Origin: Candidatus Lloydbacteria bacterium RIFCSPLOWO2_01_FULL_50_20
GTDB taxonomy: Bacteria > Patescibacteriota > Minisyncoccia > Phycocordibacterales > UBA6899
Assembly (NCBI GenBank): GCA_001821435.1
Contig: MHLP01000037.1
Span: 1 to 60,102 of the forward strand
Direction of reading: 5' to 3'
DNA length: 60,102 nt
The translations under genes were made by a program, and so were the position numbers. Below the pieces are notes generated by a model that saw nothing but the letters and a program-made list of their open reading frames with translations, was not told the DNA's origin and ran no database searches. Positions 1-60,102 of the stretch are shown here, piece after piece; within the stretch, counting starts at the first letter, position 1, and every line of letters begins with the position of its first letter.

Positions 1-92
1 AATTGCGTCATAATTATTTACTCAACTAGCTCTTAATAGAGCCACCTTATCATGATATTAGCCTCACAAATTTACTATTAAGCCGAGGATGC

Positions 93-554
93 TTGAAGAG
101 ACAGTCAAGGAGTTGGCAATTGAAAAAGACCGCCGCGGAAAAACCAAAGAAGATCTGGAGCGACTGCTCTATCTTGAAAGCGATCCTGAATCCCTCGCGG
201 AAAGGATATGAGGTAAAAATAAAGAATCCCGAAGTGACTTTTCTTGGCGTGAGCAATCAGCCAGACTATGCCACGGTGTTTCTCACTTTTTATCCCGCGA
301 TGCGGGTGATCGAACTTCGGTCGCTTAAGCTCTATTTCCATCAGTTCAGGGATATGATCGTTTCGTACGAACGGCTGATCAACATCATCTACGACGATCT
401 TATGAAGGTCTACGAGCCGGAGCGTTTGCGTGTCGTTATGACATTTGCGGCGCGTGGAGGCATCAGCTCCAAGCTGACCATCGATTCTGACTGGAAAGTT
501 CGCGGCGGAAAGGAAAGGTTCAAAGACTGGTTCGGGCAGCCCGAGGAGTGGTAA
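93..554 (+). CDS. QueF-like T-fold protein (7-cyano-7-deazaguanine reductase family) lacking the catalytic Cys
   Basis: 153-aa ORF with a TTG start in the track. By-eye match to type-I QueF: NQPDYATVFLTFYP (QPD-x-AT), ELRSLKLYFHQFR (QueF E-x-K-S-x-K-L-Y motif) and ARGGIS. The SLCP thioimide-Cys position reads FLGVS. Confidence 0.7.
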   Translation: MKRQSRSWQLKKTAAEKPKKIWSDCSILKAILNPSRKGYEVKIKNPEVTFLGVSNQPDYATVFLTFYPAMRVIELRSLKLYFHQFRDMIVSYERLINIIYDDLMKVYEPERLRVVMTFAARGGISSKLTIDSDWKVRGGKERFKDWFGQPEEW

Positions 555-585
555 AAGGGGCACTGAGGCCAAACTGCAACATGGT

Positions 586-612
586 AAACAGCGTCATCAG
601 CGCTGTTTTTTT
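586..612 (+). terminator. Rho-independent terminator after the queF-like gene
   Basis: Stem aaacagcg / cgctgttt (586-593 / 601-608) followed by a T-run to 612. Confidence 0.6.
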
Positions 613-686
613 GTTAACCGGCATTCTCGGCATGTTTCTGTAGTTATAGTTATCCACAGAGGGTTTAGCGTTGGGCTTGTGGGTTT

Positions 687-717
687 TCTATTTATTTTCT
701 ATAATGTAAAAAATAGA
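687..717. promoter_or_regulatory. Inverted repeat TCTATTT-N17-AAATAGA bracketing a TATAAT box upstream of lexA (candidate operator/promoter)
   Basis: TCTATTT at 687-693, TATAAT at 700-705, AAATAGA at 711-717. Lies about 35 nt upstream of the lexA ATG. Confidence 0.3.
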
Positions 718-748
718 TTAGAAATTAAATAGTTCCTTTATTCACACC

Positions 749-1426
749 ATGATGCTCACGAAAAAACAAAAAGAGGTGCTCGACTTTGTGCGTGCATACA
801 CGACAAAGCACGAGTTCGCGCCCTCGCTTGAGGAGATACGCAAGCATTTCAAGCTCGCCTCAGTCTCGACTGCGCATCATTACATGAAGAAGCTTGAAGA
901 GGGAAAATATCTGACGCGCGAGGCCAATCAGCCGCGCGCAGTTTCACTGCAGCCCTTCGATTTTTCCATGTCGCTGTCGGGAACATTCTCGGGTTTTGAA
1001 TTCCTCTCGATCCCTCTCGTTGATTCCGCCAATTGCGGCCCCGCGTCACTGCTTGCCGAAGAGAATATCGAAGGGTATCTCACCGTGAAGCGCGATCTTG
1101 TTCCGCGCAAAAGCGGCATCTTCGCACTCCGTGCGTCGGGTAATTCGCTCAATCGCGCGAAGGTGCGCACGGGGAATACCGAGAAGAGTATCGAGAACGG
1201 CGATCTTGTCCTTATTGATTCCGAAGACCGCAACATCAAAGACGGCGATTATGTGCTTTCCATCATTGGCGGTGCCGCGAATCTCAAGAAGTACAAATTC
1301 GACCGCAAACAGCATCAGATCATGCTCCTTTCCGAATCTACCGAGGATTTCAAGCCTATCATCATCCTTCCCGGCGACGATTTCGCTATCAACGGGAAAG
1401 TAGTCGCTGTTATCAAAAGGGGGTAA
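749..1426 (+). CDS. lexA: LexA repressor (winged-helix plus S24 peptidase)
   Basis: N-terminal KKQKEVLDFV...PSLEEIRKHF wHTH. IPLVDSANCGP cleavage-site region. GNSL (Ser) and NLKKY (Lys) catalytic dyad. Confidence 0.9.
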   Translation: MMLTKKQKEVLDFVRAYTTKHEFAPSLEEIRKHFKLASVSTAHHYMKKLEEGKYLTREANQPRAVSLQPFDFSMSLSGTFSGFEFLSIPLVDSANCGPASLLAEENIEGYLTVKRDLVPRKSGIFALRASGNSLNRAKVRTGNTEKSIENGDLVLIDSEDRNIKDGDYVLSIIGGAANLKKYKFDRKQHQIMLLSESTEDFKPIIILPGDDFAINGKVVAVIKRG

Positions 1427-1549
1427 ACATTCAGATTTTTGCGCACTACTCGTCCTTCCCTCAACAAGTCGAGTCACCGTAGATTACTACGGCTTCTCGA
1501 CATTACCTCAGTCCAGGACTTCGCATTGCATCAAAAATCTGAATGTTTA
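1424..1549. repeat. 126-bp palindromic (MITE-like) element with perfect 18-bp terminal inverted repeats between lexA and dinB
   Basis: TAAACATTCAGATTTTTG (1424-1441) is the exact reverse complement of 1532-1549. Internal nested hairpin gtcgag-tca-ccgtag-atta-ctacgg-ctt-ctcgac (1468-1501). Starts on the lexA stop codon. Confidence 0.7.
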
Positions 1550-1579
1550 GAGACACTAACTAGTGGTAGCTAAAATAGA

Positions 1580-2803
1580 ATGAAAACTATTCTCCATATG
1601 GATGGCGACGCATTTTTTGTCGGCGTTGAAGTTGCTAAGGAGCACAAACTCAAAGGTCTTCCGGTTGTGACCGGAGAAGAACGCGGCATTGTTTCCGCTT
1701 TATCCTATGAGGCAAAGGCGCTCGGCATCGTTCGGGGACTGCCCATATTCAGGGTGAAAAGAGATTTTCCGAATGTCATTGTTCTGCCCGGCGACTACGC
1801 ATCGTACGCGCGCTATTCGACGATGATGTTCGATATCGTGCGCAGGTACGTGGACGACGTCGAGGAATACAGTATCGACGAATGTTTTGCCGATCTCACC
1901 GGACTTGAGCCTCCGCTCAAAATGACCTACCGACAAATTGCCGAGCGGATCAAGCGAGAGGTCAATGAGGGGCTAGGGCTCTCGGTCACGATAGGTGTCG
2001 CGCCGACGAAGGTGCTCGCAAAGGTTGCGTCAAAATGGGTCAAACCGAACGGGCTCACCGTTATCGAGCGTTCCACTGCTCCCGATTTCCTCGCCAAGAC
2101 TTCCATTGAGAAGATCTGGGGTATCGGTCCGAGAACGTCGGAGAAATTAAAAAAGAAGGGGATACAGACGGCGCAGGATTTCGCGCTTAAAGATCTTGGA
2201 TGGGTAAAAAGAGAATTCTCTAAACCCTATGAAGTGCTATGGCTGGAATTGAACGGCACCTCGGTCATGGAGATCGACCCGATGCCGAAGACGGCATATT
2301 CGTCCATTCAAAAAACGCGGACATTCCATCCGGCAACGAACGACAAGACTTTTCTTCGCGCGCAGTTTTCGAAACACATCGAGGACGCCTGCGCGAAGGC
2401 GAGGCACTACGCGCTCAGGCCCAAAAAGCTCTCCATTTTTTTGAAGACACGAGATTTCCGCTACCATGTGACGTCCGTGGCGCTCTCACCGCCGACCAAC
2501 GCACCCGAAGTCTTGATCGAGCTCGCACATCGCGGGATGAAGACTATTCACAGGGAAGGTGTGCTCTACCGAACTGCGGGGGTGACGCTCTCTGATCTTG
2601 TTCCCGATGCCTTGATGCAAGAGGATCTTTTCGGTGAAACGGCGAGGTCTGAAAAGCTTGGACGCCTGCATAAAAACATCGACCGACTGGAGGAAAAGCT
2701 CGGCAAACGCATCGTCTATCTCGCGTCAACGTATCAAGCGCTTAAGCAGAAAAAGGTCGGAACGGATACTGATGATCTGGATCGCGATCTATTGTTTCTT
2801 TGA
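1580..2803 (+). CDS. dinB: DNA polymerase IV (Y-family translesion polymerase)
   Basis: ILHMDGDAFFVGVE, SIDECFADLT and GIGPRTSEKLKKKGI (HhH) motifs. 407 aa. Confidence 0.9.
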   Translation: MKTILHMDGDAFFVGVEVAKEHKLKGLPVVTGEERGIVSALSYEAKALGIVRGLPIFRVKRDFPNVIVLPGDYASYARYSTMMFDIVRRYVDDVEEYSIDECFADLTGLEPPLKMTYRQIAERIKREVNEGLGLSVTIGVAPTKVLAKVASKWVKPNGLTVIERSTAPDFLAKTSIEKIWGIGPRTSEKLKKKGIQTAQDFALKDLGWVKREFSKPYEVLWLELNGTSVMEIDPMPKTAYSSIQKTRTFHPATNDKTFLRAQFSKHIEDACAKARHYALRPKKLSIFLKTRDFRYHVTSVALSPPTNAPEVLIELAHRGMKTIHREGVLYRTAGVTLSDLVPDALMQEDLFGETARSEKLGRLHKNIDRLEEKLGKRIVYLASTYQALKQKKVGTDTDDLDRDLLFL

Positions 2804-2836
2804 TCGACTTTATACGTAAAAACGTTAGGGGAAAGG

Positions 2837-3256
2837 TTAGGAACTCTTTTTCCGCATAGTGTAGAATCTATAAGCAATGAGCACAATGCTTATCACGACA
2901 AAAAGGAGTGAGACGAGAAACGCAATGCGGCCCTTATCGGTCGGGAACAACCAATCACCGCTATAATCTGGCGCAAGAAAAATAAGAAGCATGGAGAGCG
3001 GTATCCACCACCGTGCAAAACGAAACCATGCACGATATATCTCGTCCTGCATCCAATAGGTAATGAGGGAGAAAAGAAAAAGTGGGAGGGTCGGGAGAAA
3101 GACAATCAAAACATCATAGAGAGTATCCATGCATCTTCCGTATTCAACGCTACCACATAAACGAAATGTCCCAATTTGATCTAGAATAAATAAAACTACT
3201 GTCACAAACCCGGAAATCCATAGCACGTTTTTTTTTGTGACCAACTTTTCCATCAT
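2837..3256 (-). CDS. Small integral membrane protein (hypothetical)
   Basis: Start trimmed to MMEKLVTKK (ATG at 3256). The longer track ORF would overlap the upstream gene's end. About 4 hydrophobic helices. Confidence 0.55.
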   Translation of the reverse strand: MMEKLVTKKNVLWISGFVTVVLFILDQIGTFRLCGSVEYGRCMDTLYDVLIVFLPTLPLFLFSLITYWMQDEIYRAWFRFARWWIPLSMLLIFLAPDYSGDWLFPTDKGRIAFLVSLLFVVISIVLIAYRFYTMRKKSS

Positions 3257-3284
3257 GTATATTAGTATACCAAAGTTTCGCATT

Positions 3285-6200
3285 CTACCGCACCCACACC
3301 ACCACTGAATAAGTTGCCCCGTCATCCAGCTTCGCGGAAATACGATACCAATACCCCGCAAGCAGTCCCTTTGTGCTCCAATCATAGATATATTGCTGGT
3401 CAGCGGTGTCCCAGCGATATGTGGTACCGTTTGTCGAAGTGTTTATTGAGGCAACTTCGTTTGTGCTGGCGTTCATGGGAGACACTTGTTCGGGTGGCAG
3501 CCAGAGTGGCACCGCAGAGGCCTGTACTAAATTTCCACCCGCATCCTTGAGTTGAAACCTTACTGGTATTGTACTTCCGCCCTTGAAAACTGAAGATGTC
3601 AGCCCCGGCCACACGCTCGTATCATTGATTGGCTGAAGGAAGCCAGAGAAGAGGTAGCTGGGAGGTCGAGGAATAGTGACGGTGTCATTGAGTTTTGGTG
3701 CAAGGGTGATATCTGTTGTGCCATCACCGTCTTCGTCAATGAACATTGAGGAAATAGTGGCAATGTCGGATGTGATATTAAGTACCACGCTTGTTGTCGG
3801 CATTGTTGGTACGTCTTTCCATGTTGTACTTGCAATGAGCGTGTCTCCCGCGAGCTCTTGGGCACTAAAGGTGAATGTTCCAGTCGCGTAACCGTTCATA
3901 ATAATTTTGCCAACGAGATTGGTGTCAGTGAAGAGATATTTTGCATCACCGACTTCAGTATAGTATGTGCCGGGAATCTGCTCCTCGACTTGCCCTGTCG
4001 TTGTCGAGACGCCCGTGTGGCGACCTTTCTCGTCATAGAGATCGAGGGTGAGCGGAGAGTGGAGTGAATATACCAAGCGCATGTCTGTGCTGGTCGGCGT
4101 TTCGACGGAGAGGTATGAATATTCGGAAAGCGGTTTTTTGATGTTTGTAAGGAGATCGGAAATAAAGTTATTTAGTCCGTCGACCTCGAGAATCCTTGAA
4201 TGATCAAAAGAAAAAAATCCTCCGAGAGTATTCACAAAATGATCTCGATTATAAGCTCTCAAGTTCACCCAATAATTTATCGCCCCAGTGGACGTACTCG
4301 TCCAGAGCGCACTGGGGATGAGTACTGTCCCATCGCCATCAATTGTGAAATTCATCCCCGTTTCAAATGAGGTGCTCGGGGGTAGGCATCCGGCACCAGG
4401 GAGACAGAATTGGCTGGTTTTTTGCGTGTAATTAATTCCACTAACTGTCTTAGGCACCCCCCAGCCGGCAATTTGGATCAGCTTGACACCCGGAGGAGGT
4501 GCCCAGCTATCAAGGTTGGTGTGAAGCACTTCGGCATCGGAAAACAGCCCATCGTTTAATTGGATCGGCCTTGCGATATCTGTGCTTTGTGAATCTGCGC
4601 GCCCATAGCTATCAGTGAGAAAGGCGCGAAGCGTGATTTCCGAATTAATGTTCTCACCATAGCGTGTCGCCCAGTCAGAAAGAGTCGCTGGATCAAACGT
4701 GACAACTGGAGTGCGTACATCATTAAAATATCCCGCAGACGGCAGAAGGTGATAGAGCATGGGCGACGTACTCGCAAAAGTACGTGCAACTGAATTTAAG
4801 GTGATAAGTCCAAAGAGGTGATCTTGATCGTAGCCATGGAGTGAAGCTGCAATTGCTGCAGGTGTTCCTACTTGTGGTACTGCAACAAAGATCATTTTGT
4901 CGATTAATTTCGGTGCATCGGCCCCGAGAAGCTGAGTGAGTTTCTTTGCTACTAATCCGCCGTTCGAATGCGCGACGATTGTCACCCTCCCTGTTTTTGA
5001 TGTTGCTGCAAGGCGGCGAAGTTCCTGAATAATATATGGCGACGATGTTGCCTTATTATATGAAATATTGCCATTTTCTTTTTTTCCGCTCGAAAGAATA
5101 TCAGACAATGAGAGCCGCCAGTCATACGGCACAGCTTCCCAGTCATTAATGATATGCTCTGATTTCAGGTTATCCATTCTCGTACTAAAGGACTTATAGA
5201 TATTTGATCCCGTCACGTTTATCTCACCGATCACATCACGGGTGTAAATATCGAACGCCGCCGTACTTTTTCCGTTTGCATCGAGATATAACTTGCGCAC
5301 GTCGTCGTTTCGGTTGGGTTCCCAGAGTTGGTTCTCGCAGTTAATGAACCAACAGTTGGGATCGTCATATGCATACAACCTCGATGCTTCGATGCCCGGC
5401 AAAAACAGTACATTGGAGACGCAGAGGTCGGGGCCTTCCGTTGCGAGGGGGTTACAGCTGGTAAAGTTGCCGAAGTCCACATTATCCGAAACGCGGTCAC
5501 CGGTGCCTCCCGGGTTCGAGGGATGTGTCGGGCCGGATGGATCGCCCCAATAATTGTCCGTTGCGTCGATAGAAATTGCTGAACCATTGTAGAGGCCGTA
5601 TGAGGGATTATCGTGAATGCCCGAGCGATGAATAGCGAATGTTCCATTGCTGATCCATATGCCGTAGAGAGTGCTTGACGCGATCTCGGAATCAACGACC
5701 GTTGCTCTACCTCCGAGCTGGAGCAGGCCAAAGTTGCCGCTGCGCGCGAGCTCTACACGATCGAGTGTGAGCGTGCCGCCGTTATTCTTGATCGCTGAGA
5801 GCCAGTCATATCCGCCGTAGAGGATACGCGCATTCTCGATGCGACCGGTCGAGCCTGGATTGAAGACGATGCTCCTCCATTCGCCGGCATGGGGAAGAGT
5901 TGCATCACCGTCGCCGTTGGTATCTCCGCCTAACGAATCATCGGTGATAGAAGTTATGACGACCTCGTCGGTGGAAGTACTTGAGCCGACATTTAATATT
6001 CCATCAACGGGAATGATCACGTCCGGACGCATCTTTATGATCGCACCGGGAAGTATATTCAATGTAAAACCGTAAGGCACGGTGAGGTATCGGGGAACAT
6101 AGGGAAGGCCATCACCGGGAAGAACGAGATCCTCTTCAAGTGAGAGTCCGAGGGAGATCGCTCCTTCTCCGGTATTTCCGCCATGACTCATAAAGTGTAT

Positions 6201-6965
6201 TGAGGAACCGTCGACGGCAATAGCCTTGCGAGAAGAGATATGCGCGAACGTATTATTGCCAACTACAAATGTTGCCCCAGTAGAAACCGAGATTCCTTCC
6301 GTGAGCGTGTTGAAGTTCGAATCCATAACGGTAAGCGTACTATGATGAGCGGTAACGCCATTTCTTCCAAAGTTTGCAAAAGTGGAGTTGGTGATCGCGG
6401 CAGAGCCGGCAACTTGAGTAAGCCCATCATTTCCGCCCCATGATAATGTCACATGATCAAGCGTGAGCGTGCCGCCGTTATTGGTTATAAGCGGGTTCAT
6501 ATAGGATCCTCCAGACCACGGGTTGTATGGCGACGCGCCGCCATACCGAATAACCGTATTCGTGACGGTGCCCATTGACCACGAGTTAAAGACCATCGTG
6601 TTCCAGTCACCAGTCTGTGGTGCGCTGGTGGAACCATCACCATTCGTATCACCACCGGCAGAGTCATCTTTTAGAGAAGTAATGATCACCGGTTCATTGT
6701 CCGCTCGTCCGATGATGAGCGTGCCGTCAACGGTGAACGGGTTACTCATTTCCGCCGCCTTCACGATAGCGCCCGGTTCTATGGTAAGTGAGGAGCCTAA
6801 TGGAATAGAAACACCGCTGGTCACGTACGGCCCGTTTGCTTTCGTCCACGTTATATCGCCCGCGATCGTACCGGAGAATGAGGTATCCGCTTGGGCGATG
6901 TTCCACGCAAAAAAAGCTAAAAAGACGGCTATAATAAACGATAATCTTGTTCTGTGGATATTCAT
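3285..6965 (-). CDS. Large secreted protein: duplicated right-handed beta-helix modules, central alpha/beta-hydrolase (lipase-like), C-terminal Ig-like domain
   Basis: Start trimmed to MNIHRTRLSFIIAVFLAFFAWNIAQA (signal peptide). Two paralogous blocks: ITSLKDDSAGGDTNGDGS...NNGGTLTLDHV and ITSITDDSLGGDTNGDGD...NNGGTLTLDRV. GXSXG nucleophile motif in VTIVAHSNGGLVAKK. Confidence 0.8.
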   Translation of the reverse strand: MNIHRTRLSFIIAVFLAFFAWNIAQADTSFSGTIAGDITWTKANGPYVTSGVSIPLGSSLTIEPGAIVKAAEMSNPFTVDGTLIIGRADNEPVIITSLKDDSAGGDTNGDGSTSAPQTGDWNTMVFNSWSMGTVTNTVIRYGGASPYNPWSGGSYMNPLITNNGGTLTLDHVTLSWGGNDGLTQVAGSAAITNSTFANFGRNGVTAHHSTLTVMDSNFNTLTEGISVSTGATFVVGNNTFAHISSRKAIAVDGSSIHFMSHGGNTGEGAISLGLSLEEDLVLPGDGLPYVPRYLTVPYGFTLNILPGAIIKMRPDVIIPVDGILNVGSSTSTDEVVITSITDDSLGGDTNGDGDATLPHAGEWRSIVFNPGSTGRIENARILYGGYDWLSAIKNNGGTLTLDRVELARSGNFGLLQLGGRATVVDSEIASSTLYGIWISNGTFAIHRSGIHDNPSYGLYNGSAISIDATDNYWGDPSGPTHPSNPGGTGDRVSDNVDFGNFTSCNPLATEGPDLCVSNVLFLPGIEASRLYAYDDPNCWFINCENQLWEPNRNDDVRKLYLDANGKSTAAFDIYTRDVIGEINVTGSNIYKSFSTRMDNLKSEHIINDWEAVPYDWRLSLSDILSSGKKENGNISYNKATSSPYIIQELRRLAATSKTGRVTIVAHSNGGLVAKKLTQLLGADAPKLIDKMIFVAVPQVGTPAAIAASLHGYDQDHLFGLITLNSVARTFASTSPMLYHLLPSAGYFNDVRTPVVTFDPATLSDWATRYGENINSEITLRAFLTDSYGRADSQSTDIARPIQLNDGLFSDAEVLHTNLDSWAPPPGVKLIQIAGWGVPKTVSGINYTQKTSQFCLPGAGCLPPSTSFETGMNFTIDGDGTVLIPSALWTSTSTGAINYWVNLRAYNRDHFVNTLGGFFSFDHSRILEVDGLNNFISDLLTNIKKPLSEYSYLSVETPTSTDMRLVYSLHSPLTLDLYDEKGRHTGVSTTTGQVEEQIPGTYYTEVGDAKYLFTDTNLVGKIIMNGYATGTFTFSAQELAGDTLIASTTWKDVPTMPTTSVVLNITSDIATISSMFIDEDGDGTTDITLAPKLNDTVTIPRPPSYLFSGFLQPINDTSVWPGLTSSVFKGGSTIPVRFQLKDAGGNLVQASAVPLWLPPEQVSPMNASTNEVASINTSTNGTTYRWDTADQQYIYDWSTKGLLAGYWYRISAKLDDGATYSVVVWVR

Positions 6966-7188
6966 CTGGAATTCATGAAAAAAGTGATATAATAGACGCT
7001 TGGTAGTGTATGGGTATAGGGAAGTAAGACCGAAAATCGTTATTTTTCCTAAAACTACGCAGAATAGCGGGAAACGCAAGGAACTTGCGCTTTTTGTTAA
7101 AGCATGGTAACATGTTAACCATATTGTAGGTTGTAGGCGTGTTTTGGTTTTATCACTCCATTCGTTAATTTATAAATAAATTTATTTT

Positions 7189-8448
7189 ATGTTCAAAAAA
7201 AGTATATTCGTTTCCGTGCTTGCGTTACTTTTTGTTTCAGGAACGTCCGTCGCCGTTGTGTATGCGAATGCTCATGACAAGGAGGATCGCGTCCCCGGAC
7301 AATATATCGTCGTGCTCAAGGATTCGGTCGTTGATTCCGATCTCGTGGGCGACGCGCTCGTCGAGAAGCATAAAGGTCAGAAACTGTTTACCTACAACAA
7401 AGCGGTCAAGGGATTCGCGGCGGTGCTTCCCGATGCTGAGGTTGTCGAACTCAAGAAAGATCCTCGCGTGCTCTTCGTGAGCGAAGACAGAAAAGTGGAG
7501 ATAGTTGCGCGTCCCAGTGACGTGACCGTTATGGCACAATCGCTCCCGACGGGTGTTAATCGCATCAATGCCGAGAACAAACTCAACAAAGGTGCAGGCG
7601 TTCATGTCGCGGTCATTGATACGGGCATAGATCTTAAGCACCAGGATCTCAATGCAAACATCGCAGGAGGAAAGAATTGTTCCACCGGCAGAAGTTATAC
7701 CGACGGCAATGGTCACGGGACGCATGTCGCTGGAACGATCGCTGCGCTCAAGAATGACCGAGGAGTTGTCGGCGTTGCGCCGGAAGCGAAACTCTGGTCT
7801 GTGCGCGTGCTCAATAATTCCGGCTCCGGAACATGGTCTTCCGTCATCTGCGGCGTCGATTTCGTCACCTCGAAGGCTCCTGCAAACGGCGGACCGATCA
7901 CTGTGGCGAACATGAGCTTGGGCGGAGGAGGTGCGAGCGACAACGCTTGCGGAAAGGACAACAATGACGCATTGCATTATGCCATCTGCCGTTCGCGCGA
8001 TGCGGGCGTGACCTATGTCGTTGCGGCGGGGAATGAAGGAGTTGATACCGCGCTGTCTGTTCCGGCGGCATACGATGATGCAGTTATCACGGTTTCCGCG
8101 CTTGCCGATTCGGACGGAGTGGCGGGAGGAGCCGGAAGTGCGACTTCGTACGGTGCCGACGATACGTTCGCTTCATTCAGCAATTTTGGAAGCGCAGTGG
8201 ATATTGCGGCTCCTGGCGTGAAGATCTACTCGACATGGAAGGGCGGCGGTTATGCGACGCTGAACGGCACAAGCATGGCGACGCCGCATGTTGCGGGAGC
8301 TGCTGCGCTCTATATTGCGGCACATCCCGGAGCGACATGGACAGCCGTGCGCGACGCACTTGTTGCAGCCGGAGAGGCGCTTGGCGACGGACACACCGAC
8401 CCGTCGGGACTTCATCCTGAAGTTCTCGTTCGCGCTGATACGCTCTAA
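7189..8448 (+). CDS. Subtilisin-like serine protease (S8) with I9 propeptide and signal peptide
   Basis: Catalytic triad motifs VAVIDTGID, HGTHVAGT and GTSMATPHVAG. N-terminal hydrophobic signal. Confidence 0.9.
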   Translation: MFKKSIFVSVLALLFVSGTSVAVVYANAHDKEDRVPGQYIVVLKDSVVDSDLVGDALVEKHKGQKLFTYNKAVKGFAAVLPDAEVVELKKDPRVLFVSEDRKVEIVARPSDVTVMAQSLPTGVNRINAENKLNKGAGVHVAVIDTGIDLKHQDLNANIAGGKNCSTGRSYTDGNGHGTHVAGTIAALKNDRGVVGVAPEAKLWSVRVLNNSGSGTWSSVICGVDFVTSKAPANGGPITVANMSLGGGGASDNACGKDNNDALHYAICRSRDAGVTYVVAAGNEGVDTALSVPAAYDDAVITVSALADSDGVAGGAGSATSYGADDTFASFSNFGSAVDIAAPGVKIYSTWKGGGYATLNGTSMATPHVAGAAALYIAAHPGATWTAVRDALVAAGEALGDGHTDPSGLHPEVLVRADTL

Positions 8449-8464
8449 TATTTTTTCCATCACA

Positions 8465-8501
8465 AAAGAAAGACCGCCGGAATACAGGCGGTCTTTCTTT
8501 T
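8465..8501 (+). terminator. Rho-independent terminator
   Basis: 14-bp stem aaagaaagaccgcc / ggcggtctttcttt with an 8-nt loop and trailing Ts. Confidence 0.8.
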
Positions 8502-8535
8502 GCGCGGAAAAATTTGCTGTATAATGAATTTCAGT

Positions 8536-8970
8536 ATGGCAAAACAGATACACATTCTGCTCGTTGATGATGATGTTGAAATTTTACGCCTCTACAGCGC
8601 CCAGCTTGCGGCGGCGGGATTCGAAGTGCTTCAGGCGCATGACGGCAACGAAGGACGCGAGATGGCGCGGCGGTTCCAGCCCGACCTCATTTTGCTTGAT
8701 GTGCGCATGCCAGTCATGGATGGATATAAAACGCTCATTTACATGAAGCACGAAGATGTCACAAAAAAGATTCCCGTCCTTTTTCTCACTAACGAAGATT
8801 TCAGCATTGAGGCGCAGAAGGCCGCGATAGAAATAGGCGCGGAAGGCTATGTCCCGAAGAGCGGACTGCGCGAAGATCTACTCAAAAAGGTGAACGAGAT
8901 ATTGGTGAAATACGGCCACGAAATACCCAAAGGTCCGGTCGGAGAAGAGGGCGGGTACGGCAAACAATAA
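8536..8970 (+). CDS. Single-domain response regulator (receiver only)
   Basis: ILLVDDD, LILLDVRMPVMDG and VLFLTN, then K in YVPK. Start set at MAKQIH. Confidence 0.85.
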   Translation: MAKQIHILLVDDDVEILRLYSAQLAAAGFEVLQAHDGNEGREMARRFQPDLILLDVRMPVMDGYKTLIYMKHEDVTKKIPVLFLTNEDFSIEAQKAAIEIGAEGYVPKSGLREDLLKKVNEILVKYGHEIPKGPVGEEGGYGKQ

Positions 8971-8995
8971 TTAGAGAGAATAGGCTGACAAGAGC

Positions 8996-9448
8996 TCAAA
9001 GCCCCAGCGTCTCTTGTTTATATTCGGAGAAAGCGCCGTAGCGGTAGTACGCTGCGCGATCAGTGGATTCCAGTTCATCGCCGATCAGGACTATGAGCTC
9101 CTTGGTGCTTAAGATGGTTTTTCGAGAGGCCAGTATCTTTTGCTCGATCTGTTTCAGCAGTTCTTGTGCCTCTGCGGCGGCATCGCCGCGATCTCGTGTT
9201 CTTCCGTCCGCTCCTTTTCCGCCCGCGCAGGCTTCGAAGATCGATGCGAAAATTTTATGCGGCGCGTAACGGGTATGTTTTCCGCTCTTCTTCTTGATGA
9301 TGAGAAAATCGAGGCTCGGTGTTTCGTAGGTCGAGAAAACCTTTTTACAAGAGAGGCATGTTCTCCTGCGCCAGATCGATGCCCCGCCCTTCGTTGTACG
9401 AGTATTTGTTACTTCGGTCTTTCCGCGTTTACAGAATGGGCATTTCAT
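8996..9448 (-). CDS. nrdR: Transcriptional repressor NrdR (zinc ribbon plus ATP-cone)
   Basis: MKCPFCKRGKTEVTNTR...RRRTCLSCKKVFSTYE. Confidence 0.9.
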   Translation of the reverse strand: MKCPFCKRGKTEVTNTRTTKGGASIWRRRTCLSCKKVFSTYETPSLDFLIIKKKSGKHTRYAPHKIFASIFEACAGGKGADGRTRDRGDAAAEAQELLKQIEQKILASRKTILSTKELIVLIGDELESTDRAAYYRYGAFSEYKQETLGL

Positions 9449-9567
9449 GCGCCCATCTTGTCATAAATAGGTGTGGATAAGCAAATATGTGTATGCTCTA
9501 TAGCAATAGCATCGGACGAACCGTTTTAGCTACAGTGGCATCGGTTCGTTCTTTGAAAGGGAGCATC

Positions 9568-9885
9568 ATGGGCCACAAATTTGTGCCGATCACCGAGTCA
9601 TTGTTCCAGAAGTATTTTGAGGGAAATGATGACCATGCGTACATCGCGGAAAAAGATATGCCGAGGAAATTCAAAAGGACCATCGAGGAGATCGCGCGAA
9701 AGAACGGCGGGCTTTTCGTGAGTGAAACATTCATCATCACTGAACGGCTTTCACCGCTGGCAATACGGGCAGTCGAACGTATCGCGAAAAGAGCGGGATA
9801 CTCGGCGGAATGCAAAAATATCGGCAAGCAATTGCGCTACCCCCCACTCAGATTTTGGCGGTCACTATTCGACGGATTTTTATGA
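9568..9885 (+). CDS. Hypothetical protein
   Basis: ORF trimmed to MGHKFVP, preceded by aaagggag (SD-like). No recognisable motif. Confidence 0.45.
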   Translation: MGHKFVPITESLFQKYFEGNDDHAYIAEKDMPRKFKRTIEEIARKNGGLFVSETFIITERLSPLAIRAVERIAKRAGYSAECKNIGKQLRYPPLRFWRSLFDGFL

Positions 9886-9945
9886 GATACTCCAATATAC
9901 GGAGGTCCGCGTCACTTTGCCTCAACGGGCTCAAAGGAGAAAAAC

Positions 9946-11052
9946 ATGAATATCACCAAGTTAGTGCTTACCGGCGGGCCATGTGCGGGGAAAACAACCG
10001 CACTAGAGTTCCTCGCCGACCGATTGCGGGCGAGCGGATATTATCCGCTTATTGTTCACGAGGCTGCGACGGCGGTCCTTTCGACGGGACTGACTTACCT
10101 GGATGCGAACGGTGACTGGTTTCCGTTCCAGCGCGCTGTGATTCAGCAGATCATTTCCAGCGAGGACATACTCGAGCAAACGCTTCGGCGCCTGTCTTAT
10201 GCACGGCCGATACTCATCTGCGATCGCGGGATTATGGACTCGAAAGCGTATATGACCGCTTCACAGTTCCAGAGAGTTATCGAGGCGTGCGGATTGAGGC
10301 ATCCTGCGAAGATCCGCAACGGGCGTTATGATGCGGTGATCCATATGCGGAGCACTGCCATTGGTGCCGAGGAATTCTATTCTTCAAAAACCAATGTGCA
10401 CCGTCGGGAAACTATCGCGGAAGCGACTGTGGCTGACGAACGGACGCTTGCGGTGTGGCTCGGCCATCAACACCTCGCGGTCGTCGGGAATACGTACGGC
10501 GATTTTGCGGGAAAGCTCGAGGCGGTGTGGAAAAGCGCCTGCCGTTTGCTCGGCATACCGAAACCGCGCGAGATCGAGAAGAAGTTTCTCGTCGAGCCGG
10601 TCGATTTCACAGCTCTCGGCATCCCTCATGAAACGGTGGATATCGAACAATATTATCTGGAACTGCCGGATCAAGAGAAGGAGGTGATCGCCCGTATCCG
10701 CTCATGGGGGAAAAATGGTGCGGAAACGCATACCTTCACGCAAAAGCGGACGATCGTACCTGGCGAGGTCGAAGAGATCGAAGAACATATTTCCGAAATG
10801 GTGTTCGCGCAGTATACGAAATATCAGAAGCGGGGAACGATACCTCTTTGTAAGCGCCGTACGTGTTTCGTCTATAATGACCAGTATTTCATGTACGACG
10901 AATTCCTTACCGGCCGGCCGGGGCTCATGCTTCTCGAAATAGAATTGGAAAGTCAGGAGAGCAATGTCACCCTTCCGCCGTTTGTTCGTGTTCGCAAAGA
11001 TGTTACCCTGAAAAGAGAATACTCAAACAGCATGATCGCCGTCTCGGCATGA
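9946..11052 (+). CDS. P-loop ATPase (NadR/AAA_28-like) fused to a CYTH (triphosphate tunnel) domain
   Basis: Walker A LTGGPCAGKTT at the N-terminus. C-terminal half starts with the EIEKKFLV (ExExK) CYTH signature and later has LLEIELES. Confidence 0.75.
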   Translation: MNITKLVLTGGPCAGKTTALEFLADRLRASGYYPLIVHEAATAVLSTGLTYLDANGDWFPFQRAVIQQIISSEDILEQTLRRLSYARPILICDRGIMDSKAYMTASQFQRVIEACGLRHPAKIRNGRYDAVIHMRSTAIGAEEFYSSKTNVHRRETIAEATVADERTLAVWLGHQHLAVVGNTYGDFAGKLEAVWKSACRLLGIPKPREIEKKFLVEPVDFTALGIPHETVDIEQYYLELPDQEKEVIARIRSWGKNGAETHTFTQKRTIVPGEVEEIEEHISEMVFAQYTKYQKRGTIPLCKRRTCFVYNDQYFMYDEFLTGRPGLMLLEIELESQESNVTLPPFVRVRKDVTLKREYSNSMIAVSA

Positions 11053-11063
11053 TGTCTTTTCCC

Positions 11064-11090
11064 AAAAAGCGCCCCAAGCGGCGCTTTTTT
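11064..11090 (+). terminator. Rho-independent terminator
   Basis: aaaaagcgcc-ccaagc-ggcgcttttt plus T. Confidence 0.8.
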
Positions 11091-11170
11091 CATTTTAGGT
11101 TTCACGCTACAATGTTTATATACGTAAGCGAATGATGCGGTCTTCGGCAGATATATCGCGGCAGAGATCT

Positions 11171-11367
11171 TAGAACCTATCTCAAAATAAACCGCTTAAA
11201 ACATGATCCACCACGAACGACGCTTGGCGAACAGCAGATTGAAATTTCGGCTACAAAGTCGTAAAACCTCGGTCGTCGTAGCTTTGGCTACGCCTCCTTC
11301 AGTTTTTCGACTTTTCGCTTCGAAATTTCTACCTTCTGTTCAGCCATTTATTTTGAGATAGGTTCTA
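11171..11367. repeat. 197-bp palindromic (MITE-like) element with perfect 21-bp terminal inverted repeats ending on the pyrE-like start codon
   Basis: TAGAACCTATCTCAAAATAAA (11171-11191) is the exact reverse complement of 11347-11367. Interior has nested complementary segments (gaaatttcg/cgaaatttc, aaagtcg/cgacttt) and a central cgtagc-tttg-gctacg hairpin. Confidence 0.7.
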
Positions 11368-11897
11368 TGAAAAAGAAAGCACTCATTAAACGGCTGCATG
11401 AGATAGGCGTCATTATGAACAAGCCGGTACTGCTCAGGTCCGGCATAACTGCTGATTTTTACTGCGATATCAAAAAAGCCTACGGATACTCCGACGTTCT
11501 CAATGCCTTTGTCGATGAGATCGGAAAAAAGATCGATGACAGTATCACTGCGATCACCGGATCGGGATACGGCGGATTGCCGCTCGCCGCGGTGTTGTCC
11601 CTCCGGTTCAACAAGCACTTTGTCGCCGTGCGGGATAATATCAAGAAACACGGACGCAAGGAACGCTTCGACGGGTATACTCCGACGCCCAGAGACCGCG
11701 TGCTTATCGTTGATGACGTGCTCACGACCGGAAGCAGTGTCTGCGAGACCATTGCGGCGCTCAAGAAAACCGGGGCAACAATCGCGGAAGTGATCGTGCT
11801 TGTCAAAAGAGGGGAAGCCGAGCTTCCCGTTCCCACATCATATATTTTGCATATCGACGAATTGCGTGAACATAAAGCGTCGCGCAAGAAGCAATAA
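11367..11897 (+). CDS. pyrE: Phosphoribosyltransferase, orotate PRTase-like
   Basis: PRPP-binding motif VLIVDDVLTTGSS. 176 aa, the size and layout of short PyrE. Confidence 0.7.
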   Translation: MKKKALIKRLHEIGVIMNKPVLLRSGITADFYCDIKKAYGYSDVLNAFVDEIGKKIDDSITAITGSGYGGLPLAAVLSLRFNKHFVAVRDNIKKHGRKERFDGYTPTPRDRVLIVDDVLTTGSSVCETIAALKKTGATIAEVIVLVKRGEAELPVPTSYILHIDELREHKASRKKQ

Positions 11898-12209
11898 CAG
11901 CGAATTTTGCTCTGTGTGCGCGCCACGCTTGTTGCGCTTGATACTTTTTTGTTACCTTTTCACTTATCCACTGTTCAATTTTGGTTTTCTATTCACAAGT
12001 ATATAATAGAGGGTAGATTTCGGAAAGGGAATCGGAGGGTTCCCGAAGTGTTGTTTTTTACCACGGCTAGCGAGGAGCGCGTGCAAAATGCTGATTTTAC
12101 ACAGTGTCCGAGCGACGACGTGGACAAAGGTGAATGCCGCGCGGCTCTGCCCCAGGGACCTTTACTCACAATGCTTGTTTGCGCGTTTATTATTTTTTTA
12201 ATAAATAAC

Positions 12210-15200
12210 ATGAATTTATTGAAGGCCCGTTTGCATGTGTTCGCCGCGATAGCCACTGTTGCTTCCGCGTTCTTTTTATTTTTTACTACTGCACCGCTCG
12301 CGTATGCAGTGGATGAGTTTTCCGTCATTCCGTCGACCGCCGCTACGGATAACCTCATTGGCGCGACAAACGCTCAGTGGGTTTTTACTGCGACGACGAC
12401 TGCTGAGATCGCGACAAGCTCGGTCATTCAGCTGATTTTTCCCAATATTTCTCAGGGGGCTGTGCCTTTTAGCATAACCGGAGCCTCGGTTCTCGCTACG
12501 TCATCAGACATGGTCGGCGTTTTTGATCTTTATACAACACCCACAGGAGCCGTCTCAGGAGTGGTGGCCGCACAAAGCCAGTTAGGTCCGGTTGTCTACG
12601 GTTACGCGACGTCGACCATTCCCGCCGGAACAATGTTTTCCGTTACGTTAACGGGCATCACGAACGCTACCGGTCAGCTCTCAGTGCTGCAGAATCTCGC
12701 ATGGATGGTCTATGCTGGGACGCCGGCTGATCCGGGACAACCTGAAAGTACGTTATCCTCGACGGCCTTTAATGCCGCAAACCAGACAGCGTCGCGCGGG
12801 CTTATACGGGGAGGAGGGGCATTAGTATCTGATGTCAGTTCAGCTATTTCAGCGACATCGTACGCCACCAGCACCGCTACTTCGATCACCCTGGCGATCA
12901 AAACGACAACGGAGATCCCTATTGGTGGAAAGATAGGAATTAACCTGCCTTCTGAATACAGTTTGATGAACGCCACCGTGACTGACACGGAAATTATTAA
13001 CGGCGGTTCTGCGACGGTGGTCAATGGCGCCATAGCCACATCGACGGGACAAGGAGTGAATAGGGTGATCCTGACGACAAGCGGTGACGTTGTGAGCGCG
13101 GGCGATATACTTACCGTAACGATAAACGGGTTAACGAATCCCGCGACTGCCGGTGTGTATCGGCCATTCTCGATCTTCACCATGAAAGCGAATAGCGGTC
13201 TCCTTGACGGGTCATATTTTGGTTTTGAGCCAGCAGATTTTGGCAGCGGAGCTCCGCCGCCGCAGGACACCCTTCATGTCGGCGGGTTAAATACGATCAT
13301 TATCCAGGTGCGCAAGCAAAGCGGCGGGAGTACCGTCGCACTGACGGGAAATGAATTGACCTCGGTGAAAGTCGGCGCAGGTTGTCCCGATAAACAATTC
13401 TTTATCGGAGAGCGCTGGCTTGATGCGAGTTCAAACGCCCAGTATGACAATGCGCTCGACTGCAATTACATGCTCGGTGTGAGTCCGTTCGATGCAAGTG
13501 ATCAAAGTTTTTACAATAATTTTCTTCCGCCCGGCTTTAAGAGTCTGAATGTCGTGTCATCGGGTAGTACCGGAGCTATAGCAACAACAACGCTGGTATT
13601 CGGCGTCCCGAATTCGACGACAACCTTGAAGCTGACCGGCGGCGTTGCGGGGCAAACCGCTTTCATTCAGGCGTTCAGCTCGGAGAATGAATCGTATACG
13701 GAAGTCTTTACCGACACGACGTATGCGACGCCGGGTTTTGACGGCAGCGGTAATGGTTACGCACGGGTGCTTATCGATAGCGGCAAGGATTGGAGCTTCA
13801 ACGTGATGGGCGGAGTTTTTGGTTCCGGAGCTAATTTTTCGAACGGCGCAGGGGCGAAACTGTGGCCGCCGGTCATTCCGTCCATTCGTCTCACCGCCGC
13901 AAGCACATCGAATCTCGGTACATTCCCTTATGTGGTCGCCGATAAGAACCTTGTAGTGACCCTCTCAAAAAGCGGAGCATCGGGCAATGTCGATAATGCG
14001 TGCGTTGGAGTGATGAGAAGCGGCGGCGGCATATTCATGGGACCACAGGATATGGTCTGCCAGACGAATTATGACAGTGACGGTAACAGCTCGCTTGATT
14101 CTTACCGCTTTAAAGTTCCCGCCGGTACGATCACCATACAGATCGATCGCGGAGGTTTTGGTGCGCCGCTCAGTTATCCGGTCGGCATAACGAATGCGAC
14201 AACGACAAAAACGATCGCCTTAAGTTCGCCGACTTCATACATCGTTGTGAACGTAGAGACGAGCGGTGGCACGGCCATTAACGGAGCTCCGGTGTTTGCC
14301 TACGGCTCCAGTGGCTTTGGTAACGGCATGACGAGCACGACAGGATCAACGACTCTTTATGTCTCTCCAGGAACGTATACTGTCGAAGGTTTCGCGCCGG
14401 CGTTCGGGCCGCTTACCGCTCAAACAGCGACAGTAAGCGAAGGCTCGAATCCTTCCGTGACCTTTACGGTAAACACTGCAAATCTCAAGACTATTTCGGG
14501 AAGGGTCACGCAGGGCGGAAGCGGTGTCGCCGGCATCAAGATCGGAGCCCATGGAACCGGAAATACGACGGGAGGTAACGGAACGGAAACGGATGCGGAT
14601 GGATACTATACGCTTTATGTGCCTACGGGGACGTACGAGATCGGCGGGTGGTCTGCGGACATCGGCGGACTTTCGCCGCTCACCGCAGATGTCTCATCAT
14701 CAAACGCAACCGGTAAGAATTGGTCGCTCAGCGCACAGGGAACACTGCATATCGAAATACAAAATTCATCGAACATTAGTCCGCTCTTTGCCGGAGCATT
14801 TGATGCAACTACCGGGCGCGGTAATGGTACCGATTCATGGTCGGCAAGCTCTACTTCAAAAGTAGCGAACATTACGCTTCCTGCCGGTACATACGATGTA
14901 CATGCGGGATCTCCTTCTCTCGGCGAATTTGGAAGTCAGGCCGATGTGGAGATCACAGCGGAAGAAACAATCAATGTGATATTTAACGCATCGGCGAGCG
15001 TTACCTTGGTCACGCTTTCTGGATCGGTGACCGCAAGTGCGGTCGGGGTCGCTGATGTGAACGTTTGGGCAAGCCGCGTGAACGGTCCGGGATTCTTTTC
15101 GACGCAGACAGATGAGAACGGTGATTATTCTTTGCAGGTGCCCGATGGAATAACTTACCGGGTAGGAGCGAGATCACTGGCGTATATCACCGTTGAAGGC

Positions 15201-16784
15201 GATACGAATGTGGTGGTATCAGGAAACGCGACGCGAGATTTCACCTTATCTACCGCAGCGAATACGATCACCGGTACCGTAAAGAATTCCGAAGGAACAG
15301 GGATCGCGAATGGCTGGGTCATGGCATTCAAGACGAACGGTAACGCCAGTTCGACACAGACCGGCGCTCCGACCGATGCTTCAGGAAATTACTCGCTCAA
15401 CGTCGATGCGAACTCGACGTGGGATATTGTCGCTGAAGGTCCGTGTTACCTTCGTTCAACAGCAATATCAGCGTCGGCTGATGATACCGGTAAAAATATC
15501 ACACTTGCCGCGCGAAGCGGCTGCACCGCGCCGACACCAGAGATCCACGCGATTACCGATTCTTCCGGCGGCCAGATCTCGCAAAGCAATATGACATTGA
15601 GCATTCCCGCCAACGCATTGGGCACATCGCAAAGTTCTGTGAGCGTATCGGTGTCTGACGCCTCGAACGCTGTCGCCTCAGCCAACGCGACGCCGCTCGA
15701 TGACTCAGTGAAGACGATCACTGCATCAGATTCTTCCGGGCAATCGATCACGACGCTCAATAACAATGCTTCATTGATCCTTGAATATGACCCCGCAGAA
15801 TTACCGAACGGTTTCGATGAATCGACCCTTCAGCTGGCGTACTTTGATTCAACTACAGCTCAGTGGGAGCCGGTCGCCGCAACCGTTGATACGACGAACA
15901 ATACCCTTACGGCGCAGATAAGCCACTTCACTGATTACGGACCGATCTTGCCCGGTGTTCCGGATGCGCCAACTGGACTTGCGACAGCCTCGATTTCGGC
16001 ATCACAGATCAATTTATCGTGGACCGCCTCTCCGACTGCCGATACCTATGTGATCTATCGTAGTTTGACCGATTCCGGCTTTACGACCGCTATAGTATCA
16101 GGGATAACTGGAACAACATATTCCAACGACAGCGGACTTTCTGCGAATACCACCTATTATTACGAGGTCGCAGGTGTCAATGATAATGGCGAAGGTCCAA
16201 ATTCGAGCTCGGCAAATGCGAAAACACAATCCGGACCATCCGGAGGAAGCGGGGAGAGCAGCGGAAGCAGTGGCGGGTCGATCGTATCTGTCGTCACCAC
16301 CACGACAACGGCTACAACCGCAACGACGACCGCGACGAGCACGACGGCAACCGCAACCTCTACTCCTGTAACGGTAACGGCGACAACCGCAGCTTTCACG
16401 ATACCAACGACACCAGAAGCGCGACAGGCGCTTATCACGGAGCTATTGGCACAGATCACTGCATTACGCGCTCAACTTGTTGCATTAGGCGGTGCGGATC
16501 CAAGTATCAGTGCATTGCTTAATGCCAATCCAAACGCAAGCTTCAAGCGTGATCTCAAACTCGGTTCAATAGGGGAAGACGTGAGGGCACTCCAGGTTTG
16601 GCTCAATGCGCACGGTTTTACAGTGGCAAAAAGCGGACCAGGTTCGCGAGGAAAGGAGACGACCAAATTCGGTTCGCTCACAAAAGCCGCACTCGTCAAA
16701 TTCCAGTCGGCAAAAGGTATCAAGCCATCAGCAGGATATTTCGGTCCGAAAACCAGAGCATTTTTGGGCGCGAATTCGCAATAA
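12210..16784 (+). CDS. Giant (1524 aa) cell-surface protein: CarboxypepD_reg-like repeats, FN3, Thr/Ala-rich linker, C-terminal peptidoglycan-binding domain
   Basis: Start trimmed to MNLLKARLHVFAAIATVASAFFLFF (signal/anchor). Repeats of type GRVTQGGSGVAGIKI...DADGYYTLYVPTGTYE. FN3: PDAPTGL...LSWTASP...YYYEV. PG_binding_1-like: GEDVRALQVWLNAHGF...GYFGPKTRAFL. Confidence 0.85.
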   Translation: MNLLKARLHVFAAIATVASAFFLFFTTAPLAYAVDEFSVIPSTAATDNLIGATNAQWVFTATTTAEIATSSVIQLIFPNISQGAVPFSITGASVLATSSDMVGVFDLYTTPTGAVSGVVAAQSQLGPVVYGYATSTIPAGTMFSVTLTGITNATGQLSVLQNLAWMVYAGTPADPGQPESTLSSTAFNAANQTASRGLIRGGGALVSDVSSAISATSYATSTATSITLAIKTTTEIPIGGKIGINLPSEYSLMNATVTDTEIINGGSATVVNGAIATSTGQGVNRVILTTSGDVVSAGDILTVTINGLTNPATAGVYRPFSIFTMKANSGLLDGSYFGFEPADFGSGAPPPQDTLHVGGLNTIIIQVRKQSGGSTVALTGNELTSVKVGAGCPDKQFFIGERWLDASSNAQYDNALDCNYMLGVSPFDASDQSFYNNFLPPGFKSLNVVSSGSTGAIATTTLVFGVPNSTTTLKLTGGVAGQTAFIQAFSSENESYTEVFTDTTYATPGFDGSGNGYARVLIDSGKDWSFNVMGGVFGSGANFSNGAGAKLWPPVIPSIRLTAASTSNLGTFPYVVADKNLVVTLSKSGASGNVDNACVGVMRSGGGIFMGPQDMVCQTNYDSDGNSSLDSYRFKVPAGTITIQIDRGGFGAPLSYPVGITNATTTKTIALSSPTSYIVVNVETSGGTAINGAPVFAYGSSGFGNGMTSTTGSTTLYVSPGTYTVEGFAPAFGPLTAQTATVSEGSNPSVTFTVNTANLKTISGRVTQGGSGVAGIKIGAHGTGNTTGGNGTETDADGYYTLYVPTGTYEIGGWSADIGGLSPLTADVSSSNATGKNWSLSAQGTLHIEIQNSSNISPLFAGAFDATTGRGNGTDSWSASSTSKVANITLPAGTYDVHAGSPSLGEFGSQADVEITAEETINVIFNASASVTLVTLSGSVTASAVGVADVNVWASRVNGPGFFSTQTDENGDYSLQVPDGITYRVGARSLAYITVEGDTNVVVSGNATRDFTLSTAANTITGTVKNSEGTGIANGWVMAFKTNGNASSTQTGAPTDASGNYSLNVDANSTWDIVAEGPCYLRSTAISASADDTGKNITLAARSGCTAPTPEIHAITDSSGGQISQSNMTLSIPANALGTSQSSVSVSVSDASNAVASANATPLDDSVKTITASDSSGQSITTLNNNASLILEYDPAELPNGFDESTLQLAYFDSTTAQWEPVAATVDTTNNTLTAQISHFTDYGPILPGVPDAPTGLATASISASQINLSWTASPTADTYVIYRSLTDSGFTTAIVSGITGTTYSNDSGLSANTTYYYEVAGVNDNGEGPNSSSANAKTQSGPSGGSGESSGSSGGSIVSVVTTTTTATTATTTATSTTATATSTPVTVTATTAAFTIPTTPEARQALITELLAQITALRAQLVALGGADPSISALLNANPNASFKRDLKLGSIGEDVRALQVWLNAHGFTVAKSGPGSRGKETTKFGSLTKAALVKFQSAKGIKPSAGYFGPKTRAFLGANSQ

Positions 16785-16939
16785 TCGGAAAGAGGGTTTA
16801 GCAGGAGAATCTGCTCACCAACAATGAGCGGATTTTCTACCCGTGCTGACTTTTACCCCTAAAGCTACCGTATGCACTTTTGCGCATATGGCATGATAAC
16901 GCTGTTTTCAAGGGCTATTTTTCGGTGTATCTTTAGAGA

Positions 16940-18112
16940 GTGGGGCACCAAGAACATCAGCACAAAACTGACCCAAAATTTCCTAAGGGTTTTTTATGGG
17001 GCGCAAGCACGTCTGCATACCAGGTAGAAGGAGGGATCGAAAATAATGACTGGGCCAAAGCGGCGCGTGAAGGAAAATTTCCGGTGGCGGGCATATCCTG
17101 CGACCAATATCACCGATACGAAGAGGATTTTGCCATCGCACAATCACTCGGGCACAACGCTCACCGGCTTTCCATCGAGTGGGCGCGCATTGAGCCTAAT
17201 GAAGGTGAATTCGACGAGAAAGAGATCGAACACTATCGCTTGATCTTAGTATCGCTCCAAAAGCATGGATTAGAGCCGTTTGTGAATCTTTGGCACTACA
17301 CGGTCCCTATTTGGTTCGCTGAAATGGGCGGCTTTGAGCATCCCGATGCGTCAAAGATCTTTGCCCGTTACATGGCGTATGTCATGACAAGGTTGGGTGG
17401 GGAAGCGACGTTCTGGCTGACGCTCAATGAACCGATGGTATTCGCTTCGGCGGCGTATTTGAGGGGCAAGTGGCCGCCGTTCAAGAAGAATTTTTTTAAG
17501 TTCATAAAAATTCAATCATGCTTGGTTTCTGCACATAACTTAGCTTACGAAATGACGAAAAAGATCTCCCCGCATACGCAGATCGGCATCGCCAAAAACA
17601 ATATCTATTTCGCGTCAGACGGAAGGTGGTGGAACGATCTGGCGAAGCTTTTTATGGATTGGTTCTGGAACGAACGGTTCCTGAATGCTATCGATGCGCA
17701 TCAGGATTTCATCGGATTGAATCATTATTTTTACCAAAAATTCGGGAAAAAAGAAAAACTTCCACAATCGGACCGCGGATGGGATATCTTTCCGGAGGCC
17801 ATTTATCACTGTCTTCTAGAGCTTAAAAGATATCGGAAACCCATTTATGTGTCCGAACACGGCATTGCCGATGAAGCAGACACTCAGCGCGGTGAATTCA
17901 TAAAAAATTATCTTTGTTATATCAAGAAAGCCATTGATGAAGGGATCGACGTGCGGGGCTATTTCTATTGGTCGCTCATCGATAATTTTGAGCTCGAGGA
18001 AGGCTATACTAAAAAATTCGGTCTCGTCACGTTTGATCCGGTAACACAAGCGAGGACGATCCGTCCGTCCGCTTTTACTTATAAAGAGATTATTGAAAAC
18101 CAATCAGCATGA
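16940..18112 (+). CDS. GH1 beta-glucosidase
   Basis: FPKGFLWGASTSAYQVEGG, acid/base TLNEP, nucleophile-region IYVSEHG. GTG start. Confidence 0.9.
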   Translation: MGHQEHQHKTDPKFPKGFLWGASTSAYQVEGGIENNDWAKAAREGKFPVAGISCDQYHRYEEDFAIAQSLGHNAHRLSIEWARIEPNEGEFDEKEIEHYRLILVSLQKHGLEPFVNLWHYTVPIWFAEMGGFEHPDASKIFARYMAYVMTRLGGEATFWLTLNEPMVFASAAYLRGKWPPFKKNFFKFIKIQSCLVSAHNLAYEMTKKISPHTQIGIAKNNIYFASDGRWWNDLAKLFMDWFWNERFLNAIDAHQDFIGLNHYFYQKFGKKEKLPQSDRGWDIFPEAIYHCLLELKRYRKPIYVSEHGIADEADTQRGEFIKNYLCYIKKAIDEGIDVRGYFYWSLIDNFELEEGYTKKFGLVTFDPVTQARTIRPSAFTYKEIIENQSA

Positions 18113-19017
18113 TGAACGGAGATTTTGCGGCAATGTTATCGATAGGATTGGTCGTTTTTGCGCAGCTTCTGAATGCCATAAGCGTACTTATCGATAAGTA
18201 TGTCGTTACGCATACGACCATTACGCGCCCAAGCGTATATGTTTTTTATGTCGGGATGATCTCGGGAACAGCCTTGCTTTTGCTGCCGTTGGGAATTGTG
18301 GGCATGCCTGACGCGACGACGATATGGCTTTCACTCGATATCGGTTTTGTGTTCATTGCCTCGATACTTTTTCTTTATCGGGCGCTTAAACATGCGAATG
18401 CGACTGATGTCGTGGTGTGGCTGACGGCTGTTTCGGCGCTTACGTCGTTTATTTTTGGCGTTTTTTTTCTCGACGAACAATTGCCCAGAGCATTTCCTTT
18501 CGCCATCGGGCTTTTTGTGCTGGGGATGTTTTTTGTCGGGCATTTTAGATTTTATGCCCGGTCATTTCTTCAGGTGATTGCGGCGGGGTTATTGTTCGGT
18601 TTATCCGTCGTGCTTGTGAAGATACTTTTTTCTCACGCTTCTTTTATTGATGGGTTCTTCTGGTCCCGTATGGGAAATATGATCGCCGCGCTTTCTCTCC
18701 TCTTTTTTCCATCTGTCCGCAACCACGTCTTCCACATTACGCGAAGCACATCGAAACATGTCGGTGCGCTCATTTTTGTGAACCGCGCGCTGAATGGCAT
18801 CGCGCTGTTGTGCATACTTTATGCGATCGGCCTCGGCTCCGTTTCGTTGATTAATTCGCTTTCTTCTCTGCAGTTCGTCTTTATTTTCCTGCTCATCTTT
18901 GCCTTTGCGAAGTATGTTCCTCAATTATACGAGCATGAGTTCAGGCCGGGGCATATTTTGCATAAGGTAGTCGCAATGTGTTTCATATCCGTCGGTTTCA
19001 TCGTTTTATTTTTATGA
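18109..19017 (+). CDS. EamA/DMT-family membrane transporter
   Basis: About 10 predicted TM helices in two repeats. ATGA overlap with the GH1 gene. Confidence 0.7.
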   Translation: MMNGDFAAMLSIGLVVFAQLLNAISVLIDKYVVTHTTITRPSVYVFYVGMISGTALLLLPLGIVGMPDATTIWLSLDIGFVFIASILFLYRALKHANATDVVVWLTAVSALTSFIFGVFFLDEQLPRAFPFAIGLFVLGMFFVGHFRFYARSFLQVIAAGLLFGLSVVLVKILFSHASFIDGFFWSRMGNMIAALSLLFFPSVRNHVFHITRSTSKHVGALIFVNRALNGIALLCILYAIGLGSVSLINSLSSLQFVFIFLLIFAFAKYVPQLYEHEFRPGHILHKVVAMCFISVGFIVLFL

Positions 19018-19135
19018 ATCCCATTAGCGATCGCGGCTGCGCACGCAGGGTGCAATCTAAAAAATATGGTTGAACTTATAAAAAGTAATTCTCTAGGGCG
19101 CAAACAATATCTGTCCGCGTCCTATTGCTAACAGG

Positions 19136-20140
19136 ATGAACAAACTGAAAAAAATGCTCAAGATCCTTGCATGGTGCGCGCTCGCCGTCATTGTGCTCTT
19201 CATCCTGCTTTCTTTCGGACGAGATCCGGAACGTATTGCTTACGGAGTTTCGTACAGTAAATTCTATTCGGAGGAACTTGGGCTTCCGTGGAAGGATGTG
19301 CTTATTTCCGCGCTGGACGAACTGAAAGTCAAAAAATTACGACTTATGGCATATTGGCCAATGATCGAGCCGGAGCGGGGAACATATGATTTCACTGATC
19401 TTGATTTTCAGATGAACGAAACAAGAGCGAGAAACGCCGAAGTCGTTCTTGCGGTGGGAAGGAGGCTGCCTCGGTGGCCGGAATGCCACATTCCCGACTG
19501 GGCGAAAGCACTTTCGTGGGAAGAGCAAAAAATAGCGCTTCGCGAGTATATAACGGCTGTCGTGGAACGCTATCGTTCATATGAAAATTTGCTCTATTGG
19601 CAGGTCGAAAACGAGCCTTTTCTCACGGTATTCGCATGGGAACACTGCGGAGACCTCGATAAAGATTTTTTGGACGAAGAGATCGCGCTGGTAAAACAGC
19701 TTGATCCGGATAGGCCGATCCTTGTGACGGACAGCGGCAATCTCGGTCTTTGGTACGGTGCCTGGAATGCGGGGGACACGTTCGGTACGAGCGTGTATAT
19801 GTATCTCTGGAATCCTCAGGTGGGCGAAGTGAAAAGTTTTTATCTACCGTCATTCTATAAAGTAAAGAAAAATCTTCTGACGATCGTCGGAGGCAAAAAG
19901 AAGTCCCTCCTCATTGAATTGTCTCTTGAACCGTGGCTATTAGATTCCGTAACGCGTGTGCCGCTCGATACACAGCTTGATCGAATGGGCATCGATAAAA
20001 TGAATGAGGTCCTTGGTTTCGCCGAAAAAACAGGTTTTGAGGAACAATATCTTTGGGGGGTCGAATGGTGGTATTACATGAAAGAAAAAGGGCATCCTGA
20101 ATATATTGAAAAGGCAAAGGAAATTTTTTCAGAAAAATGA
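19136..20140 (+). CDS. Membrane-anchored clan GH-A (TIM-barrel) glycoside hydrolase
   Basis: N-terminal TM anchor. WQVENEP acid/base motif. MAYWPMIEPERGTYDF is typical of GH5/GH42-like folds. Confidence 0.65.
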   Translation: MNKLKKMLKILAWCALAVIVLFILLSFGRDPERIAYGVSYSKFYSEELGLPWKDVLISALDELKVKKLRLMAYWPMIEPERGTYDFTDLDFQMNETRARNAEVVLAVGRRLPRWPECHIPDWAKALSWEEQKIALREYITAVVERYRSYENLLYWQVENEPFLTVFAWEHCGDLDKDFLDEEIALVKQLDPDRPILVTDSGNLGLWYGAWNAGDTFGTSVYMYLWNPQVGEVKSFYLPSFYKVKKNLLTIVGGKKKSLLIELSLEPWLLDSVTRVPLDTQLDRMGIDKMNEVLGFAEKTGFEEQYLWGVEWWYYMKEKGHPEYIEKAKEIFSEK

Positions 20141-20194
20141 AAAGTAACTATAGATTTATAGCTATTACTCTGATACAGTTGCGTTCTGCGGCTT

Positions 20195-21736
20195 ATGGAA
20201 TATAAGAACACTGAATATTTTAAGGTCGGTCGGGCTCTCGATCTCCGCGGATGGGACAGGGTCATCTATCGGATGCTTGAGATCTTGCCGGGGTTTCTCT
20301 CGTGGGGAACGATCATTCTTGTCGTTGTTCTTTCCATATATCAGCCGATAGTGGCGGCGTATTTCATCATCGCCTTCGACCTCTATTGGTTCTTAAAAAC
20401 AGTCTATCTTTCGCTTCATCTGCGTCATAACTGGAAACGATTAAAGTACAATCTTGCGGCGGACTGGTCAGCGATGCTTGGGAATCTCAAATACGAGCAC
20501 ATTCTTCACCTTGTGCTTCTGCCGACACATAAAGAGGGGATCGAGGTTATCCAGCAAACGGTGAATGGCATCCTTGAAACGAATTATGATAAGAAAAAGA
20601 TCGCATTGGTGCTCGCATTGGAGGAGAAAGCCGGAAGTGAGGCACTGGAAATTGCGAAGACCATTCAGTCGGAATATGCCGATCGATTCGGTTATTTTTT
20701 GACCACCGTTCATCCCGGTGATGTTCCTGGAGAATCGGCAGGGAAAGGCTCGAACATTTCTTATGCCGCCGAAGAAGCGAGAAAACTTATTTTAGATGAA
20801 CACCAGATCCCTTATGGTGATGTTATTGTCTCCGCGTTCGATATTGATACTGTCCCTTATAAACAGTATTTCTCGTGTGTTACCTGGCATTTTCTTACCG
20901 CACCGGAACCATACAAAACGTCATTCCAGCCGGTACCTTTCTATAACAACAATATCTGGCAGGCTCCCACGCTCGCAAGGATCGTCGCAGGATCAAGTAC
21001 GTTCTGGCAAATGATGCAGCAGGAAAGACCGGAAAAACTCGCGACGTTTTCTTCGCATTCCGTATCTTTTTCCGCGCTCTATGAAATAGGCTACTGGCAG
21101 AAAAACATGGTTTCCGAAGACTCAAGGATATTCTGGAATCTGTACCTTGCGCATAACGGCAACTACAGTGTTCTCCCGCTGTCCTACCCGGTCTCCATGG
21201 ATGCAAATGTCGCACCGCATTTTTTTCAGACGGTGAGAAATATTTACAAACAGCATCGTCGCTGGACATATGGCGTAGAAAATCTCCCCTACATTCTTTT
21301 TGGTTTCATAAAAAATAGGCAAATTCCGTTCTGGAAAAAGGTGAGCACGTCTTTCGTGCAGATAGAAGGTTTTTGGTCTCTTGCGACCAATCCGATCATG
21401 ATCTTTCTTTTGGGTTGGCTCCCCGTTATCTTAGGCGGGGACAAATTCAATAAGTTGGTGCTCTCATACAATCTTCCGATCCTTACGCGCAATATCATGG
21501 TGATCACCATGCTCGGCCTCGTTATTTCGTCGATCATATTCATGTCGTTCCTGCCCGAAAGACCAAAAGATAAGGGATTGCTTGCTCACCTCGGAATGTT
21601 CTTGCAGTGGATCTTGGTGCCGTTTACCATAGTGATATTCGGGGCGGTCCCGGGGCTCGACGCGCAGACAAGACTGATGTTTGGAAAATATCTTGGTTTT
21701 TGGGTTACGCCAAAACATCGAAAAAAACCACAATGA
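20195..21736 (+). CDS. Membrane-embedded processive GT2 glycosyltransferase (beta-glycan synthase-like)
   Basis: VSAFDIDT (DxD-like), SEDSRI and QHRRW (QxxRW) motifs, flanked by multiple TM helices. Confidence 0.8.
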   Translation: MEYKNTEYFKVGRALDLRGWDRVIYRMLEILPGFLSWGTIILVVVLSIYQPIVAAYFIIAFDLYWFLKTVYLSLHLRHNWKRLKYNLAADWSAMLGNLKYEHILHLVLLPTHKEGIEVIQQTVNGILETNYDKKKIALVLALEEKAGSEALEIAKTIQSEYADRFGYFLTTVHPGDVPGESAGKGSNISYAAEEARKLILDEHQIPYGDVIVSAFDIDTVPYKQYFSCVTWHFLTAPEPYKTSFQPVPFYNNNIWQAPTLARIVAGSSTFWQMMQQERPEKLATFSSHSVSFSALYEIGYWQKNMVSEDSRIFWNLYLAHNGNYSVLPLSYPVSMDANVAPHFFQTVRNIYKQHRRWTYGVENLPYILFGFIKNRQIPFWKKVSTSFVQIEGFWSLATNPIMIFLLGWLPVILGGDKFNKLVLSYNLPILTRNIMVITMLGLVISSIIFMSFLPERPKDKGLLAHLGMFLQWILVPFTIVIFGAVPGLDAQTRLMFGKYLGFWVTPKHRKKPQ

Positions 21737-22608
21737 AACCCCTGTCAAAAACCAAACGGCGCGGTTACCTTATTTTTTTCGCTATTGTTTTTTTGATCGG
21801 GACACCGCTTTTTATTCTGGATGCCAAAGGATACCGATTGAATTGGAGCGGCGTGCTCAAAATTTCACAGACTGGCGGTTTGTATATCAGTACCGATCAG
21901 TCAGGAATGGAGATCTATGTGAACAACGAATTGGTAAGAAGAACGAGTATCGTTCAGAAAAGCATCTATGTTTCAGACCTGAAGCCGGCTCTATACGAGA
22001 TAAGAGTCGCCAAAGAGGGAATGCATCCGTGGAATAAGATGCTCGAGGTGTTCCCCGAGATCGTCACTGAGGCACGGTCCTTTCTTGTTAGGTCTAAGCC
22101 TCTTCTTGTCGAGGTTCCCAGGTATTTTGATGCGCAGAGAGGAATAGCAACCAGTTCTGCAAGGAGCGATTATGTAAAGAATCCTGAATTTGAAGCACTC
22201 AACATCCTCTTTTTGCCACCTGCCGTAAAAACCATCCCGATCGGTAAGGCAACAACATCTCCGGATAAAACGTTGATTGGTCTCCTCATAAAGAATGAAG
22301 CAGGAAAGCTTCTCGTCACTTGGGCTGGGTCAAAAGATTCAATTCCGAATTATTTTTGTGAAAGCGACGTCTGTAAATCAATGATCACCATCAGCACGGC
22401 GTCACGGATATTGTCCTTTGATTTCTTCCCGGGTAGAGACGATCTTTTGCTATTGCAGCTGGAGAACGGCATTTATGTTTCCGAAATCGATGATCGGTCA
22501 CCGCAAAATGTCATGCCGATCGTTTCAGGACTTGGCTATGATTTCAAAGTGAAGGACGGGCGTATCTACATTAAAAAGGACGGAAAGATCTATCTTGTGT
22601 CTGTCTAA
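21733..22608 (+). CDS. Membrane-anchored PEGA-domain protein
   Basis: Start MKPLSK overlaps the GT2 stop (ATGA). IRVAKEGMHPW is PEGA-like. Confidence 0.6.
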   Translation: MKPLSKTKRRGYLIFFAIVFLIGTPLFILDAKGYRLNWSGVLKISQTGGLYISTDQSGMEIYVNNELVRRTSIVQKSIYVSDLKPALYEIRVAKEGMHPWNKMLEVFPEIVTEARSFLVRSKPLLVEVPRYFDAQRGIATSSARSDYVKNPEFEALNILFLPPAVKTIPIGKATTSPDKTLIGLLIKNEAGKLLVTWAGSKDSIPNYFCESDVCKSMITISTASRILSFDFFPGRDDLLLLQLENGIYVSEIDDRSPQNVMPIVSGLGYDFKVKDGRIYIKKDGKIYLVSV

Positions 22609-23019
22609 ATGCGAAGTGGCAGGAATTATCGGCGACCACGTTGAGAAAAGTAATCAACATGCATTTTTCTATCTGTCAAAATATTCAGGCGGAAAGTAGG
22701 GAAGGTGATCCCAATAAATCTATGATTAAAGCCGTTTTTCTATTTTTTAGGTATGGGGAGTAAGCGAAAAAACCAGGAAAATTAACCCCAAAAACACACC
22801 CCCCTTGATTTTAGGGGTTAAATGTAAAAAATCTCATAAATTTTACACTTTGTCAAAATGACTCCACGTTTTCTGGCGAGGCATTTTTAAAGTCAGCTGA
22901 AGCGACTGTTGAAAAATAGGCCTAATAATAAGGATATTTCTTTACCTGTGCAATAGTGGTTGCTTCGATATCGTGGTTGCGTACAATTGCGTCGTACTCA
23001 TTTTGAAGCACTGGTGTCA

Positions 23020-23048
23020 TTGACTATTACATAAATTTGTGATACAAT
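23020..23048 (+). promoter_or_regulatory. Sigma70-type promoter TTGACT-N17-TACAAT
   Basis: TTGACT at 23020-23025 and TACAAT at 23043-23048. The spacer is exactly 17 nt with TG upstream of the -10. Confidence 0.5.
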
Positions 23049-23058
23049 TTTGACACTT

Positions 23059-23078
23059 CGCCGCGCGGCGTTTTTTTT
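23059..23078 (+). terminator. GC hairpin plus T8 just downstream of the promoter (leader attenuator or terminator)
   Basis: cgccgcgcggcg (4-bp stem with a 4-nt loop) followed by tttttttt. Lies 50 nt before the SLT gene start. Confidence 0.4.
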
Positions 23079-23127
23079 ATTACTGTGGCAAGTAAAGCGT
23101 TAAGTAATCGTAAAAACAACCAATCTC

Positions 23128-23844
23128 ATGATGAAATCGCACAACGAAGCTCACAGACAGTCGAAAACATCACGAACATACATCATTGTACTCGGTACGC
23201 TTCTTTTCTTGGGAGTATGTATTCCCGGAACTCTTTTCGCCGCAACTGCACATCTGGAGGAAAATGCCCCTCAATTCATCAATAAAACGCAAGATATGTA
23301 CGGGGCGATGGTAGCGAGCGCTGCACTCCTTCATGACGTCGACCCCAAGCTGATCCTCGCCGTGATCATTGTCGAGTCGGAAGGAAACCCTAACGTGGTC
23401 TCCTATCGTGGCGCGCAAGGGCTAATGCAGTTGATGCCCGGAACGGCAAGAGCCATGGGTGTAAAGAATGCAAAAGAGCCCCGGCAGAACATCCTTGCGG
23501 GAACCAAGTACCTCAAGCTACTTGAGAACACCTACGGATTTGATTCGTTCGCGGAAATGCTCGTTGCGTACAATATGGGCCCCAGCGGAGCGAAGCGATG
23601 GCTTGCAAGAAATGCTCCGGAAGACTATCACTATGTGAAAAATGTCATGTATATCTACGGTGTGCTGGATGAAAAAGAAAAAGAAGACGCGCGACTCGCT
23701 CAAAATTCGGTCAAGAGATTTGTCGGACAGGATATCTTCTCAGGCTTGCAGCCTTTGGTCAATCGGCCGCGAGTACTCTCCATGTTAGATCTTCCCATGA
23801 CGATGCTCACTGTGCGTGACGATGAGATAAAACTTGAGAACTAA
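23128..23844 (+). CDS. Lytic transglycosylase (SLT/GH23 domain)
   Basis: VIIVESEGNPNVVSYRGAQGLMQLMPGTA, with the catalytic Glu in the ES motif. N-terminal signal/anchor. Confidence 0.85.
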   Translation: MMKSHNEAHRQSKTSRTYIIVLGTLLFLGVCIPGTLFAATAHLEENAPQFINKTQDMYGAMVASAALLHDVDPKLILAVIIVESEGNPNVVSYRGAQGLMQLMPGTARAMGVKNAKEPRQNILAGTKYLKLLENTYGFDSFAEMLVAYNMGPSGAKRWLARNAPEDYHYVKNVMYIYGVLDEKEKEDARLAQNSVKRFVGQDIFSGLQPLVNRPRVLSMLDLPMTMLTVRDDEIKLEN

Positions 23845-23942
23845 GAACCAACCCACGATCTTTTTGTCGATGCCGAAAAGATGAGATCTTGCCTTGTTGA
23901 ATATCGTTTTTTGAGCGGCACAAAAGATCGGGGATTGGTTCT
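23844..23942. repeat. 99-bp palindromic element with 21-bp (19/21) terminal inverted repeats, starting on the SLT stop codon
   Basis: AGAACCAACCCACGATCTTTT (23844-23864) against AAAAGATCGGGGATTGGTTCT (23922-23942). Shares the AGAACC...GGTTCT termini with the 11171-11367 element. Confidence 0.6.
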
Positions 23943-24109
23943 AAGTCTCTCAGGCAAATTGGGGTCTCTACCAATTTTTGTGCGTGATGTTTTTGCGGAT
24001 GGATCCTCACGGGTATCGAGGTGTCTATTGAGCCATGTATTTGTCATCCTGTCGGTGTGTTTCTTCAGTGTGGATTTTCCCGATGCAATGATATAATAGG
24101 ATGTGCAAT

Positions 24110-24958
24110 ATGAGGGTTCTCTCTAAATTATCCATCGGGGTCCTTTGCGTGTTTGCTTTTCTTACACCCGCCGTGCTCTTTGCCGCAGTGCTTTCCGCGG
24201 GTATTCCAAAGGAATCCCTTTGGTTCTCCAAAGACCCGTTTCTGGATGGGGATCAGATAGTCATTTCTGTTCCGCTCTATAATTCAAGCGAATATCGTTT
24301 CAGCGGTATCGTAGAGCTTCAAGACGGCATGACGATGATCGGCAAAGTACCCTTCATCCTTCCATCGGGAGTGTCACAGATATTCACTTTCCCGTGGAAA
24401 GCAACAAGCGGTGAACATAATTTTTCGGTCGCGATAACTGGTGAAGAGTTTTTTTTCAAAGATAAAAGCCTTCTTGATCAGCCGTCTTTCGACGGAATAA
24501 GCGGGGTGATCAGGCGTTCCGTTGCGGTAAAACAAATAATACCAGCATTGGATCCTGCTGTGTCGCCACTCGCAGATGATCCGGCGGACGAAGAAACACC
24601 GGTGACCCAATATTTGAGCATGAAGATACCTGAGTCGATCGCAAAACGTGTCATGCCAGCCATAGAAGGAATTGAGCAGTTTCGGGTAAACCAGGCGGAA
24701 CGCGCAAATTCGATGAAGAATGAGATCCTGGAGGAGCTTTCTCGGACGATGGACACTTCAGAAAAAAGCTCGAGCGGATGGGGTGTCTTTACGGGCGGAG
24801 TCGCCAAGGGGGATATCATTTATTCGCCTTGGCAGTACGCAAAACTGTTTTTCGTGCTCTGCTATGAGTTTTTGACTGAAAATATCTATGCGTTCTATAT
24901 GCTCTGTGCGTATATCCTCTATCAGATCATTCGCTTTGCCACATCATTCTTTTCCTGA
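24110..24958 (+). CDS. Hypothetical secreted/membrane protein
   Basis: Signal-like MRVLSKLSIGVLCVFAFLTPAVLFAA and a C-terminal TM segment. Confidence 0.55.
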   Translation: MRVLSKLSIGVLCVFAFLTPAVLFAAVLSAGIPKESLWFSKDPFLDGDQIVISVPLYNSSEYRFSGIVELQDGMTMIGKVPFILPSGVSQIFTFPWKATSGEHNFSVAITGEEFFFKDKSLLDQPSFDGISGVIRRSVAVKQIIPALDPAVSPLADDPADEETPVTQYLSMKIPESIAKRVMPAIEGIEQFRVNQAERANSMKNEILEELSRTMDTSEKSSSGWGVFTGGVAKGDIIYSPWQYAKLFFVLCYEFLTENIYAFYMLCAYILYQIIRFATSFFS

Positions 24959-25080
24959 TGGTAAGCCGGCATGGTCTGTGCACAAATGATATAATGACCA
25001 TGAAGATGCAAATAGCATTATGAGCAATTATCAGACATAAATGCGCCTTAGTAGCCATACGCGTACTCATTGCAAAACAC

Positions 25081-25587
25081 ATGGACCGAAAAAGCACCTT
25101 CATGATCGTCGGACTTCTCTTGCTCGGGATCGTATTTTTTCTTGTTATTTTGTTTACCCGAAACGTGATCAATACGAATGGCGATACGCCGTACACTGCG
25201 TCGACAACGGACTGGACAAATACACCCGCAGAGCCCCGGGACGTGCTTGTTACTCCAAAAACTACGGTAACCGCAAAGCACGCATATCAAAATGGCACAC
25301 ATATTATCGCGGGTGAAATACCGCTTCCCACACCATGCCATATTCTCGAGACAAAAGGTTCTGCTTCGGCGGACAAAAAGCAAGTGTTCATCGAGCTTAC
25401 TTCAAGTATAAAAACCGATGAAATGTGCGCGCAAGTGATCACCCCCGCGCGTTTTAAGGTGAGCGTTAAGGCTTTGTCGGGTGCAAAAATGAGCGCGACC
25501 TTGAACGGTCAGGAGGTCATTCTCAATCTGATCGAAGCGGGTCCCGAGGAGAACCTGGATAATTTCGAGTTGTATATCAAAGGATAA
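25081..25587 (+). CDS. Hypothetical membrane-anchored protein
   Basis: N-terminal TM FMIVGLLLLGIVFFLVILF. No recognised motif. Confidence 0.55.
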   Translation: MDRKSTFMIVGLLLLGIVFFLVILFTRNVINTNGDTPYTASTTDWTNTPAEPRDVLVTPKTTVTAKHAYQNGTHIIAGEIPLPTPCHILETKGSASADKKQVFIELTSSIKTDEMCAQVITPARFKVSVKALSGAKMSATLNGQEVILNLIEAGPEENLDNFELYIKG

Positions 25588-25668
25588 GGCCGTTCGGCTC
25601 GCGCTCGCCCCGTAGCGAGCTTAGCACTATTACTGGGGTAATTTTTTTTAGTTTGTTATACTCACCTG

Positions 25669-25965
25669 ATGAAGTTAAACGATCGGTCCATTTGCTTTAT
25701 GGCGGGACTGTACGGTAATGAACGTTCCCCTGTTCGCGCTCTAGGGCATAAAGGGCTCGATTTTGTACTCGGAAATCCAAAAGCATATGAACGGAACATC
25801 CGTTTTATCGATCGAGACCTGAATGCATCTTTTGGTGTGAGCGACAGCTCATACGAATCGGGACGAGCTACCGAGATACTGAATGAGATCAATGGGGGCG
25901 ATGTCGTTATAGACTTCCACACAACCACTGCTCCCGGTGTTCCATTTGCCGTTCTTACTGAATAA
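25669..25965 (+). pseudogene. Truncated AstE/AspA (succinylglutamate desuccinylase/aspartoacylase) family fragment
   Basis: Only 98 aa, against about 300 as I recall for the family. AGLYGNE (HGNE with H replaced by Y), DLNASF (DLNR-like), DFHTT. Confidence 0.45.
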
Positions 25966-26148
25966 GAAGAGTCACCTAACGCGCCTGTTCTTGCCCGAAG
26001 AGCTTTCATTTGCTAGGCTTTGAAATACTTGTCCCGTTAGAGTCCGTGATGGTACGGGGCAGGCAATAGACTTCATGTCGCCTTAATTTTTTATAAGATT
26101 TTTAACCAAACGGGTGGTGAGAGCTATCGCGACCCGCCTTTAACTAGG

Positions 26149-26700
26149 ATGCAAAAACAAAAAAGAGACCTCATATTAGTATTTATCATCGGTTTTCTTG
26201 TGGGCGCTTCGGTCATAACGGTGTGGAACTCACAGAGAAGCGGAGGTGATACGTCCGGAAATTTCGCATCGACGCCGACCGGCAGCGAAGACGAGGGTTC
26301 ATTTGCCGAGAACGCCTCGGTGCAACTACTCTCTTCAGCGGCAGGTTTTTTTCCGCTTCCCCCATCTATTCCGGCAAATACCCGAGTCGGACTTTCGGTC
26401 TCAGATCAGCCCAAAGGCAAGACGGTCTTCATCAAAGAACTTTCTGTGACCGGAACAAAATGGGTCGCAATTTATGACGACAAGGAGGGAAGGCCGGGGT
26501 GGATACTCGGTGCGTTACGGGTGCGTGAAGGCGATAAGGAGGCGACCGTTTCGCTTCTTCGCCCTGAAGGAACGGCTTCGGGCGGCACATACTATGCCGC
26601 AATATTAAACGATGACGGAGACGGAGAGTTCAATCGTCTGACCGATCTTCCGCCACTTTCTCCCGAAAATGTCACTGTTGTGCGTTTTATAGCACAATAG
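26149..26700 (+). CDS. Hypothetical secreted protein
   Basis: N-terminal TM/signal LILVFIIGFLVGASVITVW. Confidence 0.55.
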   Translation: MQKQKRDLILVFIIGFLVGASVITVWNSQRSGGDTSGNFASTPTGSEDEGSFAENASVQLLSSAAGFFPLPPSIPANTRVGLSVSDQPKGKTVFIKELSVTGTKWVAIYDDKEGRPGWILGALRVREGDKEATVSLLRPEGTASGGTYYAAILNDDGDGEFNRLTDLPPLSPENVTVVRFIAQ

Positions 26701-26875
26701 TTACGGAAAAAAGCAAAAATTCCGATGAGGAATTTTACGGGACACCTTCAGTTGCCCATTTTTTTCTTCTTATTCTGGGTAACCAGAGTAATACACAGGT
26801 GAGATAGTGGCCATGGTGCTATAATATTCCGTATAAGATGGACGGCTCCAAAGGAGTTGCCCCGTCTTTCTTTAC

Positions 26876-28090
26876 ATGAAGAATATTCGTGTGCTCATGT
26901 TCGGGTGGGAGTTTCCGCCGCACAATAGCGGTGGATTGGGTACTGCGTGCTACGGTCTTTCTAAAAGTCTTTCTCGCGCGAATGTTTCGGTGATCTTTGT
27001 TCTCCCGAAAAAGTTAGACGGGTTTGACCATGATTTTCTCAAGATTATTTTTGCAAATATCAGAAACATTAAATTTCGAGAAATGCAGACATTGATCCAC
27101 CCGTATATCACACCGGATGTCTATGACGAATATTTGCGCACTGCTCCCGAGCACGAACTGTACGGGCTCAATCTTTTCGATGAAGTCAGGCGTTATGGCC
27201 TGCAGGCGAGGAACATCGCGCGCGAGGAAGCGCACGATGTCATCCATGCGCATGACTGGCTGTCGTTCCGCGCCGGCATAGAAGCTCGACGCGTTTCGGG
27301 CAAGCCGCTCATCGTGCATGTCCACGCGACCGAATTCGACCGGACCGGAGGACATCCCAATCAATATATCTACGATGAAGAACGCCGCGGACTCCACGCG
27401 GCAGACTGCATCGTTGCCGTCTCGCAGCATACAAAAAATGTCATTGTCGAACATTATGGTATCCGTCAGCATAAAGTCGTTGTCGTGCATAATGGCATTG
27501 ATCATGCCGAGCATCGTAAGGCGCTTCCGCAGGCGCTGACCCACATCCGCGCCAAAGGAAAGAAGATCGTGCTTTTTGTTGGACGGCTAACGATCCAGAA
27601 AGGTCCGGATTATTTTGTCAGGGTTGCTAAACGTGTTCTAGAATTCGAACCCAATACGCTCTTCGTCATTTCCGGCTCTGGCGATATGGAGCATCAGATC
27701 ATCCGTCAGGCCGCCGATCTTGGTCTTGGAGAGCAGATCGTTTTTGCCGGTTTTGTGCGCGACGAGGAACTGATGAAACTCTATCGCGCAGCGGATCTCT
27801 ATGTGATGACCTCGGTTTCGGAGCCGTTCGGCCTCACTGCCCTTGAATCGCTCGCGAATGGCACGCCGATCCTGGTCTCCAAGCAGTCGGGAGTCTCCGA
27901 AGTTCTCACCCATGCCTTAAAATCCGATTTTTGGGATATTGATGATATGGCGGATAAGATCGTCAATGTCCTCGAGAGCAAGGGACTTCACGAGACGCTC
28001 GCAGAACTCGGCGCAAAGGATGTCGAGCATGTGACGTGGGAGAGTGCAGCCGGAAAGTGCGCGGATATTTATCGGAATCATTTAGCATAA
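26876..28090 (+). CDS. GT4/GT5-type glycosyltransferase, archaeal-type glycogen synthase-like
   Basis: VLMFGWEFPPHNSGGLGTACYGL N-terminus. C-terminal SEPFGLTALESLANGTP (E-x7-E region). Confidence 0.8.
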   Translation: MKNIRVLMFGWEFPPHNSGGLGTACYGLSKSLSRANVSVIFVLPKKLDGFDHDFLKIIFANIRNIKFREMQTLIHPYITPDVYDEYLRTAPEHELYGLNLFDEVRRYGLQARNIAREEAHDVIHAHDWLSFRAGIEARRVSGKPLIVHVHATEFDRTGGHPNQYIYDEERRGLHAADCIVAVSQHTKNVIVEHYGIRQHKVVVVHNGIDHAEHRKALPQALTHIRAKGKKIVLFVGRLTIQKGPDYFVRVAKRVLEFEPNTLFVISGSGDMEHQIIRQAADLGLGEQIVFAGFVRDEELMKLYRAADLYVMTSVSEPFGLTALESLANGTPILVSKQSGVSEVLTHALKSDFWDIDDMADKIVNVLESKGLHETLAELGAKDVEHVTWESAAGKCADIYRNHLA

Positions 28091-28106
28091 GATCTCATTT
28101 ATTTTT

Positions 28107-29459
28107 ATGGCCTCGATCTGCTTCTATTTTCAGGTGCATCAGCCGTATCGGATCAAGAAATACCGCATCTTCGATGTCGGCCATGACCATAATTATTTCA
28201 ACGACCATTCGGACCGCGACATCAATAATGAGAAGATCTTACATAAGGTCGCGAGGAAATGTTATCTGCCGGCCAACAAGCTCCTGCTCGAGCTTCTGAA
28301 CAAGCATCCTGAATTCAAGATCGCTTATTCTTTTTCCGGTGTTTTTCTCGAACAGCTCGAAACCTTTTCTCCAGAGACGCTCAAGTCTTTCCAAAAACTC
28401 GTCAAAACCGGCCGCGTGGAGGTCCTCGATGAGACTTACTATCATTCACTCGCGTTTCTTTACTCGAAAAAAGAATTTGTCCGTCAGGTGGAACTCCATC
28501 GCGCAAAGGTCAAGAAGCTTTTCGGCGTTACGCCGAAAGTCTTTCGCAATACGGAACTTGTCTACAATAATGAGCTCGCGAAATTTGCCGAAGGAATGGG
28601 GTATCAGGCTATTTTGGCGGAAGGCGCAGATCATATCCTTGGTTGGAAAAGCCCTAATTTTCTTTATCGTGCGCCAAATGCGAGGAAGATAAAGACGCTG
28701 CTCAAGAATTACCGCCTGTCCGATGACATCGCCTTTCGTTTTTCTTCAAAAAGCTGGTCGGAATGGCCGCTGACCGCAGAAAAATTCGCTCGCTGGATAG
28801 ATGCAGTGAATGGCAACGGGCAGGTCGTGAACCTCTTCATGGATTATGAAACGTTCGGCGAGCATCAATGGGAAGATACCGGTATTTTTGACTTCATGCG
28901 CGCCCTGCCGGGCGAGCTTCTGAAACATCCCGATAATGATTTCGTCACTCCGTCGGAAGCTGCAAAACGTTACGATGCCGTCGGTGAATTCGACGCGCAC
29001 AGCTTCATTTCTTGGGCCGACATCGAGCGTGATCTCTCCGCTTGGCTTTCGAACAGCATGCAGAACGAGGCGATAGGCAATCTGTATGCGCTTGAAAAAG
29101 AAGTCCTTGCGAGCAAAGACAAAAGCATCGTTGACGATTGGAGCAAGCTCCAAACATCGGATCACTTCTATTATATGTGCACCAAATGGTTCTCCGACGG
29201 CGATGTCCACAAATATTTCAATCCGTATGATACTCCCTACGAAGCGTTCATCGCGTACAACAACGTGCTCCACGACCTGCGCTACCGGATCGAAGCGGCA
29301 AAAAAGAAAAAAACTCACGCAAAAAAACTCCGGGGGATAAAGAAGAAAAAGACTGCGATCAAAAGACAGAAACCCGTAAAACCTACAAAAAGAAAAATGA
29401 TCAAGAAAGTGAGCAAGAAGAAGGTGGCAAAAACAAAGAGCAAAAAGAGGCATGCATAA
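28107..29459 (+). CDS. GH57 alpha-glucan-active enzyme with Lys-rich C-terminal tail
   Basis: ICFYFQVHQPYR N-terminal GH57 signature and DYETFGEH. Last ~55 aa are about 50% Lys/Arg. Confidence 0.8.
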   Translation: MASICFYFQVHQPYRIKKYRIFDVGHDHNYFNDHSDRDINNEKILHKVARKCYLPANKLLLELLNKHPEFKIAYSFSGVFLEQLETFSPETLKSFQKLVKTGRVEVLDETYYHSLAFLYSKKEFVRQVELHRAKVKKLFGVTPKVFRNTELVYNNELAKFAEGMGYQAILAEGADHILGWKSPNFLYRAPNARKIKTLLKNYRLSDDIAFRFSSKSWSEWPLTAEKFARWIDAVNGNGQVVNLFMDYETFGEHQWEDTGIFDFMRALPGELLKHPDNDFVTPSEAAKRYDAVGEFDAHSFISWADIERDLSAWLSNSMQNEAIGNLYALEKEVLASKDKSIVDDWSKLQTSDHFYYMCTKWFSDGDVHKYFNPYDTPYEAFIAYNNVLHDLRYRIEAAKKKKTHAKKLRGIKKKKTAIKRQKPVKPTKRKMIKKVSKKKVAKTKSKKRHA

Positions 29460-29497
29460 CGATTCTGCACGGCCTCATTGTTTGCTATAATAGCGTT

Positions 29498-31462
29498 ATG
29501 CCTAAGTCGCTTGCGTTCGGTAATGGTTCTGTCTTGGTGATGCTCGATCAGTATGCCCGCGTGCGCGATGTCTATTTTCCTTATGTCGGTCTCGAGGATC
29601 ATGTCGGCGGAGAATACGCCCACCGCATCGGGGTCTATGCCGACGGGCAATTTTCCTGGCTTGATGACGGATCCTGGACGATCAATATCCGCATGGATCT
29701 TTCGTTTACCGGTCTGTCGGCGATCACCTCGCGGCGTCTGGGCCTGGAGCTTTTCTTCACCGACGCACTTGCGAACGATCAGAATGTTTTTCTCCGCAAG
29801 ATCGAGGTCCATAATAAATTTGACCATGAGCGGGAAGTGAAGATCTTTTTCAATCAGCAATTTGATCTTTATCAGTCGGGAAAGGGCGACACCGCTTTCT
29901 ACGACCCCATGACCAATACGGTGATCCATTACGAAGGACAGCGGTCGGTCCTCGTGAATGCGATGGTCGGCGAAAAAGGCTTTGACGAATATTCCGTCGG
30001 TTTATTTCAGCTAGAGGGCAAAGAAGGTACGTATAAGGATGCCGAGGACGGCGCGCTGGCAAAGAATCCCATTGAACACGGCCGCGTCGATTCCACCATC
30101 GGCATTTCGCTTCTTGTGCCGAAGGAAGGTGTGAGAGCCTTTTATTATTGGCTGGCGATGGGGGAATCGGTTGAGGATGTAAAAAATCTCAATCAACGTG
30201 TTCTGCGGCAGACCCCTGACGGCATTATCAGATCAACACGGGACTACTGGCACGCCTGGGTGGAACGGACCGAATGGAATTTTTACGGTCTCGGAGAGGG
30301 CGTCATTGAGTTATTCAAGAAATCGCAGTTTTACCTTCGTTCCCACGTCGACAAGCACGGCGGGATCATCGCTTCCGGGGATTCCGATATGCTGCAGGGG
30401 GGACGAGATACGTACGCGTACGTCTGGCCGCGCGATGCGGCGCTCGCGTGTGTTGCGCTTGACTGGCTTGGCGATCGGCACAGCGCGCGAAAATTCTTCG
30501 AATTCTGCACGGCGGCGATCACGCCGGACGGATATCTGATGCATAAGTATCGCCCGGACGGTTCGCTTGGCTCGTCATGGCACGGCTGGCTTGTCGGAGG
30601 GAAGCCCGAACTCCCGATCCAGGAAGACGAGACCGCACTCATTCTCTTTGCGATGTGGGAGCACTGGCTTGAGACAAAAGATCTCGATTTCATCGAATCG
30701 GTCTATGAATCTTTCATCAAAAAAGCGGCAACATTCCTTGCTGCTTACCGCGATCCGTATACCGGACTGCCAAAACCTTCTTATAATCTTTGGGAGGAGC
30801 AGTTCGGCGTACATACGTATACCGTCGCGTCGGTGTACGCAGGGCTTAAGGCGGCTGGACGTTTTGCGGAGATACTCGGTAAAGAACGGAGCGAAAATAA
30901 TTTCGACCGTATCGCCGAGGAGATGCGTGAAGCGATCATCCGTCATCTATATAATGCAGAAGACGGGAGTTTCTACCGCTCGCTTACCGTTGATCCTAAG
31001 GGGCTCACGATCTACGACCGCACGGTCGATGCGTCAACCGCCTACGGACTCTTTTGTTTTGGCGTACTGGCTCCGGATGACGCCCGTCTCATAAAAGTGA
31101 TGAAGATAACCAGGGAGCAGCTTACGGTCAACACTCCCGTCGGCGGCATCGCACGCTATGCGGATGATAAGTATTATCGGACAGCGGATAACATTCCCGG
31201 AAATCCATGGTTCATCACGACGCTTTGGTATGCACAATATGCGATCGCGACGGCGGAGAGCGACCGCGATCTCGACCGTGTCCGGGCCGATCTGAACTGG
31301 GCGGAACGCAACGCACTGCGCTCGGGGATTCTTTCCGAACAGCTGAATCCGCATACCGGCGAGGCGGTCGGCGCCGCTCCGCTTACCTGGAGCCACGCTG
31401 AATATATTCGCACAGTTATTCTTTATATGCGAAAATTAAAAGAACTGGGGATCACCGGTTAG
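29498..31462 (+). CDS. GH15 glucoamylase-like glycoside hydrolase
   Basis: YAYVWPRDAALA, LPIQEDETA and WEEQFGVHTYT motifs typical of archaeal/bacterial GH15. Confidence 0.8.
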   Translation: MPKSLAFGNGSVLVMLDQYARVRDVYFPYVGLEDHVGGEYAHRIGVYADGQFSWLDDGSWTINIRMDLSFTGLSAITSRRLGLELFFTDALANDQNVFLRKIEVHNKFDHEREVKIFFNQQFDLYQSGKGDTAFYDPMTNTVIHYEGQRSVLVNAMVGEKGFDEYSVGLFQLEGKEGTYKDAEDGALAKNPIEHGRVDSTIGISLLVPKEGVRAFYYWLAMGESVEDVKNLNQRVLRQTPDGIIRSTRDYWHAWVERTEWNFYGLGEGVIELFKKSQFYLRSHVDKHGGIIASGDSDMLQGGRDTYAYVWPRDAALACVALDWLGDRHSARKFFEFCTAAITPDGYLMHKYRPDGSLGSSWHGWLVGGKPELPIQEDETALILFAMWEHWLETKDLDFIESVYESFIKKAATFLAAYRDPYTGLPKPSYNLWEEQFGVHTYTVASVYAGLKAAGRFAEILGKERSENNFDRIAEEMREAIIRHLYNAEDGSFYRSLTVDPKGLTIYDRTVDASTAYGLFCFGVLAPDDARLIKVMKITREQLTVNTPVGGIARYADDKYYRTADNIPGNPWFITTLWYAQYAIATAESDRDLDRVRADLNWAERNALRSGILSEQLNPHTGEAVGAAPLTWSHAEYIRTVILYMRKLKELGITG

Positions 31463-31613
31463 ATTCATTTATCCCGTTAGAAGTCGTGGACATGTCATGT
31501 TAAATATATTTTTACTTAAAACACCGAATATTATAAAGATAAGCCGAGCGGGACAGAGGACATTATCGTCCACGTCTTACTTTTTAGCGATAAAAATAAA
31601 ATTTTATTTTTGA

Positions 31614-32960
31614 ATGAGCGACAAAAGCATTATGGATACTTCTAATGGGATGACAAAAGCATTTTCGTTCACCGCTCATCATACATTGCCTGTCCGCTCG
31701 CACCCGGTGCTTGATGCGTACATTTCAGAACTTATCCCTCGCCTTTCGGGGAATGTTCATAGCGACTATCATTTGCATGAAGAAGCACTCCGGCTCCCGC
31801 TTGATCCGGATATCCTTGCGCAGGTAAAAAAGATGGCTAAACACTTTGCCACCTCACGGTTAAAATATGTCATCGTGATCGGTATCGGAGGATCGAATCT
31901 GGGCACGAAAGCGGTTTACGACGCGCTCAACGGAAGTTATGATCTGGCGCTGCCGCGTCTGCCGAAATTATTGTTCATTGATACGCTGTCCGGGAATACG
32001 ATAGCGGAGCTCAATGATATTCTTGCGCCCGTAGAGCATGCTCAGGATATGCTCATCAATCTTATCAGCAAATCAGGAACGACCGTCGAAAGCATCGCAA
32101 ATTTCGAACTCATATATCAGATGCTGGAAAAACGTTTTCCGAATATCGCGTCGCGTGTCGTGTGCACGACGGACAGAGGTTCGGCGCTTTGGGAGATCGG
32201 CGAACAACGCGGTTTCGGATTACTGCAGATCCCCGCCATCGTGGGGGGGAGATATTCGGTTTTTTCGGCGGTCGGCGTTTTTCCGCTCTTTCTCGCGGGC
32301 GTGGGTATGGAGGAATTTCAAAAAGGCGCAAGTCATATGCTCCAGAGCGCGTTCAGCGAAGACAGAGAAAAAAATTTCGCGCGAAATTCCGCTGAGGAAC
32401 TGTTTGCCGCAATGAACGAAGGGTGCTCGATGCTCAACATCTTTCACTTTAATCCCGAATTGGAATCGCTCGGAAAGTGGGAACGTCAGCTTATCGCGGA
32501 ATCGCTCGGAAAGGAGAAGGATCTTGACGGAAGGGTCGTGCATGCAGGGATCACCCCGATCGTATCTATCGGTTCGACCGATCTTCATTCCATGGCTCAG
32601 CTTTATTTGGGCGGTCCAAAAGATAAATTCACGATGCTCATCCGTGCCGAAGAAAAGACTGGTGAACGGATAACGGCAAAAGGCATATTATCGCCGCTCG
32701 GCGTCGAAATGGCCGGGAAGGGCCCTTCCGAGATCATGGAGGCGATCTATGGCGGTGTCCTTGCCACGTATAAGGAACATGGGCTCCCTTCGCTTGAGGT
32801 GAGGCTTCCGCCCGTTTCTCCTTATGTGCTTGGCGCGTACATGGAGTGGCGCATGGCTGTAGTACTCTACCTCGCAAAGCTCATGAATGTTGATCCGTTC
32901 GACCAGCCGAATGTCGAAGATTATAAGAAGGTTACCAGGGCAATACTCACCAAGAATTGA
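31614..32960 (+). CDS. pgi: Glucose-6-phosphate isomerase
   Basis: VIVIGIGGSNLGTKAV and ISKSGTTVES SIS motifs. 448 aa. Confidence 0.85.
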   Translation: MSDKSIMDTSNGMTKAFSFTAHHTLPVRSHPVLDAYISELIPRLSGNVHSDYHLHEEALRLPLDPDILAQVKKMAKHFATSRLKYVIVIGIGGSNLGTKAVYDALNGSYDLALPRLPKLLFIDTLSGNTIAELNDILAPVEHAQDMLINLISKSGTTVESIANFELIYQMLEKRFPNIASRVVCTTDRGSALWEIGEQRGFGLLQIPAIVGGRYSVFSAVGVFPLFLAGVGMEEFQKGASHMLQSAFSEDREKNFARNSAEELFAAMNEGCSMLNIFHFNPELESLGKWERQLIAESLGKEKDLDGRVVHAGITPIVSIGSTDLHSMAQLYLGGPKDKFTMLIRAEEKTGERITAKGILSPLGVEMAGKGPSEIMEAIYGGVLATYKEHGLPSLEVRLPPVSPYVLGAYMEWRMAVVLYLAKLMNVDPFDQPNVEDYKKVTRAILTKN

Positions 32961-33811
32961 CTATGTATATACTTTTTGATATCGGAGGAACGAATATGCG
33001 TATCGCGGCCTCCCGGGACGGTGATTCATTCGGGGAGCCGAAGATCGTCCCTACACCGAAAGATTTTGATGCGGGAATGCAGATGATCGGAGAGCTTGTA
33101 AAGGAACTCTCCGGCGGAGAAAAGATCACTGCGGCCAGCGGCGGTATCGCAGGGCCGCTTTCACGGGATCATTCGGTGTTTTTGAATGGCCCGCATTTGC
33201 AGGGTTGGAACGGAAAACCGATCAAAAAAGCTCTTGAAAATACGCTCCACGCTCCGGTTTTTGTAGAGAACGATGCAGCCATCGTTGGGCTCGGAGAGGC
33301 AGTAGCGGGGCCGGGGAAAGGATATCCGATCGTTGTCTATATTACTGTTTCAACCGGGGTAGGCGGTGCGCGAATAGTGAACGGCCGAGTTGATGTTTCA
33401 GCGATGGGATTTGAACCCGGGCATCAGATCTTTGATGCAGGGGGGGCACTCCATAACACTTCCGTCGGGGGCAACGGTATTGATCTTCAGGGATATATTT
33501 CCGGTACGGCGATCTCGGAACGATACGGCAAGAAACCTCGCGAGATCACCGATGCTACGTTCTGGGATGATATGGCACGACTCTTGGCGTACGGCCTGAA
33601 TAATACGATCGTGCACTGGTCGCCGGATATCGTGATCATCGGCGGCTCCATGATGAACACGATCGGTATTCCCATTGACCGTGTCCGGGCGCACCTAAAG
33701 GGGATCCTGCGCATCTTTCCCGAGCTTCCGCTTATCGAGCATTCCGCGCTCGGCGAGATCGGCGGGCTCTACGGTGCGCTTCATTTCGTGAAGCAGAATT
33801 TGCATGGGTGA
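32957..33811 (+). CDS. ROK-family sugar kinase (glucokinase-like)
   Basis: LFDIGGTNMRIA and NDAAIVGLGE. Overlaps the pgi stop by 4 nt. Confidence 0.8.
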   Translation: MTMYILFDIGGTNMRIAASRDGDSFGEPKIVPTPKDFDAGMQMIGELVKELSGGEKITAASGGIAGPLSRDHSVFLNGPHLQGWNGKPIKKALENTLHAPVFVENDAAIVGLGEAVAGPGKGYPIVVYITVSTGVGGARIVNGRVDVSAMGFEPGHQIFDAGGALHNTSVGGNGIDLQGYISGTAISERYGKKPREITDATFWDDMARLLAYGLNNTIVHWSPDIVIIGGSMMNTIGIPIDRVRAHLKGILRIFPELPLIEHSALGEIGGLYGALHFVKQNLHG

Positions 33812-33837
33812 AAATAATTTATCGGGTATTTGCGTAT

Positions 33838-33868
33838 AAAAAGCCGCCAATGATGAGGCGGTTTTTTT
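33838..33868. terminator. Bidirectional terminator between convergent ROK kinase and folA
   Basis: aaaaagccgcc-aatgatga-ggcggttttttt. Confidence 0.8.
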
Positions 33869-33879
33869 GTTTCGCGTGC

Positions 33880-34380
33880 TCACTGCCGATCGAGAACAAG
33901 GAATTGATAAGGATAAGCGTTTTTTGCGTCGGACTTATAACGGCGTTCAAAAATCAATCCCCAGTCGTTTTTGTCATATGCGGGAAAATAGGCATCACCG
34001 GAAAATGTGTCTTCAATGATGGTGAGACAGAGCGTCTGTGCATCATCCATGAATTGCGCATAGACTCCCGCACCTCCGGAGATAAATACCATCTGACCAC
34101 CCGGCGCTTTCTCCGCGAGCAAAAGGGCTTCCGCCTTTGCTCTCGCGAGAAGCGTTCCTTGGGGCGCATGCTTCAGGCTTCTCGAGAGCACTATGGTCGT
34201 TCTTCCCGGGAGCGCCCGACCGATGCTCTCGTAGGTTTTGCGTCCCATGATGATGGGGCGGCCCAGTGTAGTGTTATAAAAACGATGCATGTCGGAATGC
34301 ATTTTTCCTTTCCAGGGAATTGACCCCGCTTTTCCGATGACCCGATTTTTGTCCATGGTGGCGATAATGGAAATGTACAT
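33880..34380 (-). CDS. folA: Dihydrofolate reductase
   Basis: MYISIIATMDKNRVIGKAGSIPW...GRPIIMGRKTYESIG. Start trimmed to ATG 34380. Confidence 0.9.
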   Translation of the reverse strand: MYISIIATMDKNRVIGKAGSIPWKGKMHSDMHRFYNTTLGRPIIMGRKTYESIGRALPGRTTIVLSRSLKHAPQGTLLARAKAEALLLAEKAPGGQMVFISGGAGVYAQFMDDAQTLCLTIIEDTFSGDAYFPAYDKNDWGLIFERRYKSDAKNAYPYQFLVLDRQ

Positions 34381-34597
34381 GTTCCTCTCCGGTGACTCTC
34401 TAAAAATAGTAGAGCAAAAGACCTTTGACCGCAAAGATGTTTCGGTGTGTGGAGTTATCCCCAGGATCCTCCTGTTTTTTGCTGTGCTACACTGTTCGCA
34501 GATTGTACGGAGGAAAAATTACGTGAAAAATTTTTTCAGCGTCATTGGGGGGAATATCGGCGAGTTTTGCCGGATAGCTCTTAATATAAAACGTTCT

Positions 34598-35977
34598 ATG
34601 GATAATCCACTTGGACATCTTCGCCATCATGTAAGCCGGCTTAAGAACGGGGGACTCGTTCTCCTGCTTGATACGGGCGCACGGATCACCCCCGAAGCTG
34701 AAGCGATGCTGCAGGCGCTTTATTCTCGCGACCCGCAGAGCGTTTACGAACACCTGAAGGCGATCGCGGAAAAAGGCCCCGGAAAATTCATGGCCAGTTA
34801 CTATGTCGGTTATGGCCACAAGTCTATCGGCGATTGCGGAACGGTGACGCTCTTTATCGAGGGGATCTCAATGCTTGCCGCCAAGGCGATCCAAGACTGG
34901 ATGCTTTATTCCGGACAGGAGGTTTCGACCCGCTATGTCGATTTCTCGATCCAGCCTTTCGAGGATCCCGTCGGAACCGTTACCACCAAGGAAATGCTGG
35001 AAGCGCTCCGGACGTATTATCTCCATGCGTTACCCCTTCTCGAGATCGATCTTAAGCGGCGATTTCCGATCGCGGAAGGTGAAAAGGAAGCGATGTATGT
35101 GAAAGCGATCAAGGCGCGCGCCTTCGATACGTTGCGCGGCTTCCTTCCTGCCGGAGCGCGGACGAGTATTGCGTGGCATACGAACCTCAGACAGGCTGCC
35201 GACAAGATCGCATTGCTTCGCCATCATCCGCTTCGCGAAGTGCGCCAGTCGGCGGATGCGATCGAGAGCGTGCTCATTGAAGCCTATCCGAGTTCATTCA
35301 GCCACGAAAGGTTCGAGGCGACGGAGAAATACAATGAGCAGTGGATGTCCGGGCAATATTATCTCGAAGACACCGCTTGCCCGGAATTTCTGCTTGCTCG
35401 TGACGATATTGCTTACGGCGAATTTGCCAGAAGGCCCGAGCTCCAAAAGATCTTTGCCGATCGTCCGCCAAAGACCGAACTTCCGAAAATGCTTGCCGAA
35501 TTCGGTACAATGCAGTTTCGTTTTCTGCTTGACTTCGGTTCGTTCCGCGACATACAGCGTCAGCGCGCGGTTGCGCAGCGCATGCCTCTCCTTACCGCCT
35601 TCCACGGATTCGAGGAATGGTATCTTGACGAGCTGACGCCGGAATTGCGCGAGGAAGCAAAGAATGTTCTCTCCAAGAATAGCGAAGCGATAGCGGTTTT
35701 GGAAAAAGCGGATACGCCGAAGGAGGTCATCCAATATTTTCTTCCGATGGGTTACCGCACGGCGAACCGTTTGACCGGCGATCTTCCGGCCATCGTCTAT
35801 CTTGTGGAACTTCGTGCGACGCGTTTCGTTCACCCGACGCTTCAAGTGCGCGCGCATCAGATGGCCAATGTGTTAAAAGAACGGCTGGGAAAATACGGAC
35901 TCAACCTCCATATCGACAGCGAAGTGGGTCGCTTCGACATAAGGCGCGGCGCTCAAGATATCATCAAAAAAAATTGA
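34598..35977 (+). CDS. thyX: Thy1/ThyX-family protein, tandem two-domain form
   Basis: Half 1: GHKSIGDCGTVTLFIEGISMLAAKAIQ...SGQEVSTRYV. Half 2: FLLDFGSFRDIQRQRAV (RHR motif reads RQR). Start trimmed to MDNPLGH to avoid overlap with folA. Confidence 0.65.
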   Translation: MDNPLGHLRHHVSRLKNGGLVLLLDTGARITPEAEAMLQALYSRDPQSVYEHLKAIAEKGPGKFMASYYVGYGHKSIGDCGTVTLFIEGISMLAAKAIQDWMLYSGQEVSTRYVDFSIQPFEDPVGTVTTKEMLEALRTYYLHALPLLEIDLKRRFPIAEGEKEAMYVKAIKARAFDTLRGFLPAGARTSIAWHTNLRQAADKIALLRHHPLREVRQSADAIESVLIEAYPSSFSHERFEATEKYNEQWMSGQYYLEDTACPEFLLARDDIAYGEFARRPELQKIFADRPPKTELPKMLAEFGTMQFRFLLDFGSFRDIQRQRAVAQRMPLLTAFHGFEEWYLDELTPELREEAKNVLSKNSEAIAVLEKADTPKEVIQYFLPMGYRTANRLTGDLPAIVYLVELRATRFVHPTLQVRAHQMANVLKERLGKYGLNLHIDSEVGRFDIRRGAQDIIKKN

Positions 35978-35984
35978 ACTCATG

Positions 35985-37264
<1,280 letters not shown>

Positions 37265-37281
37265 GCTATTTCATGTGCGAG

Positions 37282-37485
37282 CTATTTCCTCTCTTTGAAA
37301 AGTCGTTCGTATTTACGTGCCCAATCTGGAGCACTCCACTCGAACAGAGTGAGAGAAAATCTTCCCAACTTTCTGAGAATAACGCAAACCTCAGGCTTGT
37401 CCTTGTTTACTTTCAGCTCCTTCTCGATTTCAGCTACTATCGCGGCGACGGTTCCCGCAGAGGCAAATTCAGAAAACATACCCAT
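37282..37485 (-). CDS. Small hypothetical protein (67 aa)
   Basis: GAGGT SD 5 nt upstream of ATG 37485. Non-repetitive sequence MGMFSEFASAGTVAAIVAEIEKELK... Confidence 0.4.
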   Translation of the reverse strand: MGMFSEFASAGTVAAIVAEIEKELKVNKDKPEVCVILRKLGRFSLTLFEWSAPDWARKYERLFKERK

Positions 37486-37547
37486 CGCTACCTCACTATG
37501 GTTGGTTGTTGAAAGAAAGAAGCATGAGCATTTTGCCTCCATCCGAC

Positions 37548-37576
37548 TTTACAAACGTTAGCATATAGTTTATACT
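37548..37576 (+). promoter_or_regulatory. Promoter TTTACA-N17-TATACT of the uvrB leader
   Basis: -35 at 37548-37553 and -10 at 37571-37576. ATG 37585 lies 8 nt after the -10, so the transcript is leaderless or nearly so. Confidence 0.5.
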
Positions 37577-37584
37577 CTGTCAAC

Positions 37585-37698
37585 ATGTCTGGATTTAAAT
37601 TGAGGTCAGATTGGGCGCCTGCGGGAGACCCCATAGCAAAGCAAGGCTTGCTATGGGGCGAGAAGTGCCTTTTTAATATATTCCTGCATCATGGATAA
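37585..37698 (+). other. 37-codon uORF: diverged copy of UvrB residues 1-15, then the conserved hairpin; stop overlaps the uvrB ATG
   Basis: MSGFKLRSDWAPAGD against UvrB MDKFKLKSDWLPAGD. The uORF TAA at 37696-37698 overlaps ATG 37691 (ATGGATAA). Confidence 0.7.
37629..37658 (+). repeat. Hairpin motif shared with the uvrA leader
   Basis: CCCCATAGCAA-agcaaggc-TTGCTATGGGG (11-bp stem). 26/33 nt identical to 44294-44326. Confidence 0.75.
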
Positions 37699-39739
37699 AT
37701 TTAAATTAAAAAGCGACTGGCTTCCTGCTGGAGATCAACCGAAGGCGATAAAGCAACTCACCGATGGATTGGCAAAAAATATGCGTTACCAGACGCTACT
37801 TGGTGTTACCGGCTCAGGAAAAACCTTCACCGTCGCGAACGTGATACAAGCGGTTCAAAAACCGACGCTGGTCATCGCGCACAATAAAACACTTGCCGCT
37901 CAGCTTGCGCAAGAGTATCGCTCGTTCTTCCCAGACAACGCGGTGCACTATTTTGTTTCATACTACGACTACTATCAGCCAGAAGCGTATCTCCCAACCA
38001 CCGACACCTATATTGAGAAAGATGCACAGATCAACGAAGAGATCGACCGTTTGCGCCATGCGTCGACGCAGGCGCTGCTCTCTCGCCCCGATGTCATCAT
38101 TGTCGCTTCGGTCTCGTGCATTTATGGCCTCGGATCTCCGGACGAATATCTCAAGGTGAATCTGAAACTTTCCGTCGGCGACAGGCTTTCCCGAAATGAC
38201 CTCATCCGTAAGCTCGTGAATGTTTATTTTGACCGCACCAATGCGGATCTGCAGCCAGGAACTTTTCGCGGCATAGGGAATACGCTTGAAGTCATGCCGA
38301 CAGGAGAGGTGATGATCTATCAGATCACCTTCTCGGGAAGCGCGGTCGAGTCGATCCTGAAGATCAATCCGATCACTCGAGCGGTCGTCGGGAATGAAGA
38401 GACCTGTTTTTTCTTTCCGGCGAAGCACTTTATTACACCGGAAACCGAACGCAAACGCGCGGTCGAGGATATCAAAATGGAACTTGCCGAGCGCTTGAAA
38501 GTGCTCGATGGAGAAAAAAAGCTTCTTGAAGTCGAACGCCTCAAGCGCCGCACAAAATATGATATCGCAATGATTGAGGAGGTGGGTTACTGTAGCGGTA
38601 TCGAGAACTATTCACGCCATTTTTCTGGAAAAACGCCTGGTGAGCCGCCGGAGACCCTGCTTTCTTATTTTCCCCACAATGCGAACGGAACACCTGATTT
38701 TCTCACTATTATCGACGAATCGCACGTTACCGTTCCGCAATTGCGCGGGATGTATGCGGGCGATCAGTCGCGCAAAAAAACCCTCGTCGAGCATGGTTTT
38801 CGTCTCCCTTCCGCATGTGACAACCGCCCGCTCACATTTACTGAATGGGAAAAACGCATCGGGGCGGTGATCTTCACTTCGGCGACACCGGCGGATTTCG
38901 AAAGAGCAGTGAGCGAGCAGGTGGTCGAGCAGGTCATTCGCCCGACCGGACTTGTCGACCCTGAGATCGTCGTGCGGCCGGTCGTGCAAAAAGGCGATTA
39001 TTCGGGACAAATCACTGACTTCATTGCTGAGGCGGCGGCAGTTGTCAAAAAAGGAGAACGTATCCTCGTGACGACACTGACTAAAAAAATGGCCGAAGAT
39101 CTTTCCGTATACCTCAAAGAGAAAGGCGTGAAGGCGGAATACCTCCATAGCGATGTGAAGACGATGGATCGCATTCGCATACTTACCGAGTTCCGCAAGG
39201 GCACATTTGACTGTCTTGTGGGCGTCAACCTGCTCCGCGAAGGACTCGATCTCCCCGAAGTTTCTTTAGTCGCAATCCTTGATGCGGACAAAGAAGGATT
39301 TCTCCGCTCCGAAACATCGCTTATTCAGACGATTGGCCGCGCCGCACGCAATGTCGCCGGCCGCGTGCTTCTCTATGCGGACGTGATGACCGGCTCGCTC
39401 TCGGCTGCCATAGGGGAGACCGATCGCCGAAGGAACGTACAGATCGCGTACAATAAAGCCCACGGCATCACTCCGCAGAGTATCCATAAGAAGATTAGGG
39501 ATATTACCGAAGAGCTGGTGTCGACGCATGACAGGGCGCTCAAAGAGCTCTTTTTGCTCGATAAAATGAACTTCATCAAGGATCCGGAAAAGCTTATGAA
39601 GCAAAAAGAAAAAGAAATGCTCGTCGCGGTCAAAGAGCTCGACTTTGAATCCGCGGCGCTCCTCCGTGACGAGATCAAGATGCTCCGGGGTGAGCCTGTA
39701 CATGAGCACAGCAACTCGAAACCGCGAAAAAGACGTTAG
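37691..39739 (+). CDS. uvrB: Excinuclease ABC subunit B
   Basis: GDQPKAIKQL, GVTGSGKTF, FVSYYDYYQPEAY, helicase motifs and the C-terminal UVR domain FESAALLRDEI. Confidence 0.95.
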   Translation: MDKFKLKSDWLPAGDQPKAIKQLTDGLAKNMRYQTLLGVTGSGKTFTVANVIQAVQKPTLVIAHNKTLAAQLAQEYRSFFPDNAVHYFVSYYDYYQPEAYLPTTDTYIEKDAQINEEIDRLRHASTQALLSRPDVIIVASVSCIYGLGSPDEYLKVNLKLSVGDRLSRNDLIRKLVNVYFDRTNADLQPGTFRGIGNTLEVMPTGEVMIYQITFSGSAVESILKINPITRAVVGNEETCFFFPAKHFITPETERKRAVEDIKMELAERLKVLDGEKKLLEVERLKRRTKYDIAMIEEVGYCSGIENYSRHFSGKTPGEPPETLLSYFPHNANGTPDFLTIIDESHVTVPQLRGMYAGDQSRKKTLVEHGFRLPSACDNRPLTFTEWEKRIGAVIFTSATPADFERAVSEQVVEQVIRPTGLVDPEIVVRPVVQKGDYSGQITDFIAEAAAVVKKGERILVTTLTKKMAEDLSVYLKEKGVKAEYLHSDVKTMDRIRILTEFRKGTFDCLVGVNLLREGLDLPEVSLVAILDADKEGFLRSETSLIQTIGRAARNVAGRVLLYADVMTGSLSAAIGETDRRRNVQIAYNKAHGITPQSIHKKIRDITEELVSTHDRALKELFLLDKMNFIKDPEKLMKQKEKEMLVAVKELDFESAALLRDEIKMLRGEPVHEHSNSKPRKRR

Positions 39740-39793
39740 CGCCGGTATTTGTTCCTTTCGGGCAGGGCATTCAGGTGCTATACTTTTCTTTGT

Positions 39794-41080
39794 ATGTACA
39801 CGGCAAAGTATCAGGACACTCAGCTTTCTTCCGCTGACTGGCTCATCACATTGCGCTGGTATTACGCACCCATTGCTTTTCTCTTGGCATTGTTCATGAG
39901 GGAAGAGACCGGACTGGTGAACGCGGAGTTCATGCTCACTGCATCCTTTGTCGTTGTCTTCGCCGTCAATCTTATTTTTTTCTTTTTGCTTCGGAGTATC
40001 GCAGGAGGAGTATTTTCCCGCGAAGCCATCCAGGCATTGCTTGCCGGACAGATCGTTCTCGATCTCTCGTTTTTCTTTGTCGTTCTACTGACGACCGGAG
40101 GGGGAGCGGAAAGCATCGGTCATTTCTTTTTTCTTTTTCCGATCGCCGTCTCGATGCTTTTTTTCGGACCTGCGGGACTTATTGTTACCGCAGTGCTTTC
40201 CGGCATACTTATTTTTCTTTCTGTGCTATTCAATGCCGGTATGTTCTTGCAGGCAGGTGTTATCACCATTGATCCGATATTTACCCCCGTGCTTCTCCGG
40301 GCACTTGTCGAGAGTGGGATCATCTCGTTTCTCTACCTTTTTGGAGGATTATTTGCGATCTCCTTGTTCCAACAGTTGAGAAGTCACGATGTTGCTCTTC
40401 TTAGTGCGATCACGGATATGGTGCATCAGTTGCGCACCCCGCTTTCAGGGCTGAAATGGACGTTTAAGATCCTTTTGGATGAAGATGCGGGAAAAGATAC
40501 GGAAGAAGAACGGGAACTGCTTGCTAAGGGTTCTGCTGCGAATGAGCGTATGATCACGCTGGTGAATGACGTCCTTGCCGTCGCCCGCCTTGAATCGGGT
40601 AAATTTACGTACCATTTTATTCCCGTTCATATCGAGCTCTTGATCGAAGAGACGATCAAGAGCCTTGCTCTTGTTGCAGAAGCGAAAGAGATCCGTCTGA
40701 ATTTTGTCGCACCGAAGCATCCATTGCCTGAATGGAAAGTTGATCCCGAGAAAATGCGCGATGTGCTCCAGAATCTTATCAGCAACGCGATCAAATACAC
40801 GCGGGTGAAAGATGCGATCACGCTCAACGCAGAGGTTAAGGAAAATCACTTGCATATACAAGTCGAGGACAATGGCATTGGTATCTCCGATACGGCGACA
40901 AAGAAGATCTTCACTCGCTTTTTCCGCGCAGAAAACGCCATAGCAGTCGAAGCGGACGGATCCGGCCTCGGTCTTTTTATTGCGCAGAATATCGTTCATG
41001 CCCATCACGGAAAGATCTGGTTCGAGCATGCTGCTTCAGGTGGGACAGTGTTCCACGTGCTTCTCCCTAAAAGGCCGTAA
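39794..41080 (+). CDS. Membrane sensor histidine kinase
   Basis: About 6 N-terminal TM helices. H-box MVHQLRTPLSGL. N-box NLISNAIKYT. G-box GSGLGLFIAQ. Confidence 0.85.
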   Translation: MYTAKYQDTQLSSADWLITLRWYYAPIAFLLALFMREETGLVNAEFMLTASFVVVFAVNLIFFFLLRSIAGGVFSREAIQALLAGQIVLDLSFFFVVLLTTGGGAESIGHFFFLFPIAVSMLFFGPAGLIVTAVLSGILIFLSVLFNAGMFLQAGVITIDPIFTPVLLRALVESGIISFLYLFGGLFAISLFQQLRSHDVALLSAITDMVHQLRTPLSGLKWTFKILLDEDAGKDTEEERELLAKGSAANERMITLVNDVLAVARLESGKFTYHFIPVHIELLIEETIKSLALVAEAKEIRLNFVAPKHPLPEWKVDPEKMRDVLQNLISNAIKYTRVKDAITLNAEVKENHLHIQVEDNGIGISDTATKKIFTRFFRAENAIAVEADGSGLGLFIAQNIVHAHHGKIWFEHAASGGTVFHVLLPKRP

Positions 41081-41105
41081 CGTATTGTGCTATACTCGTT
41101 TTCAT

Positions 41106-41915
41106 ATGCAGACTGCCGGCGCAAAAAGGATCCTCATCGTTTCAAATGACGAGGCGCTCACCAAAGCGCTCCCCGAATTTCTCACTCAATCCGGATATGA
41201 GCCGTTCACTACCTCGGAAATTATAACGGCGAGTACGGAATTTGAACGACTGCACCCTCATTTGGTGATCCTCGATCTCGGAAAAGAGACCCAGCATGCA
41301 ATGCATTTCCTTGAAACCATCCGCGCCAACCCCAACCGCCACATGGCTCAAATACCCGTATTGATCGGATCGGAGAATGGGAATCTCTTAGATATCAGCT
41401 GCGCTCTCAAACTTGGAGCGAAGGAATATTTTATTAAAAGATCTTCCCTGCCTGCGGATATATTGAAAAAAGCAGAGAAGTGCTTCGGAGACGCGAATGG
41501 CATGACTAATGTTCTTTCTGCAAAAGTACTTATGGTGGAAGATGACAAATTCCTCCGTGAGCTTGCCATACAGAAATTCACCAAAGAGGGGATGAAGACC
41601 ATTGCTGCGATGGACGGCGAACAGGCGGTTATGCTGGCCGAAAAAGAGCTTCCCGATATCATTCTCCTCGATATTTTGCTTCCCGGTATCGATGGTTTTG
41701 AAGCACTGAAGCGCATACGCGCGAATGCTGCGCTTCTCAAAACTCCCGTATTTATGCTTTCAAATTTCGGGCAAGCGGAAGATATCGCAAGGGCGAAAGA
41801 ACTTGGCGTGGATCAATTTCTAGTAAAGGCAAATTACACGCTGGATGAGATCGTCGTTATGGTGCGCGAAAGTCTGGCAAAGGTGAAAGCGTCTCCTCAG
41901 CGCCTATCCTCATAA
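41106..41915 (+). CDS. Response regulator with two receiver domains and no output domain
   Basis: REC1: RILIVSNDEA...LVILDL. REC2: KVLMVEDDKF...IILLDILLPGIDG...FMLSN...K. Confidence 0.8.
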   Translation: MQTAGAKRILIVSNDEALTKALPEFLTQSGYEPFTTSEIITASTEFERLHPHLVILDLGKETQHAMHFLETIRANPNRHMAQIPVLIGSENGNLLDISCALKLGAKEYFIKRSSLPADILKKAEKCFGDANGMTNVLSAKVLMVEDDKFLRELAIQKFTKEGMKTIAAMDGEQAVMLAEKELPDIILLDILLPGIDGFEALKRIRANAALLKTPVFMLSNFGQAEDIARAKELGVDQFLVKANYTLDEIVVMVRESLAKVKASPQRLSS

Positions 41916-41965
41916 TCACCGGAACATGAAAATAGCCAATACTCCTTTGACAAATCACCTGCAAG

Positions 41966-42409
41966 GTGGAATATAAGGTAAGGTGTCGTTTTCAATTTTA
42001 TAAAGGAAATGCCGTGTGCCCCCAAAAGGTTCCTCCATTTCTGCCGGAACATGAGGCCACTGCTCTCGTAAGAAGCATGGTGCGAGAGAACTTCATGCGC
42101 TCACTTTCCGTCGGTTTCATCAAAAAATACGCTGGTCATCCGAGCGTGATCGCATTGACCGATCTCAAGCGTTGGAAAACGCGTTTCGAAGAGATGGTCG
42201 AAGGGTTTACCCCGGAAGAAAAAATACATACGCTGCGCATGATCGCGACTTTTATCCAGTATTGGGATACTCTTTCCAAAAAGGAGCGGAGTATCGCCGC
42301 ACACGAGATTGCGGTTGCGCTTATCGCCAAGCAAAGGGCCACCAACGTGCTCAAAGAAATGGCCGCTGACCCGAACGCGTATCTGCCCGTTTCAACGACT
42401 CTTCAATAG
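41966..42409 (+). CDS. Hypothetical protein (start uncertain)
   Basis: GTG-start ORF with alternative ATG at 42077. No motif recognised. Confidence 0.35.
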   Translation: MEYKVRCRFQFYKGNAVCPQKVPPFLPEHEATALVRSMVRENFMRSLSVGFIKKYAGHPSVIALTDLKRWKTRFEEMVEGFTPEEKIHTLRMIATFIQYWDTLSKKERSIAAHEIAVALIAKQRATNVLKEMAADPNAYLPVSTTLQ

Positions 42410-42421
42410 GGTCAACTGTAG

Positions 42422-42451
42422 CCGCTCCTCTTTTTTGCAGGGGCGGTTTTT
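42422..42451 (+). terminator. Rho-independent terminator
   Basis: ccgctcct / aggggcgg stem followed by ttttt. Confidence 0.6.
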
Positions 42452-42506
42452 CTTGCGGCGTTGTAGTGTGCTTTTCATTTTTGCAATAAGTAGTAGAGTC
42501 TACTAT

Positions 42507-43601
42507 ATGTCAGAGCGATTTTCTGTAATGAAAGTGCTCTATCGGTCGGTATTGAAGCCGGTGCTTTTTAGGTTAACGACACCCGATACCGCGCACGACA
42601 TCTTTGTCGCTGTCGGAGAATTTGCGGGGAAATATGCGATCTTGCGGGCTCTGGTGTCATTTTTTTATGAATACAAAGGGAAAAATATCTCGAAAGTTGT
42701 CGACGGCATCACCTACCGTACGCCGATCCTGCTTTCGGCGGGTTTTGACAGCAACGGCAGGCTGACGAGAATATTGCGCTCAATGTCTTTTGGCGGCGAG
42801 GAGATCGGCTCCACGACTGCAAAACTGTGCGAAGGGAATCCGCTTCCTCGGATGACCCGCCTCGTTCGCAATAAAAGCATCGTCGTCTATAAGGGTCTGC
42901 GTAACGACGGGGTTGATGCGCTCATTCGCCGCCTCAAACAGACGCCAAGAATACCGGAATATGTTATAGGCGTTTCCATCGCCCGGACGAACAGCAAAGA
43001 AGTGAACAAGACCATCGAGGCCGGCATCGCGGATTATGTCGAGACATTCAAAAAATTGAACGAAGCGAATATCGGCGATTATTATACGATCAATATCTCC
43101 TGCCCGAATTCTTTCGGGGGTGAAACATTCATTGACCCCACATTATTTCCTCGACTTATGGCCGAGCTCTCGAAAGTGAAGTGCACGAAACCCCTCTATA
43201 TAAAGATGCCGATAAATATTCCGTGGAACGATTTCAAGCAACTGCTTGAAACGGCGGATACCTACGGGGTACAGGGAGTTATCATCGGCAATCTCAACAA
43301 GAATTACAAAGATCTCGATCATCCCGAGGATGCGCCCGCCCAGTTTCGCGGGGGACTGTCGGGAAAACCGTGCTTTACGCTTTCGAATGAGCTGATCAAA
43401 AAAACCCGCGCGAAATACGGCAAACGCCTCACGATCATCGGCGTCGGGGGAATTCTCACTCCCGAAGACGCTCTGGAGAAATTTAAAGCAGGAGCCGATC
43501 TTATCCAGATGATCTCAGGCATGATCTTCGGTGATCCTGGAATGATGAAAGCGATCTGCGAAAGATACGCTGAATGGAAATCGCACGCGGTGTCGCAATG
43601 A
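42507..43601 (+). CDS. pyrD: Dihydroorotate dehydrogenase (class 2-like)
   Basis: PILLSAGFDSNG, INISCPNS, GGLSGKP and IIGVGGI motifs. Start trimmed to MSERFSV. Confidence 0.85.
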   Translation: MSERFSVMKVLYRSVLKPVLFRLTTPDTAHDIFVAVGEFAGKYAILRALVSFFYEYKGKNISKVVDGITYRTPILLSAGFDSNGRLTRILRSMSFGGEEIGSTTAKLCEGNPLPRMTRLVRNKSIVVYKGLRNDGVDALIRRLKQTPRIPEYVIGVSIARTNSKEVNKTIEAGIADYVETFKKLNEANIGDYYTINISCPNSFGGETFIDPTLFPRLMAELSKVKCTKPLYIKMPINIPWNDFKQLLETADTYGVQGVIIGNLNKNYKDLDHPEDAPAQFRGGLSGKPCFTLSNELIKKTRAKYGKRLTIIGVGGILTPEDALEKFKAGADLIQMISGMIFGDPGMMKAICERYAEWKSHAVSQ

Positions 43602-43709
43602 CCGCTTTTCGTTTTGACACGCGTGCTTGACGAGATTAAATAAGCATGTTAGTCTTTCCATAGCTTGTAAAGCAGTAAACATTCGTCGACCCAACCTTAG
43701 GAGATTGCA

Positions 43710-44105
43710 ATGGACAACTATTTTCTCTGGACACCAGTATTGTTTATCGTTTGTGCAGTTGTGCTGTTCATCTCAGTTGGCATAGCATCTAACTGGAAGG
43801 AATCTGGCCGCGGCATAGTCGTAACCGCTTTTCTGGTAGGAGTGTTCTGCTTGGTCTTTGGGTTGGTGGCTGTCTACGCGAACGGTAAAGGAAAACCGGT
43901 TGTGATTGAACAAGCACAAGCGTTCAAGAACCAGCGTTTGGTGGTTGGAGAAACCTATACCACTGTGAGTGTGACGGAATATGCTGGAGTGACGTATTAT
44001 ATCCTCAAGGGCAAGGATGGCGTACGCTTCTACTCAAGTAAGGAAGCAGTGCCTAAAAAGTTCATTGTCCAAAAGGATTATGGACTTAGGGAAATTGAGA
44101 ATTGA
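43710..44105 (+). CDS. Hypothetical membrane protein
   Basis: Two TM helices. taggag SD upstream. Confidence 0.55.
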   Translation: MDNYFLWTPVLFIVCAVVLFISVGIASNWKESGRGIVVTAFLVGVFCLVFGLVAVYANGKGKPVVIEQAQAFKNQRLVVGETYTTVSVTEYAGVTYYILKGKDGVRFYSSKEAVPKKFIVQKDYGLREIEN

Positions 44106-44119
44106 GTGAAGCAACCCAA

Positions 44120-44147
44120 CCGCCCACGAGAAGTGGACGGTTTTTTT
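44120..44147 (+). terminator. Rho-independent terminator
   Basis: ccgcccac-gagaa-gtggacgg plus T7. Confidence 0.7.
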
Positions 44148-44188
44148 GTGTAATTAGACTACGTAGTAGAGAATGATAAGAGTAAGAT

Positions 44189-44217
44189 TTGTTATTTTTA
44201 TAAAATTGTGTTACAAT
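44189..44217 (+). promoter_or_regulatory. Promoter TTGTTA-N17-TACAAT of the uvrA leader
   Basis: -35 at 44189-44194 and -10 at 44212-44217 with an upstream TG. uORF ATG at 44232. Confidence 0.5.
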
Positions 44218-44231
44218 CGACCGCTTGCCAT

Positions 44232-44342
44232 ATGATTGAGAAACCACACAAAAGTGAGGAACAGGAGACCATCATCGTCAAAGGCGCTCGCCCCCCGAAG
44301 CAAAGCAGGGCTTGCTACGTGGCAGGCCCACAATCTTTATGA
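44232..44342 (+). other. 36-codon uORF: contains a diverged copy of the UvrA N-terminal IIVKGAR block, then the conserved hairpin; stop overlaps the uvrA ATG
   Basis: [20 protein letters not shown] against Uvr[20 protein letters not shown]. atcatcgtcaaaggcgctcgc against ataattgttaaaggcgctcgt (17/21). ATGA overlap at 44339-44342. Confidence 0.7.
44293..44322 (+). repeat. Hairpin motif shared with the uvrB leader
   Basis: CCCCGAAGCAA-agcagggc-TTGCTACGTGG. One base pair changed compensatorily relative to the uvrB copy (A-U to G-C). Confidence 0.7.
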
Positions 44343-46963
44343 AAGAGCAAAGTAAAATAATTGTTAAAGGCGCTCGTACGCACAATTTGAAGAACATCAC
44401 CGTCACGATGCCACGGAACAAGATGATCGTATTCACCGGACTTTCGGGGTCAGGGAAGTCGTCGCTAGCTTTCGACACGATCTTTGCCGAAGGTCAGCGG
44501 CGTTATGTCGAGTCACTCTCCGCGTACGCGCGGCAGTTCCTCCACCAAATGCAGAAGCCCGACGTCGACGAGATCGTCGGCCTTTCGCCCGCTATTTCCA
44601 TCGATCAGAAATCGCATTCCTCCAACCCGCGTTCGACGGTTGCCACGATCACGGAGATCTACGACTATCTGCGCGTGCTTTTTGCGCGCGTCGGCATCCC
44701 GCACTGCTTGCTCTGCGGAAAGCCGATCAAACGCCTGACCAACGAGGAGATCATGGGGATCGTATTCGATCGCGTCGAAGAGATAGGGAAGCATTCACCA
44801 AAAGATGAGGTCATGGGTGTTCCGTATTCGACGCTCAAGGTGGGGATCTATGCCCCGCTCGTCCGAGGGAGAAAAGGAGAGTATTACCAATTGCTTTATG
44901 ATTATTTGAGCAAGGGCTACAGCAAGGCGCGTATTGACGGAAAGCAAAAAAATCTTCGAGAACAGATCATCCTGGCGAAACAGAAAAAGCACGATGTCGA
45001 TATCTTGGTGGATGAATTTTTTGTTTCCGAATTTCGCGATAACACCAAAGGAGTTCGGGAACGTTTGTCCGAGGCCGTGGAGCGCGCTCTCGGCGAAGCG
45101 GAAGGGCTTGTGCGTCTCGTGATCGGCGATGAAGAAACATTAATGTCCGCAAAGTTCGCGTGTCCCGACGACGGTTTTTCTTATCCTGAGGTAGAGCCGA
45201 GACTTTTTTCATTCAATTCTCCTTACGGTGCCTGTCAAACATGCAACGGGCTCGGAACGAAGCATTTTTTCGGTGATGAGCCGTGCGAGGTCTGCGGCGG
45301 GAAGCGCCTTCGTGAAGAAGCACTCCATGTAACGATTGGCGACCCCGTAGTAGAAGCCAAAAGGGCTTCACTACAGGGCAAGCATAAGAAAACTCAAGAA
45401 TCGCGCGGAAAAAGTATCGTCGAGGTGACCGATATGTCGATCGAGGAAGCAAGCAGATTTTTCGGGGGGTTGACGCTCACTCCTATGGAGCGGCAGATCT
45501 CATCGGTCGTGATCAAGGAGATCGAAAGCCGCCTCAGTTTTATGCTCGACGTCGGGATCGGTTATCTCACGCTCGGACGCCGTGCAAATACGCTTTCTGG
45601 CGGCGAGGCGCAGCGCATACGACTCGCTTCACAGCTTGGCTCACGCCTTGTCGGGGCGCTCTATGTGCTCGATGAGCCGACGATCGGTCTTCATCAGAAA
45701 GATAATGACCGCCTCATCAAAACGCTCCGTAATCTGTGCGACATCGGAAACACGATCATTGTCGTTGAGCATGATGAAGATACGATCTTCGCTTCGGATT
45801 ATCTCGTTGATATCGGTCCAGGCGCCGGCGTGCACGGCGGGCACATTGTTGCCTCCGGCTATCTTGAAGACCTGCTTCTGGATAAAAAAGCAAAATCACT
45901 CACACTTGATTATCTCCGCAAGGATAAGCAAATTCCGCTCCCTGAAAAACGCAGAGTGAAAGACAAGGGGGCGCTGGGGCTGCGCGGCGGAAAGGCATTT
46001 AACATCACGAACATGAACGTGGATATTCCGCTCGGCCGCCTCGTCACGGTTACCGGAGTTTCCGGGTCGGGAAAATCGACCTTTCTTTATGAACTCATAT
46101 ACAAAAATCTGCAGGCGCGTTTCGACCGGCGTTATCGTTCCCCGAAAACCTATAATTGTGCAGAGTTCACCGGAACGGAATATCTGCATCGCGCGATCTT
46201 GATCGACCAGTCGCCGATCGGGCGCACTCCGCGCTCAAATCCCGCGACCTATACCGGAGCATGGACGTTCGTACGTGACCTCTTTGCGGAAACGGAAGAA
46301 GCCCGCGTACGCGGCTGGAGAGCATCGCGATTTTCTTTCAATGTGAAAGGCGGGCGCTGCGAAGCCTGTGAAGGGAACGGCATGGTCGCCGTGGAAATGC
46401 ACTTCCTTCCGACCGTGTATGTCCTTTGCGATGTGTGTCAGGGCAAACGTTTTCAAAAAGAAACACTGGAGGTGAAATTCAAAAAGAAAAATATTTATGA
46501 AGTCCTGAAGATGACCGTCGAGGAGGCCTGCGAGTTCTTTCGCGACATTCCCGCCATCGAAGATCGGCTGAAGACGTTGAACGATGTGGGACTGGGTTAT
46601 TTGGAGCTTGGGCAATCAGCAACAACGCTTTCGGGCGGTGAGGCGCAGCGCGTAAAAATTGCTTCAGAACTCTATCGTCCGTTCCAGCAGCGCACGATCT
46701 ATCTCTTGGATGAGCCGACCATCGGTCTCCACTACGAGGATGTGAAGAAGCTTATTGAGATCCTTCAGGCGCTCGTGGAGAAAGGGAACAGCGTACTCAT
46801 GATCGAGCACAATCTCGATGTGATCAAATCCTCAGACTATGTCATTGACATTGGTCCGGACGGCGGCTCTGGCGGAGGGCAGCTTGTCGCCAGGGGAACA
46901 CCTGAGGAGATCGCGAATAATCCAAAGTCATATACGGGGAAATATTTGAAACGTTCGTTATGA
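44339..46963 (+). CDS. uvrA: Excinuclease ABC subunit A
   Basis: [23 protein letters not shown], zinc-finger Cys pairs, LSGGEAQR twice and two ABC modules. Confidence 0.95.
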
Positions 46964-46982
46964 AGGTAACACACAAACGCAT

Positions 46983-48335
46983 ATGTTGGTTCAGGAACTC
47001 AAAAAACTCAAATTGCCTGATGAGCCGGGGGTATATGAATTCATCGACGCGCGCCGAAAGATACTCTATATCGGCAAAGCGGCGTCGCTTCGTGAGCGCG
47101 TGCGCAGTTATTTTGCGAATGATCTTTTGCATACGCGGGGAAAACATCTCGTTGATATGGTCACGCTTGCCCATGCGGTGCGATTCATTCGCGTCGATTC
47201 CGTGCTTGATGCGATCATCCTTGAGGCGAGTCTGATAAAAAAGCATCAGCCACTTTACAATACAAAAGAAAAAGACGACAAAAGCTGGAATTACGTCGTC
47301 ATTACCAAGGAGGCATATCCCGCGGTACTCACTATCCGCGAGCGCACGATGTTTCTCGGAGAACATGAACGAAAAAAGTACCGCTACACGTTCGGGCCGT
47401 TTCCGCAGGGAACAAACCTGAAGGAGGCACTCAAGATCGTGAGGAAGATCTTTCCTTTTCGCGATACATGCTCGCCTGCAAAGGCTGAAGGAGTTTCGAC
47501 AGGCAAACCTCTCGCGGGAAAGCCCTGCTTCAATCGTCAGATCGGATTATGTCCCGGCGTGTGTACGGGGGAAATAAGCAAGGAAGAGTACGCCGAGCGG
47601 ATACGGCAGATCGCACTTTTTTTTGCAGGCAGAAAAAGCGTGTTACTCAAACAGCTCGAACGATCAATGCGTACGCATGCGAAAGCGCTCGAATTTGAGG
47701 CGGCAGGAGAGTATAAACGAATGATCTTTGCGCTAAAGCACATCAAAGATGTCGCACTCATTAACAGTGAAGTGCGCGCACATTCGCAAAAAACCTCAAG
47801 AAAGCGCACCAGACCGTTTCGCATTGAGGCATATGATGTCGCGCACATTTCCGGCAGGTACACCGTCGGAGTGATGACTGTTGTCGAAGATGGACGCCCG
47901 AAGCCGTCAAATTATCGTAAATTCAAGATCCGCCCCGAAGTGATCCGCAAGGTCAGGGATACCGCTCCAGTAGCAGAACAGGGTTCAGTACAGGACGCTA
48001 CGGGGCAAACATCGGAAGTGAAAGTCAATGACGTGCTTCATCTCGAACAAGTGCTGTTGCGCCGTTTGAGACACAAGGAGTGGCCCAGACCGGACATCAT
48101 CGTGGTCGACGGCGGAGTTGCGCAGAAACGGAGAGCGGAAAAGGCGGTCAAAGAGGCTGGTCTTTCCCTTACGGTTCTCTCAGTCGTCAAAGACGAGCGA
48201 CATAAACCGCGCATGATCCTTGGCAATAAAGAGCTCGCATTGTCTTATGAGCGCGGTATCCTTATTGCAAACGGGGAAGCACACCGTTTTGCCGTCGCCT
48301 ATCATAGAAAATTGAGAGGGAGACTGCCTCTTTAG
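46983..48335 (+). CDS. uvrC: Excinuclease ABC subunit C, short form (no C-terminal (HhH)2)
   Basis: GIY-YIG (PGVYEF...ILYIGKA...YN), UVR domain (ALEFEAAGEYKRMI) and the RNase-H-like endonuclease region (IEAYDVAHISG...VVDGG). Ends at 450 aa. Confidence 0.85.
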   Translation: MLVQELKKLKLPDEPGVYEFIDARRKILYIGKAASLRERVRSYFANDLLHTRGKHLVDMVTLAHAVRFIRVDSVLDAIILEASLIKKHQPLYNTKEKDDKSWNYVVITKEAYPAVLTIRERTMFLGEHERKKYRYTFGPFPQGTNLKEALKIVRKIFPFRDTCSPAKAEGVSTGKPLAGKPCFNRQIGLCPGVCTGEISKEEYAERIRQIALFFAGRKSVLLKQLERSMRTHAKALEFEAAGEYKRMIFALKHIKDVALINSEVRAHSQKTSRKRTRPFRIEAYDVAHISGRYTVGVMTVVEDGRPKPSNYRKFKIRPEVIRKVRDTAPVAEQGSVQDATGQTSEVKVNDVLHLEQVLLRRLRHKEWPRPDIIVVDGGVAQKRRAEKAVKEAGLSLTVLSVVKDERHKPRMILGNKELALSYERGILIANGEAHRFAVAYHRKLRGRLPL

Positions 48336-48375
48336 GGGGATAACTATTCCGCACAAGAAGATATATAATGTTCTT

Positions 48376-49347
48376 ATGTCGAAGATCAGAGTCGGAGTGG
48401 TGCGCGGAGGTCCTTCTGCTGAATATCCTGTTTCTCTCAAAACGGGCGAAAGCGTACTGCGCAATCTGGACGCGGGAAAATATGCGCCCGTGGATATTTT
48501 ACTGACCAAGCGGGGAGAGTGGTACATGAAAGGGCTGCGCACTGATCTCGGTTCAATAGCTGAGCGCGTCGACGTCATTTGGAATGCGCTCCACGGTACA
48601 TTCGGAGAAGACGGCAAAGCGCAGCGGCTTTTTGAATCATTCGGGATTCCTTATACCGGTTCGGACACTCTTGCTTCCGCGCTCGGTATGCACAAAGGTC
48701 TCGCAAAGGAACGATTCAAAGAGGCCGGACTGTTCACCTCGGATGGAGTTGTCGCGGCAAGCGGAGACCGTTTCGACGATATCATGGACGAACTTACACG
48801 GAATCCGAATTTGCGCCCACCGGTGATCGTCAAACCCATCGCGGGAGGCTCTTCAGTTGCGACAAAGATCGTGTGGGATGTTTCGGAATTACAAGAGGCG
48901 ATCAATGAGGCGAGTCGTTACGGCGATGTGTTGATCGAGGAATATCTTCCGGGTAAAGAGGCGACCGTTTGCGTGGTAGACGGAAGCGAAGAAGGCGCTT
49001 CACTTGTCTTTCATCCGATCGAGATCGTTCCGCCAGAGTCGAACGGTTTCTTCGACTATGAAGCGAAATATTCAGGGATATCAAAAGAGATCTGCCCGGG
49101 ACGATTTACTCCCGACGAGCACGACCAGCTTCGCGACCTTGCACTGCGTGCGCATCGTGCGATCGGGGCGCGGCATTATTCTCGGTCGGATTTCATCGTC
49201 TCTCCCAGGGGGATCGCTATCCTTGAGATCAATACATTGCCCGGATTAACGGAGGAGTCATTGTTTCCCAAAGCGCTTCACGCAGGCGGTGTGACTCTGC
49301 CTGAGTTCATTGATCATGTGATCGCCTTGGCTTTGTATAAAAAATAA
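48376..49347 (+). CDS. ddl: D-alanine--D-alanine ligase
   Basis: RVGVVRGGPSAEYPVSL, ATP-grasp VIVKPIAGGSSV, and EINTLPGLTE. Confidence 0.9.
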   Translation: MSKIRVGVVRGGPSAEYPVSLKTGESVLRNLDAGKYAPVDILLTKRGEWYMKGLRTDLGSIAERVDVIWNALHGTFGEDGKAQRLFESFGIPYTGSDTLASALGMHKGLAKERFKEAGLFTSDGVVAASGDRFDDIMDELTRNPNLRPPVIVKPIAGGSSVATKIVWDVSELQEAINEASRYGDVLIEEYLPGKEATVCVVDGSEEGASLVFHPIEIVPPESNGFFDYEAKYSGISKEICPGRFTPDEHDQLRDLALRAHRAIGARHYSRSDFIVSPRGIAILEINTLPGLTEESLFPKALHAGGVTLPEFIDHVIALALYKK

Positions 49348-49449
49348 GCTGTCTCGCGGTGATATAAAATATGCCGCCCGTCTATCGCCGCCCTTACCTG
49401 CCTGCCGGCAGGCAGGCGCCCGGGGCATTCTAGGCCACACTAGTAAAAC

Positions 49450-49479
49450 AAAAATCGCCGATAATTGCCGGCGATTTTT
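49450..49479. terminator. Bidirectional terminator between ddl and the SWIB gene
   Basis: aaaaatcgccg-ataattgc-cggcgattttt. Confidence 0.8.
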
Positions 49480-49499
49480 GTTTTACACAGTACAATCAA

Positions 49500-49754
49500 T
49501 TATGAAAGATGTTTTAAAACGAGCTTCGTCATTTCAAACATATTGACCGTCTTCTTGCCACCGAATACTTTTTGCAAATTTTCATCGGCATTGATGTTGC
49601 GCTTGTTCTTCGGATCCTGGAGATCATTCTTCTTGATGTACACCCAGAGTTTTTTTACGACCTCAGATCGGGGCAACGGCCCCTTCCCGACGACGGCTTC
49701 AAGTTCCGAGCTGACTTGAAGAGGCTTCATAAACGCTGAATTCGCTTTTGGCAT
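49500..49754 (-). CDS. SWIB/MDM2-domain protein (84 aa)
   Basis: MPKANSAFMKPLQVSSELEAVVGKGPLPRSEVVKKLWVYIKKNDLQDPKNKRNINADENLQKVFG is canonical SWIB. Start trimmed to ATG 49754. Confidence 0.85.
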   Translation of the reverse strand: MPKANSAFMKPLQVSSELEAVVGKGPLPRSEVVKKLWVYIKKNDLQDPKNKRNINADENLQKVFGGKKTVNMFEMTKLVLKHLS

Positions 49755-49828
49755 AACTTGAATAATTATGTATTGGGTCATTGTACCATATATGGTAAAA
49801 AGATTTCCACATGCATTTCCCACAGTAT

Positions 49829-50031
49829 CCGCCCAGCTCCTTATTGGAACAGCCCATTCATCCCCTTGGGCCTGACCTCGCCTGAACTCGGTCGAAGCCT
49901 TCTCTTGGGGATGAATGGGCGCGAATAGCACAGATGGGGCGGTGGCCCCATCCCTAACCAAAAAACTTGCCCGTGGTTCCGCCCGCCAAATACCCCTCAG
50001 CTCTGCTACGGGAAGTGGACGGGCGGACAAG
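49829..50031. other. GC-rich, highly structured non-coding segment (candidate ncRNA, class unknown)
   Basis: 14-bp perfect stem GCCCATTCATCCCC / GGGGATGAATGGGC (49852-49865 / 49907-49920), enclosed by CCGCCC / GGGCGG (49829-34 / 49937-42). A second ~66-nt hairpin at 49966-50031 is followed on the minus strand by T6 (49960-65). Confidence 0.35.
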
Positions 50032-50095
50032 TTTATCCTATGCAGATTCCTTGTTTTTCGGTATATTTTTGGTATATTATCTTGGTTCTCAAAGA

Positions 50096-50168
50096 GGGCC
50101 CATAGCTCAGTTGGTAGAGCGCTACATTTGCAATGTAGATGTCAGCGGTTCGAATCCGCTTGGGTCCA
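50096..50168 (+). tRNA. tRNA-Ala(UGC), 3' CCA not encoded at this end
   Basis: Cloverleaf by hand: acceptor gggccca/tgggtcc with G3:U70, anticodon arm ctaca-ttTGCaa-tgtag, T arm agcgg-ttcgaat-ccgct. Confidence 0.9.
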
Positions 50169-50340
50169 CAACGAGTCTGCGAGGTGGGGAACCGAGGAGT
50201 GAGCTGCTTCACTCCGGGGCGGATTCGAAAGGGTTTTCATTATCGAGCGACCAATTTTTCTTAGCGGTACTCCGCTTAGAAAAGTGGAAGTGCCCGTAGT
50301 GGTGTCTTCGAGATTGAAAACCACCCGTTGCGGTAGGCAA

Positions 50341-50361
50341 CGAATCCGCTTGGGTCCACCA
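50341..50361 (+). repeat. Second copy of the tRNA-Ala(UGC) 3' end (19-nt perfect direct repeat), here with encoded CCA
   Basis: cgaatccgcttgggtccac at 50151-50169 and again at 50341-50359. The second copy continues as CCA. Confidence 0.85.
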
Positions 50362-50412
50362 AGCGAAATATCGAGCTATATTATTCAGTAACAAGATCGA
50401 AAATGACTCAGC

Positions 50413-50916
50413 ATGAATAACATTCTTGTCAGTTCAAACGGTGTACTTTCTTTTGGCGGCAAAGCATACCGTTGTGCGTTGGGGAAAGGCGGAGTGCGGT
50501 CTGATAAAGCAGAGGGGGATGGAGCAACGCCCGTCGGGTGTTTTCCCATACGCAAAGTTTTCTATCGACCTGACCGATCTGCACATGCTCCGTTGACTGT
50601 CTTTCCCACACAGGCCCTTCTCCAAGATGATGGCTGGAGCGATGACGTTCATTTGCCGGAATATAATACGTTCGTGAAGCTTCCCTACGGGGGTTCGCAT
50701 GAAAAACTGTGGCGAGACGACCACTTATATGACCTCATTGTGACGCTCGGCTACAATGACGATCCTCCTATTGCAGGCAAGGGCAGCGCGATATTTATGC
50801 ACATTGCACGAGAGGGCTACACTCCGACCGCGGGTTGCATCGCGCTTTTTCAGGAAGATCTTCTGGAAATACTCAAGACTGCCACAACTGAAACACGGGT
50901 GTGCATAGAGGAATAG
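50413..50916 (+). CDS. L,D-transpeptidase (YkuD) family protein
   Basis: GSAIFMHIA...TAGCIAL His/Cys catalytic motif. Confidence 0.75.
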   Translation: MNNILVSSNGVLSFGGKAYRCALGKGGVRSDKAEGDGATPVGCFPIRKVFYRPDRSAHAPLTVFPTQALLQDDGWSDDVHLPEYNTFVKLPYGGSHEKLWRDDHLYDLIVTLGYNDDPPIAGKGSAIFMHIAREGYTPTAGCIALFQEDLLEILKTATTETRVCIEE

Positions 50917-50997
50917 CATCTTTTTGCTTCACGGCGCAGGATGTTTTGTTGTAGAATAAAGGTGTGGTAATAAGGAATTATCAATTTATTTTTTCCT

Positions 50998-51507
50998 ATG
51001 GCATCACCAAAACAAAGAAGTGCGGCGAAGAAGAATATCCGCAAGGCGCAGCAAAAGTGGAGAAGCATGACAAAGCGCGAGCATAGCTTGGCGCAACCCG
51101 AGGGAAGAAGACGAAAACTTCCGGGGACAACAGGGAAAGGCAAGTTTTATCGTATTGAAGTGCGGCCAAAAGGAGAGTTTGCCACCTTTAGAAATCAGGA
51201 TCTCGGCAAAAGCGGCGGACTGGAACGTCTGGCAGGGAAGAGAAGGAGCGGAAGCTGGGATACGGTGTCGTTTCTCGTCAGCAAAAAAGGGGCACATGTG
51301 GATAAACACGGACACTTAAAGATCGATGATCCGAAAATGCGGACGGCACTGAAGCAGATCCGAGGAAGGGTCACGCACGTGAAAGGAGACGTCTTTCGCG
51401 CACATCCACGGAGAAATATTCCTGAAAATGAGAAGCCCACTCTTGCGCAGCGACGTGCACAAAGGAAAAACATCAAAAAAGCCCAGCGGGCGCGCTGGAA
51501 GAAATAG
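50998..51507 (+). CDS. Highly basic hypothetical protein
   Basis: 169 aa. KKNIRKAQQKW near the N-terminus is echoed by RKNIKKAQRARW at the C-terminus. Confidence 0.55.
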   Translation: MASPKQRSAAKKNIRKAQQKWRSMTKREHSLAQPEGRRRKLPGTTGKGKFYRIEVRPKGEFATFRNQDLGKSGGLERLAGKRRSGSWDTVSFLVSKKGAHVDKHGHLKIDDPKMRTALKQIRGRVTHVKGDVFRAHPRRNIPENEKPTLAQRRAQRKNIKKAQRARWKK

Positions 51508-51604
51508 TTTTGCCGCTACGGAGGCTCCCAATGCCCGACAGATTTGACGCCCAATGAATGAAGGAGTATTTTATGTTGAGATAAAACCCGAAAAGGAGAA
51601 AGCA

Positions 51605-51844
51605 GTGAAGCGTTCCTTGTGCATCAAAATGGCGATCGGTATTTCGATTTCGGCCGTCATGTCTCTCGGTCTCCTCGTTTCAAAGGCGGAGGCAAAACCG
51701 GAATTCATGACGAAAGAAAAAGTGCCGTGTGCCACTTGCCACGTAACCGTTACTCCGCCGGTGAAACTCTCCGATGTTGGAGAGTGTTATAAGCGGCACG
51801 GCTTCAAAGATCTCGCCGCATGCAAAAAAGACCCAAAGAAATAA
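51605..51844 (+). CDS. Small secreted protein with a single CxxCH motif
   Basis: AAGGAG SD 6 nt before GTG 51605. Signal peptide, then VPCATCHV. Confidence 0.45.
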   Translation: MKRSLCIKMAIGISISAVMSLGLLVSKAEAKPEFMTKEKVPCATCHVTVTPPVKLSDVGECYKRHGFKDLAACKKDPKK

Positions 51845-51896
51845 CAAGTTGCCAAAGTGTGCTCCCCTGACCGGGAGTTTTTTTTGTGAGAGGTCA

Positions 51897-52691
51897 TTAT
51901 TCTTCTGGACTAAGATCGTAGAAGAGTTCAAGATTTCCCGGATGAACGATCGGGCTTGTCGCGATCATCACAGGTCCCGTTTCATCGAACGAGACAGAGT
52001 GTGTGACGCTCAATCTTTTAAGATCCGATACGAGCCTCCCCATTTCTTTTGAGCTGCCTGTAAAGAAACACACTTTCTTTTTTCCAAAGAACCAGTCAAG
52101 AAGAGCGGGGTCTATTGACTCAAGGTTTTTTCCTGATACTCGATATGCACGCGAGACAACCGAGGTGCTTGCGGCAACCATGAGCTGTCGAAGCGACCGC
52201 TCGGTAGATTTTTTGAGAATATCCGCGCGTGCGATGATCGGCATTTCCTCATCCGCTTTTGTCTGTCCCATGAGTCCGATCGGCAGAACACCGACCTTGA
52301 GGCCGAGTATGATCGTCTGTGGTTGCGGCATTTTTTGTCTCAAATTCCAGTCCGCGAGTATGCGCACTGCATCCGAAGCTTCGTGTGTGCTGTTCATGTT
52401 CGAGATGAGCCATTCCATGCGATATACTGCATTTTGAGTGTCCTTCGGTACGAGCAAAGAAATATTCGCATGGGGAAGCGTCTCCATTTCCTTTTTTTCA
52501 GACAAAACAACCGCTGACATTGTTGTCGTCAGTAAGTCTTTAAATTCACCATTTCTTTCTGCGTAAACAGTAAGTGCGGTCGCCAGGTACTTCAAAAGAT
52601 CGGAGGACGGTTCTATTGCAGTGTCCCGTTCAGGCTGCTTATCGATATCAATTGCAAGATGATATGTGCTCATAATTTTTTGAGTTTTCAT
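51897..52691 (-). CDS. Hypothetical protein
   Basis: 264 aa from MKTQKIMSTYHL. TATAAT lies 4 nt upstream of the ATG, so it is possibly leaderless. No motif recognised. Confidence 0.55.
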   Translation of the reverse strand: MKTQKIMSTYHLAIDIDKQPERDTAIEPSSDLLKYLATALTVYAERNGEFKDLLTTTMSAVVLSEKKEMETLPHANISLLVPKDTQNAVYRMEWLISNMNSTHEASDAVRILADWNLRQKMPQPQTIILGLKVGVLPIGLMGQTKADEEMPIIARADILKKSTERSLRQLMVAASTSVVSRAYRVSGKNLESIDPALLDWFFGKKKVCFFTGSSKEMGRLVSDLKRLSVTHSVSFDETGPVMIATSPIVHPGNLELFYDLSPEE

Positions 52692-52913
52692 AACGATTAT
52701 AATTAAATAGTTATAAATTATTAATGTAGTGGACAAGCTAAGGGTTAAATAAATATACAGCTTCGATTAGTGGCGGAAACATATTATCATACACCGTCAC
52801 TATGAAATTTCTCTGAAGCGGAATATTTCTTTGCATATTGGCATATTTTTGCTATATTTCTTGAGTTCTTGAGGAGGGCCCGTAGCTCATCTGGTAGAGC
52901 GCGTCATTTTCAC

Positions 52914-53020
52914 CCTGTTAGACATAGGCCATGCGGGCCTATCGTATAGTGGTAGTACACGGCATTCGCATTGCCGGGACGCCAGTTCGATTCTGGCTAG
53001 GTCCACCAATGTCTAACAGG
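52914..53020. repeat. 107-nt insert bounded by a perfect 12-bp inverted repeat
   Basis: CCTGTTAGACAT (52914-52925) is the reverse complement of ATGTCTAACAGG (53009-53020). Confidence 0.85.
52935..53008 (+). tRNA. tRNA-Ala(CGC) with encoded CCA, nested inside the interrupted tRNA
   Basis: Acceptor gggccta/taggtcc with G3:U70, D arm gtat-agtggta-gtac, anticodon arm cggca-ttCGCat-tgccg, T arm gccag-ttcgatt-ctggc, then ACCA. Confidence 0.85.
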
Positions 53021-53075
53021 GCGGGTTGACGAGGCAAGCGGTTCGAGTCCGCTTGGGTCCACAAAAGACACAAAC

Positions 53076-53096
53076 ATCCCGCCTGCGCGGGATTTT
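53076..53096 (+). terminator. Terminator after the tRNA pair
   Basis: atcccgc-ctgc-gcgggat plus tttt. Confidence 0.65.
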
Positions 53097-53191
53097 GTGC
53101 TTTTGGGGAGGCCGCAGCGATATTTCGCCAGCAGGCGAAATCGCGAGGCGGGGTCGCGAGCACTTATGTTTTTTAGTTAGGCTTTGCGCTA

Positions 53192-53273
53192 AAAAACTTA
53201 GTGACTCGTGACCACAGAAGACGGAAATTATCCCTGACCACAAGAAGACACCAATCAGCAAAAACTTAGTGAC
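53192..53273 (+). repeat. Two pairs of direct repeats in A-B-B'-A order upstream of the MazG-like gene
   Basis: A = AAAAACTTAGTGAC at 53192-53205 and 53260-53273. B = TGACCACAGAAGAC at 53209-53222. B' = TGACCACAAGAAGAC at 53235-53249. Confidence 0.7.
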
Positions 53274-53347
53274 ATGAAATGTGCAAATAAGTATACTGGG
53301 AGCACCACCAGATCAGATGATGGCGCAAGTCCGCTCGGGTGAACAAC

Positions 53348-53668
53348 ATGGAAAAATATCAAAAAGAGCTGGATGAATTTTTTAAAACGAAAGGTTGGGA
53401 TTATTGGCCGCCGCTTGTTGTGCTTGCCCGTCTTTTTGAGGAGGGCGGGGAATTGGCACGGCTTGTGAACCATCTTTACGGTGAAAAAAAGAAAAAAGAC
53501 GGCGAAAAAGAGCAGGAGCTCGAAGGTGAGATCGGAGACATTCTTTTCACGCTTATCTGTCTTGCCAATTCAACCGGTATCAACTTGGACAACGCGATAA
53601 GAAAAACACTTGATAAGGTCGCCGTGCGTGACAAGGACCGGTTTGGCAAGAATGCAAGAAGTGAGTAG
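53348..53668 (+). CDS. MazG-like nucleotide pyrophosphohydrolase
   Basis: LFEEGGELARLV...ELEGEIGDILFTLICLAN (EExxE...ExxD all-alpha NTP-PPase motifs). Confidence 0.8.
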   Translation: MEKYQKELDEFFKTKGWDYWPPLVVLARLFEEGGELARLVNHLYGEKKKKDGEKEQELEGEIGDILFTLICLANSTGINLDNAIRKTLDKVAVRDKDRFGKNARSE

Positions 53669-53681
53669 TATGTTTTGGCGA

Positions 53682-53757
53682 GGGCCTGTAGCTCATTCGG
53701 TAGAGCGCGTGCATGGCATGCACGAGGCAAGGGGTTCGATCCCCCTCAGGTCCACCA
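53682..53757 (+). tRNA. tRNA-Ala(GGC) with encoded CCA
   Basis: Acceptor gggcctg/caggtcc with G3:U70, anticodon arm cgtgc-atGGCat-gcacg, T arm agggg-ttcgatc-cccct. 76 nt. Confidence 0.9.
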
Positions 53758-54354
53758 AAATTGATTAGCATCAGAATTGCCCAAGCCCGCGCCAGAGGCG
53801 CGGGCTTGGGCTGGCATTTCCGCCAAGTCCCGCCAAGGCATTTTGAATTCCGCCAAAAGCATTCCCGCCGAAAGTCGGCGGTTCGAGCCGATGGAAACAA
53901 GAAAATCTCTCACCCGTGAGGGATTTTCTTGTTTAGGGGGATTTCCAGCTTGGTTGGCTTCAATAATCCAGTTTCGCATGAGTTCGAGCCAATGATTACC
54001 TTTGTGTTCAAAATCGCTCAATTTCTCTTCCAGTGTTCGTTTTTCCGCCGTCAGCGCGTTCTTGCGCTCCAAGTACTCGCCAAGTTCCAGTGCTTCGTTT
54101 AGATACGCGTTTGTGAGGCGAGAGAGACGCGCTGAAACGGCGGAAATACTGTCGCGGAGATTTTGAACGAAAAGGTCTGATGAGTGGCGGACATCGGCGT
54201 TTTCGCTTTCCAATTTCTTGAGATATGCGTCTCGCCACTCATCAGGCAAAGAAACTTTTTTGACCATTTCTTGCACTTGTCGTGTCAATTCTTCTTCCCG
54301 CAAAAAGCGAGTTTGCGAACATTTTTGAGTGCGGCTTTTGAAAGTACTGATCAT
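53746..54354 (-). pseudogene. C-terminal fragment of a large serine recombinase; catalytic N-terminus missing
   Basis: Starts inside the zinc-ribbon/coiled-coil region (KCSQTRFLREEELTRQVQEMV...coiled coil...). No resolvase domain upstream. The 3' end runs into the tRNA-Ala(GGC) 3' end. Confidence 0.55.
53779..53811. terminator. 15-bp perfect GC-rich hairpin 3' of tRNA-Ala(GGC)
   Basis: gcccaagcccgcgcc-aga-ggcgcgggcttgggc. Confidence 0.6.
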
Positions 54355-54369
54355 TTTTTTAATATCCTA

Positions 54370-54765
54370 AACCAGAAAGCGAGATTGAAGTTGCGTATCG
54401 AGGGGGACAAACAGTTTTTGGTTTATTATGAACGACCAAATTTCTCCAAGACCAAGAGCACAATGTCTAAAGTAAAGCTTTACGATGTCAAAAATGACAG
54501 GCTTCTCGATTTCTTGGGCGCAACCCTAGGTGTTAAAGCGGTTGTGAAGAAAAGAAGAGAGGTCTGGCGAAAAGCGAATACGATTTTTCATATTGATAAT
54601 GTGAAAGATGTAGGCGGCATTTTCGAGATAGAACTTCAAAAGAAGGGCAAAATTACCGCCTCGGACCAAAAGCAATTCAAGAATTACCAAAATAAGCTGC
54701 TCCCATATCTTGGCAAGGTGATAAGGGGGTCAAATGTTGATCTAGTTCCTTCAGGATCAAAGTGA
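54370..54765 (+). pseudogene. 5'-truncated CYTH/class IV adenylate cyclase (CyaB-like) fragment
   Basis: RLKLRIEGDKQFLVYYERP...VKKRREVWRKANTIFHIDNVKDVGGIFEIE matches the central and C-terminal CYTH strands. The N-terminal ExExK strand and a start codon are absent. Confidence 0.45.
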
Positions 54766-54864
54766 CCTGGTTCAAAATTCATGCGGATATACTCCACCAC
54801 ATAAAACTCAATAGCACATTTCGTTCTTTCGTTTAAGGCGTATAATGAAAAAGTGTTCAGTAGA

Positions 54865-55359
54865 ATGACCAGAGAAAATATCGAGTCGCTGTTTCGCAAC
54901 TTCGTGTTTGGGGTTGAGGACAGCCTTGTTTCCACCGTCGGACTGTTGTCGGGTGTTGCCGCGGCGGGGGAGCCGGTAAGGACGATCGTTCTCGCGGGTG
55001 TCGTTCTGATCTTTGTCGAAGCGTTTTCGATGGGCGTCGGAAGTCTCTTGTCGGACAATTCCACGAAAGAACTGAACAGCGCCGGAAATATTCCGCTTTC
55101 GCGTTCATACCTCGGAGGTATCACCATGTTCATCTCCTACTTTATCACCGGCTTCATTCCGCTCTCCCCGTATCTTTTCCTTGAACGCACGAGCGCTTTT
55201 GTTGTCTCTATTGTCATTTCGCTCATCGCCCTGCTTCTTTTGGGGATGTTCTCGGCCCGCCTTGCGCATATTTCCGTCGTCAAAAAAGGGATACAGATGC
55301 TCGTGCTCGGCGGCTCGGCGATCATGCTGGGTGTTATCGTCGGTGCTCTTATTAATTAG
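54865..55359 (+). CDS. VIT1/CCC1-family (DUF125) membrane transporter-like protein
   Basis: FGVEDSLVSTVGLLSGVA and EAFSMGVGS. About 5 TM helices. Confidence 0.7.
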   Translation: MTRENIESLFRNFVFGVEDSLVSTVGLLSGVAAAGEPVRTIVLAGVVLIFVEAFSMGVGSLLSDNSTKELNSAGNIPLSRSYLGGITMFISYFITGFIPLSPYLFLERTSAFVVSIVISLIALLLLGMFSARLAHISVVKKGIQMLVLGGSAIMLGVIVGALIN

Positions 55360-55391
55360 GCACATCAATGCTCGTTTGGTAACACAAGATC

Positions 55392-56156
55392 ATGTCTCAA
55401 TACTACAAACCCAATAGAAAGGAGGATTGGAATTACGGAGGAAAACGTTTTCGGTTGAGCCGCTCAAAGATCGACCTCTTCCTCAATTGCCCCCGTTGTT
55501 TTTATATCGATAACAAGCTGGGCGTTGCCCGTCCGCCCGGATACCCGTTCAACTTGAACAGCGCAGTCGACCATCTCCTGAAGAAAGAATTTGATATTCA
55601 TCGCGCGGGGAAAACCGCGCATCCCTTGATGGAACAATACGGCGTTGATGCCGTTCCTTTTGCGCACGAAGATATCGACATTTGGCGCGAGAATTTCAAG
55701 GGGCTTGAATATCATCATGAGCCGACCGGCCTCACCGTTTCGGGGGCTGTCGATGATGTGTGGATCAATCCGCATAAGGAGCTGATCGTCGTTGACTACA
55801 AATCGACAAGCAAGGATGAGGAGATCGTCGAACTCGAAGAGACTTGGCACGAAGGATACAAACGGCAGATGGAAGTTTATCAATGGCTCCTGCGCCGGAA
55901 TGGATTTTCCGTTTCTGATACCGGATATTTTGTCTATGCGAACGGCAAGAAAGACCGAAAGGCTTTTGACGGCAAATTGGAATTCGATGTGACGCTCATT
56001 TTGTACACCGGAAATGATTCCTGGGTAGAGCCGGCTTTGCGGGACATCAAGAAAACATTGGACGGCGCACTTCCGCTCGGAAGCGAGAGCTGTGATTATT
56101 GCCGCTATCGCGAGGCGGTCAAGGGACTTGGCGTTGAGAGCGAACTCTCGATGTAG
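55392..56156 (+). CDS. PD-(D/E)XK nuclease, Cas4/RecB-like with Cys cluster
   Basis: N-terminal CPRC, GAVDDVW...VVDYKST (D...D-x-K), QMEVYQW (QxxxY) and C-terminal CDYC. Confidence 0.7.
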   Translation: MSQYYKPNRKEDWNYGGKRFRLSRSKIDLFLNCPRCFYIDNKLGVARPPGYPFNLNSAVDHLLKKEFDIHRAGKTAHPLMEQYGVDAVPFAHEDIDIWRENFKGLEYHHEPTGLTVSGAVDDVWINPHKELIVVDYKSTSKDEEIVELEETWHEGYKRQMEVYQWLLRRNGFSVSDTGYFVYANGKKDRKAFDGKLEFDVTLILYTGNDSWVEPALRDIKKTLDGALPLGSESCDYCRYREAVKGLGVESELSM

Positions 56157-56199
56157 CGCTACTCGCTGTACTGAACCCAAGCTTTCAATACGGGGCCTG

Positions 56200-56238
56200 C
56201 CCTGTAGTAGACCGCTTCTCTCTAGGCTTACTACAGGG
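56200..56238 (+). terminator. 10-bp hairpin after the nuclease gene
   Basis: ccctgtagta-N19-tactacaggg. No clear T-run. Confidence 0.35.
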
Positions 56239-56297
56239 TTGACAGCTTTGCGGAAAAGGCAAAAGATGAATGCGGAGGCTGAATCAGGGGAATAGCA

Positions 56298-56942
56298 GTG
56301 AAACCGAAACAACTTGAGGCGGAGGATGGAGAAACATTTGATCCGTCGTCATACGCCGTTCAGTTCAAGGAGATCATCGAGCGGATAGATGCCCACGTTT
56401 TTTTGCCGCAGGAAGAAGCGATCGGCGCCGCGTTGATACCCGGTCGTTTTCCCGGGAACCGGAGTGCTGGTTACCATGCACAAGGGCTCGCTACGTACCG
56501 CGTCATACGCCCGACATTTCCCGCAACAAAAGAGCTTATTGGTAAAGATTACATAGAGGGCTACTTCGTCTGGGGAAAGGCGGTTGCAACGAGTGCGGAA
56601 GCAAAACTCCTCGGACGCGGAGCTTTGGGCACGAAGTGGAGCGATGCTGATTTTCGGAGGATGCTTAATGCATGTGCCATGGTTCTTGTGCGCCACAGAG
56701 TCCTACAGAATAAACAGTTCTTTCCGAATGCGAAATTACGTAGCGTGAAAAACGTCTATTGTGATGAGGCAATACCGTTAATTTACCGCAAAAAATTACA
56801 TCTCAAGAGGAACGAAATCTCAAGGGAAGTTTCAGCGGATCAGTTTCATCTGGATAGCTACTTGTTGCTTTTTCTCGTTTATATGGTTGAGAATGACGGA
56901 TATCCCATGGAGGATGCGCTCCATTATCTGACCAATACGTGA
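56298..56942 (+). CDS. Hypothetical protein (214 aa, GTG start)
   Basis: Long ORF ending just before a good terminator. No motif recognised. Confidence 0.5.
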   Translation: MKPKQLEAEDGETFDPSSYAVQFKEIIERIDAHVFLPQEEAIGAALIPGRFPGNRSAGYHAQGLATYRVIRPTFPATKELIGKDYIEGYFVWGKAVATSAEAKLLGRGALGTKWSDADFRRMLNACAMVLVRHRVLQNKQFFPNAKLRSVKNVYCDEAIPLIYRKKLHLKRNEISREVSADQFHLDSYLLLFLVYMVENDGYPMEDALHYLTNT

Positions 56943-56961
56943 AGAAACTTTTTGTCATAGA

Positions 56962-56993
56962 CCCGAGCCGAAAAAGGCTCGGGCTCTTTTTTT
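56962..56993 (+). terminator. Rho-independent terminator
   Basis: cccgagcc-gaaaaa-ggctcggg, then ctc and T7. Confidence 0.75.
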
Positions 56994-57010
56994 CATGTTA
57001 CAATCTTTTT

Positions 57011-60000
57011 ATGCCGACCTCTCCCGAATTCGAAAAACGTTATCGTGCGCTCAATGTCGCGCAGAAGAAGGCCGTTGATATGATCGACGGTCCGGTCATG
57101 GTCATTGCGGGTCCCGGGACGGGAAAAACGCAGATATTGACGCTCCGCATCGCCAACATTCTCTTAAAGACCGATACGAAACCCGAGAACATTCTCGCGC
57201 TTACGTACACGGAAAGCGGTGCGCACAACATGAAAAAGCGTCTTGGGGAGATGATAGGAAGCGCCGCATACAAAGTCACCATATCCACCTTTCATGGATT
57301 CGCGAACGAGCTGATCGCACGCTACCCGGAAAAATTTCCCAATATCATTGGCGGTATTCCTGCGACTGAAGTAGAGGAGATCACTATGGTCAAAAGCATT
57401 TTGGATGACGGGGACGCAAAAGCGCTCCGGCTTCCCGGCGATTCCTATTATTATGTTGATCCCGCGCTTCGGTCCATCCACACGCTGAAGCGCGAAGGTT
57501 TTTCACCGCAAGATTTCGATCAGTTGCTCGATAAAGAAGAAACCGCAATTATCAGTGCAACCGACCGTACCCATGAAAAGGGCGCATACAAAGGCAGGGT
57601 GAAAAAGGACTATATTGATGCGGAGAAGTCGCTGGAACGATCGCGCGCCCTATCCGAGCTCTATCACGAATATCAAAAACGCCTGCGGGAGATGAAGCGC
57701 TTTGATTACGAAGACATGATCCTCGAAACTGTCCGAGCAATGGAGACTGACCCCGACTTTTTGCTGATCCTTCAGGAGGAGTACCAATATCTTCTGGCTG
57801 ATGAGCACCAGGATACGAACAATGCACAGAATCGTATTCTTGAACTTCTTGCCTCGTTCCATTCAAGCCCCAATCTTTTTATTGTCGGCGACGAGAAGCA
57901 GGCGATCTATCGTTTTCAGGGCGCATCGCTTGCGAATTTTCTCTACTTCCAAGAGAAATATCCCGACGTTCTTTATATTGAACTCTCGGAGAATTACCGC
58001 TCGTCACAAACCATCCTGGATAGTGGACAAACGCTTATCGCGAAGGAGGCAAGCGACGCCGAAATGCGGCTGCGTATCCCGCTTGTCGCAAAGAGAGCGG
58101 GTGTCGAGATGCCGATCGTTATCGCTCATCTTCCTGCCCCGCGCGCTGAGCTTGAATATATTACCGGAGAGATCGTGCGGCATAGAACAGCGGGGGATAA
58201 ACTCGAAGAAATAGCAGTGCTCGCGCGTAAGAATTCCGATATTCGGGCGCTTGCGCTCGTTCTTGCGAAGCACGGCATCCTGTACCACATGCTTTCGGAG
58301 CAGGATGTGCTCGAAGATGAAGATGTGAAAAAACTTCTGAGGCTGTTGCGCGCAGTCGTTTACTTTGGGGACGACGAATTCCTTGTCGAGGCGATCGGAA
58401 GCGATTTTTTCCGGCTCGACCACTTGGATATCTGGAGAATGATCCGCTCGGCCGATACTGAAAAGATCTCAGTGCATGAGATCATGCAAAGCATTCCCAA
58501 GCTTGAGACTATCGGTATCTCCGACCCTGCATCACTTGCCAAGATCTATGAACAATTCCATCACTGGCATATCGGCATGAAAAACCGCCACGTACTCCCG
58601 CTTGTCGAGGATATCATCCGTGGATCAGGGCTGCTTGCGGAACTTCTCTCCAAACCCGAAGGAAGCGCACGGCTTGCCGCGATCGATCGTCTTTATGATG
58701 AGCTCCAGTCGCTTTCCGCGCGTGAGCCTGATTATTCCCTTACATCATTTCTGTCTCATCTGGAAACATTGCGCGAATACAAAAAGGGTCTTGAAACAAA
58801 GGCGGCGGAAGAACGTCCCGGCGTACGGCTCATGAGCGCGCATAAAGCGAAAGGGCTTGAGTTTGATCATGTCTATATCATGAATTGTTCCGAACGCGCT
58901 TGGGAGGGAAGGGGAAAGCGGACGCACTTCAGAACGCACCTGGTGAATAGCCCGCTCGAAGATACTCAGGACAGAAACGATGAACGGCGTCTCTTTTATG
59001 TTGCACTCACGCGTGCGAGGAAAACCGCAACGATCACGCTTTCTGAGACCGATCCGAGCGGAAAGGCCGCCATCGCCTCACGTTTCATCGCCGATATCGA
59101 CCCGGCGCTCTCCACGCATATTTCTCCGGAAATCGTTCTTTCCGAAGGCGGAAGATACGGCGAGCGGGTTTTGCTCGAGCCTAGGGCGCTCGACCGTGAG
59201 TTCATCCGCGCAAGATTTTTGGAGCAAGGACTGAATGCCACCGCGCTCAATAACTTTCTCGACTGTCATTGGAAGTATGTGCACCAGAATCTTCTTCGCG
59301 TGCCGGGTGCGCCGAACAAATACATGATCCTGGGAACAGCAGTTCATTCCGCGCTGCGATTATTCTTTGATGCGTGGCGTGGAGGAGAAAACGTGGACAT
59401 CGAAAAAGTGATCGACCGATTCACGTGGTCGCTTGATCGGCAGCCGCTCTCCCGTGCCGACCATCTTGCGATGCGGGAGAAAGGGGAAAAGGCCCTCCGG
59501 GGATACTTTGCATATTACAAAGGCTCGTGGCCGAGGACGATCAAAAATGAATATCGTATCGACGGCATTTTTCTCGACATTGACATCGACGGCTCCATTG
59601 TAGAGGTCCCGCTCAAGGGCTCGCTCGATAAGATCGAGATCGACGGTGATCGTGTGAACGTCATTGACTACAAGACCGGAAAAGTAAAATCGCGCAATGC
59701 GCTGCTCGGGAAGACCAAAGACGAAAATAAAGATTATCTCCGCCAGCTCATTTTTTATAAACTCCTTCTTTCGAAATTCGACCGGGATAAGTATGTGATG
59801 GAAACGGGAACGATAGAATTCGTCGAGCCGAACGAGAGCGGCAAGTATGTCCGAGAAACTTTTGCTATTACTGATCCCGAAGTGAAAGAAGTGGAGAAGC
59901 AAGCGCTCGAGGCGGCAAAGGCGATCTACGATCTCTCGTTTTGGGGAAAGCATTGCGAAAAGGAATCGTGTGAGCACTGCGACCTCTACGTCCCCCTTGC

Positions 60001-60016
60001 ATCCTCCGTATTCTAA
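57011..60016 (+). CDS. UvrD/PcrA/AddA-type SF1 helicase fused to a C-terminal PD-(D/E)XK nuclease with Cys cluster
   Basis: Helicase motifs AGPGTGKTQ, LLADEHQDTN, FIVGDEKQAIYRFQGA, ENYRSS, SAHKAKGLEFDHVYI and YVALTRARK. Nuclease: VIDYKTGK, RQLIFYKLL, plus Cys residues C...C-x4-C-x2-C. Start trimmed to ATG 57011, after the terminator. Confidence 0.85.
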   Translation: MPTSPEFEKRYRALNVAQKKAVDMIDGPVMVIAGPGTGKTQILTLRIANILLKTDTKPENILALTYTESGAHNMKKRLGEMIGSAAYKVTISTFHGFANELIARYPEKFPNIIGGIPATEVEEITMVKSILDDGDAKALRLPGDSYYYVDPALRSIHTLKREGFSPQDFDQLLDKEETAIISATDRTHEKGAYKGRVKKDYIDAEKSLERSRALSELYHEYQKRLREMKRFDYEDMILETVRAMETDPDFLLILQEEYQYLLADEHQDTNNAQNRILELLASFHSSPNLFIVGDEKQAIYRFQGASLANFLYFQEKYPDVLYIELSENYRSSQTILDSGQTLIAKEASDAEMRLRIPLVAKRAGVEMPIVIAHLPAPRAELEYITGEIVRHRTAGDKLEEIAVLARKNSDIRALALVLAKHGILYHMLSEQDVLEDEDVKKLLRLLRAVVYFGDDEFLVEAIGSDFFRLDHLDIWRMIRSADTEKISVHEIMQSIPKLETIGISDPASLAKIYEQFHHWHIGMKNRHVLPLVEDIIRGSGLLAELLSKPEGSARLAAIDRLYDELQSLSAREPDYSLTSFLSHLETLREYKKGLETKAAEERPGVRLMSAHKAKGLEFDHVYIMNCSERAWEGRGKRTHFRTHLVNSPLEDTQDRNDERRLFYVALTRARKTATITLSETDPSGKAAIASRFIADIDPALSTHISPEIVLSEGGRYGERVLLEPRALDREFIRARFLEQGLNATALNNFLDCHWKYVHQNLLRVPGAPNKYMILGTAVHSALRLFFDAWRGGENVDIEKVIDRFTWSLDRQPLSRADHLAMREKGEKALRGYFAYYKGSWPRTIKNEYRIDGIFLDIDIDGSIVEVPLKGSLDKIEIDGDRVNVIDYKTGKVKSRNALLGKTKDENKDYLRQLIFYKLLLSKFDRDKYVMETGTIEFVEPNESGKYVRETFAITDPEVKEVEKQALEAAKAIYDLSFWGKHCEKESCEHCDLYVPLASSVF

Positions 60017-60102
60017 TCAATAGCCTGGAATCACTTTTGTTAATAATTCTTGTGGCGCGCGCAGGGAAATTCCCAAATGAAGCCGTTTTGTGTTGTAGTA
60101 CG

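Follow-up and report, generated by a model that had tools for sequence, protein, structure and literature searches.

Why should a gene be preceded by a diverged copy of its own first codons? The question is raised by uvrB in the window, the whole 60,102-nt stretch of Candidatus Lloydbacteria (CPR) DNA analysed here. The gene (682 aa) occupies positions 37691..39739 of the forward strand, on which all the features below lie. Its functional start and first 15 codons (MDKFKLKSDWLPAGD, 37691..37735) are matched further upstream by another start and 15 codons (MSGFKLRSDWAPAGD, 37585..37629). The two copies share 11/15 amino acids and 29/45 nucleotides, include a TCA/AGC serine switch and cease to resemble each other after GD. 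Ahead of both lies a sigma-70-like promoter, P1 (TTTACA-N17-TATACT, 37548..37576, 10/12 positions matching), the -10 box of which ends 8 nt before the upstream ATG (ATG1). From ATG1, a 37-codon upstream ORF (uORF, 37585..37698; peptide MSGFKLRSDWAPAGD|PIAKQGLLWGEKCLFNIFLHHG) covers the upstream copy, reads through an inserted element, here named E, and stops at TAA 37696-37698, overlapping the uvrB ATG (ATG2, 37691) by 8 nt. ATG1 and ATG2 are 106 nt apart, the insert having shifted the frame.

At uvrB, E comprises a hairpin of 11+2 pairs (37629..37658, CCCCATAGCAA-AGCAAGGC-TTGCTATGGGG) and a tail, CGAGAAGTGCCT (37659..37670). The folding energy of the hairpin is -19.2 kcal/mol alone and -21.4 kcal/mol with flanks (z = -3.2). 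Downstream of the tail, a -10-like box, TATATT (37677..37682), stands 8 nt before ATG2; it is probably a duplicated copy of the -10 box of P1 and is a possible second promoter, P2, for uvrB. The promoter P1, the diverged copy ending after GD, the hairpin and the overlap of stop and start had all been claimed in an earlier sequence-only reading, and each was recovered. A role of the hairpin as intrinsic terminator or attenuator in sense orientation was rejected, as it is followed by CGAGAAGTGCC, with no directly adjoining U-tract; only a weak 6-pair secondary stem with T5 was flagged nearby (37655-37671). A dimeric repressor operator was discarded as well: the sequence and length of the hairpin vary between close relatives while its pairing is kept, which misfits a conserved half-site. 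Judged by eye, the spacing on the reverse strand of the tail is unfit for a sigma-54 promoter.

The same architecture, also reported by that reading, was found at uvrA. The uvrA promoter (TTGTTA-N17-TACAAT with a TG extension, 44189..44217) leaves 14 nt between its -10 box and ATG1 (44232), which makes for a very short leader; in relatives this distance is 9-11 nt. The 36-codon uORF (44232..44342) ends in a TGA that overlaps ATG2 (44339) as ATGA. Its first 20 codons form a 'long-type' UvrA N-terminus, with homology to uvrA at 44259-44291; the duplicate copies are offset by 86 nt, and ATG2 follows ATG1 by 107 nt, again in a shifted frame. Here E (44292..44328) is an imperfect hairpin, CCCCCGAAGCAAAGCAGGGCTTGCTACGTGG, with a shortened tail, CAGGCC. 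Immediately 5' of ATG2 comes CACAATCTTT (44329..44338), probably a copy of the -10 region of the uvrA promoter (TACAATCG), and from ATG2 the gene encodes 874 aa (44339..46963). An internal promoter was rejected at this locus, since CACAAT lies merely 4 nt from ATG2, too close for a leaderless promoter. No terminator was flagged on the forward strand at uvrA.

Chance does not account for these duplications. The best 10-aa BLOSUM62 window for a copy of the gene's own N-terminus scored 49 at uvrB and 36 at uvrA, and 0/2000 shuffles reached either value. No other gene in the 60-kb window (about 45 genes) has an upstream copy of its own N-terminus. E is present in two copies in the window, and its 19-nt hairpin core, AGCAAAGCARGGCTTGCTA, occurs there solely at uvrB and uvrA, with 0 occurrences expected by chance. 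The setting itself is ordinary for this DNA: leaderless geometry, with a -10 box close to the ATG, is common in the window, and most of its genes have no Shine-Dalgarno (SD) sequence. Searches of Rfam 15 over 37400-44500 returned no family for the hairpin or the leader, whether gathering thresholds or E<=10 were applied.

In principle, the assembler could have joined two variants of the uvrB 5' end from different strains, the source being a metagenome-assembled genome and related strains coexisting in these groundwater samples. This explanation is barely credible. The layout occurs at two genes of the window, and a comparison of uvrB 5' regions in relatives, the check that the sequence-only reading had called for, showed it to be conserved in independent assemblies: it is present in L087, a MAG from NCBI, and again in L088 and L089, which were assembled separately and have the same junctions. 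Moreover, the sequence between the copies is a distinct hairpin that has a family elsewhere and belongs to neither variant.

Relatives also indicate which copy is the older. In Lloydbacteria free of the insert (L084-86, L081-83 and L090-93), uvrB consists of a -10 box, 7-9 nt and ATG-TCN-GGN (MSGFKL...) directly. Since these genes start directly behind the same promoter, the upstream copy in the window is supported as the native, ancestral leaderless start, in agreement with the earlier proposal that an insert bringing a hairpin and a replacement start displaced the native one. Homologous inserts at uvrA were found in L094 and L095, where they are in frame and have no ATG2, and in L102 and L103, where the upstream remnant is down to three codons and neither an SD nor a credible second promoter is present. 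The uvrA insert persists across lineages just 72% identical in UvrA. When proteins were searched for UvrA N-termini with E in frame, most matches were short fragments and only one new case emerged, P0241, a third in-frame insert known from protein only. Across lineages, uvrA thus shows every stage: a 20-codon remnant, a 3-codon remnant and no E. Many close relatives lack E at uvrB and uvrA. Some relatives' genes are called with long false N-terminal extensions. A contig-wide scan with full-length UvrB was swamped by universal UvrB motifs and used purely as a negative control; none of the distant UvrB genes that it retrieved (68% identity or less) carried the motif or the duplication. E was likewise absent from 80 unrelated uvrB loci.

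E is a portable palindromic family rather than a peculiarity of uvrB. Its members (in L087, L088, L094, L097, L100, L102 and L103) measure ~40-55 nt and consist of a CCCC...GGGG-based hairpin followed by a tail, C(G/A)AG(A/G)AAG(TG)CC. The hairpins span 30-48 nt, fold at -15 to -26 kcal/mol and have conserved CCCC/GGGG ends. The tail CGAGAAGTGCCT recurs unchanged in the L087 and L088 inserts at uvrB and in the copies at map (L100) and secF (L097), the last two having been found by searching for the tail, so that its conservation there is by construction. It is invariant though read in differing uORF frames; the constraint therefore acts on nucleotides. Of five tail matches in metagenomes, three (L098, L099 and L101) were chance matches in G+C-rich genes. 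The copies were compared by hairpin and pattern scans, since the variable stem could not be aligned by MAFFT well enough to build a covariance model.

At the 5' end of the methionine aminopeptidase gene map (L100), a -10 box (TATAAA), the ATG and five codons are duplicated around E, and the -10 box is clearly a duplicate. The 3' end of secF (L097) has three copies of the SecF C-terminal codons, with a cargo ORF of 112 aa between copies. Both L087 and L097 also have intergenic members with adjoining T-runs, in terminator-like positions, and L087 has at least three family members within 10 kb. The tgt linker of relatives contains in-frame, perfect palindromes, which show that palindromic inserts in coding DNA are a general trait of the lineage. 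In total, E was found at five different genes across lineages, a count drawn from the loci examined. Usually a gene end is duplicated around it, the intact gene lying on the tail side, and the polarity is the same in the four genes with flanking duplication: remnant copy, hairpin then tail, intact gene. The duplications are variable, from about 17 to 60 nt (~37 at map, at least 45 at uvrB, 30-42 at uvrA of L095 and ~45 at secF). The flanks examined contained no visible transposase or recombinase.

E resembles MITEs in being small and non-coding and in having terminal inverted repeats that can fold into a hairpin. Classical MITEs have short, fixed target duplications and, unlike them, E has none at map, uvrB, uvrA (L095) or secF, where the flanks are long and variable; no parent IS is known. 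A closer parallel is offered by Rickettsia palindromic elements (RPEs) and intragenic MITE-like repeats, small non-coding hairpin repeats tolerated in protein-coding genes (PMC10969869). As in RPEs, E in the uvrA of L094, L095 and P0241 is in frame and translated as extra peptide, and so are the tgt palindromes. Unlike RPEs, E sits at gene termini flanked by a gene-end duplication, and most copies at uvrA and uvrB, including both in the window, lie out of frame, the gene being saved by a second start codon. The L087 and L097 intergenic members, with their T-runs and a hairpin that is genome-specific, recall SPRITE and REP elements, palindromic repeats that resemble terminators (PMC10969869), whereas the hairpins of uvrB and uvrA are placed within a leader predicted to be translated, in sense orientation and without an adjoining U-tract. 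E is best read as an RPE/MITE-like insert, tolerated via the duplication of a compact leaderless start.

Noting that amino-acid identity between the copies exceeds nucleotide identity, the sequence-only reading had suggested that both were functional as they diverged and that one 5' end was probably foreign. The substitution pattern stood up. The upstream copies diverge as fast as the gene as a whole, with 17 synonymous codon differences against 6 non-synonymous ones, and the upstream copy matches the real N-termini of unsplit relatives with mostly synonymous changes. Such a pattern would fit a foreign end, namely an integrative element that entered by site-specific or Campbell-type recombination with a replacement uvrB or uvrA start, displaced the native fragment and left E as its remnant. 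Prophages and other elements that integrate into a protein-coding gene can carry a replacement gene end, as phage 21 and e14 do in icd, and the resemblance is real: a gene terminus is duplicated, the copies differ mostly at synonymous sites and both look functional as the element comes and goes. A horizontally spread cassette would also fit the downstream copies of the three split alleles, which are 0.11-0.13 apart against 0.22-0.25 gene-wide, the patchy distribution of the split state on the tree and the cargo ORF in L097.

We nevertheless regard a foreign 5' end as improbable. Beyond codon 15, uvrB is not foreign, split and unsplit pairs being equally diverged. At the loci examined there was neither a recombinase nor a common attachment core; in contrast to phage 21 and e14, the insert is only ~60-70 nt long and brings neither integrase nor cargo to uvrA, uvrB or map, and its junctions across four target genes have no common core, which argues against a single site-specific recombinase. 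E recurs at different genes with each one's own end duplicated, which needs local target copying, and the flanking copies at uvrA of L095 are 27/30 identical, which leans toward local duplication. A one-off foreign end at uvrB must be abandoned in any case, as the insert belongs to a portable family also present at map, secF and tgt.

That both copies look functional is most likely due to alleles turning over between the split and the unsplit state. In a UvrB tree built without the N-terminus, the two kinds of allele are interspersed. In its 5' part, the unsplit N-terminus of L084 has 0/21 differences from the L087 upstream copy; in its 3' part, it has 1/24 from the downstream copy of the window. 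On this comparison, it is a clean recombinant (chimera) of the two copies. Such turnover would account for the signs of purifying selection on coding sequence in both copies. Alternatively, coding-type conservation may stem from a direct function of the N-terminal peptide of the uORF.

How, then, is the protein made from a gene whose old start is cut off from its body? All six out-of-frame inserts carry an ATG2, whereas the inserts without ATG2 (L094 and L095) are in frame. Because ATG2 tracks the frame, these loci indicate ordinary translation with coupling rather than bypassing or splicing. Recoding would instead join the upstream copy to the protein body by ribosomal bypassing or RNA excision, with take-off at Asp (GAC) or Arg (CGC) before the hairpin and a landing codon 106 or 86 nt downstream. 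Phage T4 gene 60 is the model for bypassing, with a hairpin at a codon that is matched by another further on, across an untranslated gap of about 50-100 nt. The likeness is that the hairpin of E begins at a take-off codon with a matching one downstream (GAC/GAU, CGC/CGU), that removal of 106 or 86 nt fuses the copies in frame and that the upstream copies show coding-type conservation. Matched codons are, however, an automatic result of duplication. In gene 60 the take-off codon is followed by a stop and bypassing is independent of frame; here it is followed by CCC. The three upstream codons kept in L102 and L103 have no matching landing codon, and no intron or ribozyme family matched, even at a permissive threshold. 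Recoding is thus very improbable. We also rejected a programmed frameshift that would carry uORF ribosomes into the uvrB frame: the main frame contains a TAG at 37634-36 and is open only from 37637, and there is no conserved slippery site.

Coupling is suggested by the position of the uORF stops. At all six out-of-frame loci, the uORF stays open through the hairpin and stops between -8 and +14 nt from ATG2: -8 at uvrB and -4 at uvrA in the window, and +14, -4, +5 and +4 in relatives. In coupled ORF pairs, termination-reinitiation occurs at -4, -1 and -8 overlaps (PMC6728339; PMC10666635), which are common, and coupling is lost beyond about 20-38 nt (PMC10666635). The predicted uORFs, all overlapping the start or ending within about 14 nt of it, have the spacing of a termination-reinitiation pair, with the same overlap geometry as coupled pairs in the ATGA of uvrA and the 8 nt of uvrB. 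This proximity is only suggestive, as each locus by itself has a null probability of 0.12-0.73 and the loci do not count as independent. The uORF stops differ between lineages. The overlap of stop and start therefore holds in the window without being a conserved feature, the L087 uORF ending 14 nt before the uvrB ATG. Reinitiation at ATG2 of uvrB, which had been proposed from its missing SD, is plausible on the spacing at the six loci; the SD argument is weak in an SD-poor genome. A live alternative is that the -10-like box of ATG2 itself, TATATT + 8 nt, which has the spacing seen at leaderless genes of this genome, acts as a second promoter.

The nearest translational parallel comes from mycobacteria, in which leaderless short ORFs head polycistronic mRNAs (PMC4633059; bioRxiv 10.1101/834739). 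There, as is predicted here, the transcript begins with the AUG of a short ORF, which closes on the main start or beside it. The differences are that the present uORF is the gene's former N-terminus fused to a repeat and that its coupling is a prediction. Mycobacterial uORFs sense amino-acid supply through codon content, and nothing comparable is evident at uvrB or uvrA.

Taken as a whole, the account that we favour, at a probability of roughly 0.55, is that a portable E sits at uvrA and uvrB between duplicated leaderless starts, that expression is coupled across it and that it can be lost by recombination. Its structural part, E at both genes with a duplicated start module on either side, is largely shown. 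The module takes in the -10 box, the 7-9 nt behind it, the ATG and the first 15-20 codons. The hairpin-side copy is the ancestral start, now a predicted short leaderless uORF reading into E, and the tail-side copy, with its own ATG and joined to the gene body, makes the protein. Transcripts from P1 would begin at or near ATG1; 70S ribosomes would translate the uORF, melt the hairpin, terminate a few nucleotides from ATG2 and reinitiate. At uvrB, the duplicated -10 box may add a second, directly leaderless transcript. As to origin, E may have been copied in with a re-copied target stretch, for example by a replication template switch at the hairpin, the survivors being only those events that restored a complete start or, at 3' ends, a complete stop. 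Later recombination between the copies would remove the insert and put the upstream copy back in service.

Whether E is merely tolerated or also used is a separate question. Function over pure tolerance is favoured by the presence of E at both excision-repair genes and by the retention of the uvrA insert across the UvrA divergence given above; a regulatory role in the expression of these genes is possible but unproven. The strongest form of this idea is a dedicated post-transcriptional control module, selected as such, in which a trans-acting factor or the stability of the hairpin gates uORF ribosomes and hence reinitiation at ATG2, or elongation where the insert is in frame. Such a module would place uvrA and uvrB under joint control in a lineage whose leaderless mRNAs have no 5' UTR to regulate. 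The confinement of E and its common hairpin core to these two genes within the window would fit such a module. So would the pair-preserving changes in the uvrA insert (AGCAA/TTGCT vs AGGAA/TTCCT) and in the apical stem at uvrB (CCAC/GTGG vs CCAA/TTGG), the invariant tail despite differing reading frames and the uORF stops that remain near ATG2 despite turnover. Yet compensatory changes need not mean selection on RNA, for the perfect palindromes of the tgt linker show that palindromes are corrected at the DNA level here. E is not repair-specific, occurring also at map, secF, tgt and terminator positions, and it has gone from uvrB and uvrA in many close relatives. With no Rfam family matched and no candidate regulator identified, a dedicated module seems to us unlikely, though worth keeping in view.

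A slightly more doubtful extension is that E and the spare start together form a reversible control cassette for Parcubacteria excision-repair genes. The split state would gate UvrA and UvrB synthesis by a hairpin that uORF ribosomes melt before reinitiation, and, once the N-terminal copies recombined, the gene would switch back to direct leaderless expression. Both copies would then stay coding-competent under selection, and E would co-evolve between uvrA and uvrB within each genome. We know of no described DNA-damage response in this lineage, and E, if it does gate uvrA and uvrB translation, would give a first handle on repair-gene control there.

On the tolerance reading, which we prefer, a gene without a 5' UTR can live with an insertion right at its start and may even turn it to use. 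Because the promoter, the start codon and the first codons fit within ~40-60 nt, a single short duplication is enough to restore a complete start, and the old start becomes a uORF. The family described here defines a portable CPR hairpin element that marks gene ends and is accompanied by terminal duplications. Gene callers will misplace starts at E-bearing genes; the ORF listing of the window begins uvrA at TTG 44312.

The uvrB gene of the window is preceded on the forward strand by a promoter-like site, P1 (TTTACA-N17-TATACT, 37548-37576, 10/12 matches), which ends 8 nt before ATG 37585 (ATG1). This ATG opens a 37-codon uORF (ATG 37585 to TAA 37696-98; product MSGFKLRSDWAPAGD followed by PIAKQGLLWGEKCLFNIFLHHG) whose first 15 codons agree with the N-terminus of UvrB (ATG 37691, ATG2; MDKFKLKSDWLPAGD) at 11/15 residues and 29/45 bases, the likeness breaking off between D and Q of the PAGDQP segment. 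A hairpin lies within the uORF at 37629-37658 on the same strand (-19.2 kcal/mol alone; -21.4 kcal/mol with flanks, z = -3.2), and the uORF stop falls 8 nt inside uvrB. Promoter, uORF, partial copy, hairpin and stop overlap are thus as the sequence-only reading had described them, and its claim of the same architecture at uvrA also held: there, on the forward strand, ATG1 is at 44232 and the uORF, with 20 + 16 residues either side of the junction, ends at a TGA that overlaps ATG2 (44339) as ATGA. The N-terminus duplications are not due to chance, as none of 2000 shuffles (0/2000) equalled the observed uvrB and uvrA scores, and no other gene of the window is preceded by a copy of its own N-terminus. 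Both inserts share the hairpin core AGCAAAGCARGGCTTGCTA, a point not stressed before, which occurs nowhere else in the window and has 0 copies expected by chance.

Window UvrB is 100% identical to the protein of Candidatus Lloydbacteria bacterium RIFCSPHIGHO2_02_FULL_50_11 (Parcubacteria, CPR). Collecting the uvrB loci of relatives by exact-protein contig look-up yielded two types of allele. Unsplit alleles (proteins P0005, contigs L081-83; P0007, L084-86; P0003, L090-92; P0010, L093) have no insert and show a -10 box, 7-9 nt and then ATG-TCN-GGN..., i.e. MSGFKL.../MSAFKL.... The window's upstream copy has this very promoter and start and is therefore the ancestral leaderless start, in agreement with the earlier proposal that the insert supplied a replacement for a displaced old start. 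Split alleles (P0008, L087; P0004, L088 and L089) consist, in order, of the upstream copy, a hairpin beginning CCCC, the invariant GGGGCGAGAAGTGCCT, an A+T-rich spacer and ATG-(G/A)AT-AAA-TTT.... An assembly artefact is ruled out, because the layout of the window recurs in these three relatives, L088 and L089 being two independent assemblies.

Across relatives, uvrA forms a graded series. Without the element (hereafter E), the promoter is followed directly by ATG-AAA-GAA (L096, L104); E comes after just three upstream codons, MAD or MTD, in L102 and L103, and after 20 in the window. An in-frame E with no second start codon is present at the DNA level in L094/P0216 and L095/P0206, and the UvrA protein P0241 carries such an extension, seen in protein sequence only. 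These N-terminal extensions consist of the old N-terminus, an E-encoded linker and the new N-terminus. The L102 copy of E (519-616) is internally triplicated (GTAAGCCCACTA x3), and its spacer before ATG2 contains twice CCTCCTAAC, a likeness of the 16S rRNA 3' end itself rather than of an SD. Gene calling gives two ORFs (214 and 219 aa) with a 4-nt overlap for uvrC (6110-7410), which follows the E-bearing uvrA of L094 and may be another interrupted repair gene of that genome.

When metagenomes were scanned for the invariant tail, five loci matched, three of them by chance in G+C-rich genes. In L100, a methionine aminopeptidase gene carries the same hairpin and tail at its 5' end (...TATAAAaaatATGTCAGTAATTATAAA then CCCCGAAGG...CCTACGGGGCGAGAAGTGCCT...TATAAAacgacATGTCAGTTATTATAAAAACT...), and the duplicated segment visibly takes in the -10 box along with the ATG and five codons. 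In L097, E lies in reverse orientation against the secF stop codon, with a second copy of the last ~14 SecF codons beyond it and a third past a 112-aa ORF. These three successive copies (2180-2900, minus strand), separated by E and the coiled-coil ORF, which has its own TGTATAAT promoter, suggest nested insertions at one gene end. L087 has hairpins of the same outer stem (CCCCG[AT]AGTA...CTACTACGGGG) in terminator positions, accompanied by T-runs; none of this type was found in the 80 unrelated uvrB loci. E can be defined as a hairpin of the form CCCC...GGGG, variable in its interior, with the tail C(G/A)AG(A/G)AAG(TG)CC after it. At uvrA the tail of E is shortened or variant (GGGGCAGGCC in the window; GGGGCAAGGAAGCC in L103), and this links the two forms of E. 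The order of parts is constant in all four genes that have a flanking duplication: remnant copy, hairpin to tail, intact gene. In this light, the uvrB spacer before ATG2 (TATATT-cctgcatc-ATG against TATACT-ctgtcaac-ATG at P1, with an 8-nt gap in both) also looks like a duplicated -10 region, as does the uvrA spacer (TACAATCG against CACAATCT).

The split starts are real and conserved. The sequence-only reading was borne out as to the displaced and replaced start, the parallel at uvrA and the plausibility of coupling; what it missed is the portability of the insert, a palindromic element that has relatives at other genes. Elements integrating into a coding gene can bring a replacement gene end (icd); E differs in having neither a recombinase nor a common attachment core, and it lacks the short fixed target duplication of a MITE. 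Among described systems, it comes closest to the Rickettsia palindromic elements, which lie within genes and are in many cases translated in frame, and to SPRITE and similar terminator-like repeats (PMC10969869). Parallels to the uORF exist in the leaderless short ORFs at the head of mycobacterial operons (PMC4633059; 10.1101/834739), and parallels to the coupling in described termination-reinitiation (PMC6728339). In contrast to these known systems, the duplications flanking E are long, variable and gene-specific, gene termini are preferred, and rescue is via a duplicated leaderless start.

All six out-of-frame inserts have an ATG2 and none of the in-frame inserts seen in DNA does. Ribosome hopping or RNA splicing over the insert would make frame irrelevant, yet the presence of ATG2 follows frame; L102 and L103 moreover have no matching landing codon, and no intron or ribozyme family matched over 37400-44500. 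The pattern points to ordinary translation of the split genes and not to recoding. The uORF is open throughout E at the six out-of-frame loci, and its stop lies -8, +14 and -4 nt (uvrB) or -4, +5 and +4 nt (uvrA) from ATG2, with stop codons varying by lineage. Experiments in E. coli and Haloferax volcanii have shown coupling to operate with -4, -1 and -8 nt overlaps, to fall by 40-80% at ~+14 nt and to be gone by ~+22-38 nt (PMC10666635; PMC6728339); all observed distances lie within the permissive range. This proximity is suggestive, not decisive, because the shuffled-insert null is 0.12-0.73 per locus. At uvrA of L102 and L103 there is neither an SD nor a credible internal promoter, and these genes must presumably be translated from transcripts of their own P1, the promoter ahead of the uORF. 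Termination-reinitiation at ATG2, as proposed earlier, is plausible with stops at -8 to +14 nt, but uvrB has a real alternative: a putative second promoter (TATATT + 8 nt + ATG2), which lacks a -35 box but has the common -10-to-start geometry of the window, where SDs are rare. Among 44 long ORFs there, only ~3 carry an identifiable SD at normal spacing, and in several a -10-like hexamer precedes the start by 6-8 nt; as a rule, initiation in this genome therefore appears to be leaderless or independent of an SD.

When residues 1-20 are left out of the UvrB tree, split alleles stand among unsplit ones (split P0008 beside unsplit P0005, 91% identity; split P0001 beside unsplit P0003, 88%). The upstream copies of the three split lineages differ by 17 synonymous and 6 non-synonymous codons (unconstrained expectation ~24% synonymous), contain no stops or indels and diverge by 0.18-0.24, equal to the gene-wide rate of 0.20-0.25; they look like working N-termini. 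Downstream copies are mutually closer (0.11-0.13). The first 21 nt of unsplit L084 are identical to the L087 upstream copy, and its last 24 nt are 1 base off the window's downstream copy and 9-11 bases off upstream copies, which makes it a clean chimera, as repeat recombination would leave. Recombination between the two N-terminus repeats would remove E and restore an unsplit allele. We conclude from these comparisons that the two states probably interconvert, including loss by this route, and that the split allele probably spread by homologous exchange. Interconversion is the most economical reason for both copies staying coding-like; the uORF N-terminal peptide could also have a direct function. 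The duplication mechanism, the transcript ends and any regulatory role are what we infer.

The hairpins show pair-preserving differences (uvrA AGCAA/TTGCT vs AGGAA/TTCCT; uvrB CCAC/GTGG vs CCAA/TTGG). These were not taken as proof of RNA function, because palindrome correction at the DNA level can mimic covariation: tgt, adjoining uvrB, shows that this lineage keeps perfect palindromes in coding DNA. Their arms, of 30 nt in L087 and 19 nt in L081, are 100% complementary in each case and have homologues in the 14-nt arms of the window (36402-36443). In these relatives TGT is intact and its hypervariable linker is the in-frame palindrome (L087 2612-2685; L081 2171-2209). In the window, tgt (36037-37264) falls into two ORFs (126 and 268 aa) that part precisely at the perfect 14-bp-arm palindrome (CAACGTCCGACCTT-N14-AAGGTCGGACGTTG), beside a C7 run; this break may reflect a genuine frameshift, translation restarting at ATG 36458 or a sequencing error in the homopolymer. 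A second palindrome family in L087 (2165-2200 and 6308-6345; CCCCAGCACTTAC...GTAAGTGCTGGGG, with perfectly paired stems of 16 bp) lies immediately against the -10 boxes (TATAGT, TATACT) of apparently leaderless tgt and FIST-domain genes and could be an operator or terminator-promoter module. Long G+C-rich hairpins alike in two Lloydbacteria genomes (window 49377-49424; L096 8512-8551; CCTGCCTGC...GCAGGCAGG, then GGGGCATTCT) suggest a further conserved family.

A tRNA-Ala-like gene of the window (52876-53065; loop TTTTCAC, which would read as anticodon TTC) is interrupted after the anticodon loop, its 5' half at 52876-52912 and 3' half at 53029-53065. The ~117-nt interrupting segment has a 13-bp inverted repeat (CCCTGTTAGACAT/ATGTCTAACAGGG) at its borders and encloses a complete tRNA-Ala(CGC) gene (52935-53008), a tRNA nested in another tRNA gene. 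The 3' end of tRNA-Ala(TGC) (50096-50169) is copied again ~170 nt on (50341-50362, CGAATCCGCTTGGGTCCACCAA) and is another duplicated gene terminus flanking an insert.

Follow-up and report, generated by a model that had tools for sequence, protein, structure and literature searches.

What is the hairpin that precedes both uvrB and uvrA in the 60,102-nt stretch of Candidatus Lloydbacteria DNA analysed here (the window), and why does each copy lie inside a short open reading frame upstream of the gene? An earlier note described a motif shared by the two leaders over 26 of 33 positions and read in different phases in the two upstream open reading frames (uORFs). It suggested a repressor operator (for example a lineage-specific SOS box), an RNA structure controlling reinitiation, or the terminal hairpin of a small mobile element. 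The count and the placement of both copies are correct, as is the difference in reading phase. The 19-nt core of the motif, AGCAAAGCARGGCTTGCTA, occurs exactly twice in the window, at 37635 and 44299, even with three mismatches allowed, and gave no matches in 100 shuffles (none being expected by chance).

The same note assigned an 11-position stem to both copies, which holds for uvrB but not for uvrA. In the uvrB copy the 11-bp stem is perfect and is extended by two inner pairs (−20.3 kcal/mol and z −4.0 as RNA; z −5.2 as DNA). The uvrA copy pairs at 9 of the 11 positions, its minimum-energy fold favours a different helix, and as DNA it is no more stable than shuffles (z 0.08). Stems are 11-13 bp long; with the eight copies of this type taken together, 91% of cells pair, and fold z-scores lie between −2.6 and −6.0 for most copies. 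The A-U to G-C difference, put forward as a compensatory change, is a real pair, but it is the only double change among the eight copies and was equalled in 121 of 500 shuffles. Covariation was thus not significant among copies of this type, and we rejected it as proof of a selected RNA. The hairpins of two relatives (L018 and L021; sequences compared with the window are denoted by L numbers) differ by a C-G to A-T double change that alters the sequence and keeps the structure. Searching the window with Rfam 15 returned three tRNAs only; for the two leaders nothing meaningful appeared at E ≤ 1, and nothing at gathering scores.

The earlier reading overlooked that at the start of each uORF the N-terminal codons and −10/leader region of the gene downstream appear in a second, diverged version. 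From 5' to 3', each locus (Table 1) consists of the native promoter and the first 15-20 codons, cut off from the rest of the gene; the hairpin, beginning 0-1 nt after the displaced codons; a spacer that is a copy of the −10/leader region; and a second N-terminus joined to the gene. The repeats lie 40-130 nt apart; the hairpin and spacer between them take up only 61-91 nt. At uvrB, the displaced codons match the N-termini of uninterrupted relatives (MSGFKLKSDW…), and the −10/leader sequence TATACTCTGTCAAC-ATG directly precedes uninterrupted uvrB in L019/L020. The ungapped alignment of 37571-37626 with 37677-37732 shows that the duplication takes in the uvrB −10 box and leader. Because the native −10 box lies only 8 nt from the displaced ATG, the native uvrB transcript should be leaderless or nearly so; a T5 run lies 11 nt past the uvrB hairpin. 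At uvrA, the native form in relatives reads MTERKKGTGPQESIIVKGAR running directly into THN, and the displaced and new copies differ in length by 7 codons. Judged by these sequence comparisons, the uvrA and uvrB uORFs are displaced native 5' ends, not leader peptides as such.

Table 1. Coordinates in the window of the features at the uvrB and uvrA loci and of the other members of the palindrome family.
Feature	Position	Strand	Description
Family member	25601-25641	−	13 nt past the stop of ORF 25081-25587; a T8 run follows on that gene's strand, terminator-like
Family member, weak match	26029-26066		
Native uvrB promoter	37548-37576	+	TTTACA-17-TATACT
Displaced native uvrB 5' end (relic)	37585-37629	+	15 codons, MSGFKLRSDWAPAGD
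uvrB upstream ORF	37585-37698	+	37 codons and stop; relic, hairpin and spacer; stop overlaps uvrB start (ATGGATAA)
Palindromic element, copy 1	37629-37662	+	CCCCATAGCAA-AGCAAGGC-TTGCTATGGGG-CGAG; covariance model 54.9 bits; uvrB leader
uvrB spacer	37663-37690	+	Homologous to native −10/leader (TATATT-N8-ATG, 37677-37693); without Shine-Dalgarno
uvrB	37691-39739	+	First 15 codons (MDKFKLKSDWLPAGD) are the replacement copy
Native uvrA promoter	44189-44217	+	TTGTTA-17-TACAAT, with TG; homologous to uninterrupted uvrA promoter in L016/L017 and L029
Displaced native uvrA 5' end	44232-44291	+	20 codons, ending …IIVKGAR
uvrA upstream ORF	44232-44342	+	Stop overlaps real start (ATGA)
Palindromic element, copy 2	44291-44326	+	CCCCCCGAAGCAA-AGCAGGGC-TTGCTACGTGG-CAGG; covariance model 55.8 bits; degenerate stem, uvrA leader
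uvrA	44339-46963	+	First 13 codons are the replacement copy
Family member	45339-45385	+	Inside uvrA, in frame (…-GKSIVEV); DNA z −6.0
Family member	47962-48012	+	Inside uvrC, in frame (…APVAEQGSVQDATGQT…)
Family member	56193-56242	−	Between PD-(D/E)XK nuclease gene and UvrD/AddA-like helicase-nuclease operon

The window was compared with about 0.5 Mb of related DNA, which comprised no complete genome. Displaced end, hairpin and replacement occur together at five genes (uvrB, uvrA, ychF, msrA and TGT) in at least 10 assemblies. With L018, L021 and L023, which share the identical junction, the uvrB arrangement is present in four lineages that are 70–100% identical, and the uvrA arrangement recurs in L028. 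At ychF, VIEFKI with its stop codon flanks the hairpin on either side. The msrA 5' end of L010 carries three tandem units of hairpin, spacer and new N-terminus, nearly identical to each other, behind a single native relic, and the TGT 3' end in L018 has the same architecture; the hairpin orientation relative to the gene differs between TGT and ychF. Comparison of the junctions gave no target consensus beyond a frequent 'AC' before CCCC. Two candidates were discarded. An antisense guide was suggested by the msrA spacer, which holds the reverse complement of the target site, but no equivalent was found at uvrA or uvrB; and the split TGT gene of the window is not a related insertion but a one-base frameshift in a variable loop.

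Presence of the insertion at uvrA and uvrB is polymorphic. Relatives with uninterrupted uvrB behind the same native −10/leader are L019/20, L016/17, L013 and L024, and those with uninterrupted uvrA are L016/17, L023, L024, L026, L027 and L029. L028 and L029 are DNA-identical in both flanks, the cassette being their only difference, and it therefore segregates between near-identical strains. L018, L021 and L023 have an unrelated sequence as the hairpin interior at the orthologous uvrB site, and the interior at uvrA of L028 is also unrelated. The cassette behaves as an allele, exchanged in some cases and lost in others: the two copies of the gene start can recombine to give back an uninterrupted gene, and the displaced copy can be deleted. 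Uninterrupted uvrB of L019 is a chimera of the L018 relic (21/21 nt) and the new copy of the window (23/24 nt), L028 has 3 relic codons left at uvrA where the window has 20, and L025 retains the spacer alone.

The two copies of each gene end have not diverged at random. Displaced and working copies differ 4, 6 and 24 times at codon positions 1, 2 and 3, and amino-acid identity between them is retained (P ≤ 0.002 at each locus). They have thus diverged under protein-level selection and are not a fresh target-site duplication. Displaced copies compared across genomes show seven synonymous against one non-synonymous difference (window and L018) and five against none (ychF relics). The first 18 nt of the new uvrB copy are identical between the window and L023, as are the first 26 nt of the replacement uvrA copy between the window and L028, despite differences of about 0.47 at host third positions. 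In sequence, the new copies resemble the native N-terminus of another clade: the MxKFKL start of uvrB in the window (MDKFKL) is the native type of the L025-L027 clade, which is about 70% identical to the window, and the new uvrA start, MKEQSK, resembles the native start of L023. The new uvrB copy is cassette-like for about six codons and host-like thereafter; no foreign tract was resolvable inside uvrB, third positions there being near saturation (0.46-0.53).

The hairpin itself proves to be one of many. That the window holds no further copy, as the earlier note had it, is true of the exact core, but the covariance model adds about five members that share stem base and 3' flank and carry other tips; members with other tips are also present in L018, L021 and L023. 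The family consensus, (A)CCCC-R-GTAG … CTAC-R-GGGGC-RRG, combines a conserved stem base and flank with an exchangeable tip, and tips are alike within one genome and unlike between genomes. CTAC is present in 8 of the first 10 copies and top-strand GTAG in about half, both within the stem; the uvrB copy of the window has ATAG/CTAT. The scan of the window and relatives gave about seven members in the 60-kb window and three in 20.7 kb of L018; one species-representative genome has the exact core, a single time. The 3' end of ychF, past the stop codon, holds extended matches in L002/L008 and L006; others lie at the 5' end of msrA (L010) and between genes in other Patescibacteria (L007 and L012). 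Relatives carry different inserts in the uvrA loop that holds the in-frame member of the window, and one copy of the family supplies the TAG stop of a DHFR gene. The members at 5232-5267 and 8247-8284 of L018 are likewise followed directly by a U-tract on the opposite strand; the uvrA leader copy is not. Hits without the CCCC…GGGG base were dropped as chance matches: four of five from the genome collection (L001 and L003-L005), the metagenome hits L009 and L011, and all viral hits (L030-L032). A second viral scan with another tip type found nothing.

Evidence for mobility comes from the longer members. In L002, a 72-nt member (3959-4030) is flanked by a 5-bp TTGAC repeat and the corresponding site in L006 is empty, while two other long members of L002 have 4-bp repeats (6948-7082, TCAA; 210-285, TATG). 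The short forms in the window have no clear target-site duplication. No recombinase, transposase, integrase or RAYT was found among the genes of the window, and no locus compared has a transposase-like ORF lying between matching termini spaced 0.3-3 kb. Our conclusion is that the hairpin is one sequence type of a small palindromic REP/MITE-like family in Patescibacteria, not a uvr-specific operator or riboswitch. The suggestion of a small mobile element is supported by a dispersed family, by presence/absence polymorphism and by one clean insertion with a 5-bp duplication opposite an empty site. The earlier note had also reasoned that many copies in random contexts would indicate a generic REP-like repeat; the outcome leans largely that way, but the contexts, gene ends and DNA-repair genes, are non-random. 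Four of the approximately seven members in the window lie in uvrABC (post hoc P about 0.003) and five of seven in repair genes (post hoc P about 0.006).

On balance, we favour with moderate confidence the view that this palindrome marks the point where an imported gene end was joined on as a replacement. A diverged relative would have supplied DNA with the element just outside its own gene end, and this DNA would have recombined into the resident gene. One crossover would have used homology in the gene body, and the other end would have been fixed at the hairpin, either because copies of the element act as portable homology or because the hairpin provides a defined DNA end. The old promoter would now transcribe the gene, and the displaced start would be read as a leaderless uORF through the hairpin, after which ribosomes would start again at the new ATG. 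Measured at five 5' ends, those of four uvrB alleles and of uvrA in the window, the uORF always ends −15 to +7 nt from the real start, and a Shine-Dalgarno sequence is absent at every one of these starts. Expression therefore probably depends on uORF translation and re-initiation, as far as the arrangement of start and stop codons can tell. An RNA structure controlling reinitiation, as the earlier note proposed, is plausible for the same two features, but only as a consequence of the insertion, and it leaves the copies at 3' ends unexplained.

Several observations do not sit easily with import. We saw no donor with the element just outside an otherwise native uvrB. The identical uvrB junction occurs in lineages only 70% identical, with relics that differ almost only synonymously; such relics are unexpected for old dead DNA, and would require that the cassette was acquired recently and repeatedly, that alleles were exchanged, or that the displaced copy is under some selection. 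The joining mechanism is itself a proposal, given that the genes of the window include no recombinase, transposase or RAYT.

In the strongest competing explanation, the segment of hairpin, spacer and surrogate gene end is itself mobile, and is cut and pasted precisely at a conserved site in the target gene. An enzyme acting in trans (HUH/Y1, integron-like or another recombinase) would recognise the foot of the hairpin, and insertion would be harmless since a replacement for the severed codons comes along. We think it unlikely, if worth serious consideration, that such homing occurs. The identical uvrB junction in four lineages down to 70% identity speaks for it, as does the difference between L028 and L029, which stops exactly at the conserved GAR codons with no detectable co-transferred tract. 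So do the three tandem msrA units behind one native relic, the spacer and first 18-26 nt of the new copies, which are far more conserved than host synonymous sites, and the freshly displaced appearance of the relics. However, no enzyme gene was found beside any copy, the hairpin is oriented differently at TGT and ychF, and the uvrA relic varies in length between the window and L028. The return of the new uvrB copy to host-like sequence after about six codons points to homologous exchange, and many members, intergenic or in frame, have no gene-end copy. Were homing nevertheless correct, which we doubt, the element would be a gene-end-mimicking selfish element of approximately 90-130 nt, inserting at one fixed, highly conserved position close to the beginning or end of housekeeping and repair genes, and crossing between lineages down to 70% protein identity. 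In a variant of this idea, both copies may be selected, with excision and re-insertion returning the displaced copy to use.

A cis-regulatory device for the nucleotide-excision-repair genes, whether an operator (for LexA or some other repressor) or a hairpin in the mRNA that adjusts translation coupled to the uORF, seems to us improbable. It would account for the presence of both window copies of this sequence type in uvr leaders, for the concentration of the family in uvrABC and repair genes noted above (again post hoc), for the stop/start coupling geometry kept in all measured 5' cases and for the compensatory change that maintains the hairpin. Yet close relatives (L016/17, L019/20, L013, L024 and L029) have the same promoters without the element, and no copy lies upstream of lexA (749) or dinB (1580). 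The interior is not conserved at the orthologous site, neither leader matches an Rfam family, and both element and architecture are also found at msrA and at the ychF and TGT 3' ends. A search upstream of lexA and dinB and at native uvrA and uvrB promoters from six genomes likewise gave neither the motif nor any palindrome in common. The idea of a repressor operator or lineage-specific SOS box is not supported by these distributions.

We are very sceptical of the proposal that insertion or replication slippage at the hairpin doubled 20-85 bp of target in situ, and that the copies diverged there. In its favour, the doubled segments are direct repeats abutting the element, the −10 box and leader are part of the uvrB repeat, blocks of REPs repeated along with adjacent DNA have been described (PMC3733652), and the nearly identical msrA units show that local amplification occurs. 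Against this, a dead copy would change everywhere, whereas the third-position bias of 4/6/24 and the conserved amino acids do not fit a target-site duplication that decayed in place, which we reject on that pattern. The uvrA copies differ in length by several codons, and the new copies match the N-terminus native to a different clade.

Translational bypassing as in phage T4 gene 60, or other recoding, with take-off at the last codon of the displaced copy and landing in the second copy, would make the displaced copy the true N-terminus, with MSGFKLRSDWAPAGDQPK… expected, and we consider it extremely improbable, since the synonymy of take-off and landing codons in every 5' case (GAC/GAT or GAC, CGC/CGT, GGC/GGC), its best argument besides the hairpin directly after the last displaced codon and the coding-like evolution of displaced copies, follows trivially from homology, while the take-off codon is followed by Pro or Ser codons and not a stop, coding conservation extends to the new copies, the mechanism would not work at the 3' ends of ychF and TGT, with no matching landing codon at ychF, and the L028 relic is nearly all lost.

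Returning to import of a gene end, which we prefer, the pattern could be a readable footprint of inter-lineage recombination among uncultivated bacteria; it could also mark a tiny mobile cassette that keeps its host gene intact. Either way, it provides a sequence-defined marker for testing gene flow and element mobility in metagenomic populations. The true starts of uvrA and uvrB have no ribosome-binding sites, which affects start-codon calling and regulon prediction in Patescibacteria. The results also extend the range of REP/MITE-like palindromes, and of their unexplained preference for genes of nucleotide-excision repair, to the Candidate Phyla Radiation.

A search of the literature for the arrangement of displaced end and replacement end found no description of it, and each of the known systems matches it in part. 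The closest in form are the GTAG-tagged REPs and REPINs, whose mobilisation is attributed to RAYT transposases (Di Nocera et al. 2013, PMC3733652). Like the present family, these are 30-45-nt stem-loops with a G+C-based stem, GTAG/CTAC at the stem base and species-specific tips. They lie just past stop codons, sometimes donating a TAG stop, inside ORFs, notably those of uvrA, uvrB and other repair genes, and at ORF N-termini with translation starting downstream, and they form tandem clusters that include flanking DNA (PMC3733652). Here, unlike in those REPs, GTAG lies within the stem instead of forming an unpaired tag and is degenerate in the two leader copies of the window; copy number is apparently low (about 7 per 60 kb), and no RAYT gene was seen in the window. 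The long members have 4-5-bp target duplications, whereas RAYT/IS200-type transposition makes none, and for REPs there is no description of a displaced gene end matched by a replacement.

MITEs and in-frame palindromes such as Rickettsia RPEs and Correia elements (Delihas 2011, PMC3184786) share with the family terminal inverted repeats that fold into a hairpin, a short target duplication, pairs of filled and empty sites, and in-frame copies in functional conserved genes. In contrast to MITEs, a parent insertion sequence sharing these ends was not found here and the short forms are barely more than two inverted ends; insertion of a MITE would also leave the 20-85-bp diverged gene-end duplications unexplained. 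Neisseria REP2, which contains a promoter, an RBS and an ATG (PMC3184786), similarly brings expression signals and a start codon to gene starts, but REP2 has no gene-specific codons and leaves the native start in place.

The exchange of gene ends has its counterpart in integrative elements, the islands and prophages in tRNA, tmRNA and protein-gene termini, where an incoming, non-identical end keeps the gene intact and displaces the native one. Those elements span kilobases, encode an integrase and have their repeats at opposite ends, whereas here the hairpin is the only element-specific sequence and no integrase lies nearby. The recombination step that we propose is closest to homology-facilitated illegitimate recombination in natural transformation, reportedly the subject of work by de Vries & Wackernagel and by Prudhomme et al., both from 2002. 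There, too, a homology anchor on one side and a non-homologous joint on the other leave a remnant followed by an imported segment; its joints, however, are scattered over microhomologies, and every joint described here lies at the foot of one kind of hairpin.

The two 33-nt stretches in the uvrB and uvrA leaders lie where the earlier note had placed them (37630-37662 and 44294-44326) and agree at 26 of 33 positions, and they are indeed read in different frames of the two upstream ORFs. Their 19-nt core, AGCAAAGCARGGCTTGCTA, occurs at these two places only in the window, even with three mismatches allowed, and has no match in shuffled versions of it. At uvrB the hairpin has a perfect 11-bp stem and two extra pairs within the proposed loop (fold of -20.3 kcal/mol, z -4.0; as DNA, z -5.2); the uvrA copy has two stem mismatches and a different minimum-energy fold, and as DNA is no more stable than shuffles. 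The A-U to G-C change that had been put forward as compensatory exists, and is the sole double change among eight copies of the uvr-leader sequence type, but it is not distinctive, being equalled in 121 of 500 shuffles. No Rfam family matches the hairpin or the leaders.

The first codons of both upstream ORFs are a diverged copy of those with which the following gene begins. At uvrB, the upstream ATG at 37585 begins MSGFKLRSDWAPAGD and the gene ATG at 37691 begins MDKFKLKSDWLPAGD, with 29 of 45 nt identical, and the repeat extends without gaps from the -10 box up to and including codon 15 (TATACTCTGTCAAC-ATG… against TATATTCCTGCATC-ATG…). At uvrA, the upstream …IIVKGAR matches the 13-residue start of the gene at 17 of 21 nt. 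The hairpin starts at most one base past the end of the upstream copy, so that the insert proper is hardly more than the hairpin. Among loci of other genomes and metagenomes (L numbers), uvrB is uninterrupted in L019/20, L016/17, L013-15 and L024, whose UvrB is 83-88% identical to that of the window (which belongs to a Candidatus Lloydbacteria genome of the Parcubacteria/Patescibacteria, its UvrB being 100% identical to a RIFCSPHIGHO2_02_FULL_50_11 protein); there the intact gene, with an N-terminus of MSGF, MSAF or MSVF type, directly follows the same promoter and leader that precede the window's upstream copy. Likewise, uvrA is uninterrupted in L016/17, L023, L024, L026, L027 and L029, with a long native N-terminus (MTERKKGTGPQESIIVKGAR followed by THN) and a promoter homologous to that before the window's upstream copy. 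Given these intact relatives with native promoters and N-termini, the upstream copies are displaced native 5' ends, and hairpin, spacer and second N-terminus together are an insertion at uvrA and uvrB. An assembly artefact is very unlikely, since the structure is met again in assemblies made independently in different studies.

The layout of displaced gene end, hairpin, short spacer and working end continuous with the gene recurs at several genes, and at TGT the hairpin is not oriented to the gene in the same way as at ychF. Three tip types occur at the uvrB site, "AGCAAAGCAAGGCTTGCT" (window), "GTAAGCCCACTAAGAAGTGGTC" (L018/L021) and another one in L023; they share their flanks, all versions fold, and a compensating C-G to A-T change separates L018 from L021. 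Copies are alike within a genome, two in the window being of one type and two in L018 of another.

Positions and loci of hairpin copies, displaced gene ends and neighbouring features
Feature	Locus	Position	Remark
uvrB-leader core	window	37635-37653	
uvrA-leader core	window	44299-44317	
Native uvrB start	window	37571-37587	-10 box to ATG 8 nt; no Shine-Dalgarno
Native uvrA start	window	44207-44234	-10 box to ATG 14 nt; no Shine-Dalgarno
Copy inside uvrA	window	45339-45385	in frame; loop holding other inserts in relatives
Copy inside uvrC	window	47962-48012	in frame; covariance model
Copy between PD-(D/E)XK nuclease gene and UvrD/AddA-like operon	window	56193-56242	AddAB-like cluster
Copy past ORF 25081-25587	window	25601	13 nt past stop; T8 next, terminator-like
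Weak family member	window	26.0 kb	covariance model
Mini-hairpin CCGTAGATTACTACGG, lexA-dinB	window	1477-1492	family member or fragment
CTACGTAGTAG upstream of native uvrA promoter	window	44159-44169	family member or fragment
Extended match, intergenic	L007, L012		
Displaced uvrB start	L018, L021/22, L023		always after GAC of …GD, before QP…; L023 UvrB just 70% identical
Displaced uvrA start	window, L028		
ychF 3' end	L002/L008, L006		extended match right behind stop codon, opposite strand; in L002 and L006 working end VVEFKI-stop/VIEFKI-stop, 7 nt, hairpin, second VIEFKI-stop
msrA 5' end	L010	700-1110	extended match; displaced-end layout; hairpin, spacer and new N-terminus three times in tandem (129-nt period), single native relic in front; spacer holds CCAGAAACAGCCC, reverse complement of junction-spanning target GGGCTGTTTCTGG
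TGT 3' end	L018		displaced end matches window's uninterrupted TGT end
Exact core, cyanobacterial MAGs	L003; L004	2877-2895; 6721-6739	
Indel upstream of uvrA	L028; L029	267-680; ~2890-2910	
TGT break	window	36403-36458	
ThyX (Thy1) ORF	window	34289-35977	
Second palindromic repeat	L018	6843-6878; 10986-11023	
Hairpin inside ychF	L002	3429-3472	

Comparison of alleles shows that the cassette (hairpin, spacer and second gene end) comes and goes. UvrA proteins P0124 and P0127, with a cassette-type start, are 99-99.8% identical past residue 25 to P0125 and P0128, with a native start. L028 and L029 have identical DNA from promoter to ATG and again from GGTGCGCGGACGCAT… on; between these flanks L029 has its native 20 codons and L028 has ATGGCAGAC, the hairpin, the spacer and a 13-residue new start. 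The cassette thus segregates at the population level, and the displaced copy can be dispensed with. The same pair differs by a further indel of ~400 nt, whose extra DNA holds a 104-aa ORF with the family terminus ACCCCGTAGTAGCCCG just upstream; L028 also has a HicA toxin gene downstream of uvrA. The intact uvrB of L019 is a clean chimera of codons 1-7 of the L018 displaced copy (21/21 nt) and codons 8-15 of the window's new copy (23/24 nt), which would be the expected product of recombination between the two repeats, and L025 keeps a spacer-like TAATATATTTCT ahead of its ATG, behind a normal promoter. Between the window and L018 the displaced uvrB copy shows seven synonymous codon changes and one non-synonymous, and between L002 and L006 the displaced ychF copy shows five and none; cassette-bearing hosts are diverged by up to 0.47 at third positions. 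Had the insertions been old and passed on by vertical descent, dead DNA should not differ almost only synonymously. The near-isogenic pair and the chimera speak for either recent, repeated entry of cassettes at the same site or the refreshing of relics by recombination with uninterrupted alleles; some selection on the displaced copies is a further possibility. The identical junctions, the sharp L028/L029 boundary and the tandem units at msrA also fit a dedicated homing cassette that an enzyme specific for the hairpin would move. However, no such enzyme is known, relic length is variable and the new copies are mosaic, and we consider this unlikely.

The hairpin belongs to a dispersed palindromic family with insertion polymorphism and is not a uvr-specific element. 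Scans of public collections gave extended matches in other Patescibacteria, and a covariance model built from these, then run on the window, found members with a common stem base and 3' flank (CCCC-R-GTAG … CTAC-R-GGGGC-RRG-C) and differing tips. L002 carries longer members of 72-135 nt with the same termini, one of which has 5-bp direct repeats (TTGAC) at both sides and an empty site in L006, and a family copy supplies the TAG stop of the L018 DHFR gene. There is no transposase or RAYT gene among the window's genes, and no true copy of the family in viral contigs. The core matches in two cyanobacterial MAGs, 10 nt past the stop codon of a gene for a tyrosine recombinase and ahead of radA, lack the CCCC…GGGG base and are taken as chance, terminator-like matches. 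Four of the ~7 window copies belong to uvrABC and five of 7 to repair genes (post hoc binomial P ~0.003 and ~0.006), an excess that otherwise goes unexplained and that would suit a selected operator or riboregulator, as the earlier note had proposed; with the element absent in relatives, its interior not conserved and cases at 3' ends, this reading is improbable.

Displaced and working copies differ 4, 6 and 24 times at codon positions 1, 2 and 3, and amino acids are kept far above random substitution (P<=0.002 at each locus). This third-position bias and the kept amino acids exclude the decay of a target duplication at the site where it arose, and we give in-situ duplication as such, which the codon-position pattern contradicts, very little credence. 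The copies instead diverged while both belonged to functional genes. MDKFKL…, with which the new uvrB copy of the window starts, has the form that is native to the ~70%-identical clade L025-27 (MGKFKL, MSKFKL and MQKFEL, each with its own promoter directly ahead), and the new uvrA start, MKEQSK…, is similar to the native MEKHKEQDK… of L023. The window and L023 agree completely over the first 18 nt of their new uvrB copies, and the window and L028 over the first 26 nt of their new uvrA copies, and the spacers are likewise similar, whereas host third positions differ by ~0.47; beyond ~6 codons the new uvrB copy is host-like. We read these sequences as imported DNA that then underwent homologous exchange.

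At uvrA and uvrB, the hairpin marks the seam of a gene-start replacement. The donor would be DNA of a diverged relative whose own gene end had the element just beyond it; such hairpins usually lie 7-13 nt past stops (25601, ychF, TGT). This DNA would recombine with the resident gene through one crossover in the conserved gene body, the other joint being set at the hairpin, where element copies might act as portable homology or the hairpin as a defined DNA end. Transcription would start from the native promoter; in this group native uvrB seems to have no leader and native uvrA almost none, judging also from the L019, L026 and L027 promoters. The displaced start would be translated on through the hairpin. 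In all five measured 5' cases (four uvrB alleles and the window's uvrA) the upstream ORF stops -15 to +7 nt from the new ATG. This ATG lacks a Shine-Dalgarno sequence, and re-initiation is therefore the likely route to it. A -10 box retained in the spacer could add a weak second promoter. Translational bypassing is scarcely credible: the stop codon is lacking, the second copies are conserved, and neither the 3' cases nor L028 agree with it.

The window's TGT gene is split into ORFs 36037-36417 and 36458-37264, apparently by one extra T (CGACCTTGAG), within a variable surface loop that has a 13-bp inverted repeat (AACGTCCGACCTT…AAGGTCGGACGTT); in L018 it is intact (446 aa) with a longer loop. 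The split could be a frameshift, a sequencing error or a pseudogene. The ThyX ORF, with 562 aa and two Pfam stretches, has about twice the usual length, and versions of 466-529 aa in the relatives L023 and L025 make the long form seem a lineage trait. The second, different palindromic repeat of L018 (GGGGTATACCCCAGCACTTACTTTT…AAAGTAAGTGCTGGGGTATA) occurs once shortly before TGT and once shortly after uvrB, and so brackets the TGT-uvrB block. Within the L002 ychF coding sequence, a 44-nt hairpin (CCCCGTTAAATCCGAC…TATTTAACGGGG), in frame (…ACPVKSDEVGAELFNGV…), may be another translated palindromic insert.

Our search of the literature found no description of paired displaced and replacement ends at such a small scale or with a palindromic repeat, and there is a minority chance that we are dealing with a truly new kind of minimal mobile cassette. 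As for the element alone, it adds a new member or variant to the REP/MITE-type palindromes, in the Candidate Phyla Radiation. Its family's traits match those of the GTAG-tagged REP families (Di Nocera et al., PMC3733652), which are reported from within uvrA and uvrB, from further repair genes and from the N-termini of ORFs, with translation possibly starting downstream, and whose clusters are repeated along with flanking DNA; the clustering at repair genes seen here echoes that published, unexplained pattern. The pairing of displaced and replacement ends across the hairpin resembles homology-facilitated illegitimate recombination, and a displaced end with a xenolog-like replacement follows a logic similar to that of integrative elements that restore their target gene ends.

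What the first reader, a model, noticed from the sequence alone, without database searches (positions are those of the whole stretch)
44189..44377. uvrA shows the same design: native promoter, pseudo-N-terminus uORF, hairpin, and ATGA overlap with the real start
The promoter is TTGTTA-N17-TACAAT (44189-44217). ATG 44232 opens [20 protein letters not shown]. The IIVKGAR block (44271-44291) is a 17/21-nt copy of codons 7-13 of the real UvrA ([19 protein letters not shown], 44357-44377), including an identical 11-mer AAAGGCGCTCG at the break.

Where THNLKN should follow, the sequence instead enters the shared hairpin (44293-44322). The 36-codon ORF ends with TGA at 44340-44342, overlapping the uvrA ATG 44339 (ATGA).

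Two unlinked nucleotide-excision-repair genes with the same unusual leader argue for a common mechanism rather than accident. That could be a small insertion cassette that repairs its target's 5' end, or a shared translational control.
Basis: partly seen in the sequence, partly recalled or inferred. Interest (0 to 1): 0.75.

Follow-up and report, generated by a model that had tools for sequence, protein, structure and literature searches.

The report
Hairpin-bounded replacement of uvrA's start
The original start of the DNA-repair gene uvrA has been pushed aside by a roughly 50-base hairpin insert that brings a substitute start. The same kind of hairpin sits beside displaced ends of several other housekeeping genes in related uncultivated bacteria, which points to an undescribed way of swapping gene ends.

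Summary
It is identical in independent assemblies.

The upstream ORF is the displaced native start of uvrA. Relatives carry this long N-terminus fused directly to THNLKN behind the same promoter.

Between the displaced start and the working start lies one member of a palindromic element family, CCCYGTAG…CTACRGGG. Five copies occur in the window:
- the uvrB leader
- the uvrA leader
- in frame inside uvrA
- in frame inside uvrC
- one intergenic site

In related Patescibacteria, the same hairpins separate a displaced native end from a working end in five gene families:
- uvrA, at both the 5' and 3' ends
- uvrB
- msrA
- ychF
- tgt

Displaced and working copies differ almost only at synonymous sites: 57 synonymous against 18 amino-acid-changing codons, where about 9.5 synonymous are expected at random. 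They are therefore orthologous ends from different lineages, not a decayed target duplication.

Near-identical strains carry both filled and empty alleles.

On the gene side the junction is homologous. On the hairpin side it always lies at the distal hairpin foot, but at varying target positions.

Best reading: this is a hairpin-ended, homology-anchored replacement of a gene end, and uvrA is now translated after the leftover uORF through the ATGA overlap. It is not NER-specific regulation. The enzyme responsible is unknown.

The parts
44189..44217 (+). Native uvrA promoter, TTGTTA-N17-TACAAT with a TG-extended -10.
   Evidence: Found by the consensus scan. It is homologous to the promoters that sit directly in front of intact uvrA in L018, L019 and L025.
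44232..44291 (+). Displaced native 5' end of uvrA: 20 codons, [20 protein letters not shown].
   Evidence: It matches the long N-termini of most relatives, for example P0032 [27 protein letters not shown]. It differs from the working copy only at synonymous sites over IIVKGAR.
44232..44342 (+). Leftover upstream ORF of 36 codons. It reads from the displaced start through the hairpin, and its TGA overlaps the uvrA ATG (ATGA).
   Evidence: In three other out-of-frame cases (window uvrB, L025, L026), the uORF stop lies between -17 and +8 nt of the working start.
44293..44322 (+). Palindromic element CCCCGAAGCAAAGCAGGGCTTGCTACGTGG, a member of the CCCYGTAG…CTACRGGG family.
   Evidence: Across 8 copies, 92% of stem cells are paired and two pairs show compensatory changes. 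No Rfam family matches.
44323..44338 (+). Tail and spacer of the insert, CAGGCCCACAATCTTT.
   Evidence: GGCAGGCCCACAATC is identical in the uvrA insert of L021, whose UvrA is only 72% identical.
44339..44377 (+). Substitute 5' end, [13 protein letters not shown], continuous with functional uvrA. The block 44357-44377 repeats 44271-44291.
   Evidence: Short N-termini of the MKEQ.K type are scattered among UvrA lineages. The nucleotide sequence is nearly identical to N' of L025, although the gene bodies are only about 80% identical.
44339..46963 (+). Functional uvrA, 874 aa.
   Evidence: Gene callers in public assemblies use the same start (P0001).
37548..37576 (+). Native uvrB promoter, TTTACA-N17-TATACT, lying 8 nt before the displaced ATG.
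   Evidence: It is homologous to the promoters in L026 and L027.
37585..37629 (+). Displaced native 5' end of uvrB, MSGFKLRSDWAPAGD.
   Evidence: It matches the N-termini of the closest relatives (P0123, P0125, P0127, P0129)..
37629..37658 (+). Palindromic element CCCCATAGCAAAGCAAGGCTTGCTATGGGG, with a perfect 11-bp stem.
   Evidence: The orthologous site in L026 has a different hairpin interior but the same tail and the same N'.
37659..37690 (+). Tail of the uvrB insert. It contains a terminator-like hairpin with a T run, and a -10-like TATATT (37677-37682) placed 8 nt before the working ATG.
   Evidence: The spacing is the same as between the native TATACT and its ATG.
37691..39739 (+). Functional uvrB with the substitute N-terminus MDKFKLKSDWLPAGD.
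45343..45378 (+). A family member inside the uvrA ORF, in frame (…IGD|[12 protein letters not shown]|KHKK…).
   Evidence: It lies in a linker that is hypervariable among relatives.
47933..48005 (+). A family member inside the uvrC ORF, in frame, containing a nested degenerate copy.
   Evidence: UvrC here is 450 aa, against 430 and 397 aa in L018 and L019.
56200..56238 (-). An intergenic family member, 43 nt after the stop codon of a PD-(D/E)XK nuclease gene. There is no displaced gene end here.

Best explanation
The uvrA leader is the product of a DNA-level replacement of the gene's end, with a small palindromic element at the joint.

What was inserted (shown). A segment was joined into the resident uvrA just after codon 20. 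It consists of a hairpin element (family CCCYGTAG…CTACRGGG, followed by a CA[A/G]G-type tail), a short spacer, and an alternative uvrA start from another lineage.

The two junctions (shown by comparison):
- On the gene side the join is homologous. It lies inside or just after IIVKGAR.
- On the other side the join is illegitimate. It always falls exactly at the distal foot of the hairpin, but at a variable position in the recipient gene.
- As a result, part of the native end is either duplicated (this window, L021, L023) or deleted (L025).

What was left behind (shown). The resident promoter and first 20 codons remain as a uORF.

Expression now (inferred). Transcription comes from the old promoter. 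The uORF is translated from a nearly leaderless mRNA, and uvrA is translated by termination-reinitiation at the ATGA overlap.

Agent of the event (inferred, not shown). The hairpin is a mobile, REP/MITE-like element whose 5' foot defines one end of a single-stranded or nicked intermediate. That intermediate carries neighbouring DNA with it, either through one-ended mobilisation by a hairpin-recognising nickase, or through exonuclease trimming of transformed DNA back to the hairpin. It then integrates through short homology at its 3' end.
For: - Native versus substitute end. Relatives have the long N-terminus continuous with the gene behind the homologous promoter. At the uvrA 3' end in L019 and the tgt 3' end in L026, the displaced copy matches the clade consensus while the working copy is atypical.
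- Recurrence. The architecture 'displaced end | hairpin foot … tail - working end' is seen at the uvrA 5' end (window, L021, L023, L025), uvrB 5' end (window, L026), msrA 5' end (L011), ychF 3' end (L002, L006), uvrA 3' end (L019/L024) and tgt 3' end (L026).
- Orthologous copies. There are 57 synonymous-only codon differences against 18 amino-acid-changing ones. Random substitution gives 9.5 ± 2.9.
- Recent events. Filled and empty uvrA alleles show almost no mismatches over about 2.2 kb of gene body.
- Variable hairpin-side junction. It falls after codon 3 in L025, after R in the window, after R+AC in L021, and after RTH in L023.
- Structure conserved. There are compensatory changes in the stem, and orthologous sites have wholly different but still palindromic interiors.
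- DNA-level polarity. The motif strand is not conserved relative to transcription, because ychF has it on the opposite strand. Its polarity relative to the displaced-to-working direction is conserved.
- Translation context. Shine-Dalgarno motifs are rare and -10 boxes lie close to start codons in this genome.
Against: - No enzyme gene was found. None of the 40 window proteins scanned with Pfam is a transposase, integrase, HUH protein or reverse transcriptase.
- No two loci share an identical full cassette. Only the hairpin core is shared between uvrA and uvrB.
- The upstream region also differs between the filled allele (L025) and the empty allele (L019). That polymorphism could therefore be transfer of a whole haplotype by ordinary recombination, rather than a fresh insertion.
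- L018 has the short N-terminus with no hairpin. The short form may therefore be a natural allele rather than part of a cassette.
- Translation coupling has not been tested.
- The displaced/working pairs were partly recognised by amino-acid similarity, which biases the codon test.
Confidence: 0.6

Rival explanations
1. This is a dedicated cis-regulatory leader for damage-response genes. The uORF and hairpin would be selected to control translation or attenuation of uvrA and uvrB, and the peptide copy of the N-terminus would be part of the sensing device.
For: - The uORF stop overlaps or lies close to the working start in all four out-of-frame cases.
- Four of the five family copies in the window lie in uvrA, uvrB or uvrC.
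- The other hosts include msrA and ychF. Those are stress-related by general knowledge.
- The amino-acid sequence of the displaced copies is preserved.
- LexA is encoded in the window.
Against: - The motif is on the non-coding strand at ychF. At ychF, uvrA 3' and tgt 3' it lies after the stop codon.
- In L021 and L023 the insert is simply read through in frame.
- L025 has lost nearly all of the pseudo-N-terminus.
- Close relatives do without the structure entirely (L018, L019, L027).
- There is no T run after the uvrA hairpin.
- The hairpin interior is swapped between orthologous uvrB sites.
Confidence: 0.1
2. This is a miniature integrative element moved by a site-specific (tyrosine or serine) recombinase supplied in trans. 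The repeated block would be attL/attR, and the element would carry the substitute gene end as part of attP, as phage 21 and e14 do at icd.
For: - There is a displaced native end plus an element-borne working end, with mostly synonymous differences.
- An identical 11-mer sits at the break in the window, and an identical 18-mer in L023.
- The same gene site is used in distant lineages.
Against: - The junction position differs between independent uvrA inserts by 1 to about 50 nt.
- The identical block next to the joint is only 0-5 nt at uvrB, msrA and ychF.
- The gene-side boundary lies anywhere from about 39 nt to about 400 nt into the gene.
- No integrase was found among the 40 proteins scanned.
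- One hairpin type serves many unrelated target genes.
Confidence: 0.1
3. The hairpin element transposed into the gene and created a long target duplication. The working copy was later overwritten by ordinary homologous recombination with other alleles, which would produce the synonymous differences.
For: - L023 has nearly identical duplicates: 24 of 26 bases, with an 18-nt identical run.
- Family members also sit alone inside ORFs and in intergenic DNA, so the hairpin can insert by itself.
- Recombination tracts between lineages are visible: L025 has a roughly 400-nt tract of 10-15% divergence at its 3' end.
Against: - No known transposition mechanism gives target duplications ranging from about 20 to about 80 nt.
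- L025 shows a deletion of the target, not a duplication.
- The working copies carry extra parts that the displaced copy lacks, such as their own start codon, a -10 box or a whole promoter.
- The solitary in-ORF copies have no flanking duplication.
Confidence: 0.15
4. This is an assembly or binning artefact that stitched two strain variants of the 5' end in tandem.
For: The window comes from a metagenome. The two copies look like alleles from different lineages.
Against: - The sequence is identical in independent assemblies made from different samples and with different assemblers.
- The same conserved hairpin lies at the joint in many genes and samples.
- Orthologous structures occur in genomes that are 72-91% diverged.
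Confidence: 0.02
5. This is programmed translational bypassing. Ribosomes would take off after KGAR of the upstream copy and land after KGAR of the downstream copy, so the native N-terminus would still be used.
For: - Matching peptide context sits before both sites.
- A hairpin follows directly after the putative take-off site.
- Pro-Pro codons lie at the break.
Against: - The take-off and landing codons differ: CGC against CGT, and GAC against GAT in uvrB.
- There is no stop codon at the take-off site.
- The 3'-end cases, the in-frame cases and the L025 deletion case cannot work this way.
Confidence: 0.02

Closest known systems
Integrative elements that insert into a gene end and carry a replacement copy (phage 21 and e14 at icd in E. 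coli; islands at tRNA 3' ends). This comparison rests on my own knowledge.
   Same: - The native end is displaced and left as a fragment.
- The working end is supplied by the incoming DNA.
- The two ends differ mostly at synonymous sites, because they come from different hosts.
   Different: - Here the incoming piece is only about 50-130 nt.
- It carries no integrase and has no fixed att core.
- Its junction position varies.
- One hairpin family serves at least five different genes, at either end of the gene.
Short palindromic repeats and MITEs: REP/BIME with RAYT, Rickettsia palindromic elements, Correia elements (review PMC10969869, found).
   Same: - They are 30-115 nt elements with inverted termini and a conserved hairpin but a variable interior.
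- Copies lie in intergenic DNA.
- As with Rickettsia palindromic elements, copies also lie in frame inside ORFs (window 45343 and 47933).
   Different: - None of those families is known to sit at joints between a displaced and a substitute gene end.
- There is no short fixed target duplication here.
- GTAG is paired inside the stem, rather than being a free head as in REP.
- No partner transposase has been identified.
Homology-facilitated illegitimate recombination during natural transformation (Acinetobacter, Streptococcus pneumoniae). This comparison rests on my own knowledge.
   Same: - There is one homologous anchor and one illegitimate joint.
- The recipient DNA is duplicated or deleted at the joint.
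- The foreign tract varies in length.
   Different: The illegitimate joint here is always exactly at the foot of one family of hairpins, and it has a constant polarity. Chance microhomology would not give that.
Integron attC sites and cassettes. This comparison rests on my own knowledge.
   Same: - The sites are structured and probably single-stranded.
- The ends are conserved, the interior is variable, and one base is unpaired (the A in CCCC-A-GTAG).
- They are linked to short DNA modules.
   Different: - There are no RYYYAAC/GTTRRRY core sites.
- There is no attI or IntI nearby.
- The modules are fragments homologous to the target gene, not promoterless ORFs in an array.
One-ended rolling-circle mobilisation (IS91/ISCR, Helitrons). 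This comparison rests on my own knowledge.
   Same: - There is one sharply defined end next to a hairpin.
- Variable amounts of adjacent DNA, including gene fragments, are carried along.
   Different: - No Rep/HUH gene was seen.
- The elements here are far smaller.
- Integration here appears to need homology to the carried fragment.
Translational coupling by overlapping stop and start codons (ATGA).
   Same: The uORF stop overlaps the uvrA start, and the gene has no Shine-Dalgarno sequence of its own.
   Different: The upstream cistron here is a gene remnant, not a functional partner gene.

Membership tests
Integrase-type integrative element (att duplication) | A recombinase gene inside the element, or at least in the neighbourhood. 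| tested here: not met
   The insert is 47 nt plus the substitute start and has no ORF. Pfam found no integrase or recombinase in 40 window proteins. The rest of the genome was not examined.
Integrase-type integrative element (att duplication) | The same crossover position and an identical core at both junctions in independent insertions. | tested here: not met
   The uvrA junctions differ between the window, L021, L023 and L025. The identical block is 11 nt here but only 0-5 nt at uvrB, msrA and ychF.
MITE derived from a DDE transposon | Terminal inverted repeats. | tested here: met
   The inverted feet CCCYGTAG / CTACRGGG are present in all copies.
MITE derived from a DDE transposon | A short target-site duplication of fixed length. 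| tested here: not met
   Flanking repeats range from none (45343, 47933, 56200) to 21-78 nt, and L025 shows a deletion instead.
REP / RAYT system | A conserved GTAG head in front of an imperfect palindrome, in an extragenic location, with a RAYT gene in the genome. | tested here: inconclusive
   GTAG is present but is paired with CTAC inside the stem. Several copies lie within genes. No Y1 transposase was found in the window. The whole genome was not available.
Integron attC | R''/R' core sites (RYYYAAC … GTTRRRY) and a nearby IntI/attI. | tested here: not met
   The ends read CCCYGTAG/CTACRGGG. No integrase was found in the window.
Known structured RNA (Rfam) | A match to a curated covariance model. 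| tested here: not met
   There was no match at the gathering threshold or up to E = 5 over 37400-48400.
Transcription attenuator or intrinsic terminator leader | A hairpin followed by a U run, in a fixed orientation relative to the regulated gene. | tested here: not met
   There is no T run after 44322 and no terminator call there. The motif is on the opposite strand at ychF.
Diversity-generating retroelement (template and variable repeats) | Differences between the repeats confined to adenines of the template, with a reverse transcriptase nearby. | tested here: not met
   The differences are of all base types and mostly synonymous. No reverse transcriptase was found among the scanned proteins.
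Translational bypass (T4 gene 60 type) | Identical take-off and landing codons, with a stop codon at the take-off site. | tested here: not met
   The codons are CGC against CGT. The take-off codon is followed by CCC CCG, not a stop.
Overlapping stop-start translational coupling | The upstream ORF's stop overlaps or abuts the downstream start, and downstream translation depends on upstream translation. | tested here: inconclusive
   The ATGA overlap is present and there is no Shine-Dalgarno motif. The dependence itself cannot be tested with sequence tools.

The most novel reading that the evidence does not exclude
Patescibacteria of the Paceibacteria/Lloydbacteria group may harbour an unrecognised class of mobile DNA: hairpin-ended 'gene-end replacement cassettes'.

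- A hairpin-specific enzyme would define the 5' foot.
- Adjacent DNA would be carried along.
- The piece would integrate into the homologous gene of another genome through short homology at its 3' end.

The result would be an insertion in a conserved housekeeping gene that brings its own repair kit: a start codon, sometimes a promoter, or a stop codon.
Probability: 0.3. Interest if true: 0.85.

Novelty: new variant of a known kind. Interest (0 to 1): 0.7.

Why it matters
If this holds, it describes how tiny palindromic elements can colonise even the conserved ends of essential or near-essential genes without killing them. It would also describe a route by which gene ends, promoters and start codons are exchanged between lineages of bacteria with reduced genomes.

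There are practical consequences for annotation of candidate-phyla genomes:
- Displaced ends produce spurious small ORFs.
- They lead to wrong start calls and to fused N-termini. P0096 and P0086 were called as read-through fusions.
- They make genes look 'split'.

The finding also offers a testable system for hairpin-directed recombination in organisms that cannot yet be grown. It further predicts that uvrA expression here depends on translation of a gene remnant.

Tried and rejected
- **Assembly artefact.** Rejected, because independent assemblies are identical.
- **Chance similarity.** Rejected by shuffles.
- **Decayed target duplication.** Rejected by the codon test.
- **Known RNA family.** No Rfam match was found.
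- **Phage vector.** Two scans of viral contigs found no copy of the core motif or of the GTAGTAAGCC-type hairpin.
- **Genome and metagenome scans with the 19-mer.** These returned 15 loci. Only L002/L009, L006, L010 and L011 share the flanks. The rest (Nanoarchaeota, cyanobacteria and others) look like chance or unrelated matches.
- **Literature.** Six searches found nothing that describes this architecture.
- **Shared LexA-type operator.** I read the lexA and dinB upstream regions and saw nothing convincing, so I did not pursue it.
- **Enzyme gene in the window.** Pfam scans of 40 proteins found only housekeeping, glycan-metabolism and signalling proteins, plus one PD-(D/E)XK nuclease.
- **Peptide search for in-frame copies of the hairpin.** Considered but not run, because a 12-16 aa query cannot reach significance in a database of 5.8 billion proteins.
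Full report
**1. The observation**

- a sigma-70-like promoter, TTGTTA-N17-TACAAT, at 44189-44217
- an ATG at 44232 that opens a 36-codon [39 protein letters not shown]
- the TGA of that ORF at 44340-44342, overlapping the uvrA ATG at 44339
- a 17-of-21 repeat of the IIVKGAR codons (44271-44291 against 44357-44377), with the identical 11-mer AAAGGCGCTCG

The flanking repeat scored above all 200 shuffles.

The 19-mer AGCAAAGCARGGCTTGCTA occurs only twice in 60 kb, in the uvrA and uvrB leaders, with none expected by chance.

uvrB (37691-39739) shows the same layout: promoter, then MSGFKLRSDWAPAGD, then the hairpin, then the real MDKFKLKSDWLPAGDQ.

The 251 bases around the uvrA leader are identical in two other assemblies from different samples. 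Ten contigs were read that carry the identical UvrA. The structure is therefore real DNA and not a stitching error.

**2. Which copy is native**

UvrB of the window is essentially identical to that of a Candidatus Lloydbacteria genome from the Rifle aquifer series.

Among 120 UvrA relatives, most have a long N-terminus such as [27 protein letters not shown] or [26 protein letters not shown]. This is the type preserved in the window's upstream ORF. A scattered minority has the short MKEQ.KIIV.GAR form that the window's functional gene uses.

L019 and L018 have the homologous promoter running straight into an intact gene, with no hairpin.

The upstream ORF is thus the displaced original start of uvrA, and the promoter is the original promoter. 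The same holds for uvrB. The displaced MSGFKL.SDWAPAG matches the closest relatives, and L027 is an intact 'empty' version.

**3. The hairpin is one member of a family**

Public scans with the 19-mer returned true relatives in other Patescibacteria. These shared more than the core. Their feet read CCCC(N)GTAG … CTAC(N)GGGG, followed by CA[A/G]G.

Searching for the feet alone found five copies in the window, against 0.9 in shuffles:
- the two leaders
- one in frame inside uvrA (45343-45378), in a linker that is hypervariable among relatives
- one in frame inside uvrC (47933-48005)
- one intergenic copy (56200-56238)

The interiors differ widely but remain palindromic. In the 30-nt subfamily, 92% of stem positions pair and two pairs changed on both sides. 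No Rfam family matches.

**4. The same architecture at other genes**

Read in the orientation of the motif, the order is always the same: displaced native end, then the CCCC foot directly, then the hairpin, tail and spacer, then a working end continuous with the gene.

| Gene and end | Locus | What is seen |
|---|---|---|
| ychF 3' | L002, L006 | …DGDVIEFKI*, then the hairpin on the opposite strand, then VIEFKI* |
| msrA 5' | L011 | Native MKTEIAVFGGG, then hairpin, then two further 129-nt units, each of hairpin + promoter + GTG-SIAVFGGG, the last continuous with CFWC… |
| uvrA 5' | L021, L023 | Same site as the window, but the insert is read through in frame, so gene callers produced fused N-termini |
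| uvrB 5' | L026 | Same junction, tail and substitute start as the window, but a different hairpin interior |
| uvrA 3' | L019/L024 | Atypical working C-terminus, stop, hairpin, then a displaced C-terminus that matches the clade consensus |
| tgt 3' | L026 | Same pattern as the uvrA 3' end |

This makes five gene families affected, at either end of the gene, on either strand. The feature therefore acts on DNA. It is not specific to nucleotide excision repair.

**5. The two copies are orthologous ends, not a decayed duplication**

Over nine displaced/working pairs, 57 codons differ only synonymously and 18 change the amino acid. The same number of random substitutions gives 9.5 ± 2.9 synonymous-only codons, with a maximum of 21 in 2000 trials. 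In L006 all seven codons of the ychF end differ at the wobble base only.

Both copies were therefore shaped by purifying selection before they were placed side by side. One of them came from another lineage.

The pairs were partly recognised by their amino-acid similarity, so the test is somewhat biased. However, the nucleotide-level search found the main pairs independently.

**6. Recent and recurrent events**

P0004/P0007 (short start) and P0005/P0008 (long native start) are about 100% identical in the protein body. At the DNA level, L019 and L025 show almost no mismatches over about 2.2 kb of uvrA.

In L025/L024 the native codons 3-19 are replaced rather than duplicated. The sequence reads: promoter … ATGGCAGA | 63-nt hairpin | spacer | ATGAAAGAGCAAAAAGAACAAAGTAAAATAATTGTAAAG | GGTGCGCGG…

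The hairpin-side junction in uvrA thus lies at four different positions in four lineages. The gene-side boundary lies from about 39 nt to about 400 nt into the gene.

The hairpin plus tail of the window and of L021 are 86% identical, with GGCAGGCCCACAATC identical, although the two UvrA proteins are only 72% identical.

One caveat applies. The region upstream of the promoter also differs between L019 and L025, including a 400-nt indel. That polymorphism may therefore reflect transfer of a whole haplotype.

**7. How it most likely works**

Shown:
- one homologous joint on the gene side
- one illegitimate joint, exactly at the distal hairpin foot, at variable recipient positions
- a working end that is foreign

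Inferred: a DNA intermediate whose 5' end is the hairpin foot and whose 3' part is the neighbouring gene end integrates into the homologous gene. Two routes fit this.
- A hairpin-recognising nickase could mobilise the hairpin together with adjacent DNA, in a one-ended manner similar to IS91 or Helitrons.
- Transformed single-stranded DNA could be trimmed by exonucleases back to the hairpin and then integrated by homology-facilitated illegitimate recombination.

The constant polarity of the motif relative to the displaced-to-working direction favours an element-intrinsic mechanism, but the sample is small. The swapping of hairpin interiors at one orthologous site favours it too. No enzyme was found in the window.

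**8. Expression of uvrA now**

Shine-Dalgarno motifs are rare in this genome, and -10 boxes commonly lie 10-14 nt before start codons, so leaderless or nearly leaderless mRNAs appear to be the norm.

The uvrA insert has no -10 box at a usable distance. The most likely route is therefore transcription from the old promoter, translation of the remnant ORF through the hairpin, and reinitiation at ATGA.

In the three other out-of-frame cases the remnant ORF also stops within -17 to +8 nt of the working start.

The uvrB insert differs in one respect. It carries its own TATATT with the native 8-nt spacing, and a terminator-like hairpin before it, so uvrB may have its own leaderless transcript.

None of this is tested.

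**9. Comparison with what is known**

The logic of a displaced end plus a substitute end is that of integrative elements at icd or at tRNA genes. Three defining features fail here: a recombinase in cis, a fixed core, and a fixed junction.

The hairpins resemble REP elements, MITEs and Rickettsia palindromic elements in size, inverted feet and in-frame residence in ORFs. Those families are not known to mark replaced gene ends.

The joints resemble homology-facilitated illegitimate recombination, except that the illegitimate end is always the same hairpin foot.

Integron attC sites, diversity-generating retroelements, attenuators and translational bypass were each tested on their defining features, and none was met.

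I found no paper describing this architecture. The library does not cover everything.

**10. Verdict**

The uvrA leader is one instance of a wider, apparently undescribed association between a palindromic element family and replaced gene ends in Paceibacteria. The mechanism and the enzyme remain open.

Noticed in passing
window 52876-53066: A tRNA nested inside a tRNA. A tRNA-Ala-like cloverleaf (with G3:U70) carries an 11-bp helix, CCCTGTTAGAC/GTCTAACAGGG, in its anticodon-loop region. That helix encloses a complete tRNA-Ala(cgc) at 52935-53008. The fold energy is -84.9 kcal/mol, z = -5.4.
   Followed up: partly
window 50096-50362: tRNA-Ala(tgc) is followed 190 nt later by a second copy of its 3' end, this one with CCA (CGAATCCGCTTGGGTCCACCA). 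The roughly 170 nt in between match no Rfam family. This is another 'gene end repeated across a small insert' layout, involving a different insert.
   Followed up: partly
window 36037-37264: The tgt gene (queuine tRNA-ribosyltransferase) is split into two ORFs by a perfect 13-bp hairpin of another type, AACGTCCGACCTT…AAGGTCGGACGTT at about 36403-36442. A TGA lies in the hairpin loop and an ATG restart lies 15 nt after the hairpin. Relatives have a single ORF.
   Followed up: partly
window 45343-45378 and 47933-48005: Members of the hairpin family sit in frame inside uvrA and uvrC. With the two leaders, four of the five copies in the window lie in the three NER genes.
   Followed up: partly
L019 about 5140-5300 and L024 (uvrA 3' end): The uvrA 3' end has an atypical working C-terminus, …RSYTAKYLQRVLKRR*, followed by the hairpin CCTCATAGTAACGCCTTTGGCGATTCCTATGAGG. 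After that comes a displaced C-terminus, [25 protein letters not shown], which matches the clade consensus.
   Followed up: yes
L026 1040-1160 and 3480-3680: The tgt 3' end shows a working end, then a hairpin, then the displaced native end [18 protein letters not shown]. The uvrB C-terminal tail is interrupted by a 115-nt hairpin that supplies a new tail and stop codon, and the native …ANKHPRRRR* is left behind it.
   Followed up: partly
L025 190-720 versus L019 2310-2470: Upstream of the uvrA promoter there is a stretch that begins with a family-like foot, CCCCGTAGTAGCC. In L025 this stretch holds a 104-aa ORF, apparently a small membrane protein. L019 lacks the ORF except for its last codons.
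   Followed up: no
window 749-2803: LexA (Peptidase_S24 plus the LexA DNA-binding domain) and a Y-family polymerase lie side by side, so the organism has an SOS-type regulator. I did not find a shared operator in the uvrA and uvrB promoters.
   Followed up: partly
window, start regions of 37 genes: Shine-Dalgarno motifs are rare, present at about 5 of 37 start codons. TATAAT-like hexamers often begin 10-14 nt before the start codon, which suggests widespread leaderless mRNAs.
   Followed up: partly
window 16296-16393: Short imperfect tandem repeats, ACC/GAC-rich with a 9-36 nt register, lie inside the 1625-aa ORF at 11907-16784.
   Followed up: no

Follow-up and report, generated by a model that had tools for sequence, protein, structure and literature searches.

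A direct repeat that begins in the T-loop of a tRNA gene and stretches to its 3′ end is typical of tRNA-integrating elements. Work by Williams from 2002 is said to describe genomic islands and prophages that enter tRNA genes by means of tyrosine integrases, with a sublocation at the T-loop. Recombination can also use folded single-stranded sites. This is the case of the integron attC sites and of the attP(+) hairpin of phage CTX, the latter being used by XerCD. MITEs, REPINs and PATEs are hairpin elements that are not autonomous and depend for their movement on IS transposases or on Y1 enzymes of the RAYT type. Finally, the RtT repeats behind the E. coli tyrT gene (RF00391) are 178-bp units, each of which includes a copy of the 3′ end of tRNA-Tyr.

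The locus described here lies within a window (the whole stretch of DNA analysed, 60,102 nt) from a genome of ~0.99 Mb, assembled in 44 contigs, with tmRNA present. Behind an intact tRNA-Ala(UGC) gene, positions 50170–50340 and one copy of the tRNA tail together constitute an inserted, protein-less module that belongs to a large family. The module acts like a tRNA-integrating element, yet it lacks the properties that define islands, MITEs, attC cassettes and REPINs. We know of no element in which a gene-restoring tRNA-tail insertion is combined with a conserved hairpin core whose sense and antisense arms match the target, and our literature searches found no published description of such a tRNA-tail module.

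The tRNA-Ala(UGC) gene and its repeated tail

The tRNA-Ala(UGC) gene (50096–50168, forward strand, as are all features of this locus given below) is intact and has no encoded CCA; it is recognized by Rfam (RF00005, 73.8 bits) and by ARAGORN, whose call for tRNA-Ala(tgc) covers 50096–50169. A sequence-only reading of the window had proposed that the tail of this gene is repeated exactly downstream, which ARAGORN, Rfam and an exact-match search bear out. The repeated 19-mer extends from C56 of the T-loop (50151) to the base after the discriminator (50169) within the working tRNA, and its exact second copy lies at 50341–50359, where shuffles allowing up to 3 mismatches give a chance expectation of 0.03 matches. 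A third copy with 1 mismatch, at 53044–53062, is part of an interrupted tRNA-Ala(CGC) gene described below. The same reading was right that only the distal copy encodes CCA: the latter (50341–50361) has its discriminator at A50358 and runs into CCA at 50359–50361, whereas the proximal copy (50151–50169) continues A-A-C, so that no CCA is encoded there. About half of the tRNA genes of the source genome lack an encoded CCA and a gene of the CCA-adding enzyme family is present; the proximal copy is thus able to yield a working tRNA. As an argument for integration, however, the CCA difference is true but weak. In other modules the trailer usually starts alike after both tail copies, and related genes differ, CCA being encoded in the syntenic, module-bearing tRNA-Ala(UGC) gene of G006 and not in the 95% identical gene of G021, which has no module and another neighbourhood.

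A local duplication created during assembly, which had been raised as a possible source of the repeat, is ruled out: both junctions are 99.95–100% identical in independent assemblies of other samples (ENA and Logan contigs L217, L219, L220 and L221), and Logan contigs spanning 50131–50291 and 50254–51300 bridge the insert. In Logan contigs from four groundwater and soil DNA runs, no joint that skips the module was seen at the tRNA-Ala(UGC) locus, nor were excision or empty-site reads seen there, and a metagenome pattern scan for the distal junction gave 0 matches. When the locus was looked up through the YkuD protein encoded downstream (20 contigs read), the module was carried, or the contig began inside it, at 10 of the 10 places listed. 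Logan contigs do include a 57-nt skip at 50246/50304; its sides are only 20–26 nt long with 85% likeness, so these contigs probably represent other modules that lack the nested element described below.

Two features of the upstream flank may be recorded here. An ENA scaffold from another sample (L218) is 99.97% identical to the window from the first tRNA base (50096) onward, while its upstream region is a different one, in which the Ddl gene is diverged and a SWIB gene is missing. The breakpoint, which coincides with the start of the tRNA, arose either by recombination or in the assembly. In addition, a GC-rich repeat (~130–170 nt, window 49868–50036) lies upstream of the tRNA, with copies of 85–96% identity in contigs C26, C6 and C4 of the same genome and many copies in G021.

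Anatomy of the module

The 171-nt insert is a composite of the module and a nested 57-nt element (50248–50304). Across the family the order is constant: tail copy R; spacer S; bases antisense to the first trailer bases and to the acceptor 3′ strand; AG; hairpin B with a CTGC loop; CG; bases antisense to the T-stem 3′ strand and the T-loop; AAGG; hairpin D; CACCYG; hairpin E; and a closing tail copy R, which begins at T-loop position 56/57. At tRNA-Ala(UGC), the spacer (50170–50184) is the apical loop of the tail/anti-tail fold-back and contains a CGAG-N4-CGAG motif resembling the D loop; this motif is common to short-spacer modules, the type to which the present copy belongs. In about two thirds of modules (a count by eye) the spacer is instead a terminator-like palindrome, made of an A-tract, a GC hairpin and a T-tract, which stands between the tRNA and the core, whereas the tRNA-Ala(UGC) copy has no terminator there.

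The antisense acceptor 3′ strand (R′a, 50184–50196), located by alignment to homologous modules, is degenerate here; in those modules it is perfectly complementary to the acceptor 3′ strand and the first trailer bases. Hairpin B (50196–50215), defined by covariation and a DNA fold, has a 7-bp stem and a loop with the conserved CTGC. It is followed by the antisense T-loop and T-stem 3′ strand (R′t, 50219–50229), an 11-nt perfect complement of 50149–50159; in relatives this segment changes together with the tRNA, A/G in the T-loop being matched by T/C in the antisense copy. Since hairpin B emerges precisely where acceptor and T-stem meet in the antisense copy, the paired tail and anti-tail form a tRNA-like coaxial helix with a side arm. 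The hairpin that the earlier reading had seen at 50196–50215 and the tract containing the T-arm complement (50216–50233) are both present; its other hairpin, at 50263–50276, forms the tip of the nested element.

Hairpin D is split into a 5′ stem with the 5′ half of its conserved loop (50232–50247; covariation and alignment) and the 3′ half of the loop with the 3′ stem (50305–50322; alignment, covariation and DNA fold); throughout the family this loop has two conserved CGAG words. The nested element between these halves is absent from most modules and is counted outside the module proper. It occupies the identical point of the D loop, after GAG and before TC, in the source genome (G000) and in G015. 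Such hairpin elements measure 57–60 nt, start with CGACC, end with GGTGGTG, have a covarying stem tip and occur in many copies per genome in the genus; in the source genome, copies are found at C1:11432–11490, C7:44273–44329, C27:1660–1718 and C16:14638–14693. The module closes with the single-stranded junction CACCYG (50322–50327), near-invariant across alignment A2, and with hairpin E (50328–50340), defined by covariation, whose conserved loop is GGTAG here and GGTAG or AGTAAT in the family. The open reading frames that cross the 171 nt are mechanical, and a protein-coding gene is absent.

A large family behind many tRNA genes

Homologous inserts are present behind tRNA-Ala(CGC) in G012 and G009 and behind tRNA-Glu(UUC) in G015. 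A covariance model built from four copies (R1, accompanied by alignment A2) found full-length matches in 22 of the 22 genomes of the genus, with 4–45 per genome, and matches in 52 of the 121 genera of the order that were sampled (43%). The tRNA-Ala(UGC) insert carries hairpins B, D and E in order over the full length of the model and thereby belongs to the family; positions 50181–50371 score 215 bits, as a training sequence, and more than 30 independent copies align full length. The core is ~130 nt long, and modules lie directly 3′ of ~25 tRNA (anticodon) species. A same-strand tRNA was found upstream of 30 of 32 modules, 21 of those at a distance of at most 45 nt. In the source genome, modules follow tRNA-Ala(UGC), tRNA-Leu(CAG), tRNA-Val(CAC) and a tRNA-Trp, the last being absent from the intron-mode ARAGORN list, and there is one orphan copy as well.

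In Rfam, searched at the gathering score and at E ≤ 10, the only match was the tRNA itself, as regards the insert too; the next best E-values were 0.4–3 in a search that included RtT (RF00391), tmRNA, YrlA and ribozymes. Among 120 loose pattern matches in IMG/VR, the model recognized 0 modules, so that no free or phage-borne copy was found. These results bear on two of the interpretations offered by the sequence-only reading. A fully decayed island has to be rejected, as the insert represents a ~130-nt unit that is conserved, covaries and is found in dozens of copies per genome behind many tRNAs. A miniature non-autonomous integrative element came closest to what is found; that reading missed the antisense tail, the composite nature of the insert and the widespread family.

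Arms that match the adjacent tRNA

Each module has arms specific to the tRNA beside it, and modules behind ~25 tRNA species have the core in common. When compared with the tails of other tRNA species, the module's own tRNA ranked first for the distal copy in 24 of 30 modules and for the inverted (antisense) copy in 25 of 30. In the tRNA-Ala(UGC) module the direct copy ranked first and the inverted copy fourth; there, the match is exact over the 19 nt of the sense copy and over the 11 nt of the antisense T-arm copy, and the antisense acceptor copy is degenerate. At sites where the proximal and distal copies differ, the antisense copy agreed with the proximal copy at 2, with the distal copy at 1 and with neither at 3, these being 6 informative sites only.

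Over 37 copies, 94% of cells were paired and 31 of 34 pairs showed double changes, a level of pairing and covariation reached by 0 of 500 shuffles and not approached by slid registers. The three hairpins of the core are paired at 98.8% (hairpin B, helix 2; 7 of 7 pairs covary), 99.6% (hairpin D, helix 4; 8 of 8) and 95.7% (hairpin E, helix 5; 4 of 4). Taken together, they contain 638 Watson–Crick pairs out of 654, with 6 G·T (0.9% wobble) and 2 A·C, whereas the stems of neighbouring tRNAs have 34 G·U out of 510 (6.7% wobble; Fisher test, 9e-8, for copies that are not independent). In the arm helices, G·T and A·C are equally frequent (21 versus 21), and there is thus no strand bias. The near-pure Watson–Crick stems point to a constraint that acts on the DNA, or on both strands, and not on RNA only.

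Strong covariation could also mirror a host function. The module may be viewed as a host-beneficial structured RNA, co-transcribed with the tRNA precursor or processed from it, for instance as an acceptor/T minihelix decoy, as an element of 3′ processing or stability, or as a mask for the spare tail. Such an RNA would be consistent with the covariation, the conserved loops, a predicted fold z-score of −5.6 as RNA and a tRNA-like geometry in which hairpin B emerges from the acceptor/T junction; moreover, no terminator separates the tRNA from the module in the tRNA-Ala(UGC) copy. In the minimum-free-energy fold predicted for the co-transcript, the 5′ acceptor strand of the tRNA pairs with the distal tail. 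An RNA-level effect is conceivable at this terminator-less copy, since the distal tail could complete the tRNA in that fold. However, the stems are nearly free of wobble pairs, unlike the tRNA stems of the same loci, mismatches in the arms are strand-symmetric and a terminator-like hairpin precedes most modules. Presence at orthologous tRNAs is patchy, arrays are stacked and decaying, and the nested insertion in the D loop is tolerated. We therefore consider the host RNA, whichever of these roles it might have, to be fairly unlikely.

The same predicted fold might also favour an RNA intron located in the T-loop, with positions 50096–50150 joined in the mature tRNA to the distal tail, the copy on which CCA is encoded. 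This is hardly credible, because the uninterrupted gene is already a perfect tRNA, a terminator lies between the tRNA and most modules, distal copies are often truncated or decayed and no ribozyme family is matched.

Insertion and turnover

Evidence of insertion comes from a between-species comparison at another tRNA gene, tRNA-Glu(CUC), which is empty in the source genome and filled in G004 and G011. At the filled sites, the orthologous (native) trailer and terminator lie behind the distal copy, while a foreign trailer, with a terminator of its own, follows the proximal copy and forms a palindrome with the antisense acceptor copy. It follows from the foreign proximal and native distal trailers that the inserted block consists of one tail copy, the spacer and the module. 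Insertion thus separates the tRNA body from its native trailer by one whole block, the module, and leaves the gene intact. The native trailer behind the distal copy backs the claim of the earlier reading that the tail insertion restores the tRNA and displaces its original end. By analogy with the filled tRNA-Glu(CUC) loci, the proximal tail copy of tRNA-Ala(UGC) (50151–50169) was probably supplied by the insert, and the distal copy (50341–50361) probably represents the original tail after its displacement.

On its left side, the direct repeat always begins at T-loop position 56/57; on the right, it stops anywhere between the tRNA end (0) and +33 nt. Judged from the best alignments, its length ranges from 6 to at least 53 nt and is typically 14–39 nt. 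Units may accumulate: in G012, two identical units adjoin tRNA-Arg(UCG), with degenerate units farther off. Cores and arms do not travel strictly together. The tRNA-Val(CAC) and tRNA-Val(UAC) modules of G013 have cores that are ~93% identical and arms that differ, and near-identical D–E blocks are found behind tRNAs for Glu, Gly, Cys and Ser; arms are thus exchangeable relative to the core. More generally, cores combine a small set of B, D and E variants in mosaic fashion, and a core tree displayed weak grouping by amino acid (19 changes versus 21.6 on shuffling; 24 of 500) and none by genome. The distal tail of one module (L041) looked chimeric, for which a simple CT duplication is an equally good explanation.

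Alternatively, the arrangement might be an immobile direct–inverted–direct triplication of the tail, produced by template switching during replication at the T-arm and terminator palindromes, with hairpins that were inherited or came later. The junctions, which fall in the palindromic T-loop and on the apex of a hairpin, would be consistent with this, as would the direct repeats that include the whole trailer and terminator in some modules (53 nt in L026). Yet a single B/D/E core in fixed order behind ~25 unrelated tRNAs in 52 genera makes independent origin impossible, and at tRNA-Glu(CUC) the proximal trailer is foreign rather than a copy of the native one. Given the common ancestry of the core across tRNAs, template switching might act only as the step by which arms are rewritten, and even for that step we regard it as very unlikely.

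Search for a mobilizing enzyme

A mobilizing enzyme was not identified among the reverse transcriptase (RT), Y1/RAYT and serine recombinase candidates. RT was absent from the three module-rich genomes G000, G013 and G002. RAYT-like and IS200-like Y1 genes are frequent in the genus, with 2–6 RAYT-like matches per genome. Over 121 genomes, however, Y1 transposases were not associated with modules, being present in 33 of 52 module-positive and 40 of 69 module-negative genomes, and the palindromes that flank RAYT genes are unrelated to the module. The figures for serine recombinases (33 of 52 and 40 of 69) likewise reveal no association, and G029 has four strong modules and neither Y1 transposase nor serine recombinase. 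The only recombinase present in all five genomes of the genus that were searched is an Xer-like tyrosine recombinase, with one Phage_integrase match in each; in the source genome its gene lies at C19:8488–9006.

As regards the Y1 genes themselves, the source genome has five to six of the IS200/RAYT-like type in 1 Mb (C4:33908–34129, C40:15919–16095, C7:50255–50596, C23:19315–19656 and C43:7668–8030), two of which are flanked by perfect palindromes of their own, 22–42 nt long. Two serine-recombinase contigs may also be described: the large gene at 2173–3879 of L232 (G071) ends inside an oppositely oriented tRNA-Ser (3693–3782), and that at 1384–3156 of L234 (G123) ends inside an oppositely oriented tRNA-Asp (3117–3191).

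The distribution of these enzymes also bears on whether the module is the remnant of something larger, that is, the fused attL/attR ends, CIME-like, of an island or plasmid that encoded an integrase. The T-loop-to-3′-end direct repeat is as expected of a tRNA-integrating element, and large serine recombinase genes do abut tRNA genes in these genomes. However, the full-length island with an integrase that the earlier reading had envisaged at this tRNA found no counterpart among several hundred model matches, the longest of which is ~230 nt. The serine recombinases are not associated with modules, those near modules overlap other tRNAs on the opposite strand, and the five genomes have a single Xer-like tyrosine recombinase each. 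Furthermore, the core is conserved and covarying, contrary to what decay would produce. An origin as fused ends is, in our opinion, distinctly unlikely.

Comparison with known elements and possible mechanism

Among the known systems, the module resembles tRNA islands and prophages in its repeat, which starts in the T-loop and reaches the 3′ end or passes it, in the restoration of the tRNA by the insert, in the displacement of the original tail and in its tandem arrays; at tRNA-Ala(UGC), the direct repeat of the 3′ part of the tRNA is att-like and exact over 19 nt. In contrast to islands, nothing of an integrase gene, of cargo or of their remnants lies between the repeats, where the 171 nt are noncoding. 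The module measures 130–190 nt rather than kilobases, has an additional antisense tail split by a hairpin, and displays the same three-hairpin core across ~25 tRNA targets and in many copies per 1-Mb genome.

The likeness to attC sites and to the CTX attP(+) hairpin lies in structure being kept over sequence, in imperfect palindromes with a stem that imitates the duplex target, in the succession of inverted copy, spacer and direct copy beside the host flank, in arrays and in near-pure Watson–Crick stems. On the other hand, the Phage_integrase search of five genomes, with its one Xer-like match each, found no IntI, the GTTRRRY core was not seen by eye in the module consensus, the stem of the module is a tRNA tail that differs from target to target, and no single-stranded or circular form was observed. 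Like MITEs, REPINs and PATEs, the module is small, non-coding, multicopy and hairpin-rich, and is presumably moved in trans. Unlike MITEs, it has neither element-specific terminal inverted repeats nor a short fixed target duplication, its inverted segments being copies of the target tRNA tail that differ by locus. A relationship to REPIN/RAYT systems or to PATEs derived from IS200/IS605 is not indicated either, given the Y1 distribution over the 121 genomes and the unrelated RAYT flanks. RtT repeats resemble the module in that units which include the 3′ end of the tRNA stand in tandem behind its gene, but they belong to one enterobacterial locus, have no antisense copy and no core common to other tRNAs, and gave no Rfam match here.

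Overall, we favour as the probable explanation, while leaving appreciable room for error, a family of tRNA-tail modules that insert as blocks, are selfish elements acting at the DNA level rather than host RNA genes, and integrate in a hairpin form. According to this explanation, the insert would bring a new proximal tail, in many cases together with a terminator, and push the old tail, here with CCA, downstream. The most likely route would be a folded single strand or hairpin whose tail/anti-tail stem mimics the duplex tRNA tail; its crossover with the gene, of the CTX/attC kind, would take place in the T-loop, where the repeat has its fixed left edge. The recombination enzyme would be supplied in trans, the Xer-like tyrosine recombinase being a candidate. 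Hairpin-templated (quasi-palindrome) copying might keep the arms perfectly complementary and might occasionally rewrite them to a new tRNA, although the replacement of both arms is conjecture. It is tempting to go further and to speculate, tentatively and as a possibility rather than an expectation, that these modules represent a new class of mobile DNA. This would be a protein-less hairpin cassette whose rewritable sense and antisense copies of the target tail serve as a self-templated DNA ‘guide’, which is inserted at the T-loop by housekeeping machinery (an Xer-type recombinase or replication template switching) and which has spread Patescibacteria-wide.

The ~1-Mb genomes of Patescibacteria are under strong reduction, and yet at least a quarter of their tRNA genes carry modules. 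If the arms are truly rewritable, the module would be a natural, programmable device for DNA insertion with protein-independent specificity, and would offer a tractable route to the survival of mobile DNA in minimal genomes. On a practical level, modules break assemblies at tRNA loci and create spurious ‘att’ footprints, and tRNA and island predictors may be confused by them.

Other tRNA-linked elements nearby

Several further elements are linked to tRNA genes in this genome. Intron-mode ARAGORN reported a tRNA-Met with a 717-nt insert in the window (41139–41952, minus strand) and a tRNA-Thr with a 239-nt insert elsewhere in the genome (C10:7136–7447); Rfam intron families gave no match in the window. 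At 52876–53063 of the window, a complete tRNA-Ala(CGC)-CCA gene, flanked by 13-bp inverted repeats, interrupts another tRNA gene within its anticodon loop, and the gene thus interrupted is the ortholog of an intact tRNA-Ala(CGC) in G012, G009 and G021. A second family of trailing elements consists of a conserved block of ~70 nt that starts with GAAAGGAAAAGTCAAAG and is found behind five CCA-ending tRNA genes of the source genome, namely tRNA-Tyr (C15), tRNA-Arg(UCG) (C19), tRNA-Leu(UAA) (C7), tRNA-Leu(GAG) (C39) and tRNA-Leu(CAA) (C27). Finally, a terminator cassette made of AAAGACACAAAC, a CTGC-loop hairpin and a T-run occupies 53063–53105 of the window and is also present downstream of tRNA-Glu(CUC) on contig C5 of the same genome, as well as in L036 and L020. 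This cassette is found after various tRNAs and, in several modules, after the distal copy, and its stem displays compensatory changes between genomes.
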